Assembly: GCF_037042905.1 (NCBI RefSeq)
Contig: NC_087255.1
Coordinates: forward strand, 22,010,001-22,074,000
Source of the DNA: Lytechinus pictus
Taxonomy: Eukaryota
Direction of reading: 5' to 3'
Length of the DNA: 64,000 nucleotides
The first letter of the stretch is position 1; every line of letters starts with the position of its first letter. The notes under the pieces are model-generated. The model was not told where the DNA came from. It saw nothing but the letters and a program-made list of their open reading frames with translations, and did no database searches. A program made the position numbers and the translations under genes. This document shows, one piece after another, positions 1 through 64,000 of the stretch.

Positions 1-159
1 CATTTCTCACCAAACATACGAGGGTGTCTTCTGCATTTGAGACAAACACCCTGGAAAGATTGTCATTCGGAAAACCGTTTCGGAGTTAAGTTCGAGATCT
101 TTTAGAAACTTAAGATTTCAGCAGACTGATTGAACCTACCTTTTCAAAACAACAGCAAC

Positions 160-3100
160 ATGGCAGACACGGAAATGGGGGTAAAAGATGCAGGAGATGC
201 GAAATCTGAGAAAACATTCTGTCAGAAGTTAACAGAATTTCTCTTCAAGAACCTCCTCCTTATTCTCATGATCCTGTCCCTAATTCTTGGATGCTGTGTT
301 GGTTTTGGGATCAAGCTCGGATCTGATCGCGATTTCACTTCGGACGAGATCAAATATATCAGCTTTCCAGGGACAATCTTTCTCAACATGCTCAAGGTAT
401 GGAATGACAATTTCATTTTATTTCTGCCCTACCTGTATTCACTCGCTTCGTTCGCTCGTAGCCTTTAAGAAATTTTGCCCCATACGCCATGTCTGGTCCC
501 TCTATTTTTTCTTTGCCTCATTACGCTACTGTACCCATCAATGAGGAAGTTCAAATTGAATCAATTGATCAAAGTGATCAGTGCGGTTGCGATACAACTC
601 ACAAAATGCAATTTATGAATACAATTTATCATTTTTATTGCGATACGATATGAGTCGAGAAATGGAGGATGTACAGCGGCACCTGTTCTTTTAAAGGGTG
701 CGTTAAGCACGTTTAGAGAGACGATGTATGTTTTTCTATGTATAATGAAGAAACGAAAGAACAAATAATTTCTTGAAAAGGCTATTTAAAAAAAACAGGG
801 GATATACTTTACAGAAAGAGGACACAAGGAGCTGCACTAAAAAACAAATCAGTCAAAAATGACTAGTTCATAGGGTCAGCTGGGTGCAACTGTTATTCTA
901 GTCATATTTGACTATTATCTAGTCGTATTTTACTAGAACATGGTTATTTCTGACTAGAATATATGTCAGAAATGTGACTAACAGTGATTGCCATATCAGT
1001 TGCACCCAGCTGACTACTGGTCTAGTCAATTTGACTAATTTGTTTTAAGAGTGCGGGGACTCTTTGGGGTGTAGAGAAGGGAAAATGTAGGCTTATCATT
1101 CTTTTGGGTTCACTAAACTATTTTCAGATAGTTGTATTTCAGTCTTTAGAACCTGAGATTTTATTTCCATTTCAAACAACTAAAGATTATACTAAGATTG
1201 ACATAATGGCCCGTATTCTGAAGTCGGGTTTAACTTAAACTCAGGTTTAAAGTGGTGGTTTAAGTATGGAGAGCCAATTGTTACATAAATCACTAACAGA
1301 AGGGATATAATATTTCAGCTCATTTGGCTCTCAATTAAATCATTCATTATTGTCTATAGGAAGTATATATAGATTATTGTCTTCACCATCGATGAATCCG
1401 GAAAGAGCACAGCAAACATAAGAAACGTACAACTTAATAAAAAAAATTGATACTTTTGGCTGTCCATACTTAAACCACAACTTTAAACCTGAGTTTAACT
1501 TAAACCTGACTTCAGAATACGGGCCAATGTATTTTCTTCTAAGGTGATGATCATCCCCCTGGTCGTCACCAGTTTGATCGCCGGTATGGCGTCGCTTGAC
1601 AGGCAAGCCTCGGGCAAGCTGGGTCTCCGAGCTGTCCTCTACTATTTCACGACCACTTTTATCGCAGTCATCCTCGGGATCATCCTCGTGATGACCATTC
1701 AACCAGGCGCTCGAGGAAGCAAGGACGACATCGACTCCTCAGGCGACGTCGAAAGTGTCAACACGGCTGATGCCTTCCTCGATCTCCTGCGGTAAGTTAA
1801 AACATCCCAAAGTCCAATCCTCGCGACTTCATCAAGTCAAGCTCAAACGAAGTATTTAATGCCTAAAACTATTCTTTCAAACGTTGTTTAATCCGATAGT
1901 TTTAAACATCTTCCTAATGTTATGAATGATTGCATTTTACTTTTGCTAATGCAAAAGATACTTCTTAAAGGTTGTCTGTCGAAAGATTAGCCATTCTTTT
2001 ACAATAGTGTGTTTTCTTGAATGTCTTCATACTAGGTGAGAGAGAGAAAAAAAAAAATCAGATTTCATGAACCCTTAATCGTTTTCTTTAAATGAAATTT
2101 ATACGGGGTCCCCTACAAAAATGGGATGGGATCTATCAAATATTGTTGTATTACTTTCCCCGATCACCAACTCCCCTGTTATATAAGCCATTTGAAACAG
2201 ACCTCATGTAAATATATATTATAAAAATAGAAGGTTATTATTGTATGTTTGCTTATATTATCAAAATAATTATAGTCAGTAATGATCAGTTAGTCCATTC
2301 ATATCCGTTTCGATTTCTTTCAACGTTGTAAATATTATTGTTCATGGCACTAGTGCTATCAATGCCAGACTATAAAGTAATACAAAAGTGAAACCAATAC
2401 TTGAGAAAAAAAGACAATTTCTTTTATAATGAGAATACTTTAAAATCATTTCTAGATTAACCGGATCTGCATTATTTACAGGAAGTTGGAAGGTGATTAG
2501 GAAATCCGAATAATTATTTGAGGAAAAATCTTTATAATCCCTAAATTATTTCAAGGCAATTTCCTAATTCCGTTCTCTCCAAGAACAAGCATGCAATATC
2601 AATACACTTTGTGTTCATATTTTTCTATTTCTTTGTTGTTTATTGCTAAAGGTCATGTTTGTGTACTTTATGTGCATTTATGTTTGCAATTGTTTATGAT
2701 GCTGATTTGTTGCAATATTACATAAGAGTATGTGAAGGTCATGTATCATTAAGTTATTTTCATGTTGAATTGACATGTACTCTTGTATATATTTTGATAT
2801 TTTGTGATATTTTGTTTGTGTTTTTCAATCATTTAACTGTATGAAACTGAAGAAGATGGAATAAAAAAATGGAATAAGGAAGTAAGTAAATGGTGTAAAA
2901 AAAGACGGAATTTTTCTTTGCACTCATCTGGGTGGGCAAAATTATCAGTATATTTGCGACACCACATGGCATATGGTTTGCTTAAATATATATATATTGT
3001 ATATATATATATATTTAAGGTTATTATTGTATGTTTGCTTATATTATCAAAATAATTATAGTCAGTAATGATCAGTTAGTCCATTCATATCCGTTTCGAT

Positions 3101-6100
3101 TTCTTTCAACCCCCCCCCCATTTTTTTCAAAAGCCGTGTACAAAAACGTTTAAAAAAATGACCATATAATTGTGATTTTTTGCATGGTCAGCCCCCCCCC
3201 CCCATTTTGAAAACCGTTCCGCGGCCCCTGTAAAAAATTACTAATCAAAAGAGGAAAATTCTTTGGTATATTATTGAACTCAAGGTCTATCGTTTTACGA
3301 CGTCGAATAATAAAATATCTGTTTTGTAAATATTTCTCTTGGAGTCATTGCGGAATAAATCCGATTATTATACGGGGCCGGGATCAGCAATAAATAGGCC
3401 AATTTATTAACAATATTATGATACACAGGTCTGGAAGATTGAATGCATGAATGGAAAATTTCAGTATTGTCCAAAATGAGTTATATGGTGTCTGTTGATG
3501 CTTCATTTACAATATGAGCATGAAAAAACAAATTTAAAATCATCCCAAAAGTGCCCTATAAAAGGACTCTGAAATATGAGGCAGTGATTCTGGGGACGTC
3601 GGAGTGGGATGGGTAGGGGATGAGTTTGGTAGAAAATTATATTTACGATATTGGTTATTGCAGTCCCCTTCCACGCTGGTAAACGTAAATCTTGAATCCG
3701 GGGGATTCTTATTAATAAAAGGGCCATTTTCCAATGAAATGGGACAAATCTCAGAGATAAATATCATTGACGGACATTAATATGATTAAAATGGGCACTT
3801 TTCACATTACCATTTTATCATGTTTTTTATACACCAGGACCAAGATGCAAAACAGTAATTTTATCTCTGATCTTGTGAACCTGTTTGAATATGTGTGAAT
3901 AAATTGTATTGATTCAAAAGAAAATGAAAAGTAAATAGATTGTAAAATATACATGTATGATTCTAGCTTGGTTGACCATGGATGGAACATGGGGCTTCAC
4001 TTGTTTGTACTCCTGGGGGGGGGGGGGCGTTTCATCAACATTTTTGTCCGACAAGTTGTCTGATCTGACATCTTTCCTTGATTTTGATTGGCTGAGAAGC
4101 ACTGTAACTATGGTAACTGTCGGATAAAACGTCTGACATGTCCTTTCATGAAATGTTCCCCTGGTTATGCACTGTGTCAATGCTCTTTTAATGATGGGTC
4201 TTTATAGATCGTTGCTGATAATTCATGATCTATACAAATACGTTTATGAGAAGAAGGTGATGTTTTTATGGTACGATTAAAATCAAGCATAAAAGATAGA
4301 TATAGGCCTAACACAATATGTTTCAGCCAAGGTAAACCGTATTTCTAGAGATGTAAATGTGTTTGGTTTTTTTGCTTTTTTTTTACAATATAACTCAAAC
4401 ACGATCGGATGATGGTGACCAGGGCCCCGTCTTACAAAGAATTACGATTGATCCGATCAATCGTAACTCTATGGAAATCCATCAGTGTCATAATTTTTTT
4501 CTACGAAAAATTTGCACAATGTCCTTTGTATGCAAAGAGAAGCACAGTGAATTTTCAAGAAAACAATGAATGCATGAATATACATCACAGCTTGAAAATA
4601 TTTTGAACAAACATGCGTAATAGATGTTGACGTTGCTGGCCGTCCATAGTTGCGATTGAACGGATCAATCGTAACTCGTTGTAAGACGGGGTCCAGGGGT
4701 GGATGCAAGGGCTTGCATCGGGGTCTCGATTCCCCCTTAAAAGATAATAATAAATAAATAAAACAAAACAATTGCTTCTATTGTGGTAACCTTTGAACTC
4801 TTTTTTTTTTATTCTTTTTTTTTTTTTGGGGGGGGGGGCTAAATTTTGCATATTACCTCCTCACTCCGCACTTCGACCCGGCTCCTCTCCCCGATGGTAA
4901 AAAACACGAGTTTTCCTGTCTCACCCATTGACTGCATCTGCAATGTGTTGGCGGCAAACAGGTAGAAAATTGAATTACAAATACAGTAAGAACTGCGGCT
5001 GTGTTTGCTATAATGACGGAAGAACAAACATTAAAATCAAAAGTATAATCCATACTGAAAGATTAAGGATGAATTTCTTCCCTTTTATCACGATGTTTGG
5101 TTAAGCAGATCTCTCTACCTACACCTTCGTACATCACAAAGGAACCTCAAACCCGGATTGTAGGAGAATCAAATATTTAGTTAATTTTACAAACATTTGA
5201 AGAGAGGACCACACCCACTCTTTATAAACATCTTTCACTCCTTGTTCAAATCATCTTAGTTTCGAAAAGTTTGGAAAACGGTAATATTTGCGGTCTCTAC
5301 ACAGTAACAATGCTGTTTAGAATTCTATCCAACGTTGTTTATTATATGGACCTTGCAGTAATTGTTTAAGGCCCGTATTTTGAAGTCGGGTTTAACTTAA
5401 ACTCAGGTTTAAAGTTGTGGTTTAAGTATGGATAGCCAATTGTTACATAAATCACTAACAGTAGAGATATCATATTTCAGCTCATTTGGCTCTCAAATCA
5501 TTCATAATTGTCTAGGAAGTATAAATAATATGATTGTCTTCACCATTGAAGAATCAGGAAAGAGCACAGTAAATATAAAAAACATACAAATGGCTCGTAT
5601 TCTGAAGTCAGGTTTAATTTAGACCATGATGTAATTCATGAAGAGAATACGAAGCACTTAATTTGCCTTGTGAAATAATGTGAGCGCACAAGTGCGAGCT
5701 GAAAATGTTTGATAATCAGTACTTTTTTGTAAGCATGAACATAATGAAAATCTTTCTCAAACAAAAGAATGAAAACTCGAATCGCGAGCAAAATTATTTG
5801 TGTATATTTACTTTAAAATGTGATATTTAAAGCTCCATGTAGTTCTCTTGAAAGGATTATCTCCATGAAAAGGGAATGCGAGCGCGAAGCGCGAGCGAAA
5901 CTTCTATATTTATATAATGATTTTTATTTTTTTTATTTTCCAATTATTCCTCTCCCCTTATTTCATTCACATTTCTTTTTTTTCTTATCTTGCTCCAATA
6001 TATATAAGTGGGAAATGAGGGGGTTTGAAGAGAAAAATGAGGAAATCCGAGCTGTGCTGCACCATCCCGAGTTTGCTCAATCTCGAGATTTTAGCCCGAT

Positions 6101-9100
6101 CGGCCCACTTCGCGATTAATCTCGAGATTCAAGAAACCCCGTTAGACGGGTCAATATACGACCAAAAATAGCCTTACCCGGAACAAATTGCAACAAATGA
6201 TTTTTCAACGGTATTTTGTACTATTTGACCTCAGGAATAACATACTAAAAATCTACCAAAATCCGCATCCGGGAAAGTGGTTATTTTCAAGATGGCGTCC
6301 AAAATGGCCGCCATTCACTGAAAATGGATACAACTGACACATTATCCACCCTAGAATACTATTTCGGTTCATATTCCATGGTCTGGGGTACAAACATTGA
6401 TTTAGGCTAGGATGCATTATGAGCCCTCCAGTGTACCAGGCAAATCCAAGATGGCGCCCAAAATGGCTGCCGTAGGCTGAAAATCCACAATTAATCTAAA
6501 TTAGTTTTTTATTTAATGCTTTTAAAGGTGAAATAGTACATTGAAACAAGTTACAAGGACAGCCAGTGGTCGAGTGTGTCCAAAAATCCAAGAAGGCTTC
6601 CAAAAAATGAGTTTAAAATGGCTGTTGATAATTAAAATGGACATAGTTCATTTTATATCCGCCTGGGACATAATGATTTTGGTGTCTAGACCATGATTTC
6701 AATGGTCAAATAAGACATTGGGATAAGTTACAAGGACAGTCAGTGGAGTAGTATGTTCAAAAATCCAAGATGGCTTCCAAAAATGGAGTCGAAAATTGCT
6801 GTTGCTACTTAAAAAAACCCGACATAGTTTGCTCAATGTCCAGAAATATGATTTTTGTGTCTATACCATGGTTAAATGGGTCAAATAATACATTGGGGCA
6901 AGTTACAAGGAAAGTCAGTGGTCTGGTATGTGCAAAAATCCTAGATGGATTCTAAAAATTGATTCTGAAACGGCTGCTAATACTTAAAGCGGACAAAGCT
7001 CATTTCATTTTGGCCTGGATATGTGATTTTGATGTATAAACCACTGGTTTCAAGGGTCAAATAATATATTAGGATAAGTTACAAGGACAGTCAATGCTAT
7101 GGTATGTCCAAAAATCGAAGATGGCGTCCAAAAAATGGTATTAGAAATATGCTGCTGATACTTAAAGCGGATCAAGCTCCTTTCATATCGGCCTGGAAAT
7201 GTGATTTTGGTGTCTAAACCACTAGTTTCAAGGATCAATTAATACGTTAGGGCAAGTTACAAGGAAAGTCAGTGGCCTGGTCGGTCAAAAAATCTAAGTT
7301 GGCTTCCAAAAATTGATTCTAAATTGACTGCTGCTACTTAAAGCGGACATAGCTTATTTCATATCGGCATGGGAGATGCAATTTTGGTATCTAAACCACT
7401 GGTTTAAGGGCCAAAATAATACATTAAGACATGTTTTAAGGCCAGTCAGTGGTCTGGTATGACCAAAAATCCAATATGGCTTCCAAAACTTGATTCTTAA
7501 ATGGCTGTTGATACTTTAAAGTGGCATAGCTCATTTTCAATCCGCTGTGAGATATGATTTCGGTGTCTAAACTATGGTTTCAAGGGTCAAATTATATAAA
7601 TGGACAATACAATGGCAGTCAGTGGTCTAGTATGTCAAAAATTACAAGATGGCTTCCAAAAATGGAGTAAAAATATGTCTGATGTTACTTATAAAAGGAC
7701 ATAGTTTGTTTAATATCTGTCTGGGGAATATGAGTTTGGTGTTAAAAGCATTGTTTAGAAGGGTCAAGTAATACACTAGGGTAAGTTACAAGACCAGTCA
7801 GTTGTCTGTTTAAAAAAAAATCCAAGATTACTTCCAAAAAATGGGGTGTAAATTGACTGTTGCTACTTAAAAGTATGCATAGTTTATTATAAATACACCT
7901 TGGAGGTATGATTTTGCTGTCTATACTAGAGTTTACAGGGTCAAGCAATACCTTGGGTTAAGTTGAAAGGACAGTCAGGTGTCAGGTATGTCCAAAAATC
8001 AAAGATGGATTTAAAAATAGGGGTCTTAAATGACTGCTGTTACTTAAAAGTGGATGTAGAACATTATAAATACACCATGGGGATATTATTTTGGTGTCTA
8101 CACTAGGGTTTCAAGGGCCAAACAATACTTTGGGACTGGTTACCATGATATGCAGCTATCCATTTTGCCTTAAAATCCAAGTTGGCTTAAAAAATGGGTT
8201 CTAAAGTGACTACTGTTACATAAAATATCTACCTGTTAGAAATAATCTTGGTGCCTACACTTAAATGCATGGGGACAAGTTATCATATTGTTTAATGAGT
8301 TGGTAACAGCACCCATTTTGATGAAATTTTAGAATCCATCATGGATTATTTGACAAAATGGAGTACTAACCATCCTGTTTACTTGTCTGAATGTATCATT
8401 TGACCCTTCATACCACAATTTGGACACCAACATTATTTCTTGCAGATGAATATTGTAGAACTCTGACCACTATTGAATGATATGAGTCGTTTTAGATTCC
8501 TTTAAAAACCCTCTTGTGTTTTAGGTGAACTGGACAACTGCATATCAATGTAACCAGTCCAAACGTATTATTTTAACCATGAAACCATAGTGTGGACACC
8601 GAAATCATATCTCCTAGGTGGATTTTAAATGAACTATGTCCATTTTAAAAGTAACAGCAGTCATTTAGACTCCGATTTTTGGAAGCCATCTTGTATTTTC
8701 GACATACTGGACCACTGACTGTCCTTGTAACTAATTTTCTGCCTTTTGAAACCATGATATAGGCAACAAAATCATATGCCCTTGACGAATAAAACATGAA
8801 CTATGTCCATTTTTAAATACCATCGCGGCTAATTGATACTATTTTTTAAGCCACCGTGGACTTTTGGACATACTTGACCACCAATCGTTCTTGTAACTTA
8901 TCCCAATTTATTATTTGACCCATTCAACCATGGTATAGGCACAAAAAATCATATTCCCGAATATTGAACAAACTTTGTTGGTTTTTTTTTAAGTAGCAAC
9001 AGCATTTTTTACTCCATTTTTGGAAGCCATCTTGGATTTTTGAACATACTGGACCACTGACTGTCCTTGTAACTTGTCCCAATGTATTATTTGACAATTG

Positions 9101-12100
9101 AAACCATGGTCTAGACACCAAAATCATATCTCTCAGGTTGATGTGATATGAGCTATGTCCATTTTAAGGATTAACAGCCATTTTAAACTCAATTTTTGGA
9201 AGCCATCTTGAATTTTTGGACACACCAGACCACTGGCTGTCCTTGTAACTTGTCCCGACGTACTACTTCATCATTAAAACAATCGGATGGAAACCAAATT
9301 AAAGCCACTTAAGTAAGTAATAGATGAATTGTGGAGTTTTTAGACTACGGCATCCATTTTGGGCGCCATCTTGGATTTTCCTGGTACCCTGGAGTGCTAA
9401 TATTCACTCTAACTTGTATAAATAAATTATTTTACCCATTGGACCATGGAATATGAACCCAAATATGATTCTAGGGTGGATAATGAGTGAGTTATATCAA
9501 TTTTTAGTGAATGGCGGCCATCTTGGATGACATCTTAAAAATAACCACTTTCCCGGATGCGGATTTTGGTAGATTTTTAGTATGTTATTCCTGAGGTCAA
9601 ATAGTACAAAATACCGTTGAAAAATCATTTGTTGCAATTTGTTCCGGGTCAAACCATATATTGACCCGTCTACGTCTCCACCATCGCAAGAAGAGCGATT
9701 CCTGCTCGAGCGAGGCAACAAGCCCGATGTTACGAGCATGCGCACTTTCGGATCTTGGAGTTTCAACGGCCCGCGCTTTTGAATAACTTCCCGCGAGTAC
9801 TCCTTTCACTAGCACTTTCGCCGAATTCGACCGGTGTTATGCAACAATCCTCTCAGCTCAGCGAGTGAAGAAGTGATGTATTCTTCGTTAAATATGATGG
9901 CGGAGTAGGAGGCAACGACAGAGAGAGAGAGAGAGGGAGAGAAGGAGGAAAGAAATGCTATTTGCTCACATTTTGCGAAGGAATAAAACAACACTGCTGT
10001 CAGTGTTGTTATTGAATATGACCATCGTCGATGAGCGCCTCCCCCTTCGGTCTGGTCTCTCCCAAAATCCATTCACTGGTGGGACACCATCGTTGCTTAT
10101 TAGGCAATTGATGAACGCTATTCGCATGTATAAAGTTGACTTTCGCACGTGTTTATGTTTTGACCAAGGCGGAAGTGGAACGCGAATTGCATTATGGACT
10201 GACGTCATGAATAAATTACCCCGAGTCCAATCTCGAGTGCGTCTGCACCGACGAATTAGCGGGATAATTCGTAAAATAGCGCGCTATTTTGCAAATAAAC
10301 CCGAGTTGACTTGGGATTGCAATCTCGAGATTAATCCTACGAACTAGCGCGATAATTGCGTCTCCACCGCCAACTATCTCGAGATTTTTCAGATCGGGAT
10401 AATTTGCCGGATCAGAAATAGCGCGCTAATTTGAAAACTCGGGATGGTGCAGACGGCCCTTCTAGAGTGAGTTTGAAAATTTCCGCGTATTTTCAGATTC
10501 AAATCTATTTCCTTCAATATTTTGTATTTCCAGTCTTTTCACCCCTATAAGTATATTCGTAATTTTCCTTACAACATTGCATTATGAAGGGTGAAAATTC
10601 CCGAAAAAGACATAGCCATGGGAAGCGTGGGAGTAGAATCATCGATTTTTATGAAAATGTTTTCTTTCTCTCTTTCATTTTTAGAGATGTGCCCCCGCTC
10701 CTCCTTCCGCTTCCACCGCTTTTGTTAACAGGTCCGTTTGCAGACCGGTATATTAAATATTTCACCTCGCGCTTCGCGCTCAGAAGGATAGTTGAATCGT
10801 TCATGATTTCAAAAGCTGCCCAAATTTGCCCAATTTTCTGGTCTAAATATATGAAATATCCAAAAGTTGGAACTCGCACTTCGTGATAGCATGATATTTT
10901 TCAAGGGATAACCGTTATCATGTTTGTAAGAATGAAGCTAAGGCGTACTTAAGGCTTCAGTCTTTTAGTCAGGATTAACCCCTAAAAAACAAACAAACAA
11001 ACAACTAAAATCAGATTTTGGCGGCCTATCGGGGGAAAATCAGAATGAAAAAAGTTCCGCCTACATGAAAACTGGATCTGCATGCCCCTGGGTATGACGA
11101 AAGAAAATATAACTGAGGTGAATGAGGAACATGCACTAATACCTTGCATGACTCATGGTTATCGGACGTAAATAATCGGTACCGATTTCTTTCGGTAATC
11201 AGGACCTCCAACTCCCCCACCCCCTCCTGGAAATGGCGCCCATCTACAACCCGAATTTCACCCAATCTCGCCAAAAGTTTAACGTAAAATTTTCCGAAAC
11301 TTAAAGAAATTGCTGGATATTATCAGGGGATTTTATATACGCCTGTATGCAGAACTAACCCGTTGGATATCAAACACACTATGCCAAAATGTATTGTTCT
11401 TTTAAATAAAAATGAATGACATAACTGCTGACATTACTGAAAAGATTACATTGTTTGATCTAATGATAGTATTGCCAATACTGCATGCAGGATAGTCATT
11501 CCAATATGGTAGTGTGTCTTTCCAATTTTTTGCTAACATAGCTGAAAAGGTTTAAACTTGGTTATATATTATTTCCTGATATTTCCTCTAATACAAACAT
11601 GTTGATTGTAAATTTTGTTTGTCCATATTCATTCTCACTCCAACATGAGTAAACACCTGTCATGTTTTCAGTAATGTTATCAATGAAAAGAGCATGGTTG
11701 GGAAGAATAGATACCCCTTCTGGAAAGGTGTCTTCCATAGAGAGAGGTTGCCGCCCACGATATGTCACTGACTAGTGAATTAAGTAGGATGTGACAAATC
11801 ACAGTTTTAACTTTTTAAACAACTTTTCTTTAATTGTTTAAACAGTTTAAACAATAGTTGTTACAGTGATGGGCTTAAACAACGTACTTAAAATATTAAA
11901 CAGCGTTTTTACAGTGTTGGGCGAGGTAGCTCGATCATTGTTTCACCAATAAATGAAATTAGAGTGTGATCCAGTCCCGAGCACCTCTGTAGTCACATGT
12001 CCAAAATATATGCAACAAATTTAACAACTTTGATAAGTTTTAGGCCAGGAATAGTTCTTTTAAATACAAAGAGAAAAGAGGTAAAATTCGAAAAAAAAAT

Positions 12101-15100
12101 ATCTACACACTGTTTCTCCATTTGAAAAAAAATTAATGATTTTGTTGTACCTTTTTTATCCATTAACAGAATGATGTTCCCGCCAAATATCATCGAGGCA
12201 ACATTCAGGACTGTAAGTCAATAATCAATCAATCAACCGATCGATTGAATTGATTGTTTGATTGTTTGATTCACATTCATTTCTTCATTCACTCATTGCG
12301 TTTTTATGCAATTTTGTTTATTTAAATCTTTTGTTTATTCTGTTAATTTATTCCCTTCATTTCTCTATTCGTTCAGTTATTTTTATTTTCAACTGCATTA
12401 TATTTACCTACATTTCTTTAGGTCAATAATATAGTGGAAAAAATTATCACGTACTCTCGATAAAGTGTGATTAATTGGTATGCTTAATTGTCTTGTTTAA
12501 AATGGTCGCTCGCATTTCTGCTTACTTCTTTGCTTATGATTACTACTTTTTTGTGTGGAGATTTTATGAATAAAAAAAAGAAATGAATATAATAAACCTC
12601 TATGAATCAATTTGTCTATGGCGAGACCTCACTACTAAAAACGCTAATAATTTGATACAAGTCAACTCAAGGTAGCAAATATTGACTCAGTGTCATTTGA
12701 TCAGTTTCCATTTTTCTTTCTTCTTTGTAGGTCAGATTTCCCTTGACTTTGCCTATCATTTTTAAAACAAATATTTCGGGGGGGGGCGGGTGCTCAGTGC
12801 AGTAATGAGCCAAACATTTTGAGGGGGCAGATATGGATATATGGTGGATGGAGCAAAAGTTCTAGAATGATGAAAGTGCGAGGGAGCAATATTTTGTTAA
12901 CCAAAATATTATTTTTTGATAGATTTCGACATAATATCCAGAAATCAATATAATATGTCACTTTTTCCCTTTCCATCTATTCTCATTTTTTTTAGACGGG
13001 GGAAACTTTTTAGGGGCCATGGCCCCCAACCCCCCCCCCCCCCACACCATATGTGCGCCAGTGGGTTACCCATTAAAAAATCGTAACAATATTGCAATAG
13101 ATATAATTAATAATGCTTGAATTAATTTTCATATATCTTTATCTACCCGTCTATTTGAATGAATGACACAACAAGCCCATGAGCGCAAATATAACTTTGA
13201 ATTTGACGTGTCTAAGCGGCTGGAATATATACATGTAACTACGATATGACATGTAAATCCAAAATATCTGAATCAATAAATGGCAAAGAAATACATCGGA
13301 TATGAATTTGATCCGAGTTAATGGCATGGATCATATTCCATAAAATAGTAATCCAAAAAGGAGCAAGATAGTATTATGTCCATGCAAGTTAAGGGCAAAT
13401 AAGAGTACATGTGTCCTGGGTATTTGCTAATCCAATTATAAGTTGATTGATTATCTGCTAGGTTGTTGATTGGGAAGTTCATCCTGACGAAAGTTTCTAC
13501 AAAAAAATACCGGAAAAGGTTTGAGGAAAATCCATTAAAAATTAACAAAATTATCAGGATCATGTTTTTTTTATTTGTGACGTCATATACGAGCAGATGC
13601 CCAATATGTTATGTATTGTAAAATACATAGATTTCATATTTTTAGTAGTTCATGACGACTATTTTTTTTTACTTTCAAGAGCGGTATTTTGTTTCTGTTG
13701 ATACACTTGAAGGTACAATAAAACCTATTTTCAATTTTGAAAAGAAAATTACATTTCATTGATGTTTTTTATTCACGATACATTGGAAGCTGTTTGCAGA
13801 TGACGTCACAGATAAACAAATTGAAATTCTATTAACTTTTAAAATCTTTGATGGATTTTCTCAAACCTTCATCAATAGGCCTGTATTTTATATTTTTGGA
13901 GGGGTAATGTTTGCGATAAAATTTAGTTATGGAGAACTTCCTCCCATTTTACTCAATGCCAATTTTTGTGCTCTACGTAAACAAGAATCAACAAGTTATA
14001 AGAGTGAAAAGGTGAAGTAAAGGAAGAAAAAAGAAGAAGGAAGAGGGAAATAAAAAAAAGAATATCAAGAAAATGCAACATGAAAATAACGAAAAGTACA
14101 AGAAGAAAAGGGAAATAGAACAAAGAAATTACATAAGAAGGGCAAATAAAAGCGAAAGAAAATACTGGATGATAATTGAAACAAAAGAGAAAAGAAAAAT
14201 AGGAAAAGGGTACATTAAAGGAAGAAAATAATACTTCGATTTTAAGAAAATTAACAATGTATTCATGATAGTATTGCTTCCCTCCTAATTTTAACTTTGT
14301 CAGTTCTTATCTAACAGCTGGCAGTTCTTGAAATAACTACAATTATGATTAATATCGCTAATAATGCTTTATATTTTAGTTTAGATATATATGTTTTAAT
14401 ACCCTGAATCTATTTTGAGATGATGAAATTGTGACATGTTCGATCGAATTATGATGAAGTATCAACATTTAGAATCAACTATTAAAGTATGTCCCTATGT
14501 AAAAGAATGAATAGAACAAAATGATTTGTACAAAGACGTTAGACTTTATCGATACTCCACAGGAAACGTGTGTTACAAGACAATTAAATATGAGTAATTT
14601 TGAGTAAATAATGAGTAATTAATTAGTAGCGGACATGTCTTTAATTAACCCGGTAAAAACCTACCACATTATTTCTAGCAAGAAAAAGACAAACTGATTA
14701 AAATATCGGGGAAACTCGCGATTGAATTATTTTGGCGAACAGGTTTGCTCAGAAACGATTATGACAGGAAATGTGTGTTTTAAACCGAATCTACTTTTAG
14801 CTGTTTTTAGCTCATGGCCCTGGGAAGGTTTTTCAAGATTTTTCTTGGCGTAGTAGTACGTGTGTTATACGCCATAGGGAATCAGGTTGATATGCTAAAT
14901 TGCAGTTTTGTCCAGAATCACCTCCTTTTCAAATTACGTTCAATTCCAAATCAAACTTTTAAGTCTCCAAATTGCGCGTTATTGGCTGCTGTAGGATGGT
15001 GGGAGGTTTTTTTCAAGGGCAAATACACAATTTTATTATAAATCTCATTCTATTTTATTTCATGTTTTGAGGGGGAGGGGTAACAGCTCTCCGAAACCCC

Positions 15101-18100
15101 TATTCTCCTGACCTGAGCAATATATCCCCCAATTTGTTTATTTTTAGTACAAGACACGGCAGATTACAGAGGTTGTCGAAGCGACGATGATGCCGATGAT
15201 GACACAGACCACAGACATGATGACGGACTCGATGACCACGGACATGATGAATACCACGGGGATGATGAACTCGACAACGATGACGGGTCCCATCACCATC
15301 GTGTATTCGAGTGGGGGTTATGAGTACAAGTCCAATATCCTGGGCCTGGTCGTGTTCTCCTGCGTGTTTGGTGCTGTACTCGGGCGTCTTGGTGAGAAGG
15401 GGGTACCCTTCAAGGCCGTGGTCGAGTCCATCATGGAATGCGTCATGGTCATCGTCGGCTATATCATCTGGTAAGTGATCACAGTTGTGATCTATCGTCA
15501 TGTACAGTGGCGGATCCAGCTATAGAATCCAGCAAAATTATGCAGACACCTATTTTGTTTCTATATGTACCATTGTTTTCTTTCATTCAGTTGGCATCTC
15601 AACAATTCGTTTACGTCATGCCATAGGACTTTACGTTATCACCATATCATATTAATGGGAAAAGATGATCCAAGATATTTCAGAGGATAAAACAAATGAG
15701 CTAAGTTTATAGTACTGAAATTATACATGTATATTTCTTAAAGTCAATTTTAATCCATTTGCCAATATCTAGGATCATTATTTTCACTGTCTAAAGATGA
15801 AAATTTTAATTCGTTAATCGTATACAGGCATCTCCTTCAAGGTGCAAAAATATACACTTTTTAAAGTCCGTCTTGGCATTTTAGTAATCACTTCGCAGAC
15901 GTTTTCTATAACGCAGAGAATCTATTGTCAAAAGCCCTTCAATGACAAACAGCCTTTGTCGAAAATCGGTGAATCAAAACATCAGTGTCGTCCTGGACTC
16001 TGAAAAAACGACATCTTTGCATTTTTTAGTCTAGTCCGAAATCTTAAGAAGAGGTGCTGTCTCGGTTCACCAACTTTCGACAAAAACCTCTCAGCTGTCC
16101 ATTGCGATTTGACGGGCATTTTCAATAGATTCTCAACGTTGCAGAAAGCGTCTGCAAAGTGAGTGCTAAAAAACGTTAATGTCTTAGTTGTCGATAGTTG
16201 AATAATCATACATTCAAACTTCGTTCTTTGGTTATCTCCTGTGGGTGTATTTTCATATATTTTTCTGTAGATTATCTCCTACAAGGTTTAAGTAACAAAA
16301 TATATACAGTACTTTGTAAAAATCCTTCTTTTTTTCTTTTGTCGGTGTCAAGATTCATCATGTTGATAGCAGTTACTCTTAAACTTCTTTCTTTAGGTTA
16401 TCCCCCATTGGAGTATTCTTCCTGGTCCTTGGTAAGATCCTCAGTATGGATGATTGGGCCTTGGTCTTCCAACAAATCGGGATGTACTCCGCCACTGTCA
16501 TCCTGGGTCTTCTCATCCATGGGTTTATTATTCTACCGCTCCTCTACCTCATCTTCACCCGGTCCAACCCCTTCACCTTCCTCAAGGGTGTGGCCCCAGC
16601 CATGGTGACGGCCTTTGCCACCGCATCAAGGTAAGATCGTCCTCAGGGTTTTCACTCAAGCGAGTCATCGCTCAACGACGTACGGAGGATTCCAGAACTG
16701 AGTAAATGTATTGATAATACTCGTTAAATGACATAGAACAGCTCGGGGTCTTTGCCCCCCAAAATGATCATTCTGAACAGTAGTTTTGTCGTAAGTTTCA
16801 GATCTGACGAAAAATATATTGTTTGTCCAAGAATCAAGGCCTGAACTGCTATTTTGATTCACCAATTTTCGACAAAGACTTCTTTGTTGCTCTTTGTCGT
16901 GACGGGCAATACATTTTCTCTGTTCTCGAATCCTCCTTACGTCGCTATGCGAACTTTACAAAATTACGACGGGATCCTTTCTGACACCGGGGCTCCTAAC
17001 CATGTTAACACAAAGTTTGCGAAGGATATGAAAGAACACTTCTGATTGGTTCCTGTTTAATGTTTTGAACAAAATGCGCATGTGACATTGATCTCAATTG
17101 GCCATTGCAATTTAACGATTGATTGTAAGCCAAGGTATCACAGAGCTTCCCCCTACTGATGGAAAGAAACACATTTTTCCACAGTGTGTTCACATTGTAG
17201 AACACAATGTAAGATCATCTTCATACTGTTTAATTTTCAACAACTGTGTGAATCACATACTCTACTATGCCAACACACTGAGCATCCACACCATATAGGT
17301 AGCCGCAGTGTGAAATTCCTTTTACACTGCTAAATTTGACCATTTAACTGTGTGAATAATATTTTCACATTGTCCACTATGTGAACACACTGTGTGACAC
17401 TGTGTTATGTGTAACAGGGTTAGTAGGTCTGTGAACAATTCAACAACATGGACCAACCATATCAAATAATTCTTCTGAGCATACCGGAACCCTACCGCAT
17501 TCCTTATTCATGATTTTCATGAGATTATTCGGACAAAATCATGGGTGGTTTTTTTTTTCTGTGAGAAAAACGCAACTATACAAACCAATAGAAAATATGC
17601 CCATTATATACAGTTTCGACATAAACGGAGGAGGGGGAGTTCGGAAGTGTATGTGTGACTTTGTTTCGAATGTCCTCAGGTTCGATATTTAGTAAAATCG
17701 AATCCGGTCTGAGAAAGACTCTAAAATTGATTTCAGAGCCCTGATAAAAAGCATGTCATTGCTAAACTAAGTAAGAAGATTGTGCCAAATAGCCATCTAT
17801 AGTATAAAATGTGTAATTCCGAGTGTTATGGAGCTGGTTATTCATTTCAAGTGATGACGTCTGTCCCTGCACATTTTGGAAGCAAAAGACTTCACAAAAC
17901 AGAATGTCTTTGTTAAACACACAGTAAATTTTTTTTTAAGTTTGCTAATGAAGTTTTGACGTTGCTGGCTCTTCAAATGTGCTAATTAAATTTAGTCTGT
18001 CGAAAACGTTTATAAGACCGGAGTTTATTAATATGAAATTTACTATTTGAAAATGAGTGAATGAAATCGGTAAACTGGGCGTAAATATATAAGTCTATTC

Positions 18101-21100
18101 TATTCTATTCTATTCTATTGACCTGCTGCTTTTATTAATTCTCAAAGTATGGTGGCGTGATGACTTTTAGGTGGCTGATCACGGTAGGAACTGGTTGGTT
18201 GATAGGGTCAATATTTACTTGTTGGAAATCCACGCCTTTGAAAGAGAGAACATAAATAAGTCGTAACAAATATATAGGTCAAAGTAGATTGACAGGTGCA
18301 ATATCTGGGGTTATATTCTATTTTGTGTCATCATGGTCATCTAATTATCAAAAACAAACTTTTTTTGTTGTCAGAGAGCTGTCGTCCCAAACGATGATTA
18401 TTCCGTCAAAACGCAACCTTATAAAGTCGACAAACCGTGAATGCTCGGAATACATTGCGGTTTTTCACCTTCCTTTATTTACACAATTGCAGTAAAAACA
18501 GATCCAGTACATTTTTATACGATATCCAAGGTTCATTCCTAATAAACGAACTATTTATTTATATAGCATCTCCGAGCCCACTGGATTCTGAAATACCTCA
18601 CTAAGCACGGGGAAGCAAGGAAAGGGTTAAACAATAATGTATTTACATACAGTACTACAAGGCTGTATTAATTTTGATTTTACTGTCAAAATGGAATCTT
18701 TGTTTGCTGGTTAATATTATCTGGTTGTATGATCGTGACACTTAGGAAAATCCCTGCCCCTCTCTTTATTAGGGAGATTTCGCAACACTACGCAGACGTT
18801 TTCTAGAACGCTGGGAATCTATTGTCCAAAGCCCTTCATGGCATAACCTTTGTCGAAAATTGGTGAATCAAAACAGCAGTGTCGTCCTGGACTCTTGACA
18901 AACGACACATTTGCAATTTTTCGTCAGCTCCGAATCTCAAGACGATCTGCTGTCTCGGTCCACCAATTTTCGACAAAGACCTTTCAGCTGTCCATTGTGA
19001 TATGACAGCCATTTTCAATAGACTTAAACATGTTGTAGAATTCGCCCCTCTTGCAATTGCGAAAACTTAATTGCTACTTACACTTCTACCTGCACCAATT
19101 CGCCTATATCTCTTTCTCACTCTCTTCTTTCTTTGTCCTCTATTCTTCACTATTTGGTATTATGATTGTCTTACTTTTTGTCCTTCATTGGTTATAATGT
19201 TTAATATTTTATGTAGCATTTTTTATTGTCTTCTGTTCTCTTCATCATTTTGCATACCAGCTTGTTTCAACGGTTCCATGACATTTGCTCCTCCACACAC
19301 TAATCGAAAGACCAACTTCAACACTGGATTTAACACTATACCCTATCCTAAACCTAACCCTAAACCTAACATAAACCCCTACTGCAACACTAAACCCAAC
19401 TCTATATCTTAGACGAAATAAAGCCCGGAGCAATTGTCGCTGGAGCAAATGTCGTGTCACCTGTTTGTTTCAACATGTACTAAGTTGAAACAAGTCTCAA
19501 AGGATTGCCTTTCATACAAGCATACAGCTTTTCTTTTCTTTTTTTACTTACTTTTGACAAAGTATTATAGCTACGTGCGAATTTTTCTTTTCTTCTACTT
19601 TGTTATCAATTTACGATTGACCTACTTTGGGATATATTTGACTTTGTTATGTTACTCGGTTAAGTGAACGTGAAATTATTAATACAAATACCAGAAGCGG
19701 ATCTAGAGGGGGGGTTGGTGGGTTGCAACCCCCCCCAAAAAAAAAATCCGGGGACCATTTTTTTTAATCTTATCTTTTTTTTAAAACTTGTAATTTTATT
19801 TTATTCTATTTTATGCAAGAAAACGCCATTTTCACACACAGATTTTCAAAAATTTTCCCTACTGTGGGAGGGGGGACACCCCCCTCCCACACCCTCCCCC
19901 CTCGCTCGCTCTGCTCGCTTGGACTCGGTCGCTACGCTCCCTCGCATACCACCCCAACCCCCCCCTTTATAAAAAGCTGGATCCGCCCCTGAATACAGGT
20001 AACCACACCTCCATTTTGAATTACAAAGCAAGATTTAAGATGTCATCATTTTGCTCAACACCACAATGGCCGATGTTGTTATGAATGCAAATATACTGAT
20101 ATACTGCTTTTTAAAGTCCAGATGTAAAAAAAAAATCTGAAGAAATATCAGGAAATAATTGACTTAAGTAATAATGTCAGTCAAATAACAAAGGAGGCTA
20201 TATAAGTTACAGAAACCGAACAATTAATGTAATTTTCCATCTTTCTCGCTTCCCTTATTGAAAATCGTAGGGGGTGATTACTATAAAAATAGTATATGTA
20301 TATGTGTATATATCCCTTTATTTCTTTGTCTCTTTTCTCCCGTATAGCTCGGCCACTCTACCCGTAACCATCACAAGTCTTGAGAACAATAATAAGATTG
20401 ATAAAAGAGTCACTCGTTTCGTACTTCCCATTGGTGCAACCATTAACATGGACGGAACAGCCCTCTACGAAGCCGTGGCAGCCATCTTCATTGCCCAGGT
20501 CAACGACTACAGCCTCGACGCCGTCGACGTCATCGTCATCAGGTACGGAAGGGAATGTTCTCATTGGTCAATTTTGAAACCTATGTGCGATGAGCTCGGT
20601 AACATAAAGCATAATGATCGATCGTACGTGAGATTTATACGATTAATCACAGAAAAAAGATCTGTGCAATAAATCGATTGAATCAACCCTCCATTTAATT
20701 CCGCTTTTTTATGCTTTACGTTCATGTTCTTTCAACTTTATTTAAACAAAAACAATAAATAAAAAAACATACATCCGAAATACATAAAGCGTGAAACAAC
20801 GACAAATAACTTCACTGCAAACAAATGTTCAGATTTTCTGACAAAATCTTTATACATTTTCCTTGAGAGTTTGAAGGGCTCTGAAGTCGATATGTATCTT
20901 GTAAAATATAACGGTATTAATGTTACTGTAAGCGTATTTTCGAATTGAATGCAAAATTGTGGGATCAAACACAATCCATTTGGTTTAAGCATTTTTGTTC
21001 CGATCAGCAAACGATTATCGTTGGTGAATATGGATGAATTATACAGAGTAACTATAAGCTTGTAGGGATCGCTGTGAAAGTGCATGCATTACCAACTGAT

Positions 21101-24100
21101 CTATGAATCAAAAGTGCTGAATATTCTTTGAAATTAAATGATCCTGTAAAAAAAGAAAGGACAATCCAATGTTGTAAGAATGATTGATAGATTTGAGGGG
21201 CGTCCTTTTCAAGCCTTTGTGCTTATGACTGTTCCCTCCCATGCAATGATTGTTTATTGTTATTTTACCATGAGATATTGTCAATATATTTTTCTGTTGT
21301 ACGATTTATTTTTGCATGGAAATAAAGAATCAATCAATCAATCAATTTGTTCAATTTGAAAAAAAGTGTATTGGGTATATTATCAGCACGCGAATCGATT
21401 TACTCATCACTGCTCATTGAGTGTACGTGGACAATAAGAGATCAACGACATACACATCTTGGAATTGTCTTCACTCTAAAACAATATTTGGGGAAAATGC
21501 TCCGTGAGGGTAATTATGTGTCCAACCAACATTGCGCATTTCTTTTGGGCATTTTTATATATCAAGTGTGATGAAGATTCGGCCCATTCTAACGTTATTA
21601 CTGCTTATTTTTTAACCTTACTGCACAATATGCTTCCCACATTGGGTGAAATACTGCCCAAAATTGGTTGGACACATAATTACCCTCGTTCTGGTTAAAA
21701 TTTTACCCAATATGTTTTTACAGTGTTGAACGCGTTTGGGATCTGCAGCTGGCGAACTCCGTTTACGCGTATTCCTATATCCTCTGAGGGAGGGCGCTAT
21801 GAGATTATTGCGTCACAGACAAGGGTTTATATTCTTGGAATAATTTGTTCTTTCTCCCACAGTATCACAGCTACCCTTGCTAGTGTCGGGGCAGCAGGCG
21901 TGCCACAAGCCGGTCTCGTAACCTTAGTAATCGTCCTCAACGCAGTGGGTCTACCAGCCGATGACATCACTCTTATCCTCGTCATTGATTGGTTTCTGTA
22001 AGTGACGTCATTTCGATTTATATTCTCCTTTGTGTGCATTAGGTAGAAATAATCAAAACAAAAATCTTAAACTTTGGATGGTGTCTTTTGCTTTCAGAAT
22101 TCAGATGAATCAGATATTTGTAAGAGTGTTTTATTTTACATTATTGTTTAACAGAAACATTTTAAATAACTTATACACTTGTTCGTTTTTATTGTGATGC
22201 TGATATGGATCCTTAACAACCAAAATATGAGTTCAAATCAAATTATCAAACAGATTCTGTATAAAAAAAAATGTGCCTGCTCAATTTACCAATAACCACT
22301 TTAATTGGGATACCGCTCCCTCTACTTCAGTTATTCGATCCCTTGGTTCGTTTTAAAGTCCCTTGTCTCCTTATGTATGAATGTAATTGATTTGAAATAA
22401 AATATTGGGAAAGTTAAGTTACACATTAAAGGTTCTGAGTCATGCAACTATATTTTGCTCTTATTAGTTTTCAATTGTTTTTCTAAGAATTTTAACATTA
22501 TTAATATGATTTATTTATCTAGGATTAATAAGATATTGCTGGTTTTAGAAGTTAATTTCATAGTTTCTCACGCTCATAAGCCCCGCCTCCAGAAAAAGAT
22601 CGAAAACTCTCGAGCTCGCTAGTCACGTGACTATACGTCATCAAGGGAATCTGGCAGCTCTGCAAACTCGATCATCGCGCACGTAAAAAGTTTTCGTCTA
22701 TTATGTTTACGTATTGTAGCGCTGTATTGTTGAGAAAGTTTACCGAGTTCTTTTTGGAAAAGTTTTGTACATTTGTGATATTTGCGATAATATCAAGATG
22801 CCGGCGAGATGCATCGTCGGAGGTTGCAGCAACACTACGAAGGATGGTGCCAGCTTGCATTTGTTTCCCAAAGATGCAAATTTACGCAGAATATGGGTCT
22901 CGAAAGTGAAGTTGACCCGAGCAAATTGGAGCGGCCCCAGTGACTGGAGCGTGGTGTGCAGTAGCCACTTCGAAGATGCGGATTTTGATGACGGGTTGCA
23001 TGCTGCTTTTGGCATGAAGAGGACCCGGCGGCTGAAGCCCGACGCTGTGCCTAAAATAAAGAGTGGGTCATCAATGCAAGTAAAGAGGAGTGGGTCACGG
23101 ACAGCAGCGGACAAACGAAAGAAAATGAGGGTGAGCATATTATCTATTAGTAATAGACTTTGTTTAAAGTTTATCTTTGCAATTGTTGTGGTCAGTCAGT
23201 TCAAGTTCAACGACGGAAAGTGTGAGGATCACGTCAATTTCCTTATTTTATTTATTTTTTATTTTGAAGGTGTTTATGATGGTGGGCCCCAAGTCTGCGC
23301 ATCAAACAATTTGAGTTTAGATTAACATGAATTTCTTCTTATTATTTATTAACAAAATCTTTCCGTTAATAATGTTCCTTATATTATTATTAGTATTTTA
23401 GTAATTGTACTAAATTTCTCATTAAAAAAATGAAAGAAAATAGGCCTATAGGATTTTCTTGGAAAAACCTCGTAGGCCTACTGTAATTTTCAGATTTGTC
23501 AAAAAATGGTAGGCCTACCCCGAGCCCATGTCTGCGCACTCAATCTTTGCACACGATTCGGGGATTTTGATGAGAAAGGCTGCATTTTGATGCCGTCACA
23601 TGAAATGCCCTAAATCCATCATTTTGAGTCAGATTTTTTTTTAAATACCTGTCAGCCTGTAGACCTAGGCTATGGCTAGGTATTGCATGTGTAGAGCTCG
23701 TGCTCGTTGCGTATCTTCTTTTACTAGAATTGCGCTGATACGCGTGTGCGTAGACTTGGGGGAACTTGCCATAGGATACGCCTCGAAAATAAAAAAGGAA
23801 ATTGAAGTGATCCTCAAACTTTCCTCAAGAGTCCAGGCTCCACATTCATGACATTGGAAACAGGTCTACGAATTCTAAATTTCTGTTGCGAATTAGAAAT
23901 CCTATTAATTGTGAGTTGTATTTCAAGACAGGATCTACATTGTAGTACGTGGCTAGTGCTGTGAAGAGGTACAGTAGGCCCAACGTTAGGTCTAAAAGTT
24001 TTCTTGTTTCAGTTGTTTGTGCCATTGTGGTTCATTTCTCAAGTAAGGAAATATACAAACTCTTTTGGGGGTATGGTGGCTCTAGTGGTAAAGCGCCTGC

Positions 24101-27100
24101 CTCATGAACGGGAGGTCTTGGGTTCGATACCCGACCGAGTCATTAAAAAAGGGACCTCCTGCCTTACTAAAATACTAGGCACTCAGCATTTAGATTGGAG
24201 AAGGATAATAATTACAATTACATTCAGGTATTAATTATTATGTTATGCAGGGCCCGGTGGTAGAACAGTTTCCTAACTGAAGTGGCTACCCTGGGAATTA
24301 AAACGTTAGATTATTTTTACCTTTTTTTTAAAAAGCCAAAAAGTTTTTTTTTTTATTCCAGATCCAGATTCCAGGCCTAATATCATATTGTATATTGTCT
24401 CATTTTTATGTTTTGTAATGTTTCTTTGTCTTGATTTTGTATATTTTAATGGAAAAGAAATGAATTCAATTCAGTGTTTGTTTTACAAAGTCATGAGAAG
24501 GGTAAACAAATCTGCATGAAAGGAACCTTCTAAACAACATGATATTATAAGTTTGGACAAAATTGTTCATGCAATAATATACAGAGTTAAAAGATTCACA
24601 ATAATGATTGTAGAAATAGTTTATACCATGGAGCTATACATGTAGATCTATATTTTTTAGAAGAAATTTTTTTTGATAGAAATAAAATTTTTTTAAAGAG
24701 TGTACAGAAATAATGAAAATGGGATGAACTATTGGGCTCTATAAGAATTGATTTGGATATACAATAAGGCATGAAAATTATCTTTGTGATAGCAAATACA
24801 ACATAACTGAATTGATTTAATAATTACAATACAGGGATTAATGTAGAGATACAATGTGCAAAATATAATTAAATTAAGTTATTTGGTTGAATGAGATATA
24901 AATACAATGAAACATCTCAATTGTCATGGTTGAAGATACAGTGGAATGAATGAATTGACAATTTTATTTGAAAAAAAAACGAATTTGTATTTTTGATTAT
25001 TTTCGTGGTATTACATTTTTATACTTGATAAGTCAGAAAGTCTGCCTAAAGATGCAATAATGCAAGTATTGTACTCCGGGAAATAAGTTTTAAAATGTCC
25101 CCAAAGTATTACATATAGATCATTTTGTCTTTTGACATTACTTAATTTGCATATTAATATAGATAGCCCTCAATAATAAAATGTTAGAGCGTTAGAGGTT
25201 CCATGTCCCACCAATGTTTAATTTCTCACTTTTTTTATTTTCTATGATTTTTAATAATTGTAATAAATACTTAATGCTCATTTTACCAATTAAGCAAATT
25301 AGGTGCTCCAATTTGCATAAATATGCATACATCTAATTTCTCGTACTGAAAATTTAAAATGTAATATTTGGACTTTCTTATCCCACCAATGATTACTCCA
25401 TACAATGCATATATGAAATTATGTAGGGTGACTTTGCAACAGTTTGTACTCACTGCCATACATCATAAAGTAGGTAGTGAAATCTAACTGAGGTCTGAAT
25501 GAAAAATAGATCTGAAGGAAGATGATTTCTAATTCCATTCAATTCAATCATGGTTTATTTCATATTAAAAAAAATACATGTTACACAGCCCAAACTTAAG
25601 GCTGAAATTAGCATGTTAATATGTTATTAATTCCTTAAGTTTATTATTTTAGAAATAAGAACACATGGCTATTGTGTATATTTTTCTCTCATTTTTTATT
25701 TAAATTATTCTCACAGATGCTGGATGAATTGCTGTCAACATCTGTTGAAGCTAGGGATGCTGAGGAGCAAGGGTCAGCAGTGGAGCCTGCATCAATGGAA
25801 AGTCCATCAGACACTGATGAGCCAGGATGCAGCCAATGGACAGATGAACATTCATCTGAGTCTGAAGAATCCTTTGATGAACAGGTATAAATTTGTTTTC
25901 AAATTGTGCACCCCCTCCCCGTGAAAAGACATGAAAGCAAACAAACATAAAAGGTAATTTAGCAGCAAATAAGGGATAATATTGAGTAAATTATCAACCA
26001 CAATGAATTTAGCAGAATTTAGGATACATGTAAATTATATTGACATTTTTTTCTTTCCAAAGAAACCAAAACCTTTATGCATGTGATTCAAACAAGACAT
26101 ATGGTTCATGAAAAACTCATAATACTTGTCTTCCAAGTCTTAACATACCTGGCTGTGACTGAAATTACAGTTTATCCCAAAATTGATTCAGGTGTAGTTT
26201 TGATTAGTATTTGTGCTGGAAACCATACTTTATTTATGTATATAATTTTTTTGCATGTCACTGGTAGTGGTATGTACATGTATTCAGCATATTTTGGCTA
26301 CTGTATTGATATCCAATTAACAGCCGTTCAAAGATCCAGCTATGGAATTTCAGCAGCATGGCCATACAACCTCTGTTGGGATACAGGTCTCTGTAGCAAC
26401 AAGAGTTAAACGTAAGTTTATTTTTCATCTGTTTATCTATATTGTCAATTTTCCTTTTGAGGCTGGTGCTGCTAAGTTGTGGAAAGTTTTTGTAAACATA
26501 TGCTCTAGATAATATATTTATTGAGGCTATAAATATTGAATTACTGATATTCATTCCCAATCTGACAGAATCAGTGTCATGTAGTTTAATTAACTTGGCT
26601 ATGATAGTCATGAACATCTATAGCTATTATACATTTACATTTAATAGAATACTGCATCATTCTGTGTTCCTTGTATATTTTTGGATACTTGCAAGCGATT
26701 TTGCTGATTTGCATATGCGCAGTACCAAAACCATTAACAGGAGTCATGCTCAGTATGTCACATATTATTCACAATGTTGCTAGAAAGATAAGTTACGGGT
26801 ACCAATTTGAAGGTGTAAATGTTGCAATTCCACTTGAAGAATAAGTCCTACGCAGTAGTCCGGGCCACAGATAACTTACACCCTGGATTGCAGATATGTT
26901 GTGTTCCCCTATGTCTGAAAATTTGTTTCACAACCAAAGTAAAAGTAAAATATACATGGACATTTTCAGGGTCCCAAAGGGTTGTACTTCTGCAGAACAC
27001 AGGTTCACAGATACCACCCGATATTCCAGCCTTTATTTCAAGAGGGACCTCTTTTGACAAAGGGGATATACCAGAAGAGAAAGTTGATGCGAAGGAAGCG

Positions 27101-30100
27101 GAGGAAGAAAGGTTATCATCTCCAGAAAGTGACGCCGCAGAACCCTCCTCACCTGGATACAAACCACCATCATCTTCATCTTCATCATCAGATGAGCGTG
27201 TTATTGCCAAGCCACAAAAAAGACAGAGAAAACGGTTAGTTCTTTCATTATCCTGTTCAAAATCAATACTAGTACTGTAAATTCTTTTGAGAAAAACCTC
27301 AGACACATATCATAGTGATTTAATAAATAAAGCATTTTAGATAATTTTTCTTATATATTACAGCAACAGCAGGCTGATGAAATTCTTACATCGTCTTTTA
27401 GGATTTTTTTTGTATTTCTAAACAATTTTATTTTTTGTCTTTTATTTCAAATACAGGAAAAGGCGATCAAGCAAAAAGGCCACATGGGAAGCCCCAGCCC
27501 AAGGTATTCCTCCACACAAGGAAAAAAAATACATTGTATACGAGTCTAAGCTTTTGGAGCTGTTGCAGTTTTGCCCATCCTGCAAGTCTGCAAATGTGTC
27601 CCTTGTAAAGAGGGAAGTTGGAAGCCTCCTTTCTGTGACAAGGGAGTGCCTGTCTTGTGACCAGAAGTCGACAACATGGGAGAGCCAGCCATGGATAGGC
27701 CCCTATCCTGCTGGCAACCTCCAGCTGTCAGCGGCAATCCTGTTTGCTGGCGGGAGCCCCAGTGAGTCGCTGCGAGTGCTGAAGCATTTTAACGTAGCAA
27801 CGCACACACGCAGGACTTTCTTCCGACACCAGCAGAAAGTTTTGCATCCAGCTATCACCAATCAATGGCAGAAGCAACAGAACCATCTGCTCACTGAACT
27901 GTGTGAACGGGGTCTGCCACTCACCATTGGGGGAGATGGGAGAGCGGACAGTCCAGGACATTCTGCAAAGTTTGGGGTATACACTGCCCTAGAATTGAAT
28001 GTCAACAAGATTGTTGATTTTCAGCTGGTTCAGGTGGGTCTGATTTTCTGTCCTTAGTTCATGTTCCCATGATACATATGACCACAAGTGCCTAGTTTTA
28101 TTTCATGAAATAGAAAGTAAATATAAAGAATCTGCATTTTTGCCAAGACGGGTTAAGTTGAAACACAATTCCTCTTGTCTTGGTTACTTATTATATTCAT
28201 GTCTGCCAATTTAAATTGATTAAATTTAAAGGCTATTTTGATGTTCCAGCCCCAAACTGTTATTTCATGTTATCACTATTGTGTGTTATGCAATGTTGAT
28301 TTATATTTTGTATTTTGTTTTTTCATAGAGTAATGAGGTGAAGGGTTCGTACCACATGGAGTTGGAAGGTTTCAAGAGAGTTGTCAACTTTCTTGATGAC
28401 AAGGGACTAGTAATCAGGAAGTTGGTAACGGACCGACATAGACAACTTGCCAAATACATCAGAATCACACTTCCACACATTATTCATGTGTATGATGTCT
28501 GGCATGTATCCAAAGGTGAGTAATTATCATACATTTGTGTCTTGCAAAATATATTTAAAATGAAATATTAATTCGACTTGTTTATGATTAAATATTTAGT
28601 GCTTAAACTCCTGGTCCTAAGCAAAAGCAACTATACACTGCTAGAATGCTGCAAGTACTCAGAAAACAATGTGAGTTTTATCTAATTTAATTGCTTACCA
28701 AGTGAGTTTTTTGCTTTACAAGCACTCAAATTAGCGAGCTTCAAAAAACAGCAGTATCTCACTTGTCAAAGGCCTGAATTCTGTGATGTCATTTCATGTG
28801 AAGCGAGTAGTGATTTAGTCCAAAAATTAATGCTTCTATTTCACATTCCATCTCCTTGTTTCTCTTTTGCATCATGCTTGCATTTGGTTTTTCATATAAA
28901 TACGTGAGGCAGTTATCTATGATAAACATTTCGCATGATGTCATCAATTAAGGCATTTTTGTTGTTTTTGTTTTTAGTTTTGGTATATTTTTTATTACCT
29001 ATATTAGGTGTTGGAAAGAAGGTGCATGCCTTGGCGAAGCAAAAGGATTGTGAAGAACTTGTGCAATGGGAACCAAGCATCACCAACCACATGTATTGGG
29101 TGGCTGCAACTTGTGAAGAGGATGAAGACGATCTGAGGGTGGCCAAGTGGAAGTCTCTTATGAACCACATCCAAGGGATCCATGAAGGTCATTCTGAAGT
29201 CTTTCCCAAGTGTCTTCATGGTGACTTGCAAGCTCAAGGTCGCAAGAAAAAATGGCTCACACCAGGTAAATTCATGAATAAGATTCATTTGTTTAATGTT
29301 AGATCTGTATCATATGAAACAAGAAAAATCAAACCTTATGAATATTGTATTTTCCTTACCTACCAATACCATTCATTATCAATTTATGCCATTACTCTCA
29401 TAAAGTATGTTGATTCAATTTTATTGCATTTTTTCCATTTTGAAAACTGTAATTATGACGTTACCTGCTCATTAAGCATGATACACTGGTTACCTAAGGC
29501 AACAATTGTTTAATGATTCCGCTCCTTTTGTATCCATTTTTCAGGCACAAAAGTCTGTGAAAAACTAACAGGTATCGTGCAAAGCACCATGTTGTTGAAC
29601 GATGTGAAAAAGTTGTCTGGAGACCAACAGACATCTTCCCTGGAGTCATATCACAGTCTGGTGAACCGGTATGCGCCCAAGCTGAAGTCCTATTCGTATG
29701 AAGGAATGACTAGCAGGTAAATGCACTATATATTCTATGAGAAGAGTTACATTGGACCATGTTTCTTTATTTAGCATACACACAAAATAATGTGGGTAAT
29801 TCCAAGCAAAAGTGGATATTTATAGGACTCTATTAAAAAGGGTAGATCTAATGTTTGGATTAAAACCCATATGGAATAATGCAAATGGTTTTATAACCCC
29901 CCCCCCCAAAAAAAGTCTGACAGATAGTAAGAGGCAGTGGCGTACCTAGGATTTTCCACAGGGGGGGGGGGGGGGCAAAATCGGCCGCCAAAAAAAAAAA
30001 AAAAAAAAGGTCTTCAATAAAAAATAAAAGGTTATTGTACCAGAAAAAAAAAAGAAAAAAAAGGTCTTCAATGAAAAATAAAAGGTTATTGTACCAGAAA

Positions 30101-33100
30101 AAAAGAAAGAAAAAAAAGGTCTTCAATAAAAAATAAAGGTTATTGAAAAAAAATTGAAAAAGCAAAAAAAAAAAAAAAAGGTCTTCAAGCTCGTCAGGGG
30201 GGGCAATAAAGGTATTCAAGTTCGTCAGGGGGGGGGGGGCATAAAAGGTCTTTCAAGCTCGTCAGGGGGGGGGGGCAGTGATATGTATTTTGTATGGGTT
30301 GTTGCTCGTCCCCCCCGTAGGTACGCTAGTGGTAAGAGGCCACATTCATTTTATAAAATTAAAATTCAAGCATTAGTTTGAATAAACTTAACTTTGGTAT
30401 TTCGTGATCATTCCATGTGGTATGGGTATCAAATGAAAGAGCAGACAGTTTTATGTTTAAAATTCAGATAGCCCTGATAAGTGACTTTTTGGTATCCTTT
30501 CTTTGAACTGTTTTTCTTGTGCAAGAATGAAAAATCTTCTGAGTTAAACCGGGTGAAAAATAAAAGCAATTTGCATGTTGCATTGTGTTTACGCACTGTA
30601 TTAGACATGCTTTTACTATGTGCATTTATTTTCTGGTTATCATTCAGGCTCAGACTTGCTGCTATGGACTTCAATGAAAATGGCAACCGACAGCAGGCAA
30701 AAACGTTGAAAGGGGACAAGCGGTACATGGTCAGCAAACCAAAGTACAAGCCAGGGAAGGCATCAGTGAAAGCTGTTAAGGAAGCAAAAACATTCAGTGA
30801 GTTTATTTTGTTCTGTGTGTTATCGACTATAGGTTCATCATCATATCAGAAACATATTATGAAAAAGGATGATTCCATGGCAATGATTCATTACTAGAGT
30901 AACATCAGTTAAATCCTACTTTTCTCATGTGTTATGTTGATCACTATAACTGTTCTCAACAATATAATCTATAAAGATTAAAGAGCTTTTTTTTTTCCTT
31001 GATGCCCATTGGTGGTACATTTTATAGCATACTAACATGGCATAAGAAAAACACTGGTAAATCAATACCATCCAACATATTTGTATATCCATTAGCTGGT
31101 CTAGCTGACCTGTACATGTTGAACCTCACTTTTTAACCTTTTTGTATCTCAGAATTTGTTGATGATCTGATGGATGAGGTCAGACGATTGTGCACAGGAT
31201 CATCTCAACTGCCAGAGAGGAAGGAAGCCCCGCCATCTTTATGCAGTGAATATACCTTTCCTCCCAAGGAGGAACTTGTTCAGGATCACCGAAGTCGTTT
31301 TAATTAAAATAAGCGAACTGTAAACCCTATCATGCTAATATCGTATACAGCTTCATGATAAATTGGAACGAATGAAAGATTGAACACATAAGTTCATTTA
31401 AGAGAAAATTTAGTTACTCTATTGAAGAAAAGATTCCTTATGATTAAACATGCCATTTTCATCTGATGAACTATATTTTTTAGCGAATTTTATATGAAGA
31501 CATACATCTCTGATGTACATGTAGTTGTACAAATAACATTGTGAAGGCAAAACAGATGACTGAGCAATTTGATACCTTTGCTTCAAAATTATTAAACAAA
31601 AAGAATCATATCTATTATGGAATTATATTTGTTTAAGTTTTGTTCAACAGTAAAGTCGACCACATACTTGTGAGTGATCAGTTACATAATTTTAAGGAAA
31701 TATTGTTGGGAAAGATTTGTTCAACAGTAACACATGTACAATTCTTCTTTGCAAGGAGTTTTGTTAGAAATACTATTCATTTGAAACGTTGGTCAATGAT
31801 TATCATGATGAGTTGTGGTTCAAAATCTCTCATGCTGGCCGGTTACGACCACTGTAGCTCCAACAGTGGTTTCCAAAAGAAAACTTTCATGGTCTATACA
31901 ATTTCGGAATACTAGTAACTGCAATAATTGTATAAAATTTTGAAGATTTAAGAGCATTATCAGAATGTTTTCTCTACTGTGTTATTTGCATGTAATAAGT
32001 AGATATTTCTTTACATAAATGTGATTGTATTTATAAATGTAGATGAAGTAGTTGAAGTACATTTGATATGCATGTCAAAGTATTTCACGTTTTAGCCAGC
32101 TGAATTTGATGACTCGGATATGTGTCGTGTAGCTTAAAAAAAATCTTGCATGACCTGAAGCAACGGCTACTAAAATCAGAAAACATTTTTTTAAAGCATT
32201 TTTACAAGCAACTCTGTAAGAAGTTATATAGCATGTATTACATAGATATTTCTTTGTATGAATGTTATTGTGTTTATAAATGTAGGTGAAGTGGTAGAAA
32301 TACATTTGAAATGCATTTCAAAGTGTTCCATGTTTTAAACAGCTGAATTTGATGATTCAGGTAGCTTCCAAAATCTTCCCTGATGTAACATCTACTAAAA
32401 TTGGAAAACATTTTTTTCCCCCCAATTTTTTCAAGCATTTGTACAAGCAACTCTGTAAACTACCTCCATGGTTATACTTATCTTGACCCATTCAGGACAG
32501 GAATTAATTAACAACTAAAGTGATCACATTTCGTTCCTCAAATGGGCAACAGCAATATTTATTTTAATGCTACATGCTTCCAATTGAATGTGATGTCTTT
32601 GAAACCAACATACATGGTTTGGAACTTGGATAATATTTTTTAAACGCCAATTTCGATGAAAAACTCTGGTCTTCAATTCTTCCAATGTGTTGCCAATTTG
32701 AGGAGTTTAAAGATTATCCTCATAAAATTCCTGGCAGTATGGTCACTCAACAATGAGTGCAATGTATGCATAGTTTTTTTTTCTCTCTTTTACTAATGTA
32801 CCTGGTGTAATTTTTAGAGCTCTGAAACAAAAATGATTTACCTTAACCACTTAAGGTCGATTGTCCTGAACGAGTTAAGCCATAACATGTCTATTGACCA
32901 GCTTATATTTATTCATATTTATGTCTCTTGCACTCATTTCTACTTGCAAATCAATGCTTCTCTGAGAATATAATAGTTTGCAGGATTTTTTAACAAAAAA
33001 AAAAGCATTCTGTCTCTTGTCTTTCTACAGCTACTGCATAGTTTATGGTAATACAGTCCACTACCATTATATGTGCACTGGAAGGACGCTCTTGTTGCAA

Positions 33101-36100
33101 TGCTCCAAATGTCTAAACTGTGCATTGGCATATTTTTTATGCAAGTATAAAGTGTAAAATCAATGCCGCATTTATTTAGAGGTAATTGATTTGGCCTGGA
33201 AAGTCTTATTATAATGGGAGTGGACTATTGTAATTTTAGACTGAATATTGTTGACAACCATAAAGGATTTTTATATGTAGGTTTTAAAAATGAGATCACC
33301 GAGACTGTACATTGCAAGTTGGCAATTTGGAAAGTAAATTATAACAAGTGGTAGGGACAACTTTCCAATGGGCTGTATACTCAGTTCTCAGGGAATTGTG
33401 TATTACCCATAAGTAGGGCCCCCTCCCGGTAGTACTTGAAATATCAGCATCTTTTATGTTCCTGAGCAAAAATACCATATATAATTTTAAGTAAAAATGT
33501 GAATAAAAATAACTTTTTATGCAATACACATTTGTGTATATTGGGCAAATGGAAAATATTCCCTCCATCAAGATGACAGCATCAATACGGTGAAGCCTCC
33601 ATGATAGTTAATGGTATACAAATTACAAATTTTTACAACTTTCAGAAATTCATAACTTTCTTGTTACTCCGATATAATACACTTTCACCTATTGTATTAT
33701 TTTTCTTTCCCCTCTTTTAACAACTTTTTATCTTGGTTGGATTCCTCTTTACATGCACTCTTGCCCCTTGGGCCTGTTTCATAAAGAGTAACAACAGTTG
33801 GTAGTTTTGTCATTATGGCAACTACCATGGTAACCTTGATTTTGATTGGCTGCTGAGCAATGTTACCATGGTAATTTCCATAATGGCAAAGTTACAACAG
33901 TCACAGTTCTTTATGAAACGGGCCCCAGATTCCACTATCGCTCTTTTGTCCCTCTTTCACATGTTCTCCACTTCCATCAAATCTACATTGTACAATGCTC
34001 TTACCTCTGAATTTAAATACAGATAACTCTGCCTAAGTCTACCTTATATTCATCTAAGTCAAAGCAATTTTGCAACATTCAATCATTCATCTATCATCCA
34101 ACATTTCCTAGCCTGTAGTCTTGCCCGGGGCTACTGCCATTGTCTTTTGCGTTCAACTGTTAACAGTGGGCTACAAAGTAGCACAGCCTATACACTCCGG
34201 TCCTGCATTAATAGTTGCCGTTGTTTATCAACAACAGACAACACATAATTTTAGTATGAAACTTCCACACCTATTTGTTGACCATAATTTAAAAAAATTG
34301 ACCAACGCTAACTGTAGTATAAGCTGTGGGCTGCAAATCGTTGTTTGTTTACATTAACAGTTGGCAGCAAAAGACAATAGCACCAGCCGCTGCCTAGATT
34401 ATAGGCCAAACATACCCAAAATGTTTGGTTTCATTAGTTCACTCTTGTTATAATGATAATCAGATAAAGTAATTTATAATGACAGGCAGTTTTCCAGTAC
34501 CAATTTCATATGTACTGCATGAGTGCTGCCATAAATATTAAGATTATAACAGAAGTGGACTGTAGTAAGACTGCCTAAACTGACTTTGGAAAAGAACGCA
34601 AGAAAATTAAGTTGGTTTGAACACCTTTATTTAAAGAAAACAGAAATAAATACAATCAGCACTTCCCTGTTATTTCATCAAAACATACAATAATAAAACA
34701 ACTCTGAGTGCTTGTCTTTAGCACAGTGATAAAAACATCAGAATCTTTATGACTTTTTATCAGTCAAAAATGTGACAAAAAGAAATTTTCTTCTACACAC
34801 CAGGTATACTTGGCAAAAAATTTCTTTCAAATTACATGTACTTCTAGTTGAGAGATCACAAAATAATGGCACTCGATAAAATGTTTAAGACTTAAGTACA
34901 TCCAGTCCTTGTCATGGAATCAATCATGTATGTCTCTGTTGATTCAGAGGCGCCTTCATTGAAATCAACATAAAAAAGGTCTACGCATCTTCAAAACCTC
35001 TGTAAATGTCCGATGGATAAGTAGCTCGGATGTGAGTCACCGCACAGGAAGGTAGGGGGACGCGCACAGATCTCCCTAGAAATCCCCAACACCATCTTGC
35101 GAGCTGCCGATAGCCAACGTGCCTGTGTTTCCTACAAAAAATAAATAGAAATTAAAAATAAGTAAATCAGATACAGAACATCACATGATTTCTAAATCTA
35201 CATCATTAAAATTTCCCCTAAATCCTACTGACTACCATTAGCGGCGGAAGTCAAAAAATCTAGGGGGATTACCAACATTTTTTGACAAGCAACCCCCCCC
35301 CCCCCAATAAAAAAAGTTATCAACCAAAATTTTAGGGGGGGGGGACAAGAAAATCTTTTGACAAGCAAAAAAAAGGTGATCAAATAAAAATTTAGGGGGG
35401 ATCGTCCCCCCACCTCAAATTTAGGGGGTGGGGACACGTTCCCTCCCCCCCCCCCGCCTATGCTGACTACTACATGTGCATATATTTTAGGTGATTCATA
35501 AGTAAGGAGGGGGTTGTAGTTAACACCTCTGAGTCAAAAAAGAATAAAATTGAAGACTGCTAATGGAAATAACCATTCAAAAATATATATCACCGTAGCT
35601 CATTACAACACTTACCTTATGTCTTATGATACATATTTTCATAATTTTAAATGATATAAAACATGATACCATTCAGGACAATTGAGTATTTTGAGTTGAT
35701 AAAAATCATGTTTTTTTTTATAATTTTTTTCTTATTCCAATATTAGATTGCAGAAAATAAGTGCAATTGTTCATGAAAAAACACTCACTCATTTTCAGTT
35801 GCATCATGCCGTGCTCTGTCACCATATTGCTGACGATACCCTAAGTATGCAGTGTCTAAAACCCACGGATTTAAACAAACCCCTTCAAAGCCAGGGTGCT
35901 CTGTGATGCAGTTCAGTTCTGCAGCAGTGTACTGGTCCATCATCGCCACTACCTGAGCCACTTCTTTGCAGCAGTACGACTCGACAACTCGAGGCATCGC
36001 TTGGCATCCTCCGCTGCATGAACACCTGCATGAACAACAGAAATTTGAAAAACAAAATGAAAACATTTATTAGACTGCAAGATACCAAGTGTTAGGTCAA

Positions 36101-37196
36101 GTAAAATGATTCCTAGTTCACTCCATCGAATTCGAAGCGCCTCAGCTCAGGTCAAAGCATCGGGCAGCAGCCACAGCTCAGATCCGTTCACCAGCCTCGT
36201 TTCGGCTTTTAATAGCAACGTAACTGAGCTGTGTTTCCAGCCGGAAGCGTCGGGTAGCAGCGGCTGCAGCGCACGCTAGTGCTCCGTCACTTCCAATCCG
36301 ACCTTCTCAGATGAGACATCTTTTTCAGACACTCAGGGTACTAGTTACGGAGTATTAATAATACGATTATGTATGAGATAATCTTACCAATTGTTGTTTC
36401 CAAGTCTACCCTCAATGTCATTTTCTTGGATGGCACCAACATTCTGAATTTCTTCCCCTGGTTGGAACTCGGGCTCGAATTGGTACGGCAAAATACCCGC
36501 TGCTTGCATGCCAGCAGGAATATCAGGACCGGCCTCTACTTGATTTTCTCTGGCAAATTCTTCTTCTTGCTCACTCTCTGAATTCGACCATGGAGAATCT
36601 TGATCAGATGACAAGTGGGCAGGATCATATTCACTCTCTGATCCTGAAAGATCACTCATGATTTGTGCTTGAATTTAAAATGTTTCGCGAGAACTTGTTG
36701 TGAAAATTCAATGGATACGCGCGCTTGGCCGAGCGATCCCACTGCTTGATATTCCCTTGATGACGTCACACAACGATTACGTAATCGGTAGACTTTTGAA
36801 CAATTTTAGTGGGCGTTCCCTAACCGTGGTCTTTTTCCTGATTTGTGTCGAATTGAGACAAAATTACGGGAAACAATTGCCAGATTCGTATTCAGCATGA
36901 AAAATTGCATATACTACATCATAATAAATTTTTTTGAGGTGACAATGTCAGAAAACCTTTAAAGCTACCATGTCCTTATTCGGCCTCTTTTCCACAGGGA
37001 CCGTGTCCGTACCACAGTCAACGTAGAGGGCGACTCGTTCGGTTGCGGCATAATTTACAAGTACACCAAACCTGACTTTGACCGCATCGACCAAGAGAAT
37101 ATGGAGAAAGCATTGACGAACGGTTACCACAACGAGAAGAAAACCCCCATTGATATGCTGGATGGTAACATCTCCGGAGACGACACACGCTTGTAA
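160..37196 (+). CDS. SLC1A: SLC1/EAAT-family Na+-dependent acidic amino-acid (glutamate/aspartate) transporter, paralog A, ~537 aa; exons 160-396, 1544-1791, 12170-12212, 15148-15470, 16397-16630, 20348-20542, 21863-21997, 36998-37196
   Basis: All introns are GT-AG with consistent phases (1614 nt total). Family motifs: [39 protein letters not shown] (HP1), [24 protein letters not shown] (TM7), [12 protein letters not shown] (HP2), [16 protein letters not shown] (TM8). The symbol is family level only; a specific vertebrate ortholog cannot be assigned. Confidence 0.93.
833..1054. mobile_element. Palindromic MITE
   Basis: GCACT...AAAACAAAT..GTCAAA..TGACTAG is mirrored by CTAGTCAATTTGACTAATTTGTTTTAAGAGTGC, with an internal inverted pair CAGCTGGGTGCAAC / GTTGCACCCAGCTG. 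Confidence 0.7.
1208..1525. mobile_element. MITE with 3-bp AAT TSD (PIF/Harbinger-like)
   Basis: TIR GGCCCGTATTCTGAAGTC..GTTTAA... at both ends, AAT on both flanks, second copy at ~5370-5620. Confidence 0.8.
2231..3110 (+). repeat. Exact 94-bp direct duplication (2231-2324 and 3017-3110)
   Basis: Identical AAGGTTATTATTG...GATTTCTTTCAAC. Confidence 0.9.
4422..4694. mobile_element. MITE
   Basis: TIR GGGCCCCGTCTTACAA..TTACGATTGATCCG / CGGATCAATCGTAACTCGTTGTAAGACGGGGTCC. Confidence 0.7.
5370..5620. mobile_element. Truncated second copy of the 1208-1525 MITE
   Basis: High identity to 1208-1430, followed by another TIR start (GGCTCGTATTCTGAAGTC) at ~5592. Confidence 0.75.
6057..10452. mobile_element. 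Non-autonomous TIR element hosting a nested foldback insertion
   Basis: 18-bp TIR CTGCACCATCCCGAGTTT (6057-6074) / AAACTCGGGATGGTGCAG (10435-10452). The palindrome AATCTCGAGATT or close variants repeats near both ends. No clear TSD. Confidence 0.65.
6143..9672. mobile_element. Foldback-like element with long inverted arms and an internal ~177-bp tandem array in head-to-head orientation
   Basis: TAGACGGGTCAATATA (6143) / TATATTGACCCGTCTA (9672). Arms 6176-6500 and 9330-9649 are near-identical inverted copies. About 10 forward units (AAGTTACAAGGACAGTCAGTGG...CAAGATGGC at ~6547, 6725, 6900, 7076, 7253, 7430, 7607, 7783, 7960, 8137) and about 6 reverse units (8380-9250). Confidence 0.85.
11402..11768 (-). 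pseudogene. Decayed fragment of an Ig-domain gene with a hydrophobic C-terminal tail, antisense within intron 2 of paralog A
   Basis: 11768-11576 encodes ...[25 protein letters not shown]... (Ig E/F/G strand pattern). After a TTTTCAG acceptor, 11541-11402 encodes ...[15 protein letters not shown]. The intervening 34-bp spacer starts with GA rather than GT. Confidence 0.55.
15893..16165. repeat. Interspersed repeat; other copies at ~16690-16930, 18782-19020 and 57950-58140
   Basis: Shared GTCGAAAAT.GGTGAATCAAAAC...CGGTTCACCAA.TTTCGACAAA...GGGCATTTTCAATA. Confidence 0.7.
17175..17410. repeat. CACAGTGTG-rich interspersed repeat, with an inverted copy at ~55000-55260
   Basis: CACAGTGTGTTCACATTGTAGAACACAATGT matches the reverse complement of ~55220-55251. 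Confidence 0.65.
19692..19991. mobile_element. G/C-tract MITE
   Basis: Ends CAGAAGCGGATCTAG / CTGGATCCGCCCCTG. Confidence 0.6.
22798..31307 (+). CDS. THAP-domain DDE transposase (Kolobok-type), ~783 aa; exons 22798-23130, 25717-25884, 26324-26411, 26970-27234, 27457-28033, 28329-28515, 29008-29265, 29545-29716, 30648-30796, 31153-31307
   Basis: N-terminal THAP C2CH (CIVGGC...W...CSSHF...LKPDAVP), an acidic/Ser linker, a basic NLS-like KRQRKRKRR and CxxC...CxxC. Catalytic-type motifs: [33 protein letters not shown]. The spliced ORF is uninterrupted (2352 nt). Exons 2-4 are less certain than 1 and 5-10. Confidence 0.85.
24068..24320 (+). mobile_element. tRNA-derived SINE in transposase intron 1
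   Basis: A-box-like GGTGGCTCTAGTGG and B box GGTTCGATACC, followed by a non-tRNA body and an AT-rich tail. Confidence 0.7.
29935..30331. mobile_element. hAT-like MITE nested in a transposase intron
   Basis: TIR CAGTGGCGTACCTA / TAGGTACGCTAGTG, perfect 8-bp TSD GTAAGAGG (29927-29934, 30332-30339), internal A-rich/G-tract repeats. Confidence 0.85.
33770..33927. mobile_element. MITE carrying X-box-like and CCAAT motifs
   Basis: TIR GGGCCTGTTTCATAAAGA / TCTTTATGAAACGGGCCC; relatives at ~4020-4161 and ~48500-48630. Confidence 0.7.
34981..36659 (-). CDS. Transposon accessory protein (KolX-like) resembling the P2X7 C-terminal ballast / nanor-like Cys-rich domain, ~219 aa; exons 36659-36388, 36025-35789, 35131-34981
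   Basis: The 660-nt spliced ORF has an acidic N-terminus with PYQFEP, then WCSCSGGC...ESYCC...[18 protein letters not shown]...[17 protein letters not shown]...LPSC...IRATYP...YRGF. This is colinear with the P2X7 tail (WCQCGSC, ELCC, CITTS, RHCAYR, LPSC, IRKEFP, YSGF). Confidence 0.85.
35236..35462. mobile_element. hAT-like MITE nested in an intron of the KolX-like gene
   Basis: 8-bp TSD CTGACTAC (35228-35235, 35463-35470); ends CAT..GCGG / CCGCCTATG. Confidence 0.75.
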
Positions 37197-37323
37197 ACCG
37201 ACATCCCGCCGACATCGATTTCGAGTTCAAAGACCAATTGGTGCAAACCATTCTACTTTCTACATTCTACATTCTAGTTTCGTAGGCCTTCTTTGAAAAC
37301 GCAATGCATTTCAGAATGCTCTA

Positions 37324-37578
37324 GTGGGCGGAAATCCTAGGGGGACAGGGGGACGCGTCCCCCCTACCCCAAATAGCAGGGGGACACAATATCAAATGTC
37401 CCCCTACTATTTTTAGTCTTTTATGATGGAAAGAATTACATCATTCAAAATCGAAATAAAACATGCATTTTTTTTGCTTGTCAAATTTATTTTGGTCGAA
37501 ATGACCTTACATTGGGGTATTAACCTTTTTTTTCCAGCCCTTGGTCCCTCTACCTTTGGGGAGAGATTTCCGCCCTTG
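37324..37578. mobile_element. G/C-tract MITE downstream of the paralog A stop codon
   Basis: Ends GGGCGGAAATC / GATTTCCGCCC. Confidence 0.6.
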
Positions 37579-38427
37579 GCTCTCATACGAAAGCAAAAGC
37601 ATTCTACTATTTGATTTTAACTTCTAAGGCAATATCACTTCTCATCTTTCGACAGGTAACGAATGGAGCTCAAATTTTTGTTGTTACGTAATGACCACTT
37701 TCAGTTGCTCAATAGGAAATTAGAATACGAGGCCTTTGAAAACACGAGAACCGCACAAAATGTTACTGTTTTCATAATTTAGACATAAATTTCAAAGTAA
37801 TGTCTAAATCTTCGAGAAGCAAATGTAGTCTACGCAATATCGAATCTAAAAATGTTTACTCAGAATTTTCCTGTATTATAATTTTTTGAAGCATATTGTA
37901 TTTCTTTATTTTTTCACGGTTAATCGTATAAAGTTTTGCTGTGCTTTGTTTTATTATAATCGCATAATGTAATTTGATATTACCTACAAATTGATATCAA
38001 GCATTTTATGCATTATTTTTCTGTTACCCAGTGACCACCCCTCTCTCCCCTCTCTTTCTCCCTCTCTCTTTCTCTTCCAAACATGAGTGCATTTTTCCAA
38101 AGAGAGCATTACGCACATGATAAAATCCAGAACTTTATTTCATTTAAATACTGAATTACTTTATCGCCTGTAATGCTTTAACTTTTCATGCTTTTCAACA
38201 GGTTAATTACTAAAAAAATTGAATCTTCTTTTGTGAACCATGGTCACCTACATCCTTTTTATCGTTTATGTCTTTCATTTTTGTTTCATATTGTATATAT
38301 ATATTATACTATAACGATGAGTATATTTGTATATTTTAGTACTTTCGTATAGTTTTATCGCAGCTTGCTATATACATATTTCGCAATTTACTCCAAATCT
38401 CTATGTAGGGTTGTTTTTCAGCCTAAA

Positions 38428-39009
38428 AGGGATGGTCCAGGCTGAAAGTATTCATAGCTTAATAAATAGAGTAGAATTCACTGAGCAAAATGCTGAAAAT
38501 TTCATCGAAATCGGATAACAAATAACAAAGTTATTGAATTTTAAAGTTTAGCAATATTTTGTGAAAACAGTCGTCATGAATATTCATTACGTGGGTTGAT
38601 GATGTCACATCTCCACTTATTATTTTGTATTTTATTATATGAAATTAGGTTTATTCAATTTTTTTCCTCCAAGAACTAGAAAAATTGGATTGACAACTGA
38701 TTTAGTGCATTAGATATTTATTGCTGCAACTTATTTCATTATAAGGGAGATATATTATTCACACAAGTATGAATTAATGAAAAAATATGATTTTATGTAA
38801 TAACATAAGAAAACAGAAAGTGGAGATGTGACATCATCAGCCCACCTAATGAATATTCATGACGACTGTTTTCACAATATATTGCTAAACTTTAAACTTC
38901 AATAACTTTATTATTTGTTATCCGATTTTGATGAAATTTTTTGGCATTTTGCTCAGTGAATTCTACTCTATGTATTAAGATATAAATATTTTCAGCCCGG
39001 ACCATCCCT
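38428..39009. mobile_element. Non-autonomous Kolobok-like foldback MITE
   Basis: AGGGATGGTCC.GGCTGAAA...TTTCAGCCCGGACCATCCCT; flanks TAAA / TTAA; ~200-bp inverted arms. Confidence 0.85.
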
Positions 39010-40756
39010 TTAATAGCACAACTCAAAATGCTACTCTGGTGAAAAATCCCCCCCCCCCAAAAAAAAAAAAGTAATCTGAGGTTAATTTACACTTTGAAAT
39101 ATCCCACAATTTTAACATGATGCTGCTGCAATATTGTGAACTCTTATTTCTGTTATTACCAGATTAAGAATTCTTACCAAAAAAATTTGACACCGAGATC
39201 AATAAGGTGTCAAAATAATATCTAAATGTCGCCCTCATTTTCATTTAGATTTTGTTACGTATGTAATCGAACTATTTACAAGTCTGCTATATGCTTGGCA
39301 ACCAAGACATCTGAAAAATTCGTGCACTTCCTCATTGGTAAAACCTAAAACACATAAAGGAGTATATTTTTGGCAGGGGCGGACCCGGACCCGCAAGGGG
39401 AGAGGTAAATGCCCCTATGATCTAAAAATCATAGGAAAGGGAGCGATAGAGATTGAAAAGGAAAGGCAAAATATAGGTTTAGATATTTCAATACCACTTT
39501 GTATGATAAAATTGACCGTATTGCCCCTTAATCAAAATATCTTGGGACTGCCCCTTTTTTCGGGGGGGGGGGTTGGAGGGGGTTTTGTCATTTCAATCTG
39601 TAATTTCCTGGTTCTCTCTTCTCTTGGCAATACTCCTGTGCACAAGACTTGTAAACAGATTTTGAATGATCATTGAATAAAAAATTACTAAGGTCATCTC
39701 GGGAATGTGACGTCAAAAATCATAGTTCTTGTAAGCTTTGTACATATTAAAACCTTTGTAATATGTTTATACGTTTTTTTTCTATCCAATTAATGTAATT
39801 AATTATCATGATTGCTATCCTATGATATTACCCTCTCTATTGATTTGTAAGCCTTTGTGCAGGATTATGTTTTAAAGTTTAAGAGGGTTCATACTGAATA
39901 TTAATTATGTTATTATAATTACTCTACTGTATAATGAGCTTAGAAAGTATTAAGCGTTATTATAAATGGAACGATTATTTTCATTATTAAGTATGGATAA
40001 TTTTAAATGTCTGTATAAAAAGAAATGTTTTTGTTTTGTTATTATTGGCGTGGTTGTGGTTGTTAATTTGGGTGATGTTGTTGATGTTGTTGTTAATCTC
40101 CTAATGAGGTAGAATTGCTGACTCCCAGCAGAATATTGGTTGCCATCACAAGAACATCTCTATGAAATGAAAAGATCCTGGTCGAATCGTTACATAAAAT
40201 CAATATTTAACTGGAAAATAGATCAACATTGCACTTCATCAGTACGACAGTACACCAGACGGTGGCCTGTACTGTTTCCAGAAGAAGAAGAAGAAGAGTA
40301 CGGCGAAATACAATAATTTGAAAGGGAAAATATAACACAACACTACTGAATAAACAAACCGATGTTCAGCATGACCAAAATTGACATTTCATCTTTTCTC
40401 TTTGAAGTTTAAACACATTTAAATGTAGGACGAAGTTCACCAGTATCACGAATGCTGCACAAATAAGCGATATTTCAAACTTTTCATCGTGTCAATATAT
40501 GCATTTACACACAAAAAATAGGAGTCTTTTCCCCCGCCTGCAAAACGAAATTTAGTATGCAATCAAACGAATGGCCAATATTTCATTCCCCCTCCAAATT
40601 GTGCTCAATTCAAATAGATATACATAATTCAAACAGCATGAACTGGAGATAGTTTCTTCATTGACATTCAACAATCTTTACGGGAATACAAAAAATGGTT
40701 GAGACTAGCGAAAAATAACTCCTAGATATACATAAAAGTAGACGAAAGAGCATTAA

Positions 40757-41338
40757 AGGGGAATCCAACCCAAATAAAAATTTGTTTTTATAAGGAAAAG
40801 AAAAATCAGACGAGTTGATAGGTGAAAGTTTGAACAATATTGGACAAACGACAAGAAAGTTATGAATTTTTAAAAGTTGTAAATATTGGTAATCACTATA
40901 CCCATGGAGACTTCAAATTGGCCGCATATGGGATGTCATAGTGATGTATGGCAAGGACTACTCTTCCATGTACTCCAATACATACTATGGCTAAAATTTT
41001 ATTTTTCCCAAAAAGTTTTATTTCAAATTATATTGTTATTTCATGAAGACATGAAACAATATACTACCTTGGTTATAATTAGATTACTGCCCCAGGGGAA
41101 TGGGTACTTAGGAGAAAACCACAAATCCCTGATAATAAAGTAAAGTTGTCCTTGCCCCTTGTCATAATTTACTGACCCAGTTGCCAATTTGAAATCTACA
41201 TAGTATTAGTGATCTCAATTTTAATGCAGCTATAACTTTCTTATTGCTTGTCCGATTTCTTTCAAACTTTCACCATTCTGTTTTATTTATTTATTTCCTT
41301 CCCAACACAACATTTTATGGCCAAGGCTGGATTCCCCT
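40757..41338. mobile_element. Non-autonomous Kolobok-like MITE
   Basis: TTAA|AGGGGAATCCA...TGGATTCCCCT|TTAA. Confidence 0.85.
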
Positions 41339-42476
41339 TTAAGTTGACAATGGCTCATGAACAATATTCCTAAATTATTAGATTATGCACGAATATAGAT
41401 GCAAACGCTCATGCAGGAAGGTTATTTAAATTTGCATTAAATAGGCGTGTTTATTTATTTTTTTTTCATTTACAAACTGAAATGCGAAAGGTCTTTCGCA
41501 CTGTAAGTGTTCATCAAACCTATATAAGAAAATTACGATATCACAAAGGAACGCTTATTACCTATTTTAATTCAACGATTCCGGAGTTCAAGAAAACCGA
41601 GCCAAGACCGGACAAAACTTAAACTGTAAACAGCTAGTCTCAAAATATACCCTTTTTGATAAAATATTGAAAATAAACTAGCCTATAATTGTATTAGTGA
41701 AGACAAAATAAAAATTTTGGAGAGGAAAGGACTTCTTTTGCTATTTGGTAACATAATTGTTGTGGTATGTAATATATTCGGGTAGTGAATTTGTGTTTCA
41801 TCATTCAAATGGGTCTATATTACAAGACTACATTGCTCAGAATGATGTATTATGGGTGAGGAAACGGGCCAGATTTGAGTAGTTTAGGACGAGAGATGGT
41901 ACTAGAGGCTGCTCGTTCGTATTTGCTTTTAAAGATTGCTCTAATCTGAGATCATTGTGATTTGAACAAGCTAATGTAATAATGATAAACAGTTTCATCG
42001 AAATAGGATAAAAACCTACAAAGCTGTTATAAATCAGTCTATGATCCAGTGTTTCCCAAAACAGTAATCAAGGCTGAAAGCCATGGCCCTTGGAAGCGGG
42101 GGTGCTGGGGTGCTGCGTGTATTATTCTCCATAGGCAGCACCCCTGGAATTTTGTAAGGTAAGATAAATGGAGAAATGTAACTAAAATTACTTTCATTTT
42201 GTAGTGAAACCTTTTTTTTTTCTTCTTTTTTCTTCAAATTTCTCGGGACCAAATTGACTTCCATTTTATTGTGACTTTATTTTTAATATACATCAACACC
42301 CCCAGTAAAAAAAAATCGTTCCAAGGGACGTGATGAAAGCTATGATGATGTAACAAAACCACAAATAAAAAATACTCATAAGAATATAATTATAATATCG
42401 TTGTTGTCTTCATATGTCAAACAAATACGATACGTTTATACTGATACAGGTCAGAGTAATGCACATGTATGGGAAA

Positions 42477-42901
42477 AGGCCACCGCACACCTAACGACTG
42501 TTCGCGATCCGATTTTGGAACAAATCGCATTTTGCTCATTTTCTGAAAATGAGAATGGAACATATCATTTTATTTGAGGTTTAAATTAATTGAAAGAATA
42601 CTAATATAACTATTTTGAAAGACTGCAAGCCTTTATTTTGGAGTAAAGGCCAAATTAGTTTCAAATCGTAGCCAATCGTACGACTGCTATATATGACGTC
42701 ATTACGACTAGATATTAAATTCGCTTTTATTCTAAGAAGGATGATAGCATAGTCACATATTTCAACATACATGTAGGTATTCATACGATGATTTAGAACA
42801 TTGCACAGTAAGTTATTCCAAGTCTCAATGTTAGCATCAAATTCTACTACATTTTATTCTGAAATCGGGTCGCAGACCAATCGTAAGGTGTGCGGTCGCC
42901 T
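42477..42901. mobile_element. MITE
   Basis: TIR AGGCCACCGCACACCTAACGA / TCGTAAGGTGTGCGGTCGCCT. Confidence 0.75.
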
Positions 42902-44409
42902 TAAAATGAATATTTTGCTAGTCATCGTTGTGTGAAATCATCATTCGACATATTTGCATATAAGGCTATCGTATATCTAGGGTATGTGAAATCTAACAAA
43001 AGGAGCTTCCCTAATAATCATGCTAATTTTTACAATTGATTATATCGTTATAACATAATTTTTCATGCAATTGAATTGTTTATTGTATATGTAACAGGGC
43101 ACAGATTATTGTTTCATAGGAAAAAAAACATGGTAAAATTTGAAAAGTCCATGCATTTATTTGTCAGGTGATATTGATAGATTTGTTGTTGTTTGGTTTG
43201 TTTAATTTCACTTGATTTATTCAAGGAACTTGATCTCAGGGTGGGTCGGTGTAGAATCGGGATCGTTAGTGAATGCATCGTATTCCTATTTAGCTTAGCC
43301 TGCCTTCTGAATAACATCATGGAGAAAACGAATTGACCAGAAAATCTAGAAGCATGACTCTTTACAAAAACCACATGCAATCTATATAGTTTATTTATGT
43401 TTATTTATTTATTGTTTATTTATTTACTTACTTATTTATTTATATGTATGTTTATTTGAACACATTTATACAGGATAAACCATGATCAGCAGCAGCCGCA
43501 AATTTGCGTCATCATGATCATGGTCCTATTCAGGGACATAAAAATGATGAATACTATAATAATATGAAATGAATGTACATACGCAATCTATGACAGAAGT
43601 TGCATGGAAATTAGAAGAGCAAGGGGGTGGGGAAAAGATGCGGAATTCAGAAGGAAAGGCAGAAGAATAATAAGAGAGAGGGGGAAAGGAAAGAAGCGGT
43701 AGAGGTAGTGTAGTGTGTGGGTGATCGAGGGTGGGGTGTGAGTGTGTGTGTGTAAAAGAGAGAGAGAGGGGGGAGATAATAGAGCTCTGCACCATGATAC
43801 AAAATAAACTGCAATTACAAATTAAAATAGCTATGAAATATCAATCTGCTGTCCACTTATGAAATATCTATTTCTGTAAGACCGCGTGAAGGGTTTGGGT
43901 CGTGTAGTATTTTGAAATTCATTTGGAAAGGGGATCGATGTCTTCATATAATAAAGATTGCTTAAAACATCCAGTATTAGGCCTAGGTAACACAGTATAT
44001 AGTATTATGATCGAGGCAAATATCATGGAGACATATAGAGATATACACCAGAGATATAGGCTTCCTTTTCCCGTAAACCTTTCCTCTTGTTATTAAGATC
44101 TATACATGTTTGGCGCACTTTGCAGCAAACTTTGTACCGTTGCAAGATTTGCACACCTGACGGCCGGCCCGGGTAAAAAGGTGGAGCGAGGTGTCACTGT
44201 TGCACTCAGATTTCTCTAATCGTTTTCTTCAATCTCCTATGGAAAATTTTCTGTATTGTACGGTTCAGTATTATATGATGCAATTAGGATAAGCAAACAC
44301 AACCTTTGCGCCTGTCGTATCAGCATTTGCAAACACCCGTGAGATGCGAGCAGATTGCTGGTTTGGTAAAATTCTCCCATTATAGGGTCAATATTTTATC
44401 AGCGATGCT

Positions 44410-47400
44410 ATGGATGAGGTGGGCATCAGAAAATCAAAAGGCTTTGACAACGTAACATCCACTCTGAAACAGGTCGCGCAAGATATCGGAAATATATACC
44501 AAACGACGATGAATGGGGATGTTATCCACGACGCCGACGACGCCGTCGCCTTGGAGAACGGTGAGATGACGGAGTTTCGTGATAGCGACGAGGAGAGCAA
44601 TAGCGGTAAGCGACGATGTCCGTCATGGCTAAACGCGGAGAACATCCTCCTCTTCCTCTTGATCTTCTCCGTTATCATGGGCTTCGTGCTCGGGTACGTG
44701 CTCGGGCTCTTCTTTGACTTCACCCAGGATCAGATCAACTACCTAACCTTTCCTGGAACACTCTTCATGAACATGCTGAAGATGATGATCGTTCCCCTCA
44801 TCGTGTCCAGTCTCATCAACAGTCTGGCGTCGCTCGACTCGGCGATGTCGGGTAAGCTGGGGCTCAGGGCGGTGTGTTACTACATGTTGACTACCTTCAT
44901 CGCAGTCATCCTCGGAATCGTTCTCGTGGTCTCCATTCAGCCTGGTAATCGAGGCGGAGCAGAGAAAGACCCCGATGGCGAAGAGGAAGAGGTTAATACA
45001 GCCTACGCCTTCATGGATCTTATCTTGTAAGTCATGATTTTTTTTTCTGAATTCTGACGAATCGAAAATGACCACTGAAAATAATAGGGACTGTCATTAA
45101 TGATTATGAATAACGAAGTCAATGATTTAATGTGGTTTCTAAATTATCATATTTTGTGCTATTTTACTTTTGAGTTTCTGTATTCCCGACTTGTAATGAG
45201 GGTAGACGTGTGTTTTGTTTATTCATTCAGGATGATTTTGTAGTTTTGTATTGCATGACGAAGATTAAGAAGATCTTGTTGATGGTGAACGCAGAAGTGT
45301 GTTGGCATTTATTTCATGATGATTTTGTCAATCGATTTGTTTTTAAAGTTTGTGATTTCAATGAGACTGATGACGGAGAATATGATGGTGGTGATTATGA
45401 TAAAAATGATGGCGGTGACGATTTTCATGATTATTCCACTTGTTAAGATAAATAATATAAGTTCAGGTAAACGTCCATGGATTACAAAAGGTATGTATAC
45501 TACAATCTATCAAAAGAAGAAATGTCTTGCAAAGAAAATAATTCCCGTAGAAATTAATTACAAGGAATATTTACACGAGAGGTTCGAATAATCTATTTTC
45601 CTAAAATCAGCTGATCATCTTAAGATATTAAACATTGTTAAGTCTCTCAAAAACAGTAGGTCATTTGGGCATGATGAAATAAGTTCAGCATTGCTAAAGC
45701 AAATAATTGGCTCAATCCTAACTCCTTTACTACATAATAATCTGTCCATTTCAACTTGTGTGTTCCCTTCTTTTCTCAAACTAGCCAAGGTTATTCCTGT
45801 TCATAAAATGGGATAGCACCACCACCATACGTAACTATAGACCAATTTCAATTTTGTCTAGTTTTTCCAAAAAAAAATGTTTATAACAAATTAATCCCCT
45901 TTCTCGACAAAAATCACCTTTCAATCCCAACCAGTTGGATTTCACAGGTATCACTCAACGGACCTTGCGTTGTTGAAATTTTGTTACTATAAAATGTGTC
46001 CAGTTCTCTGGCAAATCGTTAGCACGTTATTGGTGTATTCTTCGACCTGAGCAAGGCATTTGACACCCTTGACCATTCAATACTGTTTCATAAGCTTCAT
46101 CATTATGGAGTAAGGGGCATTTCCCTAAACTGGTTTACTAGTTATCTTTCAAATAGAAGACAATAGACATGCTAGATTTTTCTTATTCTGGTATATCAGT
46201 TTTAAGGTGCGGTGTACCGGAAGGTTCTATATTGGGTCCTTTGTTATTTCTGATTTATATCAATGATATTTTTTTGGTGTCAAAAACATTAAATAACAGG
46301 TTGTTTGCAGATGACACAAGTGTTTTTCTATCACACCGTGATATTGATATCTTAGAAAACACCATTAATGTCGAACTTTCGAAACTATCTAATTGGTTTC
46401 GAAGTAATATGTTATCACTGAATGTTAAGAAAACAAATTATATACATTTTAAAGTTAGGAATTCAGGTGCTGACCATGATTTAAGATTGAAACTTGACAA
46501 TGCTTTGTTGGAAAGAAAGACGTCTACTAGTTTCCTTGGGGTCTACATTAGTGATCAACTTAATTGGAACGATCACTTGAAACACATCAGTAAACCAATT
46601 TTTCGAAATATAGGTATACTATATAAAGTCTACCTTGTACCTGGTAAAATACTATACATTTTGTACAATACTCTTATTCTACCTTATGTGTCATATTGCA
46701 ATATTCTTTGGGCAACATCAAGGAGTGTCACAAACACAACTATCCTATTGCAAAAGAAAGCTGATGAGTTTCTCTTTCATATCCATGCAAAATAATTTCA
46801 CAAAATGAAAAATGATCCTCTAGATTTGGATTACCTTTTTTCTTTACCTACCTGCTTCTTAGTATTTTCTTTTATACATATATGTATTTTGTATTTTCAA
46901 AGGTGTGACAACGGCTCAAGCATCTGCTTATATTGTCATCAGCTGAAAGTCTGCCACTTTCATTTTATGTNNNNNNNNNNNNNNNNNNNNNNNNNNNNNN
47001 NNNNNNNNNNNNNNNNNNNNNNNNNNNNNNNNNNNNNNNNNNNNNNNNNNNNNNNNNNNNNNNNNNNNNNNNNNNNNNNNNNNNNNNNNNNNNNNNNNNN
47101 NNNNNNNNNNNNNNNNNNNNNNNNNNNNNNNNNNNNNNNNNNNNNNNNNNNNNNNNNNNNNNNNNNNNNNNNNNNNNNNNNNNNNNNNNNNNNNNNNNNN
47201 NNNNNNNNNNNNNNNNNNNNNNNNNNNNNNNNNNNNNNNNNNNNNNNNNNNNNNNNNNNNNNNNNNNNNNNNNNNNNNNNNNNNNNNNNNNNNNCGAGTT
47301 TGACAGTGGTAATTTGGCAATGGCGACGATGGTAATGATTATGGAGGTTAGGATGTCGGTGCTGATATTGATATGTAATAATGATGATCACGATCGCGAT

Positions 47401-50400
47401 GGCGAAAAAATATTCTATTACACTTCATATTGTTTAGATTAGAACGAATAAAAATAAAAAGTAGACGATGGAAAAGATGCTTGATAAGATTACTTCTGAG
47501 CTATTCTGGATACTCTGGACTTCAGTCTTTAATTTTGACTTGTCCTTTATCACAAATGAATTTTAGACGACATATTCCCTCGGATAAGACGGTAAAGCCA
47601 TAGATTCCGCGATACATAAATCAAATAGCTTTCTCTGAATATCAACAAGTTATGTTGTCTTGTTTCGCTTCTTTTTTTTTGTTTTTGGCTTCTCATATTA
47701 AACGAAGGGAGGCACCAATTATCTGCATTAAATTATGACGTAGCAATATTTTTTCAGTGCCAACGCCCAATCAAAACATTGAGTCGGAATCGCATGACTT
47801 AATGATAACAAGGAACAGAAACCGAGTTGTACTTATCAATCAAGCACGAACTGATAACAACCTTTCTTGCGTGGGCCTATGGGGGGGGGGGCTTATATCA
47901 GAGGTGTTAACTACACAAATCATAATCACACTTGAATCTTTCGATTTTTTTTTACGAAACAATATTTAGGCGATGTCAAGTGAACTAGACACACAAGAAA
48001 TAATGAACTCTTCAATAAATGGAAATGATGCACATCAAAGAAAAGATTATGATCATTTGTAGACATATAAACGTTTTGTCTATACAGAAGTCTCCCCCCC
48101 CCCTCCCATCAGAAAATCTAAATGTACTTTTTGCAGGTTATGTGAATCACTCAACGTTCAGAAAAAAGTGGCCTATTTGCTAAACAAATTTGGTTAGTTT
48201 TGTAATCCTTTTGTTTTGTTTTTGTTTTCTGATGTTTATGGGTTTTTTTTTCTAACAGGACCCAAAACATCGAAACGAGACGATAATTATATTCATTTAA
48301 GGAGATAAATATTTTGAAGTAAAAGAAAATGATGATATGACGAGAAGTGCCAATAATATGTATGCTTACGAAACAAAGATCGTTCTTGAACGAAATCGTT
48401 ATAAGAAGCTATGTGACGACAGATGGCCCGATATTTAGTAGCAGGAGCTGAGCTACGAAAGTAGCATGATCTTTATTCTTTGTGCATTTTTAATAACTCA
48501 TAAACTATGTTATAACTGTTATGGATAACTATGCCTTCTATTGGTAAAAGTCATGGTAACAATGCTCACTGAAGCCAATCAAAATCAAGGATTTCGTAAA
48601 AGTTTCCATTGGATGGCAAAATTTCTTTAATAGATATTAAAAGATACTGTGAGTGTAAGCCTCTCCCGTTTCAGGGTCACTAAATGTACCCGTCCCTTTA
48701 TACACTCTTAAAAATGTTGGCAACATACTGTCCACACAATAATTGGTTAAAAACTTATCAATTCTGGGTAGTTTTCAACCAATAATGTGTGCTTTGGGTG
48801 AAAACTACACAGTGTTGGTTGAAAACTACCCAAAGTTGGATAATCTTTTTAACCAATAATGTTGTGTGGACAGTATGTTGCCCAACATTTTAAGAGTGCA
48901 ACATTTAAGATGATTAAAATGAACTAGAATTTAATTCGTCATGCGGACGAATTAGGTGGTCTGTCCTTATTTTATTGTACAAAATGCTTTTGGAAGTGTG
49001 CCCTCCATATTTTGATCAGATGCCGGGATCATAAATAGACAGACAGATAGATAGTAAGATAGATAGATTTACAACATAAATAGTGTTTTATTTTGTAATA
49101 TTTTAACTATTATTCATTGGAATTCTTATAAATCATCGTGTGCAAGATGAAAACAAAAATCATGTTCACCCACGAACTAGAATCCCTGCCCGCATGACTG
49201 AATGAGATGCAAGTCTGACGCCTAACTGATTGAGCTAAAATATTTCCCATAGTCTTTACACGTATGCAAAATACGAGAATCTCAAAATTGAAATATTGCA
49301 AGTGAAATACGGGCATGATCCCGACATCTGTTCGGAAAATAAAGGCAACACTAGCGAAAGCTTAGAATCTCAGCTACAACATTCTAAAAATTCAAGGATA
49401 ACTAACAAGAAAAAAATAAATAGAGGAATGTTGTGAAGGACGGAAGATGATAAAGTCGCTTTAGTATATGGTGATGCATGTGATATGAAAAAAATAATTA
49501 AAATGTGTTTATCTTGCTAAATTTTAACTTTCATACCTTTTAATTATCATAAAGGATCATGTACGAGCTGGTAAAAAGAAAAAAAAATGAAAAAAAAAAT
49601 CATCTGGTTCACCCCAGGACTCGAACCTGCGCCCCCGAGAACGCAAGTCAAGTGCGATATCCATTGAACCACGATATTCCCCATAGAGATTACACGTTCC
49701 CATAGAGATTACACGTAAGCAAATTTGAGAATTGCAAATCCAACTTTGCAAGCGAAAAACGGGCATGATCCCGGTATCTGATCAAAAAATGGAGGGCACA
49801 CTTCCGAAAGCTGAGAATCTTAGCTACAACATATTCAAAGCTCAGAGACAACTGACAAAAGAAAATGGAGATATAGCTCACGAAATAGAGGAATGTAGAA
49901 TCTAGTTTTGAGAAAAAGTCATGTCCCATAGAGATTACACGCAAAATGAGTAAAAATGACATGCCTTTATTATTTGCAATATTTCAAGATGATCTGTTCA
50001 TTAAAATGAAAAATAAAGGCAATAACTCAGAAAGAGTAAGACCTAAGCTACAACATATCGAAAATTGGGCGAAAATTGACTAATATTCACGGAGTTAGAG
50101 CCTAATTTGCATAATTGTTATGACGTCATAACAAGCAAAATGGATATTTTGATTTCCAACGCAGTTTTGATGACGTCATGATCAAATTGAGAGACAATGG
50201 TGACATGAAATCAAATCTACAACTCATATTCTATCGACATTTGAAAAAAAAATTGGGGGTCAACGGACTATTTAAAGGGCTACAGTGAATTTTCAATAGG
50301 CATGTTTTTGCCCATATATAGCCTATAAAGAGAGCTCGCACGCACACGTGCTGCAAACTTTAACGGGTGTTAATTTCGTTATTAATGGTCATAGAAGATT

Positions 50401-53400
50401 GATCAAGGTATCAAATTGCTCAGAATTATATCATCAATGCAATGATGTAAAAAAACTGTGTTTCTGTGATGCGTTATGGCGTTACGCGCGGAAACGCGCG
50501 CGCATACGTGCGTGCGCGCAAATTTTTTGAAATGCTTAAAATGACTTGAAACGTACCCAAAAAAATTTATAGGCCATTTGGAGAATTTTTTTGGCTTTGA
50601 CGCGCGCGTACGCGCGCGTCTTGACCTTTACATGACCTTTGATGACATTGACAGATGACCTTTGACCTAAAGTTTATGTGATGTAAATATGGTTGATTAT
50701 TGATGATCCATTATGTTGATATGATCAAATTGAGAATTTTACAAAATGGCGCGTAGATGACGTAATCATGACCAGATGACCTTGAAAAGCTTAGTATGCC
50801 GTCTCTATGATAGACTCCATATATGACAGAAAAATCAGCCAAATTGATTCAGCCAATTCGGAGAAAAGTTGGCGACAAACATAGGTGCTAAAAATAAATA
50901 ATAAAGAAAGAAAATTCTGACGAAATTAAGAGGTGATCTGTCATAGACAGACCACCTAATAAATAGACCTTGCTCCAATGTCACTTTTTTACAGGGGAAT
51001 TGATCTACCCTGTCTGGACGTAATAAAACCTTATTCAAGTTAATTATGGGCGGGTTTGCAAACGTGACATGCACAAACATAATCAAATACCACCAACTCA
51101 TATCGGAATAAGAATCCGGCTCTTAATAGTATCTTGAGCTAATGATTAACGATGTAGCATTCCTCTCATATACGACACGCGCCATTTTCTACAACAACAT
51201 CATGCAATAACAAAACCAAAACAGATACATTATATATACATGTATTCATCTATAACACCGCGAAAGAAGTATTAACGTTGCCAATTCATATATTTCTGAT
51301 CATATTTTTGCATATGAAACCATTATTCTTGTTTGAACTACGCCCCACTTTAAAACTGTATTATGTATACGCTTATATATGTTCATAGTTTAGAATGTTG
51401 CTATTTCGTCGATTTTGTGCTGAGTTTCATATCTAATATGTACATCTGAAATCATCATCTATACTTCACATCTCTTTATTACAATGTGTGCACATAATAA
51501 AAAAGGATGCAAGTTTACAGATTTTGTACAGAATTTCATTTACGCATATAAAATCATCATTCAGACTCCATCCCTTTTCAAAATAGTTATGAGCACATAA
51601 TTCGAATTGGTGCCATTCACACATAGATTCACTGCTGAGATTCACATCTGAAATCTGAGATACATCTGAAAATATCATTAATATCACACCCTCTTTTAAA
51701 CAATTTACATTATGCACATAATTTAAAAGGTTATCATTTTCATAGTTTTTATAGTTTGATTTCCCTTGTAAAACGATATAAATTATGCACACATAATTCA
51801 GAACATTGCCATTTCACAGATTCTGTGCTGAAATCACATCCCAAGCCTTTGTGTAGCTGACATCATCATTTAAACTTCAGCGCTCTTTAAAGGACAAGTC
51901 CACCCCAACAAAAGTTGATTTTAATAAAAATAGAAAAATCCAACAAGCGTCACACTGAAAATTTCATCAAAATCGGATGTAAAATAAGAAAGTTATGACA
52001 TTTTCAATTTTATCACAAAATACTTATATGCACATCCTGGTCGATATGCAAATGATGATCTGATGACATCACTCATTCACTATTTCTTTTGTATATGAAA
52101 TATGAAATATTCAAATTTTCTCCGCATTGTCATGTAAAACAAAATTTCATTCCTCCCTGAACCATTGTTTAACATTTTATGGTTCAGTCAAGTTGGTCCT
52201 TATTGTCAAAATTGAAATATTGTATAATTCAAACAATAAAAAACCAAAGAAGTAGCGAGTGAGGGACATCGCCGATTCTCTCATTTGCATGTGACTAAAT
52301 TGTACAGATAACTATTTTGTGAAAAATAATGAAATAACTTTCTCAGTTTGCATCCGATTTTGATTAAATTTTCAGCATTATGCTTGTCTGATTTTTCTCC
52401 ATTGATTTAAATCAACATTTTTCTGAGGTGGAATTAACCTTTAAAACAACATGTATGTACACACGGAGGGTGTGATCCCCTCTAAAGCAATGCGCTGCAA
52501 TTAGGCAAATTTGTCATTGTTTGGTTGTATTGTTTTTCCGTTATTAGCATGTGGAAGCAATCGATGCCAATTGTGTATGTTAAGAAAAAGGATTGACTTT
52601 AAATAAAGACTAATAAAAACTCATTGGACTCTTTCAAACCTAAAATCACCCCAAAACTTAGTAAGTATAAGTAACCTGCTTGCTCGGTGATCTCACGTTC
52701 ATCAACAAAGTTGGCGGAGTACAGCAAGTCCGCTTATGCCGACTCAACCCAAGACAAGACAAGATTTGATGGTACATATGACTATCAAATTTATATCTGA
52801 ACCTGAAACTTTTACAAATACAATTATAACTCATGTGTAAGTTGCATCGACGAAGAAGAAATCAATTTTTATATAGCACTTGACTTCAGAAAGAATATTA
52901 TTTGAAATGTTCTTTCAATGATCGATTTATATTGTAATCATATCAAACTCAATATCAAACACATTTTGTTCATCGATTTATTAGCAAATACAGAAATGTG
53001 CACTCTATGTCCACTACAAACACAGATTCCCTTCCTCGTCATTCGGGCAAATTTTATCAAGACAAATTTAAGTTTGAGAGCAAATACAGAAATGTGCACT
53101 CTATGTCCACTACAAACACAGATTCCCTTCCTCGTCATTCGGGCAAATTTTATCAAGACAAATTTAAGTTTGAGAATGGCGCGTCAAGTCAAACAGATTG
53201 ACACCCTACAACAAAGAACCATAAAAAGTTATGATTGGTGTGCTAAAAATATAACTTTGATCATGAAGTAGTTCGTTTTACTCAGAAGGGTCATCATTTT
53301 CTTGCTCGTACATTGTTCGACTGGTATAACAAACGTTTCAAGACGTTCTTTTTGGAATCGAATTTCTCCAACGTAAATGCATGGTTTGAATCTTTATAAT

Positions 53401-54331
53401 TATCCAACTAGTGAGAAACGATGTATCGTTAATAATGTTAAACAATTACCATGAACTAATTATTTGCCTGGAACCAATCAAAACAAAACAATACAATACA
53501 ATACAGACACAAAAAATGAACAGAAATGAAATAAATCAAAAACGATAAAGCAAAACAAAACAAAGGGAATCATAATTCTCATTCTTGAAAATGATAGTAA
53601 ATTAAAAAAAATCCACTAATAATCCATGTTAATCCTACTTATCTATTTGATATGAATGGGTTATCCGGGGATGATTAAAATGACACGCCCATTTGCGTCA
53701 ATTCGTCAGATACTGCACGAAAATATAAACACAGCTGCCACCTATACCCCATTTTCCCGCCAATTCTCATCACATGATGTTGATTATATCCACCAATACA
53801 GAGATGATTGAAATACATATCACGCTCGCATATGACCTCAAATCGCACTTTCCAGGACCACATAGTAGTATATATGGTCCCTTGAGCATTGCTGAGACTT
53901 GAGAAAACTATACAAATCGACTCTTCTGTCCGAAATCATCCCAAAGCAGTATCGTAAATATTGAAATTTCTACCAATACCAATACCGAATATACCAGGAT
54001 TCTTAGAATCTTATCCAAGCAAAGATTGCGACTTCATGACCATGTCAATTGAGAGAACGTCAATATCATCTTGTCAATTCCTTAATTTATATGTATCCTC
54101 AAGATATCGAGAATAAATGTGTGATGATGCTGCAACGATGAATATTTTGAGACGATTGCATGATGAGAGATTGATTATGGTGCGACATTTAATTTGCCGA
54201 GATTTTGATAATGGTGACCGATGGGTTGCCCAGTTGTGTCAAGAAATGATAAGATAATGAATGATTGAAACGTTTCTCGTATGATGAGAGTGATAAGTTG
54301 GTATCAATGCTGGGGGAGGAGGAATGCATGG

Positions 54332-54363
<32 letters not shown>

Positions 54364-57300
54364 GGGTGTGTGTGTGGCGTATGTGCGTGTGTGCGTCGAG
54401 CTTCTGTTTAAATGTAAGTTATAAAAAAAAACTCAATGCAATATGAGAACCATTTTTTCCTAAAGTTAATTCAAATAAAACCATTCGTTTACCAGATGGA
54501 ATAAGTTCACAGACTTTTAACACGATCACAACTTTATATTTGAAATTTCGTCAAACAACAATTTTGATCGCACGAATCATGTTCTATCGATAGTTAAACG
54601 CCTTTGAACGATAACATTTGGTTGGAATACAGATTTTAGTAATTAAGAAATGCGCAATTCTAGTTTCAACAAACTACTTGCTTATACAAACAATAATTCA
54701 TTTTCCATAGATTTTTGCCATTTCCTTGATTTTGGTGCTCAAAAAGGGGGTGTTTTTTGTTTAATAAGAATTATATTCATTAAACCTATTGATTGTGATT
54801 GGTCATCCTGTGACACTGGATAGACTTTCACCAGTATTCTGGTTATTTAGCAGTTAATTTGTCCAACTTTAGCAATTTATGCATAAATCTAAATTAATAT
54901 TACTAGTCTGAACAGAGTTATTGAAATCGTTCGACATTGTAGTTGCGATCATGATATAAGCTGTTTGGACTAAGATAACCCTGCTAGAAAGAACACATCA
55001 GTGTCATACATTGTGATCACAGTGTGTTCACATAGTTGACTATGTGAAAATATTATTCCCACTGTTTAAATGCTCAAATACAACATTGTAAAGGTAATGT
55101 TCACACGGTGGACACCTCGACAGTGTAACTGTTCACAGCGTGTTTACATGGTCTACTGTGTGGATATGTGATTTACACAGTTGGAATGTAGTTCAAATTT
55201 AACAGTGTGAAGGTGATTTCACATTGTGTTCCACACTGTGAACACACTGTGGGACACTGTGGTCTCTCCAGTAGCCTTAGGGAAGATTATATTCCTTTTA
55301 CATACATAGGAAAGATGCCACTTACTCCGGTAAAGAGTTCCGTTTGGCGAGATGCTATATAGACCTGTACCTCGTCACCAAAACTCGTCACCCTTCTGAA
55401 CTCTTGACTGACCTCTCGATTTTGACATTTCTTTCATTTTCAGGAACATGTTTCCAGAGAACATCGTTGAGGCATGCTTTAGAACGGTAATTATAGAATC
55501 TTTATGACATTATTCACTCAATCATGGAGACCTGGACCTGACGTCGCGCTGATTGGACCTAACCAAGCTTTCCAAAGACGGCCAGAAGGAAACTGGATGA
55601 ACAATTTTTTTTCATCTATTCATATTTTCTATACCCCAAGAAACATGACATGTCTACCAATGACGTGATTTATTGATTGATTTACTGATTGACTGGTGGA
55701 TTGATCGATTGACTGGATGATTGATGGATTGGTTGATTGATTGATTGATTGATTTGTTGGTTGGTTGATTGATTGACTGACTGATTGATTGATTATTGAT
55801 TGATTACAAAATTATGGAGAGATGGTTATTTCGTTGTTTCGCATAAGTGAAGTAATGAAGGAATAACTGATTATTTGCTTTATTTATCTGTTATTCGTTT
55901 CTTCGATTGAAAGGATGAATTGGAGAATGGACAATTGAAGATTGAATGCGCGTTTTGTCCTAAATATTTCAAACATCAGAACGCGAAGACTTAGTATAGC
56001 TTCACTCAGAGTGACGACCATAAATATTTCTCTGAAATATAATATTCTGAAGGTCAAATGTTTCAATATGTTATCATAGCCCAATAAATTATAAGATTGG
56101 GCGATTGAAACTGTCAAGAAGGTTTTATCGATTTATTGCAAGTTTTTGTAGATATATTGAGACTAAACCTTCAATTCTTTAACTAATCGGATTGCGTCGT
56201 TGTATCTTCATTCAGTTTAAAACAGCGGGCATCAAGACAGTGGTGCCAGTTCCTTCTCTGACCACTGGGGATTTCTTCAACCTAACCTTGATGTCAGGAC
56301 TGACCATCCACCAATCAATGGGCTTCATCAACGGAACCTTACAGACCATCGGGCAGAAGACCATGGATTTCAGGTCAATGGCGCTTGACGCCCAAACCGT
56401 CGCTGATGACATGGACATGTTCCTACAGGATATGGACAGTACCTACATATTCTTGATGGAAGCAATAAACGAAGCCAAAGACAACAATCCTGCATGGGAC
56501 ACGACTACAGCGAATGATCTTCTTGCAGATTTCTTGAACCATATAGAAGATCTAAGAGCCGTTGTGGATGGCCTTCCATCGACGGGACAGCTGGATGAAA
56601 TGGACATGACACAGCTGGGTAACATGACCGGGATGGTACTGTGGGCAGCGGGTGAAACGGTAACGGACTTGTTATCAAGTCTAAAGACGCTTGATAATGT
56701 AGATATACCCACCTTAAACGCAACGTCCCATGCTCTTCACTTGATCATTTCTTCCATGAATGATGTAGTGTACATGGTCGAACCGCTTCATCTAAGTTCG
56801 CTTATCCATACAACAAACACAGATGTTGTAAGTTTGGTTGATATCATCGCGATGTTCCAACCTGATGACATAGAACTCACCAGAAAGGTTCACATCATGA
56901 ATGTCAACTTGATCAACCTTGTCCTAGCCACGATGCAGGACCTTCAGGGCAGTGACCGCCTTGAGCTCACCCACGTCTCCCAATCCATGCAGAAACTGTC
57001 CACCAACCTGGTCTACCTGATGGACATGACCGAAGACGTGTATACCTTGGACTTCCTCAACCAGATCAGCACACTCCTGCATGACATGAGTGGCGCCATC
57101 AAGCACATGTCCATGGTACTATACTCGCCACGTACGCTCAAGATGGACTCGCTTCTGCAGCTCAACCAGATCATCGCGCAGATGAATGAGGTAGTGAACA
57201 CCATGTCTGCAGTTCTAGAAGAGAGTACGGATTACACCATCTGGTACAGAGGAAACACCACCGAGATTGTCGAGACTGTCTGGGAAGGAACCTACGTCTA

Positions 57301-60300
57301 CAGTATGAATATCCTTGGGCTCGTTGTCTTCTCCATCGCCTTCGGGGTCGTCGTTGGTCGCATGGGTGACGATGGAAAAGTTGTCATCAGCTTCTTTTCT
57401 GCTACCAATGATGCCATCATGAAACTGGTCATGATCATTATGTGGTAAGAAATTGTGAGATTTTTCACTTTTAAGTACGGCAATGTCCTTATTTCATAAA
57501 TTCATTTTTATAGATCAGATTTCTCATTTTACCCTCAACTCTTTTACCTGTTGTGACTTGCGTTTAGAAACATACACTCTGATATGATCTTACTTCTGTT
57601 TTGTCGCATCTTTTTCAAATAAATAGTTGATACCTATTTCAATGCCTGAATGTTCACATTGTCCTGTCCCTATAATCTTGATAATTTCTGGGCCTTCAAA
57701 ATCAAAAGATAAGTCATTATTCACACTATGTTATTACTGTTAGCACGATCACTCGATCACTGGGGCAACGGACAGAACCGGTCAGTGACGGTTCGATGGC
57801 CATCCTTACAAAAATGGAGAATAGCTTTCTTCCGGGCTACTAATATCTAACGGATATTACGATTAACTACGTTTGTATTACGACAGTGCTGCGGTCCCTT
57901 AACCACCATTTAGGACTTTTCGCACATTTAGACTCATTTAATGACAAAGTTCGACCAAGAAGTATTTGTATAGAGATATGTTTAATCAAAACAGCAGATT
58001 AGTCCCCGACTATGGTCAAACGACATATACAATTTTTCGTCAGCTCCCAAACTTAGGACGAAACTGCTCCTTCGGTTCACCAATTCTCGACAAAAACATC
58101 CCAGCCATTCTTTGGCATTTGATGGGCATTTTCAATACATTTAATGTCTTCTTGAACCCCCGGAGTGAAAACTCCCAAAGGACAGTCGATCATGACTATA
58201 TTTTATTTTTCCGCTACTATAGAATGAAAATAGGCCTGTATAATCTACTGATATTTCCTCTTTTCCTCATTACTATCATGACCATAACTATACCTATTCT
58301 CTCTCAGGTATGCTCCTATCGGTATCCTCTTCCTCATCACCGGAAGCATGGTCGGGGTGGAAGACTGGGCCGAGATCTTCACTCAGCTAGGTCTTTACAT
58401 GGCTACAGTACTATCTGGACTCGCTATCCACGGAATCATCATCCTACCTCTTCTTTACTTTGCCGTCGTCAGGAAAAACCCGTATAAGTTCCTCAGTGGG
58501 GTCACCCAAGCTCTCTTTACAGCACTAGGGACATCGTCAAGGTAAGCTAGTCCTACTCATGATTTCATTCTCATATTGATTATGTACCGTCGCATTTGTA
58601 TGTACCCCCACTTTCCATATATATATTGTCCCATTTACACGATGCATTACACATATTACACACATGTAAAGAAGTGGGTTTTTATTGATATGATTTGAGA
58701 TTTTTTCATCAGGTAAAATAATGCATTAACATGTCGAGAATAATATTTTTCTGACAAACTTTATCATGACTCGAATCAAAACAGGACCACATGACCGGCT
58801 TGGTTGGGGAGAGCTATTGATAGAGACATAAAAACGATGCCAGACATGCTGCATCACTTATGTCACCCTTTATAAGACTATACCTGAACTGCTAGATAAA
58901 GATTTAAGATGCATTCCGTGATAGAATTAACGATGATTTATAATGAATATATTTTTCTGTCGTCTATAGTTCGGCAACCCTACCAGTAACAACCCGATGC
59001 TTAGAGGAAGGCCTCGGGGTAGATCCCCGTGTTGTTAGGTTTGTTCTTCCGGTCGGTGCGACGATCAACATGGACGGCACAGCTCTTTACGAAGCAGTAG
59101 CAGCCATCTTTATTGCCCAAGTAAACAACATTTCACTAAGTTTTGCTGATCTCGTAACAATAAGGTAAGAAAATTGACTTATTTGTTCTTTCATAGTCTT
59201 ATCAAGATGTTCTCGCGCACAATATCTCACTTTTCTTTAATTTTTATTGATTTGTACATGTCCACCTATTATTCTATTCCTTTTACAATTAAATGACTCT
59301 GTAAGCAATATTTTATTTATGTATAAACTTTGGTTTATACTACTTATACTATTTATGTGAATATAGTAGGAGTATGTTGCACTGTACAAGCTCCGCTTTT
59401 TATCAGCCTCTTCTATTCCCAACCCGTTTATTATGATTATCTTGATTATAATGTAGCCTACATATACATTTTTTTTTGTTTTATTGCTTAAATAAATATC
59501 AAGTTATATGGAACAAAACATATTGTAAATGTTGGAAATGGAAATGAATGAAATAAAAATAAATTGTACGAAAAATCATACTTCATTTCTAGAAAGGAAT
59601 GTATTTTGGCGTATTTCGAACCATTAGATAATAACATTGTGCTCATTGTCAATCTGTGTAACCCTGTCAAGGTCCGACATACAACCAGCCCATGAAATCG
59701 AATAATGCCATCCACCCTTGCTATTTTTTTATTATTTTTTTGCTGATTGTTGCAAGCAAAATTACGTTAGAATATTTTAGATTCTGCGCAACAGTTAAAA
59801 AAACAGTTATTGCTTACATAAATATCAAGTTATATGGAACAAAACATATTGTAAATGTTGGAAATGGAAATGAATGAAATGAAATGAATTGTACGAAAAA
59901 TCGTACTTCATTTCTAGAAAAGAGTGTATTTTGGCGTATTTCGAACCATTAGATAATAACATTGTGCTCATTGTCAATCTGAGTAACCCTGTCAAGGTCC
60001 GACATACAACCAGCCCATGAAATCGAATAATGCCATCCACCCTTGCTATTTTTTTGCTGATTGTTGCAAGCAAAATTACGTTAGAATATTTTAGATTCTG
60101 CGCAACAGTTAAAAAAATACTGCCACTTTATCCAATCATTTTAACAAAAATATTGTCTCTCTCTCTCCTCTTTCGTTTTATTCTGACATGTCCTAGAACA
60201 AAACAGGGCATACGATAGGGCGATAATTATTTGCAATATAAATAATCGATCACTCTAACTATTCATGCTATTACTTCGATCCTAAAATTCTGATTGTGCC

Positions 60301-61361
60301 TTTTTCGCCAGGTCCGCTTTACAACATGATATAGTATTTTATATCTATCTTTTGATTTAATTTTAACTACGGCTTTAAACATGATAAAAAACAGTTTTAT
60401 TTCAATATTGCGACTTCGGGTTAATTTAAACTTTACAAAATAAGAAAACGTTATATTTTCTTTCTTCATTTTAGTTTAACTGCGACTTTCGCGAGCATCG
60501 GAGCAGCAGGTATTCCCCAAGCCGGACTCGTCACCCTCGTCATCGTCCTAACCGCAGTCGGCCTACCGACAGACGACGTTGCACTCATCCTTGCTGTCGA
60601 TTTCATCCTGTAAATACACACTCATTCATAATCTCTTGGCCCCTCCCCCCCCCCCGTCTTTGGAACAAACTACCTCCATCTCTCCGAAACCTCTCTTCCC
60701 TTGACCTCTTCAAAAAAATCTCAAAACACACTTAAATAACCATAAACCTTAACTTGTCTCATGCCATCAACAGCGCTTTGTATCCTCTGGAAAAAGCGCT
60801 ATATAAATGCAATTATCATGATTATTATTATAATTATAATAATAATAATTATTATTATTATTAATCTATGTTTTACTTGTTTTGCTTATTTAGCGCTTTA
60901 TTTGACACTTTGGAAGTCTTCTTCTTCCTCTTCCTCTTCTTCTTCACAATCTCCTCCTCCTTCGTCTTTTTCGTCTTCGTCTTCTCCTTCTTCTTTTCTT
61001 CATCTTCTTCTTCCTATTCTTCTTCTTCTTCAGTTTTTGATGAATTTAGAATGGCCACGGAGCTGAGCCTCTCGGAAGATCATAACTGCATTATTTTTTC
61101 AACATTTCTTTCATCTATTTTTCTTTATGCTACAGTGATCGATTCCGAACGATGGTCAACGTCGAGGGCGACTCATACGGTGCCGGGATCGTCGCGAAGC
61201 TATCGAAGAAAGACCTCAAGAAAACAGACGAGATGGACGCTCTTGAAAATGCCGAAGTCACATTCAACGGAAAGACAAATAAGGACAGAAAAGACAGCGA
61301 TGTGCATGCCTACACAAACGGTACCTATTCGCATCACGACGAAAGTAATACAGCTCTTTAA
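44410..61361 (+). CDS. SLC1A: SLC1/EAAT-family transporter, paralog B, ~892 aa, with a giant extracellular insertion; exons 44410-45026, 55444-55486, 56216-57444, 58308-58541, 58970-59164, 60475-60609, 61136-61361
   Basis: GT-AG introns. Exons of 43, 234, 195 and 135 nt match paralog A exon lengths exactly (2679 nt total). Motifs: [81 protein letters not shown]. The start Met (44410 vs 44509) is uncertain. Confidence 0.92.
45465..46765 (+). mobile_element. Degenerate CR1/L2-like non-LTR retrotransposon (reverse transcriptase remnant) in intron 1 of paralog B
   Basis: Motifs [54 protein letters not shown] and LFADDT, with frameshifts and stops. Confidence 0.9.
46971..47294. other. Assembly gap (324 N)
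   Basis: Run of n characters. Confidence 1.
48702..48900. mobile_element. Palindromic CACT-ended MITE
   Basis: ACACTCTTAAAAATGTTGGCAACATACTGTCCACACAA is mirrored by TTGTGTGGACAGTATGTTGCCCAACATTTTAAGAGTG; a related element lies at ~21471-21725. Confidence 0.75.
49240..50960. repeat. Composite interspersed repeat: internal direct repeats, a tRNA-like segment and a terminal hairpin (Helentron/HINE-like, tentative)
   Basis: Three partial copies of CCCATAG...GGGCATGATCCC...AGCTACAACAT (~49247, 49699, 49925); tRNA-like sequence on the - strand at 49603-49673; GACCTT motifs; hairpin at 50931-50957. Confidence 0.45.
51891..52440. mobile_element. Non-autonomous Kolobok-like MITE
   Basis: TTAA|AGGACAAGTCCACC...GGTGGAATTAACCT|TTAA; shares GAAAATTTCATC.AAATCGGAT with 38428-39009. 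Confidence 0.8.
52983..53175 (+). repeat. Perfect 96-bp tandem duplication
   Basis: AGCAAATACAGAAATGTGCAC...AAGTTTGAG occurs twice. Confidence 0.9.
54333..54395. repeat. (GT)n microsatellite
   Basis: Direct reading of the sequence. Confidence 0.9.
55667..55805. repeat. Degenerate (GATT)n tetranucleotide repeat
   Basis: Direct reading of the sequence. Confidence 0.85.
59481..60117 (+). repeat. ~325-bp tandem duplication in an intron of paralog B
   Basis: Two near-identical units starting TTATTGCTTA.ATAAATATCAAG at 59481 and ~59808. Confidence 0.9.
60820..61031. repeat. (ATT/AAT)n and (TCT)n simple repeats
   Basis: Direct reading; these explain the poly-I, poly-S and poly-F ORFs in the track. 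Confidence 0.9.
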
Positions 61362-64000
61362 TTCAGACTTTATTCATTCCAAGATAACTGCTATCCTTCT
61401 CTACTGTTGTTGCTGATCAACATTATCAGAGAAGGCCACGCACAATTTATTGGACACATCGCTAGATGATCATTATATTTTTGTGTATCGATAAAGACAC
61501 TTGATTTGCTTATAATCATATGTTATATTGAAATAATGTATGAATATTATAAAACATAAATTTTGGTTCTTGAGTGTGCACAGCAGTTTCATGTTCTCCG
61601 TCAAAGAAATGAGAATTATTATATATTTTTTATTGAAAACATGAATAGAGTCTATGATTGTTCAAACATTGCAATGCAAACACAATGCAGACATAGTCTA
61701 TGTTGCATCAGCTAGATATTTTGCTAGTATTTTCCAAACAATGTACAGTGGATAGCTGCCAGCCAAAAAATGTAATCAATGTAAAAACAATATTTCATGA
61801 GGCTGAATATCCATCATTAGCCTCTTAAAAAAAAATCATTGAATAAAATCAATACCTTCGATATGTCCACTGCAAATTTGAATTAGCAAATAACATAAAT
61901 ATACACTAAAAGTTTGATATTTTGGTTAGTCACTTAACCACAAAGGCATCAATTTTCACCTTTTGTAGCCAACCTGCATAAAAAGATTAAATTTGATTTT
62001 TATTCGGGGGATGGCAATCAAAATGTGCGCTAAATCTATGAATGAGGTCTGTCTTGTATATGTAATTCAGCCCGACAGCCGGAGGAAATCAATTAACAAT
62101 ATATATTTTTCCAAAAGTGAGTTCTAATTTCTTCCATATTTTCGATGCATAGCAGTATTGATGAATAGAATTATTGATCAAATGCCGATTTGAAATTTTC
62201 AATAAATCAACCAATCAATCGATTAATCAATCGATCCATCGACCAATCGAGCAGTATATCAATCTAAATCTAAATATATCAATCGAACAATTCACATTAC
62301 AAAAAGTTTCTAAACGAGATAACATCATTTGCCTGGAAACGATATTATGTATTTCATTTCATTTAAAATGTTTTCAACTATATGATATCGATGTAATTTT
62401 TACATGGCACGGACCAGTATTGACCAGCTGAAATTATGCTTTCTGTCGAAAAGTTTATTGTCTCCAATTATTATAAAGCACGAAATTGTGACTTTATAAA
62501 ACACTGTGCGTCGCATCAACAAACATCGAAGTCACCATATTTACTTAAGCTTTGGGTCTACTGTCCTATCTTGAAACTGGGGCTACTTTACGAGATAAGA
62601 TGACATCGACAATAAATTGACAGTATTAAATTCTGTCCAAGGTTCACCATTGTAATCATGTTAAATTTACTTCTTTACAATGGGTGAGTAATAATAGACA
62701 GTATAATATTATCACACAGTAAACGTGTCATGGGATCTTAATGGCTCCCCTTGTACATTTTGATTGCACTGCAAAAAAAAAAAAAAAAAAACTGTATTTG
62801 CAGTATGATATTTTTTCCACTGCAAAGTGAGAAATATTTATTTTATATAATTACAGATATAATCTGTACAAAAGATACATTGTACAAAAGATACATTGTG
62901 ATTATTGCGGTATTCTACTTTCGAGTTATTAATATTATTATTATTCGTTTTAATACAGTACTTGAGGTTTTATTTGGGAAATAAAATGTTGAAGGAGGGA
63001 TCCGTAGAAGTGGTGACGCGAAATTATATTAAACTCATTTATATTCCAAATTATTGAAGGAGTAAAAATACTTATTTAATTTACCCCCAAAGGTGACAAA
63101 TTTAACCTACATTAAATCTCATTTAAAATCCTTCCATAAACACTTCATATGCTCATTGATTTGTCCGTGTAGTTCTTTCAATTATTATTGCGGGTAAAGG
63201 TACAAAGTAAAAATGTCTGAAAGGGATGAATTTTAAAACATAAAACTACTTCAAATCACTCTGTCTTACAATATTTTTGTAGTTAGGATAAATGGCAACA
63301 AATGTGACAATGTGCCGGTTATCTAACATTTTTTGGTGGATTTTTTTTAATAGATACAATATCATGATCACCTGACCCTGCTACTCGACTTGCCTTTTAA
63401 TTGTTAGTCTCTTATCAAGCATTTATGTCCGATTTTCATTGTGCCCATGTTGGCATATTACAGACCCTTATTGAAACTCGATTGCTTTTCAAACTTGAGT
63501 TAAAGGGGAGTGAACTGTTTGTCATCTCTCATTGACTGTGTGTTATAAAAACATATTCTTAAAATATACGTTTTCAGATATCCATAAGACCAATAATAAA
63601 TTGTATTTGTATAGAAAAACTAAAATGTTTTGATAGGAAAAGCAATTGTTTTGCTACTTGGTAACGTAATTATTGCGGTATAAATATATTGAGTAGTTAA
63701 TTAGCATGTTATCATTCAAGTGGGTCTATATCACTAGACTACACTAGCATAATGGGTCAGGAAACTAGCCAAGTATGAGTAGTTGAGGACTCGAGATGGC
63801 GCTATTTAAACTGTTTGTCAGCAGATGTATAGTGAGTAGTGCGAAAAATAAAAATCAGTTAGCATACACCTCAGTTGATACCTGTTGCAATGACCCTCGA
63901 CGTGCTGTTGGGGGTCCTTCTTATTTTCTTAGGATTATTTTCTCTTTTTTTTCCATCCCCCAAATAAATATATTTCTGTCAAAGAAACTGCAATATCAAC

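What the first reader, a model, noticed from the sequence alone, without database searches (positions are those of the whole stretch)
22430..36958. Intact, intron-rich two-gene Kolobok transposon inside a host transporter intron
Seen: TTAA duplication, AGG/CCT ends, a 10-exon transposase with an unbroken frame and all three acidic catalytic candidates (DGRAD, TDRH, LESYH), and an unbroken 3-exon partner gene. The secondary insertions I found (SINE, MITEs) all fall in introns or the intergenic part. Inference: both ORFs have been kept under selection, so the element is recently active or domesticated. The host spliceosome must skip ten sense-strand exons, so premature termination or chimeric EAAT-transposase transcripts are possible.
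Basis: partly seen in the sequence, partly recalled or inferred. Interest (0 to 1): 0.75.

Follow-up and report, generated by a model that had tools for sequence, protein, structure and literature searches.

The report
Young, intact two-gene Kolobok transposon
This is a complete, very recently mobile 14.5-kb "cut-and-paste" Kolobok transposon of the sea urchin Lytechinus pictus, sitting in the last intron of a glutamate-transporter gene. It is a well-preserved example of a kind described in 2007 and 2022, not a new kind.

Summary
Window 22430-36958 is a 14,529-nt element with AGG...CCT ends and a TTAA duplication. It carries a 10-exon, 783-aa THAP-DDE transposase gene (+) and a 3-exon, 219-aa partner gene (-), both unbroken, with GT-AG at every intron.

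The transposase model equals a RefSeq protein of Lytechinus pictus residue for residue. That protein is encoded at four places in the assembly:
- Two further elements are 100% identical to this one over all 14,529 nt, sit in different flanks and each have TTAA on both sides.
- A fourth is identical over 14,509 nt and lacks its last 20 nt.

Similarity stops exactly at the proposed ends, so the boundaries are proven and transposition was very recent.

Copies in the sister species L. variegatus lie at other loci. The transposase shows dN/dS 0.10 and the partner gene 0.16 between species. The element is therefore active rather than domesticated.

Motifs match the published Kolobok and KolX alignments (Kol0 lineage, PMC9587614), so this is a new member of a known kind. 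The scan has already reported other Kolobok elements of this genome; one note describes four identical 14.5-kb copies, probably this family.

The annotated host gene ends at the exon just before the insertion.

The parts
22426..22429 (.). Left copy of the TTAA target-site duplication
   Evidence: Every other copy also has TTAA at this junction, with unrelated flanks.
22430..22444 (+). Left terminal inverted repeat, short and imperfect (AGGTTCTGAGTCATG)
   Evidence: alignment of the two ends. It is identical in the L. variegatus copies. Identity between copies starts exactly at 22430.
22635..22650 (+). 16-nt subterminal motif ACGTCATCAAGGGAAT, 206 nt inside the left end and 148 nt upstream of the transposase ATG
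   Evidence: only two matches in the window, inverted, one at each end; 0.04 expected. It is conserved letter for letter in both L. variegatus copies.
22798..23130 (+). Transposase exon 1 (THAP zinc finger)
   Evidence: Pfam THAP E=6.4e-17; exon model.
23215..23824 (.). MITE-like unit with 39-nt inverted ends in transposase intron 1
   Evidence: pair I2, 87% complementary. It lies within a stretch that also aligns to the L. variegatus copies.
24070..24142 (+). tRNA-Met-like head of a SINE in intron 1
   Evidence: ARAGORN and Rfam tRNA at 34.4 bits. The same stretch is present in the L. variegatus copies at 87% identity.
25717..25884 (+). Transposase exon 2 (acidic linker)
26324..26411 (+). Transposase exon 3 (small exon, found through the L. 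variegatus homologue)
26970..27234 (+). Transposase exon 4 (Ser/acid-rich linker with a basic KRQRKRKRR stretch). RefSeq isoform X2 is 20 aa shorter here.
27457..28033 (+). Transposase exon 5: zinc ribbon and first catalytic Asp ([14 protein letters not shown])
   Evidence: it matches the published Kolobok alignment.
28329..28515 (+). Transposase exon 6: second catalytic Asp (VTDRH) and the C/DxxH signature (YDVWH)
29008..29265 (+). Transposase exon 7: H2CH-type zinc-finger stretch ([18 protein letters not shown])
   Evidence: the motif is described in PMC6004289.
29545..29716 (+). Transposase exon 8: catalytic Glu ([10 protein letters not shown])
30648..30796 (+). Transposase exon 9 (conserved LAA..NEN..R..PK.K.G block)
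31153..31307 (+). Transposase exon 10, with stop codon TAA at 31305-31307
34111..34406 (.). Inverted-repeat (MITE-like) unit in the intergenic part, with 53-nt arms
   Evidence: pair I1.
34981..35131 (-). KolX exon 3 (C-terminal part of the P2X7 ballast-like domain, with stop)
   Evidence: Pfam P2RX7_C at 28.1 bits against a cut-off of 23.5. It aligns to human P2X7 residues 546-592. Model.
35789..36025 (-). KolX exon 2 (Cys-rich core: [29 protein letters not shown])
   Evidence: It matches the published KolX alignment motif by motif.
36388..36659 (-). KolX exon 1 (acidic N-terminal part; ATG at 36659)
   Evidence: The annotated gene has the same span in all four loci.
36751..36766 (-). Second copy of the 16-nt subterminal motif, 193 nt inside the right end and 92 nt upstream of the KolX ATG
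36943..36958 (-). Right terminal inverted repeat (AGGTTTTCTGACATTG read inward)
36959..36962 (.). Right copy of the TTAA duplication
21863..21997 (+). Host SLC1/EAAT exon before the insertion. The donor GTAAGT at 21998-22003 overlaps an in-frame TAA (21999-22001).
   Evidence: Pfam SDF E=3.7e-12, profile positions 321-364 of 387; sequence. The annotated gene ends at 22001.
36998..37196 (+). Last coding exon of the host EAAT gene ([15 protein letters not shown]..., 65 aa plus stop). Its acceptor lies 35 nt after the right TTAA.
   Evidence: The paralogous exon is at 61125-61232.

Best explanation
This is an autonomous DNA transposon of the Kolobok superfamily, Kol0 lineage, in Lytechinus pictus chromosome record CM073236.1. 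It inserted very recently at a TTAA in the 467-nt last intron of an SLC1/EAAT glutamate-transporter paralogue, 35 nt upstream of the acceptor, and stretched that intron to 15.0 kb.

It carries two facing genes. One encodes a 783-aa transposase with a THAP DNA-binding finger, a zinc ribbon, an RNase-H-like D/D/E core with the C/DxxH signature, and an H2CH finger. The other encodes the 219-aa KolX protein, which has the zinc-binding 'ballast' domain known from the P2X7 receptor tail.

Shown here: the structure, the intact frames, the boundaries, three identical full-length copies plus one copy without its last 20 nt, and purifying selection on both genes.

Inferred from the family: the transposase binds the element ends, cuts out the element and reinserts it at TTAA by cut-and-paste. 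The binding site may be the 16-nt motif that sits inverted about 200 nt inside each end and is conserved across species. KolX acts as an accessory factor of unknown biochemistry. Each end also serves as the promoter region of the gene that faces away from it.
For: 1. TTAA duplication and AGG...CCT ends.
2. The 10-exon model equals RefSeq protein P0400, 783 of 783 residues. The 3-exon KolX model of 219 aa equals the annotated gene span.
3. P0400 is encoded at four places in assembly GCA_037042905.1. L002 is this locus. L003 and L004 hold elements identical over all 14,529 nt, with unrelated flanks and TTAA on both sides. L001 is identical over 14,509 nt.
4. L. variegatus copies L005 and L006 have the same termini, TTAA and 16-mer but lie in other loci, one of them in an intron of an ASCC3-like helicase gene.
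5. Between the species, transposase dN/dS is 0.10 with dS 0.116, KolX dN/dS is 0.16 and 0.10 in the ballast part, and well-aligned introns differ by 6-9%.
6. Family membership: Pfam THAP; weak Mutator/MULE hits as expected for a Kolobok core; motif-for-motif agreement with Kolobok-1_XT and Kolobok-1_BF in the published alignment and with the published KolX alignment; Pfam P2RX7_C on KolX exon 3 and on the whole annotated product.
7. Neutral-decay simulation: both frames stay intact in under 5% of runs beyond about 0.7% divergence.
Against: No transposition event, excision footprint or empty-site allele was seen.

Identical copies come from one assembly. Two of the four lie on unplaced scaffolds that could be alternative haplotypes, although their flanks differ from the two chromosomal loci.

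CpG observed/expected is 0.5 over the element and 0.35 in parts of its body, against 0.8-0.87 in the flanks. The family may therefore be methylated in the germ line and currently silenced.

Placement within Kolobok rests on motifs and published alignments read by eye, not on a tree or a Repbase/Dfam classification.
Confidence: 0.9

Rival explanations
1. The pair is a domesticated (host co-opted) transposase and KolX kept by host-level selection at this locus, and no longer a mobile element.
For: Both frames are intact and dN/dS is low. Xenopus has many domesticated Kolobok transposases that keep all motifs (PMC6004289).
Against: The ends and TTAA duplication are intact, and there are three identical full-length copies plus a fourth at unrelated sites. 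L. variegatus copies are at non-orthologous loci. No diverged single-copy gene at a syntenic position, the mark of domestication, was seen.
Confidence: 0.03
2. The element is intact and young but no longer moving. On this reading it is silenced by DNA methylation or small RNAs, or it lacks some host factor, and the identical copies are the residue of a burst that has ended.
For: CpG depletion of the element body (0.35-0.5, against 0.8-0.87 in the flanks) fits long-term germ-line methylation of the family. Only four copies encode this exact protein.
Against: Zero differences across about 58 kb of copies leave very little time since the last jumps. The promoter-bearing ends keep their CpG (1.14 and 0.88). 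RefSeq lists two transposase isoforms, which hints at transcript evidence that I could not inspect.
Confidence: 0.3
3. The identical copies arose by segmental duplication or assembly error, not by transposition.
For: Two of the four copies lie on short unplaced scaffolds. Part of one scaffold's flank is 100% identical to the start of this window.
Against: Identity begins and ends exactly at AGG...CCT, and each full copy has its own TTAA pair and unrelated flanks. A duplication would carry flanking DNA along. L003 lies on the same chromosome record about 100 kb away in the opposite orientation.
Confidence: 0.03
4. It is a piggyBac-type element, the other superfamily with TTAA duplications, not Kolobok.
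For: TTAA target duplication. A few piggyBac families are reported to encode a KolX-like protein (PMC9587614).
Against: The ends are AGG...CCT, the RR/YY type that the paper contrasts with piggyBac. No piggyBac transposase family was hit in Pfam. The core matches the Kolobok alignment, including [13 protein letters not shown], TDRH, DVWH and LExxHS.
Confidence: 0.01

Closest known systems
Kolobok Kol0 lineage (type family Kolobok-1_XT of Xenopus; Kapitonov and Jurka 2007; Kojima and Bao 2022, PMC9587614)
   Same: TTAA duplication, 5'-RR...YY-3' termini, and two genes (DDD/E transposase plus KolX). The core motifs are the same: [13 protein letters not shown], IVDF, TDRH, DVWH, ITNHxxW, KWxxP and LExxHS. 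The KolX motifs are also the same: WCxCxxC, MP, ExxCCxE, CIT, HPGFxxVCL and YRQxxxWCW.
   Different: The family is in an echinoderm, a phylum not named in that paper's list of hosts, although sea-urchin repeat tables already list Kolobok. The transposase is only about 36-58% identical to the non-Lytechinus homologues found. KolX has one extra residue in the first Cys cluster (C-x-C-x3-C).
Xenopus XKol full-length elements and T2-MITEs (Hikosaka et al. 2018, PMC6004289)
   Same: Size class (6.7-13.9 kb there, 14.5 kb here), TTAA, AG(G) termini, the transposase motif set THAP + DDE + H2CH, and repetitive near-identical copies taken as a sign of current activity. One Xenopus subfamily's terminus shares the string TTCTGACAT with the right end here.
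   Different: Different species and subfamily. The terminus here is AGGTT, not the AGGRR of T2-MITEs. No derived MITE family with these exact ends was found in this window.
The same family in Lytechinus variegatus (RefSeq LOC121414191 and LOC121431169; loci L005, L006)
   Same: Same ends, TTAA, 16-nt subterminal motif, ten exons at the same positions, and a 783-aa transposase that is 97% identical.
   Different: About 6-12% nucleotide divergence, and different insertion sites. KolX is damaged in both L. variegatus copies: a 3' deletion removes the stop in L005, and another transposon sits in exon 1 in L006. All L. pictus copies have it intact.
P2X7 receptor cytoplasmic ballast domain (Pfam PF20478; McCarthy et al. 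2019)
   Same: KolX exon 3 passes the Pfam cut-off and aligns with human P2X7 residues 546-592. The Cys-rich pattern is shared.
   Different: KolX is a stand-alone 219-aa protein with an acidic N-terminal half and no channel part. Exon 2 alone gives no significant sequence match to P2X7. The fold of this very protein was not predicted here.

Membership tests
Kolobok superfamily | [quoted passage not shown] | tested here: met
   TTAA on both sides here, in the two other full L. pictus copies and in both L. variegatus copies.
Kolobok superfamily | Termini 5'-RR ... YY-3' (unlike piggyBac) | tested here: met
   5'-AGG ... CCT-3'. The limits are proven by where identity between copies stops. The criterion is taken from PMC9587614.
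Kolobok superfamily | DDD/E transposase with the C/DxxH signature between the second Asp and the Glu | tested here: met
   GGDGRAD, VTDRH, YDVWH and LESYHS are in that order. The columns are conserved in 10 full-length homologues and correspond to Kolobok-1_XT and Kolobok-1_BF in the published alignment (read by eye).
Kolobok superfamily | THAP DNA-binding domain and H2CH zinc finger (usual, per PMC6004289) | tested here: met
   Pfam THAP E=6.4e-17. The AVPxI box reads DAVPKIK. The stretch [18 protein letters not shown] lies between C/DxxH and the Glu (by inspection).
Kolobok superfamily | Placement inside the Kolobok clade in a transposase phylogeny, or a Repbase/Dfam classification | not testable with these tools
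   No Repbase or Dfam library is available here. Only a motif-level comparison with the paper's Data S5 was possible.
Kol0 lineage of Kolobok | A second gene encoding KolX, a P2X7 ballast-like protein | tested here: met
   Pfam P2RX7_C at 28.1 bits (cut-off 23.5) on exon 3. The precomputed P2RX7_C hit on the 219-aa product is seen in all four loci. Motifs match Figure S6 of PMC9587614.
Kol0 lineage of Kolobok | The seven conserved zinc-ligand cysteines of the ballast fold | tested here: inconclusive
   By inspection the cysteines of WCSCSGGC (3), YCC (2), NCIT (1) and PSCA (1) are present. Spacing in the first cluster is one residue longer than in the published rows, and no structure of the joined protein was predicted.
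Currently active autonomous transposon | Several identical copies at different sites, each with its own duplication | tested here: met
   Three copies are identical over 14,529 nt and a fourth over 14,509 nt, all with unrelated flanks.
Currently active autonomous transposon | Insertion polymorphism, an empty site, excision footprints or observed transposition | not testable with these tools
No DNA search of echinoderm genomes is on offer.
piggyBac superfamily (considered because of TTAA) | piggyBac-type transposase core and piggyBac-type termini | tested here: not met
   No piggyBac family appears among the Pfam hits of any exon. The termini are of the RR/YY type.
Domesticated Kolobok transposase gene | Single-copy gene at a syntenic locus, without transposon ends | tested here: not met
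   The element is multi-copy with intact ends, and the L. variegatus copies lie at other loci.

The most novel reading that the evidence does not exclude
This insertion may be a very young, possibly still segregating allele that has disabled or rewired one of two tandem glutamate-transporter paralogues.

It sits 35 nt from the acceptor of the last exon, in the same orientation as the host gene. The annotated host product stops at the TAA that overlaps the donor, so it lacks the TM8 end ([13 protein letters not shown]...).

The host donor leaves two bases of a codon. That is in frame with transposase exons 5 (27457) and 9 (30648), so an EAAT-transposase fusion lacking the THAP finger is formally possible.

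With intact ends and both genes, the family would also be a ready candidate for a first laboratory-active Kolobok and for finding out what KolX does.
Probability: 0.2. Interest if true: 0.5.

Novelty: new member of a known kind. Interest (0 to 1): 0.35.

Why it matters
I found no report of a Kolobok element moving in a laboratory assay in the papers read here, and those papers leave the role of KolX, the likely ancestor of the P2X7 receptor tail, untested. A family with three letter-identical full-length copies, intact ends and both genes under purifying selection is about as good a natural starting point for such tests as one can find.

Locally, it is a clean example of a fresh 14.5-kb insertion that inflates a 467-nt intron 32-fold, right next to a splice acceptor of a transporter gene. 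It can show how a host gene copes with ten sense-strand foreign exons. As biology it is otherwise ordinary: a known kind of transposon doing what transposons do.

Tried and rejected
- **Reads:** No RNA or DNA reads could be laid, and read laying was not used.
- **First exon model:** my first model had nine exons. It was open but 43 aa short and was corrected with the L. variegatus homologue.
- **Word search with one exon:** it found only fragments up to 65% identical because of the length window. A search with alignment A2 (a full-length homologue plus four exon references as separate rows) reached the RefSeq proteins.
- **PDB sequence search with KolX exon 2:** nothing meaningful. Exon 3 matched P2X7 only weakly.
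- **Scan notes by sequence:** blank, which means nothing according to the operators.
- **Paralogous empty site:** the last intron of the second EAAT gene is not alignable with the host intron. Only its length, about 525 nt, is informative.
- **Derived MITEs with these exact ends in the window:** none found. The TTAAAGGTT sites at 1965 and 52436 belong to other elements.
- **Interspersed repeats shared between the element and its flanks:** only one old 66%-identical repeat and short hits.
- **Joined models:** the joined spliced proteins were never sent to a search or folding tool. They were built only inside scripts, for translation and comparison with P0400. No structure was predicted.
Full report
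**What is there.** The window is AT-rich animal DNA. Scan notes, and later the RefSeq names, identify it as Lytechinus pictus; from the locus coordinates it corresponds to CM073236.1 at about 22,010,001-22,074,000. At 22426-22429 and 36959-36962 stands TTAA, and the stretch between begins AGG and ends CCT. The two ends form only a short, imperfect inverted repeat: AGGTTCTGAGTCATG against AGGTTTTCTGACATTG. A 16-nt motif, ACGTCATCAAGGGAAT, occurs exactly twice in the 64 kb, inverted, 206 and 193 nt inside the two ends (0.04 matches expected by chance).

**The transposase gene.**
- Plus-strand open segments contain a THAP finger (Pfam E=6.4e-17) and the motifs DGRAD, TDRH and LESYH.
- Exon 5 alone has thousands of relatives. 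Full-length relatives laid on the window by tblastn gave sharp, consistent exon limits.
- A nine-exon model was open and colinear with ten full-length homologues. It kept every conserved column: zinc ribbon, W-SQP, GD-R-DS-GH-AK, LVQSNE, TDRH, D-WH, the H2CH stretch, QTS-E-HS and NEN.
- A profile search was made from one full-length homologue plus four exon references as separate rows (alignments; search). It brought up a 783-aa L. variegatus RefSeq protein. This protein matches the model except for 43 extra residues.
- Those residues are encoded in the window by a small exon (26324-26411) and an earlier acceptor of the next exon (26970).
- The final ten-exon model, all GT-AG, translates to 783 aa. 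It is identical, residue for residue, to RefSeq protein P0400 of L. pictus, listed as LOC129279419/LOC129279622 isoform X1.
- The joined protein was built only inside scripts. Searches were done exon by exon, by reference.

**The partner gene.** On the minus strand, three exons (36659-36388, 36025-35789, 35131-34981) give an open 219-aa protein with canonical splice sites. Exon 3 passes Pfam's cut-off for P2RX7_C (28.1 against 23.5 bits) and aligns with human P2X7 residues 546-592. The annotated gene has the same span and a P2RX7_C hit in all four loci. Its motifs are [32 protein letters not shown] and [13 protein letters not shown]. These match the published alignment of KolX proteins row for row.

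**What kind it is.** Kojima and Bao (PMC9587614) define Kolobok by TTAA duplications, RR/YY termini and a DDD/E transposase with the C/DxxH signature. They define the Kol0 lineage by a second protein, KolX, that has the P2X7 ballast fold. Hikosaka et al. (PMC6004289) add the usual THAP + DDE + H2CH motif set and full-length sizes of 6.7-13.9 kb. All of these features are met here. The core reads like Kolobok-1_XT and Kolobok-1_BF in the paper's Data S5, with [13 protein letters not shown], IVDF, TDRH, DVWH, ITNHxxW, KWxxP and LExxHS. piggyBac, the other TTAA superfamily, is excluded by the termini and by the transposase. I could not run a tree or a Repbase/Dfam classification.

**Other copies prove the boundaries and the youth.**
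- The exact protein P0400 is encoded at four places in assembly GCA_037042905.1.
- L002 is this locus.
- L003 lies on the same chromosome record about 100 kb away in the opposite orientation, and L004 lies on scaffold JAZDCF010000293.1. Both hold elements identical to this one at all 14,529 positions. Their flanks are unrelated and each has TTAA on both sides.
- L001 (scaffold JAZDCF010000121.1) is identical over 14,509 nt and lacks the last 20 nt.
- Identity starts and stops exactly at AGG and CCT, which rules out segmental duplication.
- There are no differences in about 58 kb of copies. If one assumes about 1e-8 changes per site per generation (my assumption, not measured), that allows on the order of ten thousand generations or fewer since the jumps.
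- A simulation of neutral decay shows that both frames and all splice sites survive in under 5% of runs beyond about 0.7% divergence.

**Selection and history.**
- Two L. variegatus copies (L005 in an intron of an ASCC3-like helicase gene, and L006) have the same termini, TTAA, the 16-mer at the same offsets, and ten exons at the same positions.
- Against L. pictus, transposase dS is 0.116 and dN is 0.012, giving a ratio of 0.10, alike in the N-terminal part and the core.
- The KolX ratio is 0.16, and 0.10 in the ballast part. Well-aligned introns differ by 6-9%.
- Both genes have therefore been under purifying selection along the lineages that link the two species' copies. Because the insertion sites are not orthologous, this is selection on a mobile family, not domestication.
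- The two L. variegatus copies differ from each other by 2 nt in the coding sequence. Each has a privately damaged KolX.
- The tRNA-like SINE head (24070-24142) and the MITE-like unit in intron 1 are shared by the copies of both species. They are old passengers of the family, not later hits on this copy.
- CpG is depleted in the body (0.35-0.5) but not at the two ends (1.14 and 0.88), while the flanks are at 0.8-0.87. This fits methylated bodies and open promoters; that reading is an inference.

**Host context.**
- The exon ending at 21997 is SLC1/EAAT (Pfam SDF, profile positions 321-364 of 387).
- The exon starting at 36998 encodes [15 protein letters not shown]... plus 50 more residues and a stop. 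The element therefore lies in the last intron, in the same orientation as the host gene.
- Without the element the intron would be 467 nt. A tandem paralogue further along the window (about 44.7-61.3 kb) has about 525 nt at the same place.
- The insertion is 35 nt upstream of the acceptor. A branch-point-like CTTAT remains between them (by eye).
- In the annotation, the host gene call ends at window 22001, a TAA that overlaps the donor, and no gene call includes the last exon. A gene predictor may simply have stopped at the nested gene.
- By codon phase, the host donor is in frame with transposase exons 5 and 9 only (computed from the exon lengths).
- Reads that could settle this were not available.

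**Verdict.** The thing is a new, exceptionally well-preserved member of a known kind (Kol0 Kolobok).

Noticed in passing
L001:1-2122 and window 1-2122: The flank of the fourth copy (scaffold JAZDCF010000121.1) is 100% identical to window 2122-1. The match is cut only by the locus start and the window start. The scaffold may be an alternative haplotype of this region that carries an extra Kolobok copy about 7.5 kb beyond the window start. If it is colinear further on, it might hold the empty site of the present insertion.
   Followed up: partly
L001:23963-24141: In the fourth copy the last 20 nt of the right end are missing, and an annotated WD40-repeat gene call starts inside the element's right subterminal region. 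This echoes the scan note on a WDR70 fragment beside a one-ended Kolobok.
   Followed up: partly
window 21998-22003: The donor of the host's last intron (GTAAGT) overlaps an in-frame TAA, so any read-through ends the protein at once. The paralogue has the same arrangement (CTGTAA at about 60607). The annotated host gene stops here, and the N-terminal exons (window 160-1795) are annotated as a separate 162-aa gene.
   Followed up: partly
window about 300-37196 and about 44690-61300: There are two tandem SLC1/EAAT paralogues on the plus strand, with eight colinear exon pairs 42-73% identical at protein level. Only the first carries the Kolobok.
   Followed up: partly
window 51887-52445: A palindromic MITE of about 560 nt is flanked by TTAA and has Kolobok-type ends (AGGAC... 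/ AGGTT...). Related copies lie in the flanks of L003 and L006. Beyond AGG its ends differ from those of the 14.5-kb element.
   Followed up: partly
L006:23029-26846: In one L. variegatus copy another transposon, with a 532-aa gene that has Pfam DDE_1, is inserted in KolX exon 1. In the other copy (L005) a deletion of about 1.5 kb removes the KolX stop codon and part of the intergenic region.
   Followed up: partly
window 31981-32458: A tandem duplication of about 240 nt (74% identical) lies in the intergenic part of the element and is present in the L. variegatus copies too.
   Followed up: no
window 29880-30280 and 35228-35533: G-run and A-run tandem repeats (periods 31-54) lie in transposase intron 8, with similar G-rich pieces in KolX intron 2 in the opposite orientation. 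The intron 8 stretch does not align between the species.
   Followed up: no
window 46971-47294: This is the only run of N in the window (324 nt). It is outside the finding and was left untouched.
   Followed up: no

What the first reader, a model, noticed from the sequence alone, without database searches (positions are those of the whole stretch)
34981..36659. Transposon-borne stand-alone P2X7 'ballast' (Zn/GDP-binding-like) protein
Seen: the Cys clusters (CxCxxxC, CC, C-IT, LPSC) and the RHxxYR...IR basic residues are colinear with the vertebrate P2X7 cytoplasmic tail, with no channel domain attached. Known: the P2X7 ballast binds a dinuclear Zn centre and guanosine nucleotide, and THAP-containing P-element transposase uses GTP through its own domain. 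Inference: this protein could be a separate guanine-nucleotide-binding cofactor of transposition, and such elements a plausible donor of the P2X7 ballast. The KolX-ballast resemblance may already be reported; the function is, to my knowledge, unresolved.
Basis: partly seen in the sequence, partly recalled or inferred. Interest (0 to 1): 0.75.

Follow-up and report, generated by a model that had tools for sequence, protein, structure and literature searches.

The report
KolX ballast gene of Kolobok transposon
This small sea-urchin gene is the known "KolX" partner gene of a Kolobok cut-and-paste transposon; it folds like the zinc-binding tail of the P2X7 receptor, a link published in 2022, and what it does for the transposon is still untested.

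Summary
A three-exon, minus-strand gene at 34981-36659 encodes a 219-aa protein, and RNA data confirm both introns. The protein has an acidic, probably disordered N-terminus and a C-terminal P2X7 "ballast" domain, with no channel part.

All seven zinc cysteines are present. So are the counterparts of three of the five rat GDP contacts (R546, H547, R578). The other two (R574, K583) are V and S here.

- **Similarity to P2X7:** a profile of relatives hits only P2X7 among solved structures (E 2.7e-11). A model of the closest relative (64% identical) matches only P2X7 (Z 10.3-11.6; next best 2.3).
- **Location:** the gene lies inside a 14,529-bp Kolobok element (22430-36958). The element has TTAA duplications, AG...CT ends and a THAP-DDE transposase gene facing KolX. 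Six of seven relatives examined in other animals have the same facing layout.

The KolX-ballast link and the idea that KolX gave rise to the P2X7 tail were published by Kojima and Bao in 2022. The scan had already noted this family on other DNA of this genome. The guanine-nucleotide cofactor idea is neither supported nor excluded.

This is an ordinary new member of a known kind.

The parts
22426..22429 (.). Left TTAA target-site duplication
   Evidence: TTAA lies directly outside the left terminus.
22430..22443 (+). Left terminus of the Kolobok element (AGGTTCTGAGTCAT); a short, imperfect terminal inverted repeat
   Evidence: It matches the reverse complement of the right end at 15 of 20 positions. 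It starts with AG, which fits the 5'-RR rule.
22635..22650 (+). 16-bp motif ACGTCATCAAGGGAAT, about 150 bp upstream of the transposase ATG
   Evidence: It is a perfect inverted copy of 36751-36766.
22798..29720 (+). Multi-exon THAP-DDE transposase gene. The recognisable open pieces are 22798-23100 (THAP), 27554-28057, 28338-28523 (contains DVWH), 29001-29270 and 29577-29720. The true 3' end was not mapped.
   Evidence: The THAP domain scores E 6.2e-17 in Pfam, and the DDE pieces give weak MULE/Mutator hits. The pieces are 44-58% identical to transposase genes beside KolX relatives in six other loci.
34837..34980 (-). At least 144 nt of KolX 3' untranslated region
   Evidence: The spliced transcript contig reaches 34837.
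34981..35131 (-). KolX exon 3 with its stop codon. It holds the R173-H174..Y177-R178, LPSC199 and I204-R205 motifs.
   Evidence: Pfam P2RX7_C, E 2.3e-6. The acceptor site is confirmed by the contig joint at 35130/35788.
35789..36025 (-). KolX exon 2. It holds CxCxxxC, CC, C-I-T, and the KolX-specific H134 and C141.
   Evidence: 880 relatives at E <= 1e-3 in the representative search. Both junctions are confirmed.
36388..36659 (-). KolX exon 1: the ATG, an acidic tail and the PYQFEP motif (residues 58-63)
   Evidence: The donor site is confirmed by 6 reads and a contig.
36751..36766 (-). Second copy of the 16-bp motif, 92 bp upstream of the KolX ATG
   Evidence: Stranded KolX-sense read cover ends in the 36675-36781 bin.
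36945..36958 (-). Right terminus of the element (reverse complement AGGTTTTCTGACAT)
36959..36962 (.). Right TTAA target-site duplication
21998..36997 (+). Last intron of the host SLC1-type transporter gene, which holds the whole element
   Evidence: The donor GTAAGT follows ..DWFL at 21997, and the acceptor CAG at 36995-36997 precedes [12 protein letters not shown].

Best explanation
The gene is KolX, the accessory gene of a two-gene Kolobok DNA transposon of the Kol0 lineage. The element is 14,529 bp (22430-36958) and is inserted at a TTAA in the last intron of a sea-urchin SLC1-type transporter gene.

Shown here: the gene is intact, transcribed and spliced. It encodes an acidic N-terminal tail, disordered in the relative's model, that carries a conserved PYxFEP motif. 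This is followed by a roughly 130-residue ballast-fold domain with all seven cysteines that hold the two zinc ions in P2X7. The gene faces a THAP-DDE transposase gene inside the same terminal repeats, and this layout recurs in echinoderms, a fish and an oyster.

Inferred: KolX is kept because the element needs it, most likely as a zinc-stabilised accessory subunit or regulator of the transposase (about 0.6). Its tail motif would dock onto the transposase or a host factor, and the conserved arginine-rich surface (R173, R178, R182, R193, R205) would bind a phosphate-bearing ligand. That the ligand is GDP or GTP, as in P2X7, is possible but unproven (about 0.25-0.3).
For: - **Gene model and splicing:**
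- **Family:** Pfam P2RX7_C on exon 3, and PF20478 on nearly all relatives listed.
- **Profile against solved structures:** only P2X7 is hit, E 2.7e-11, over residues 472-594.
- **Fold:** a model of the 64%-identical relative P0172 has domain pLDDT of about 90. Foldseek's top 14 matches are all P2X7 and the next has E > 1. VIA-align gives Z 10.3-11.6 against a next best of 2.3.
- **Conservation:** the seven cysteines are 96-100% conserved, R173 98%, Y177 100%, R178 98%, R205 98%, and P58 and P63 of PYxFEP 100% and 97%.
- **Element ends:** TTAA|AGGTT... on both sides.
- **Independent check of the ends:** two Diadema setosum copies are 99.8% identical, and their identity begins exactly at TTAA|AGGTATAC, 784 bp upstream of KolX. 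KolX is therefore inside the mobile unit there too.
- **Partner gene:** a transposase homologue faces KolX in 6 of 7 loci from five other species, plus a separate Kolobok family (L001) from Lytechinus pictus, the species earlier scan notes name for this window.
- **Literature:** Kojima and Bao 2022 define KolX and its ballast similarity. A soluble P2X7 ballast domain binds GDP on its own (Sander 2022, abstract).
Against: - No experiment shows that KolX acts in transposition. Only one held paper mentions it.
- Two of the five rat GDP contacts (R574, K583) are V201 and S210 here, and V and S are the commonest residues at those positions across the family. H547 is Tyr in 60% of relatives.
- The window's own protein could not be folded, because a spliced sequence has no reference; a 64% relative stood in for it.
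- One relative, in amphioxus (L007), sits among host genes with no transposase within 10 kb.
- The terminal repeat is short and imperfect.
- Transposase expression and the completeness of its reading frame were not checked.
Confidence: 0.8

Rival explanations
1. KolX is a brake or self-regulator of the element, or a shield against host silencing, rather than a positive cofactor. It would bind the transposase or a host protein through its PYxFEP tail and limit or time transposition. Any nucleotide binding would be irrelevant or lost.
For: The layout and conservation evidence is the same as for the best explanation, because it cannot tell activation from repression. Only part of the GDP site is kept. 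KolX RNA is present in rRNA-depleted total RNA.
Against: Nothing here argues against it directly. R173 and R205, the counterparts of P2X7 R546 and R578, are near-invariant, which suggests the pocket still matters.
Confidence: 0.25
2. KolX is a passenger: a host ballast-domain gene captured once by a Kolobok ancestor and carried along without any role in transposition.
For: Ballast-domain proteins also occur away from transposases, as in amphioxus locus L007. Rump 2020 treated them as host genes with an ancestral linkage to two marker genes.
Against: The same facing gene pair and the same two intron positions persist across echinoderms and a fish, and the gene pair also in an oyster, while the proteins have diverged to about 40-60% identity. 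Key residues stay invariant. A useless passenger would be expected to decay or be lost.
Confidence: 0.1
3. The gene is a domesticated host gene that merely lies near a transposase remnant.
For: About 5 kb of repeat-rich DNA separates the two genes.
Against: Both genes lie between matching TTAA|AGGT termini. The whole unit sits inside a host intron that would be only 467 bp without it. The two Diadema copies show that KolX moves together with the transposase.
Confidence: 0.02

Closest known systems
KolX protein of Kol0-lineage Kolobok transposons (Kojima and Bao 2022, Mob DNA 13:24)
   Same: A small second protein encoded beside the DDD/E transposase in a Kolobok element with TTAA duplications. 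Its C-terminal part resembles P2X7 residues 476-595 and carries seven conserved cysteines.
   Different: This is a sea-urchin family. The animal groups that paper lists for Kolobok, and for Kol0, do not include echinoderms. The PYxFEP tail motif, the invariant His134 and Cys141, and the conserved intron positions were not in the passages of the two papers read here.
Cytoplasmic ballast domain of vertebrate P2X7 (PDB 6u9v, 6u9w, 9e3m; Pfam PF20478)
   Same: The fold is the same: Z about 11, rmsd 3.6-3.8 A over about 120 residues, for a 64% relative. All seven zinc cysteines are kept, as are R546, H547, Y550, R551 and R578.
   Different: There is no P2X channel, no membrane segment and no palmitoylated anchor. 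About 13 extra residues form a helix between the CC pair and C-I-T. R574 and K583 are missing. A His and a Cys that P2X7 lacks are invariant. The gene has two introns, whereas the P2X7 ballast lies in a single exon (Rump 2020).
nanor / nanor-like and other 'ZCD' proteins (Rump et al. 2020, Front Immunol 11:113)
   Same: Short stand-alone proteins with a C-terminal ballast domain. That paper also notes that R546-H547 and R578 are kept in sea urchin and acorn worm.
   Different: Those were treated as host genes. This one is inside a mobile element with its transposase.
GTP-binding domain of the P-element / THAP9 transposase
   Same: It is a guanine-nucleotide requirement in a cut-and-paste transposase that also begins with a THAP domain. 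According to the 2022 paper, both superfamilies carry the C/DxxH signature.
   Different: In the P element, GTP binding is a domain of the transposase itself and is unrelated in fold to the ballast. No P-element transposase Pfam domain was found in the Kolobok pieces scanned. This is an analogy only.

Membership tests
KolX (accessory protein of Kol0 Kolobok) | Encoded within a Kolobok element alongside the DDD/E transposase | tested here: met
   Both genes lie between the TTAA|AGGT termini at 22430 and 36958. Transposase homology is shown.
KolX (accessory protein of Kol0 Kolobok) | [quoted passage not shown] | tested here: met
   The family profile hits P2X7 residues 472-594 at E 2.7e-11. C92, C94, C98, C109, C110, C130 and C199 are present and 96-100% conserved.
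Kolobok superfamily (the element) | TTAA target-site duplication | tested here: met
   TTAA at 22426-22429 and 36959-36962.
Kolobok superfamily (the element) | Termini 5'-RR ... YY-3' | tested here: met
   The element runs 5'-AG...CT-3'. Two Diadema copies end at the same AGGT next to TTAA.
Kolobok superfamily (the element) | [quoted passage not shown] | tested here: inconclusive
   A candidate DVWH is seen in the piece at 28338-28523, and the pieces are 44-58% identical to transposases next to KolX relatives. No reference Kolobok transposase was available to map the catalytic residues. Pfam gives only weak MULE/Mutator hits.
Pfam PF20478 P2RX7_C / ballast fold | Score above the family's gathering cut-off | tested here: met
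   Exon 3 alone scores 28.1 bits against a cut-off of 23.5. Exon 2 alone gave no hit, and the full spliced protein could not be submitted.
Pfam PF20478 P2RX7_C / ballast fold | Three-dimensional fold of the P2X7 ballast | tested here: met
   Tested on the 64%-identical relative P0172, not on the window protein itself. Foldseek's top 14 matches are all P2X7, and VIA-align gives Z 10.3-11.6 against a next best of 2.3.
Pfam PF20478 P2RX7_C / ballast fold | Dinuclear zinc site | not testable with these tools
   All seven ligand cysteines are present. Metal content needs a purified protein.
Guanine-nucleotide-binding ballast (as in rat P2X7) | GDP contacts R546, H547, R574, R578, K583 (listed in Rump 2020) | tested here: inconclusive
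   R173, H174 and R205 are present. V201 and S210 replace R574 and K583. Across the family, R546 and R578 are 98% conserved, and H547 is Tyr in 60% and His in 38%.
P2X7 receptor | P2X channel domain with two membrane helices | tested here: not met
   The protein is 219 aa. Exon 1 has no Pfam match and is acidic.
P-element-type GTP-dependent transposase | P-element/THAP9 catalytic and GTP-binding domains in the transposase | tested here: not met
   Only the THAP domain is shared. No P-element transposase family was hit in seven scanned pieces. The full transposase was not assembled.

The most novel reading that the evidence does not exclude
KolX is a trans-acting, zinc- and guanine-nucleotide-loaded switch subunit of the Kolobok transposition complex. 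It would dock through its conserved PYxFEP tail motif, doing in trans what the built-in GTP-binding domain does for the P-element transposase. The P2X7 tail would then be a fossil of that switch.
Probability: 0.2. Interest if true: 0.65.

Novelty: new member of a known kind. Interest (0 to 1): 0.25.

Why it matters
If KolX really is a nucleotide-sensing partner of a transposase, two things follow. It would give the first function for a domain whose role in the human inflammatory receptor P2X7 is still unclear. It would also add a second, independent case of guanine-nucleotide control of cut-and-paste transposition.

As it stands, this locus is a clean, expressed and apparently complete two-gene Kolobok copy. 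It could serve as starting material for such tests, but it adds no new concept beyond the 2022 paper.

Tried and rejected
- **Single-exon searches:** phmmer against the PDB gave E 0.8 for exon 3 against P2X7 and no P2X7 hit for exon 2. Pfam gave nothing for exons 1 and 2. Only profile and fold comparisons are convincing.
- **Terminal repeats:** the generic inverted-repeat finder missed the short terminal repeats. An anchored scan found them.
- **The 16-bp inverted match (22635 / 36766):** I first took it for the terminal repeat. It lies about 200 bp inside both ends, so it is an internal motif.
- **Retrieving the window's exact protein:** two word searches, with P0137 and P0104, did not return it. 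A spliced protein has no reference, so the full protein was not submitted to Pfam, the folding tool or the exact-sequence look-ups. P0172, 64% identical, was used instead.
- **Transcript contig ending at 37027:** it ends 69 nt outside the element and looked like an outside start site. I rejected that reading. The end falls 30 nt past the host splice acceptor at 36997/36998, which is where a 31-mer assembly graph would be expected to branch (assuming 31-letter words, as in the run index). Stranded reads also stop inside the element.
- **McCarthy 2019:** the structure paper is not held. The GDP-contact residues were taken from Rump 2020 instead.
- **Literature:** one search was wasted because "nanor" matched "nanorods".
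- **Not done:** a tree testing whether the P2X7 ballast nests within vertebrate KolX, because no P2X7 sequence was available by reference.

Full report
**What is there**

Exon 1 is 36659-36388, exon 2 is 36025-35789, and exon 3 is 35131-34984 followed by TAG. Both introns are GT..AG, and the product has 219 residues.

Public RNA data confirm the model. One 1173-nt contig in run X1 matches without a mismatch and has both introns removed: the joints are at 35130/35788 and 36023/36386, with CT..AC on the plus strand. Six stranded reads of run X21 cross the first junction in the sense expected for a minus-strand RNA. Sense cover in X21 stops in the 36675-36781 bin, so transcription most likely starts inside the element.

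The contig's far end at 37027 is not a start site. It lies 30 nt beyond the host gene's splice acceptor (36997/36998), which is where a 31-mer assembly graph would be expected to branch.

**The protein**

Residues 1-90 are acidic (pI 4.05), have no Pfam match, and correspond to a low-confidence, unstructured stretch in the model of the closest relative.

- Exon 3 alone passes Pfam's threshold for P2RX7_C (28.1 bits against 23.5).
- A scan of 1.84 billion representative proteins with exon 2 found 880 relatives at E <= 1e-3.
- The named relatives are "P2X purinoceptor 7-like" or uncharacterised proteins of echinoderms, hemichordates, molluscs, cnidarians, amphioxus and fish, and nearly all carry PF20478.
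- The closest full-length relative is P0172 of Lytechinus pictus, 64% identical over 164 residues.
- A 49-sequence alignment (A2) used as a profile hits only P2X7 among 177,635 solved-structure sequences. The match is colinear over P2X7 residues 472-594, with E 2.7e-11.
- An AlphaFold model of P0172 built on that alignment has pLDDT of about 90 across the domain. By Foldseek it matches only P2X7 chains: the top 14 have E 2e-4 to 2e-3 and the next has E > 1. VIA-align gives Z 10.3-11.6, rmsd 3.6-3.8 A over 120-121 residues, with a next best of Z 2.3.

The window's own spliced protein has no reference and was therefore not folded. At 64% identity the fold assignment carries over.

**Residue conservation** (window numbering)

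| Feature | Window residues | Conservation across relatives |
|---|---|---|
| Seven zinc cysteines | C92, C94, C98, C109, C110, C130, C199 | 96-100% |
| Counterpart of R546 | R173 | 98% |
| Counterpart of H547 | H174 | Tyr 60%, His 38% |
| Counterpart of R574 | V201 | Val 89% (not kept) |
| Counterpart of R578 | R205 | 98% |
| Counterpart of K583 | S210 | Ser 59% (not kept) |
| Other near-invariant basic or polar residues | Y177, R178, Q179, R193 | 96-100% |
| Other conserved arginine | R182 | 87% |
| KolX-only residues (P2X7 has Ser and Val) | H134, C141 | 100%, 98% |
| N-terminal tail motif P-Y-x-F-E-P | residues 58-63 | P 100%, Y 87%, F 84%, E 89%, P 97% |

The five rat GDP contacts are those listed by Rump et al. 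2020.

The zinc site is fully kept. The nucleotide pocket is only partly kept, although there is a conserved arginine-rich surface. Rump et al. called the N-terminal parts "without obvious homologs". The tail motif looks like a docking peptide.

**It is transposon-borne**

Upstream on the plus strand lies a multi-exon gene with a THAP domain (E 6.2e-17). It also has open pieces that are 44-58% identical to transposase genes found next to KolX relatives elsewhere.

An anchored scan found matching ends. On the left, TTAA (22426-22429) is followed by AGGTTCTGAGTCAT. On the right...ATGTCAGAAAACCT is followed by TTAA (36959-36962). This gives a 14,529-bp element with TTAA duplications and AG...CT termini, the Kolobok hallmarks quoted from Kojima and Bao.

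Two checks are independent of this window.
- Seven loci encoding relatives were fetched. Six have a homologous transposase on the opposite strand, facing KolX, 1.5-8 kb from its end. These are L. pictus, Diadema setosum (two loci), the starfish Patiria miniata, the fish Entelurus aequoreus and the oyster Saccostrea echinata. Only the amphioxus locus has none.
- The two Diadema copies are on different chromosomes and are 99.8% identical over more than 12 kb. Their identity begins exactly at TTAA|AGGTATAC, 784 bp upstream of KolX. There KolX demonstrably travels with the element, and the terminus starts with the same AGGT.

The two KolX intron positions are also conserved. One lies just before the first cysteine cluster, the other just before the R-H/Y..A-Y-R-Q helix. 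This holds in the relatives from sea urchins, starfish, fish and amphioxus, and matches the window.

**Setting**

The element sits in the last intron of an SLC1-type transporter gene. The donor follows ..DWFL at 21997, and the acceptor at 36997 precedes [12 protein letters not shown]. Without the element the intron would be 467 bp. The right end of the element is only 39 nt from the 3' splice site.

**What is known**

Kojima and Bao (Mob DNA 2022; PMC9587614) named the Kol0 lineage and its second protein KolX. They showed its similarity to P2X7 residues 476-595 with seven conserved cysteines. They also argued that P2X7, and zebrafish nanor, arose by capture of KolX.

Rump et al. 2020 had described the stand-alone domains across animals. 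They asked whether these bind GDP, and noted that sea urchin and acorn worm keep R546-H547 and R578. Sander et al. 2022 showed that an isolated P2X7 ballast domain binds GDP. No other held paper mentions KolX.

The scan itself had already reported this family on other DNA of the same genome, with the same verdict. Those notes name Lytechinus pictus and four identical copies. I did not verify either point.

**How it most likely works**

Shown: this is an expressed, intact ballast-fold zinc protein. It is co-inherited with a THAP-DDE transposase in a fixed facing arrangement across phyla, with invariant cysteines and arginines.

Inferred: the element needs it as an accessory subunit or regulator (about 0.6). 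The disordered tail motif would be the docking site, and the arginine-rich face would bind a phosphate-bearing ligand. GDP or GTP is the obvious candidate by homology (about 0.25-0.3), but DNA or RNA is not excluded.

A braking or anti-silencing role fits the data equally well. A pure passenger role is unlikely, given how long the gene pair and its intron positions have persisted.

The comparison with the P element's GTP requirement is an analogy. The two transposases share the THAP domain and, according to the 2022 paper, the C/DxxH signature, but no P-element domain was found here.

One caveat applies to the published donor scenario. KolX has a conserved intron inside the domain, whereas P2X7 encodes the whole ballast in exon 13. 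A simple exon capture would therefore also need an intron loss.

**Verdict**

This is a new member of a known kind.

Noticed in passing
window 21998-36997 (host intron); element end 36958; acceptor 36997: The 14.5-kb element fills what would otherwise be a 467-bp last intron of an SLC1-type transporter gene. It ends only 39 nt upstream of the 3' splice site, which is where a branch point would normally lie. The spliced host form was not observed directly.
   Followed up: partly
window 22635-22650 and 36751-36766: A perfect 16-bp inverted motif (ACGTCATCAAGGGAAT) lies about 200 bp inside each end, upstream of both genes. It could be a transposase-binding site or a shared promoter element. It was not found in the related loci of other species.
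   Followed up: partly
KolX residues 58-63 (window 36470-36487, minus strand): A P-Y-x-F-E-P motif in the disordered acidic tail is conserved across echinoderm, hemichordate, mollusc, fish and amphioxus relatives (P 100% and 97%). It was not mentioned in the passages of the two papers read here.
   Followed up: partly
KolX residues H134 and C141 (exon 2): A histidine and a cysteine are invariant in KolX relatives (100% and 98%) but are Ser and Val in P2X7. They could be extra metal ligands or a KolX-specific site. The model coordinates could not be inspected.
   Followed up: no
L002:9217-21584 and L003:9217-22355 (Diadema setosum): Two copies of a related two-gene Kolobok lie on different chromosomes and are 99.8% identical, apart from one roughly 770-bp insertion or deletion. 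Both are bounded by TTAA|AGGTATAC. This suggests very recent mobility in that species.
   Followed up: partly
L007:10001-11650 (Branchiostoma lanceolatum): A KolX relative with the same intron positions sits among ordinary host genes (a methyltransferase and a VWA protein), with no transposase within 10 kb. It could be a domesticated copy or the remnant of a decayed element.
   Followed up: no
window 33306-33751 and 40754-41200: A roughly 450-bp repeat occurs in inverted orientation (79-87% matching), once inside the Kolobok element and once outside it. It is probably a separate small repeat family nested in the element.
   Followed up: no
window 35225-35437 (KolX intron 2): This G/C-run-rich repeat attracts RNA reads of both orientations, with loose ends and strand-switch joints. 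The reads probably come from many other copies in the genome, not from KolX.
   Followed up: no
window 46169-46795: An open frame with a reverse-transcriptase-like FADD motif (a LINE-type fragment) lies next to a run of N at about 46990-47290. The N run was left untouched.
   Followed up: no
one search run table (organism B): Runs of a second species hold 9-14% of the 31-mers of the KolX region. Near-identical parts of this element or gene therefore exist in another species.
   Followed up: no

Follow-up and report, generated by a model that had tools for sequence, protein, structure and literature searches.

We analysed a stretch of 64,000 nucleotides from the sea urchin Lytechinus pictus (assembly GCF_037042905.1, contig NC_087255.1, forward-strand positions 22,010,001 to 22,074,000), here called the window. 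It harbours two tandem genes of the SLC1 transporter family on the same strand, referred to as paralog A and gene B. Gene B is of the EAAT type and comprises seven exons, which join to a product of 892 aa that aligns end to end with an annotated 'EAAT3-like' protein of Lytechinus variegatus (96.6% identity). Exons 4-7 were placed by matches to the Pfam family SDF, by tblastn with the orthologue P0041 and by their splice borders, while the mini exon 2 is the sole match to its back-translated pattern within the window. Our attention was focused on exon 3, for which a preliminary description had claimed a single open exon without stop codons. Translation bears this out: the exon spans 1229 nt (409 codons plus two bases), contains no stop and is bordered by a CAG acceptor (56213-56215) and a GT donor (57445-57446). 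The junctions named in the same description, 55486>56216 and 57444>58308, coincide with the end of the mini exon and the beginning of exon 4 in our gene model.

Table 1 Features of gene B and paralog A (positions refer to the window).
Feature	Position	Strand	Basis
Gene B exon 1: start codon, cytoplasmic N-terminus, TM1 to TM4a/b	44410..45026	+	Pfam SDF positions 1-118, E 2e-26; tblastn with P0041, 98% identity; GT donor
Gene B exon 2: mini exon of 43 nt, conserved end of TM4b (NMFP...ACFRT)	55444..55486	+	AG/GT borders, frame
Gene B exon 3: entire TM4b-4c loop with insert, TM4c, start of TM5	56216..57444	+	Open frame; AG/GT borders; tblastn with P0041, 93.5% over 56198-57445
First predicted stalk strand, juxtamembrane beta-strand out of TM4b	56216..56245	+	AF2, exon residues 2-9; residues 219-229 of full-length orthologue model; low to medium confidence
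Predicted all-alpha ectodomain, ten helices, exon residues 31-338	56306..57229	+	AF2
Second predicted stalk strand, back to TM4c, just past conserved sequon at exon residue 347	57269..57301	+	AF2, exon residues 352-359; orthologue 568-578
TM4c and start of TM5; SLC1 sequence homology within the exon is confined to this part	57311..57444	+	Pfam SDF positions 132-178; PDB EAAT1/3, E about 1e-12
Gene B exon 4: TM5 to TM6	58308..58541	+	SDF positions 178-254
Gene B exon 5: HP1 and TM7 NMDG motif	58970..59164	+	SDF positions 255-319
Gene B exon 6: HP2 and start of TM8	60475..60609	+	100% identical to P0041
Gene B exon 7: TM8 with D..DRFRT..NV.GD motif, C-terminal tail ending T-A-L, stop codon	61136..61361	+	
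Paralog A homologous mini exon, 43 nt, phase as in gene B	12170..12212	+	AG...GT 43-mer scan against gene B peptide: score 52, runner-up -4
Paralog A homologous exon, 323 nt, ordinary Met- and Thr-rich loop of 58 aa	15148..15470	+	

Several lines of evidence support the earlier assignment of the gene to the glutamate transporter type of SLC1. The exons of gene B match Pfam SDF (PF00375) with 34-93 bits each at a cut-off of 27.9 (15 bits for the last exon), and the orthologue P0041 matches the family with an E-value of 1e-117 in two stretches separated by the insert. The motifs SSSATLP of HP1, TM7 [11 protein letters not shown]2 GIPQAGLVT and TM8 D..DRxRT..NV.GD are all present in the exons of the window and correspond residue for residue to EAAT1. 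In addition, the AF2 model of the orthologue superimposes on human EAAT2 and EAAT3 as a complete protomer fold, including scaffold and transport domain, HP1 and HP2 (target-normalised TM-score 0.90-0.95, rmsd 2.6-2.9 Å). Judged by these residues, the transport machinery of gene B is unchanged (HP1, NMDG, HP2 and TM8 with the acidic-substrate Arg). The TM8 Arg is established as the selector of acidic amino acids from the comparison of EAATs with ASCTs; ASCTs lack this residue and carry neutral amino acids.

The insert itself lies in the TM4b-4c loop, as had been proposed, and its site can now be given exactly: the alignment to human EAAT1 is interrupted between EAAT1 residues 200 and 211, and SLC1 matches in Pfam and PDB are limited to the last ~60 residues of exon 3. 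The loop comprises 360 aa in gene B vs 24-102 aa in 13 ordinary animal SLC1s. Loops of ordinary SLC1s are short, mostly disordered and glycosylated, while that of gene B is long and predicted to be folded; a short TM4b-4c loop is, however, not a defining feature of SLC1 membership, and the long one makes gene B a variant. Paralog A, an ordinary SLC1 (its L. variegatus orthologue has 537 aa), shares the mini exon and the exon phases with gene B, but it has no helical domain in its loop and one additional intron in the N-terminal part. The homologous exons differ by 906 nt, in agreement with the ~302 additional aa counted before.

The claimed composition holds true in that the insert is free of Cys, acidic (45 D+E vs 14 K+R) and rich in Leu (13.5%), Thr (10.6%), Asp (9.2%) and Met (7.4%); the claim of an enrichment in His does not, since His amounts to 2.9% and is hardly enriched. 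The absence of disulfides is uncommon among extracellular domains and counts against the reading favoured below. All five reported N-glycosylation sequons were located (NLT, NGT, NMT, NAT and NTT at exon residues 22, 39, 136, 168 and 347), and the reported amphipathic periodicity was recovered as well: for eight of the ten predicted helices the peak lies at 98-106 degrees per residue (z 1.9-3.0 vs shuffles). The sequence is not of low complexity either, as had been stated. Tandem repeats were sought in exon 3 and none were found; spectrin-like or other internal repeats were discarded as an explanation, as blastp against itself and an hhalign profile self-comparison gave only weak off-diagonal signals (P about 0.01).

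Given its composition, the ectodomain might serve as a Met-rich metal-binding or oxidant-buffering module in the manner of the Mets motifs of copper transporters. Met makes up 5.3-9.5% of the loop in all members and is accompanied by Asp and some His; the short loop of paralog A, likewise rich in Met and Thr, contains 12 Met in its 58 residues. However, Met is found in at least 70% of members in only four alignment columns, and 14 of the 26 Met positions of the window sequence are generically hydrophobic in the family (M/L/I/V/F), as expected of helix-core positions. MxM/MxxM counts are low and variable (0-5 per sequence), conserved clusters of such motifs as in CTR1 are absent, and the number of His ranges from 4 to 10. 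We thus regard a metal-related function as quite improbable.

To what kind of structure could such a sequence give rise? AF2 modelling of the exon domain on an alignment of only 21 sequences yielded ten helices between two strands (pTM 0.68), with block means of pLDDT of 78-97 at exon residues 41-240 (mostly above 84) and of 56-78 at residues 241-340; in the C-terminal third of the domain, pLDDT is only 55-80. The folded helical domain postulated earlier is hence supported as an all-alpha prediction, with pLDDT values mostly between 80 and 97 over about 200 residues. A full-length model of the 96.6%-identical orthologue shows the same helices, at a pTM of 0.51 that leaves it uncertain how the domain is oriented towards the core. 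The predicted helices are amphipathic, with none resembling a TM segment. In alignments, the strands on either side of the insert correspond to the ends of the ASCT loop, and the second one to the loop ends of ASCT1, ASCT2 and EAAT3 in the PDB; the two predicted strands match the juxtamembrane hairpin known from human EAAT2 (PMC9372063). Exon 3 encodes a Cys-free, acidic, N-glycosylatable domain of ~320 aa in this loop, predicted to form ten amphipathic helices.

Fold and profile comparisons, which had been proposed as checks, revealed no known domain or fold relative of the insert in Pfam, PDB or BFVD. No Pfam domain was detected in the insert of the five members scanned, and Foldseek searches with the ectodomain gave nothing significant against the PDB (best E 0.054) and nothing with E below 0.01 against the viral folds of BFVD. 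The best Foldseek matches were long-helix bundles, namely ClyA/Hbl-type toxins, the TTYH ectodomain, glypican and the trypanosome HpHb receptor; with E >= 0.05, TM-scores <= 0.25 and an rmsd mostly above 20 Å, the resemblance is generic and indicates no relationship. A ClyA-like pore-forming toxin fold was rejected in particular (TM-score 0.09-0.15 for ClyA/Hbl entries, not significant). A profile search of PDB sequences retrieved EAATs and ASCTs with their TM part only, plus the neck of DC-SIGNR (E 4e-5, 58 columns), which we read as coiled-coil composition.

An exhaustive HMMER search over 1.84 billion representatives with the insert alone as query (cut-off E<=0.001) returned 12 matches. Eleven of them show homology to the insert and are flanked by SLC1 loop sequence wherever the loop ends are reached, and those with a named source are all echinoderms (Apostichopus, Patiria, Anneissia); the twelfth, a weak match to a repetitive, unrelated protein, was dismissed as spurious. 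Neither a transposon, a possibility raised beforehand, nor any other non-SLC1 homologue of the insert was found among these representatives. A word-index protein search with the exon-only alignment was dominated by ordinary SLC1s and added one sequence. Further full-length members were obtained from Lytechinus, Diadema, Strongylocentrotus, Acanthaster, Asterias and Holothuria. Taken together, homologues of the insert were found only within SLC1 proteins of echinoids, holothuroids, asteroids and crinoids, with loops of 346-369 aa, the survey having sampled neither brittle stars nor hemichordates by name. The domain is homologous and constant in size and composition across sea urchins, sea cucumbers, sea stars and feather stars. 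The preliminary description had presented the protein as a chimera not recognised as described. This holds for the literature, as we found no description of the loop domain in publications on echinoderm SLC1/EAAT proteins, on loop insertions or under four accession numbers, but not for databases: orthologues from at least nine echinoderm species are annotated as 'EAAT3-like' in NCBI, a name that says nothing beyond 'EAAT-like'.

With an exon four times as long as that of its paralog, without a database domain and with mobile-element debris in the introns of the locus, the insert could be suspected not to be a real domain, but a retained intron annotated by mistake, a piece of a mobile element turned into an exon, or a disordered spacer of the mucin type. 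This reading is already contradicted by the data and we consider it hardly credible. The frame is open in every sampled species, in close as well as distant relatives (23-96% identity), and a dN/dS of 0.17 against L. variegatus and of 0.11 against a species at dS 0.94 (core 0.06-0.09) shows that the insert is under purifying selection, which also settles a check of relatives and selection that had been proposed. The exon has canonical borders, and its donor position after ...IMW is common to relatives. An intronless, transcript-like contig of 3090 nt carries an unbroken ORF of 863 aa with the insert included, the NCBI models keep it whole, and for the sea-cucumber gene, a second isoform in NCBI likewise retains it in full. 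The lack of repeats and of transposon or other homologues, together with the confidently predicted helical fold, likewise speaks against a spurious segment. Two sequons (exon residues 136 and 347) are retained in 11 of 15 sequences, while sea stars have theirs elsewhere. A test of whether family indels avoid helix interiors gave no more than a modest difference (11% vs 19% of columns), which we do not count as evidence. Between echinoderm classes, identity of the insert is 25-35%, compared to a mean column identity of 78% in TM4c-TM5.

TM4 is part of the scaffold (trimerisation) domain of SLC1 transporters, which remains static during the elevator movement of the transport domain. Since TM4 belongs to this fixed part, the ectodomain would ride on the static scaffold, one per protomer and three per trimer, and would stand ~45 Å tall in the extracellular space on a flexible hairpin stalk. 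Na+-coupled glutamate/aspartate uptake would remain possible in its presence. The tripled arrangement above the central bowl and the receptor, adhesion or lid chimera of the preliminary description are to be read as inferences. Human EAAT1/2/3 (SLC1A3/2/1), which perform such uptake, resemble gene B in fold, in high identity outside the loop and in the HP1, NMDG, HP2 and TM8 motifs, and equally in loop position, sequons in the loop and a PDZ-ligand-like C-terminus. In contrast to the 360 aa and the predicted ten-helix domain of gene B, their loop comprises about 58 aa and is ordered only as a juxtamembrane beta-hairpin, the rest being disordered (PMC9372063, PMC5048300). The authors of the EAAT2 study suggested contacts of the loop with luminal or extracellular proteins (PMC9372063). 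In ASCT2 and ASCT1 (SLC1A5/4), the same scaffold-borne loop is used for extracellular protein contacts, and the PDB holds complexes of ASCT2 with syncytin-1 and suppressyn (8ouh, 8oui), although the ASCT loop is short, not helical and without sequence similarity to the insert itself.

We considered whether the ectodomain might act as a regulatory lid or filter, in which three acidic helical domains above the extracellular basin regulate access of substrate or ions, or else the anion conductance. A strongly acidic mass near the substrate entrance (net charge about -31 per protomer in gene B) could affect access of anionic substrates and favours this idea, but electrostatic effects would be screened by the ionic strength of seawater. 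The tightly conserved size of the loop would fit such a role; its sequence, however, is far less constrained between classes than the transport machinery. Moreover, the loop comes out of the scaffold domain, and the low-confidence stalk and domain orientation suggests a flexible tether. Published cross-linking points to a loop able to move in the course of the cycle (PMC5048300), but FRET work cited in the same publication found no large loop movements. On balance, we think that a lid is unlikely and that a direct part of the ectodomain in the transport cycle is the less likely option.

Instead, we favour as the probable explanation an orphan ectodomain that is specific to echinoderms and sits on the static scaffold, with three copies per trimer and a structural or docking role. 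It would most likely bind an extracellular partner or the matrix, or organise the transporter at the surface. A single origin in the echinoderm stem lineage, by elaboration of an ancestral disordered and glycosylated loop, appears most likely. A bolder variant, which we put forward tentatively and with considerable doubt, is that the ten-helix fold was born de novo in the disordered loop in the echinoderm stem and forms a three-fold crown with receptor-like binding of a ligand, the matrix or the surface of another cell, which would make the protein a transporter-receptor chimera.

SLC1 proteins are among the best-studied secondary transporters and their TM4b-4c loop is specific to eukaryotes. 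In this lineage, a domain of ~320 aa, predicted to be folded, has resided in the loop, apparently since before the living echinoderm classes diverged. This shows that the SLC1 scaffold domain can bear a large ectodomain, and it apparently makes use of one. As no relative was found elsewhere, the insert is a clean candidate for domain birth inside a loop, and the tandem short-loop paralog is a natural point of comparison in the same genomes. Model sea urchins such as S. purpuratus and L. variegatus possess the gene, so that expression and structure of this echinoderm transporter are directly examinable.

The window contains two SLC1 genes, arranged in tandem on the + strand: paralog A, with an ordinary short TM4b-4c loop, and gene B, whose seven coding exons include the one that encodes the enlarged loop. 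Joined unaltered, the exons of gene B yield a product of 892 amino acids (aa), which is 96.6% identical from end to end, with a single 4-aa gap, to P0041, the 888-aa orthologue from Lytechinus variegatus named "excitatory amino acid transporter 3-like" by NCBI. Such identity marks the window as DNA of a species very closely related to L. variegatus. The L. variegatus genome shows the same tandem order, its upstream gene encoding an ordinary 537-aa SLC1. In paralog A, the 58-aa loop contains 12 Met and 14 Thr, a composition which echoes that of the gene B insert and may point to the kind of ancestral loop out of which the domain developed. Further open frames were found in introns and flanking DNA. 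The reverse-transcriptase-like fragment in intron 1 of gene B (Pfam RVT_1, E 2e-10) adjoins an assembly gap and looks like retrotransposon debris without relation to the insert. The final, long intron of paralog A contains a frame of 201 codons that encodes a THAP zinc-finger domain (E 3e-16). The short NQSI-type frames around gene B are translated simple-sequence repeats.

Coordinates of SLC1 exons and neighbouring features in the window
Feature	Position	Strand	Remarks
Gene B exon 1	44410-45026	+	GT-AG borders
Gene B exon 2	55444-55486	+	GT-AG borders
Gene B exon 3, insert-bearing	56216-57444	+	GT-AG borders
Gene B exon 4	58308-58541	+	GT-AG borders
Gene B exon 5	58970-59164	+	GT-AG borders
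Gene B exon 6	60475-60609	+	GT-AG borders
Gene B exon 7	61136-61361	+	GT-AG borders
Paralog A mini exon	12170-12212	+	43 nt, as in gene B
Paralog A counterpart of exon 3	15148-15470	+	323 nt, 58-aa loop
RVT_1 fragment	46157-46792	+	Gene B intron 1
Possible related ORF	45592-45813
Assembly gap	46971-47294
THAP open frame	22720-23322	+	Last intron of paralog A
NQSI-type repeat frame	55632-55811	-	Gene B introns/flank
NQSI-type repeat frame	62165-62428	+	Gene B introns/flank

A preliminary description had claimed that exon 3 is a single open exon with splice borders, encoding an acidic, Cys-free insert with five sequons. Exon 3 indeed comprises 409 codons and two bases without a stop, with a polypyrimidine tract and CAG on the acceptor side and GTAAGA on the donor side. 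Employing the Pfam SDF model and all EAAT (excitatory amino acid transporter) and ASCT chains in the PDB, we found an SLC1 match only in the last ~60 residues of its product, corresponding to TM4c and the start of TM5. The ~350 residues N-terminal to this part contain no Cys, 45 acidic versus 14 basic residues and the five sequons. Neither tandem repeats in the exon 3 DNA nor an internal repeat in its protein could be detected, in agreement with the proposal that the insert is not of low complexity. The asserted richness in Leu (13.5%), Thr (10.6%), Asp (9.2%) and Met (7.4%) holds, but not that in His, which is unremarkable at 2.9%. Based on open frame, composition, sequons and absence of repeats, the description was thus accurate overall.

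The insert is functional as coding sequence and is kept in frame in relatives. Its dN/dS is 0.17 when compared with L. variegatus (dS 0.14) and 0.11 when compared with an urchin-like contig at greater distance (dS 0.94), with values of 0.06-0.09 for the remaining transporter. Genomic ORFs of window-like urchins, sea cucumbers and a sea-star-like genome end at a common ...IMW donor position, indicating that the exon 3 border is old. In a public run, one contig of 3090 nt holds an unbroken ORF of 863 aa that crosses every exon junction and takes in the full insert, with short stretches on either side; assuming an RNA library, it looks like a spliced mRNA. For the sea-cucumber gene, NCBI lists a second isoform with a different C-terminus, which retains the insert in full.

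The distribution of the insert was assessed in an exhaustive search of 1.84 billion representative proteins, using the insert alone (339 aa, without the SLC1 part) as query. It gave 12 matches, 11 of them homologous to the insert and flanked by SLC1 loop sequence wherever the loop ends were reached; the remaining one, a weak match to an unrelated repetitive protein, was rejected. Named sources were the sea cucumber Apostichopus japonicus, the sea star Patiria miniata and the feather star Anneissia japonica (23-27% identity to the gene B insert); none of the insert matches could be assigned to a brittle star or a hemichordate. Full-length members that emerged from additional searches belong to L. 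variegatus, Diadema setosum, Strongylocentrotus purpuratus (XP_781833, with an insert 82% identical), Acanthaster planci, Asterias amurensis and Holothuria leucospilota. Each of the eleven members of full or nearly full length has a loop of 346-369 aa, compared to 24-102 aa in 13 ordinary animal SLC1s. In these eleven loops, Met makes up 5.3-9.5% of the residues, the net charge is −21 to −33 and 4-7 sequons are present; Cys is absent, apart from a single residue in one member. Of 15 aligned sequences, 11 share the sequons at exon residues 136 and 347; in sea stars, sequons occur elsewhere. This pattern fits an insert exposed to the lumen or extracellular space, the established side of the TM4b-4c loop (PMC9372063, PMC5048300). 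P0038, a 1386-aa database model from H. leucospilota, joins a tandem pair of insert-bearing SLC1 genes into one protein, in which the NMDG motif and the ~360-aa loop each occur twice, and Apostichopus and Anneissia have at least two insert-bearing copies each. Hence, the subfamily was duplicated in some lineages.

The preliminary description had proposed a folded helical domain with amphipathic periodicity, and structure prediction agrees with both points. Using AlphaFold2 on a shallow family alignment of 21 sequences, we obtained a model of the exon 3 product (pTM 0.68) with ten predicted helices of 21-32 residues each between exon residues 31 and 338; block pLDDT was 78-97 at residues 41-240 (mostly above 84) and 56-78 at residues 241-340. 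Eight of the ten helices show a hydrophobic moment peak at 98-106 degrees per residue (z 1.9-3.0), the two central ones are more evenly hydrophobic and none reaches transmembrane level, a profile expected for a soluble bundle with buried central helices. Short strands of low confidence (residues 2-9 and 352-359) flank the helices. In the full-length P0041 model the same helices appear and the strands grow to 11 residues each, placed directly after TM4b and before TM4c. They sit at the position of the antiparallel beta-hairpin of human EAAT2, the sole ordered part of its loop (PMC9372063). In the models, the insert domain thus takes the place of the ancestral loop tip, which was disordered and glycosylated.

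No Pfam domain was found in the insert of five family members, and Foldseek returned no significant hit in a viral library or in the PDB (best E 0.054, TM-scores ≤0.25), where the top entries were generic long-helix bundles. A lone PDB profile match, between positions 95-152 of family alignment A3 (window ~56500-56670) and the helical neck repeats of DC-SIGNR (3jqh_A, E 4e-5), probably reflects coiled-coil composition. Readings of the insert as an artefact, a transposon or a disordered spacer are contradicted by conservation, selection, the transcript-like contig and the predicted fold.

Outside the insert, P0041 can be aligned to human EAAT1 over two segments (residues 67-225 to 38-200, 570-852 to 211-491) and keeps the HP1, NMDG, HP2 and TM8 motifs of the transport machinery, including D..DRFRT..NV.GD, whose Arg in TM8 distinguishes acidic amino acid transporters (EAATs) from ASCTs. 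Its full-length AlphaFold2 model superimposes on human EAAT3 and EAAT2 with target-normalised TM-scores of 0.90-0.95 at 2.6-2.9 Å. Motifs and superposition thus make membership of gene B in the EAAT branch well supported; the core mechanism is probably ordinary. All insert-bearing members end in S/T-x-L/M (TAL in exon 7 of gene B; family alignment A2) and paralog A in TRL; such endings resemble class I PDZ ligands, as do those of vertebrate EAATs.

The scaffold domain, to which TM4 contributes, does not take part in the elevator movement. We therefore infer a geometry in which the ectodomain would sit on the static part, three times per trimer, each carried by a flexible hairpin stalk. With such a placement, transport should still be possible. 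Once the core is added to the model, pTM falls from 0.68 to 0.51, suggesting an undefined orientation of the ectodomain relative to the core, and the modelled tether looks flexible. The main rival explanation would be a lid or filter role. We favour a structural or docking role, given the flexible-looking tether, the contacts of the same loop in mammalian relatives, where it binds extracellular proteins (complexes of ASCT2 with syncytin-1 and suppressyn are in the PDB), and a fold of fixed size whose sequence is nevertheless conserved much less tightly than that of the transport machinery (25-35% identity from one echinoderm class to another). The Met richness might also speak for metal binding, but this reading is weakly supported, as most Met residues stand where the family has hydrophobic residues in general, and no Met motif is conserved.

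Proteins of this family are already deposited in public databases under generic EAAT-like names and their sequences are not new in themselves. In the searched literature, which lay outside subscription journals, no paper was found to mention a large insertion in this loop of echinoderm SLC1 transporters or to cite any of four family accession numbers. Gene B is a canonical EAAT combined with an orphan, lineage-specific ectodomain, and what makes it notable to the specialist is a loop that is six-fold larger, predicted to be folded and conserved since ancient times.
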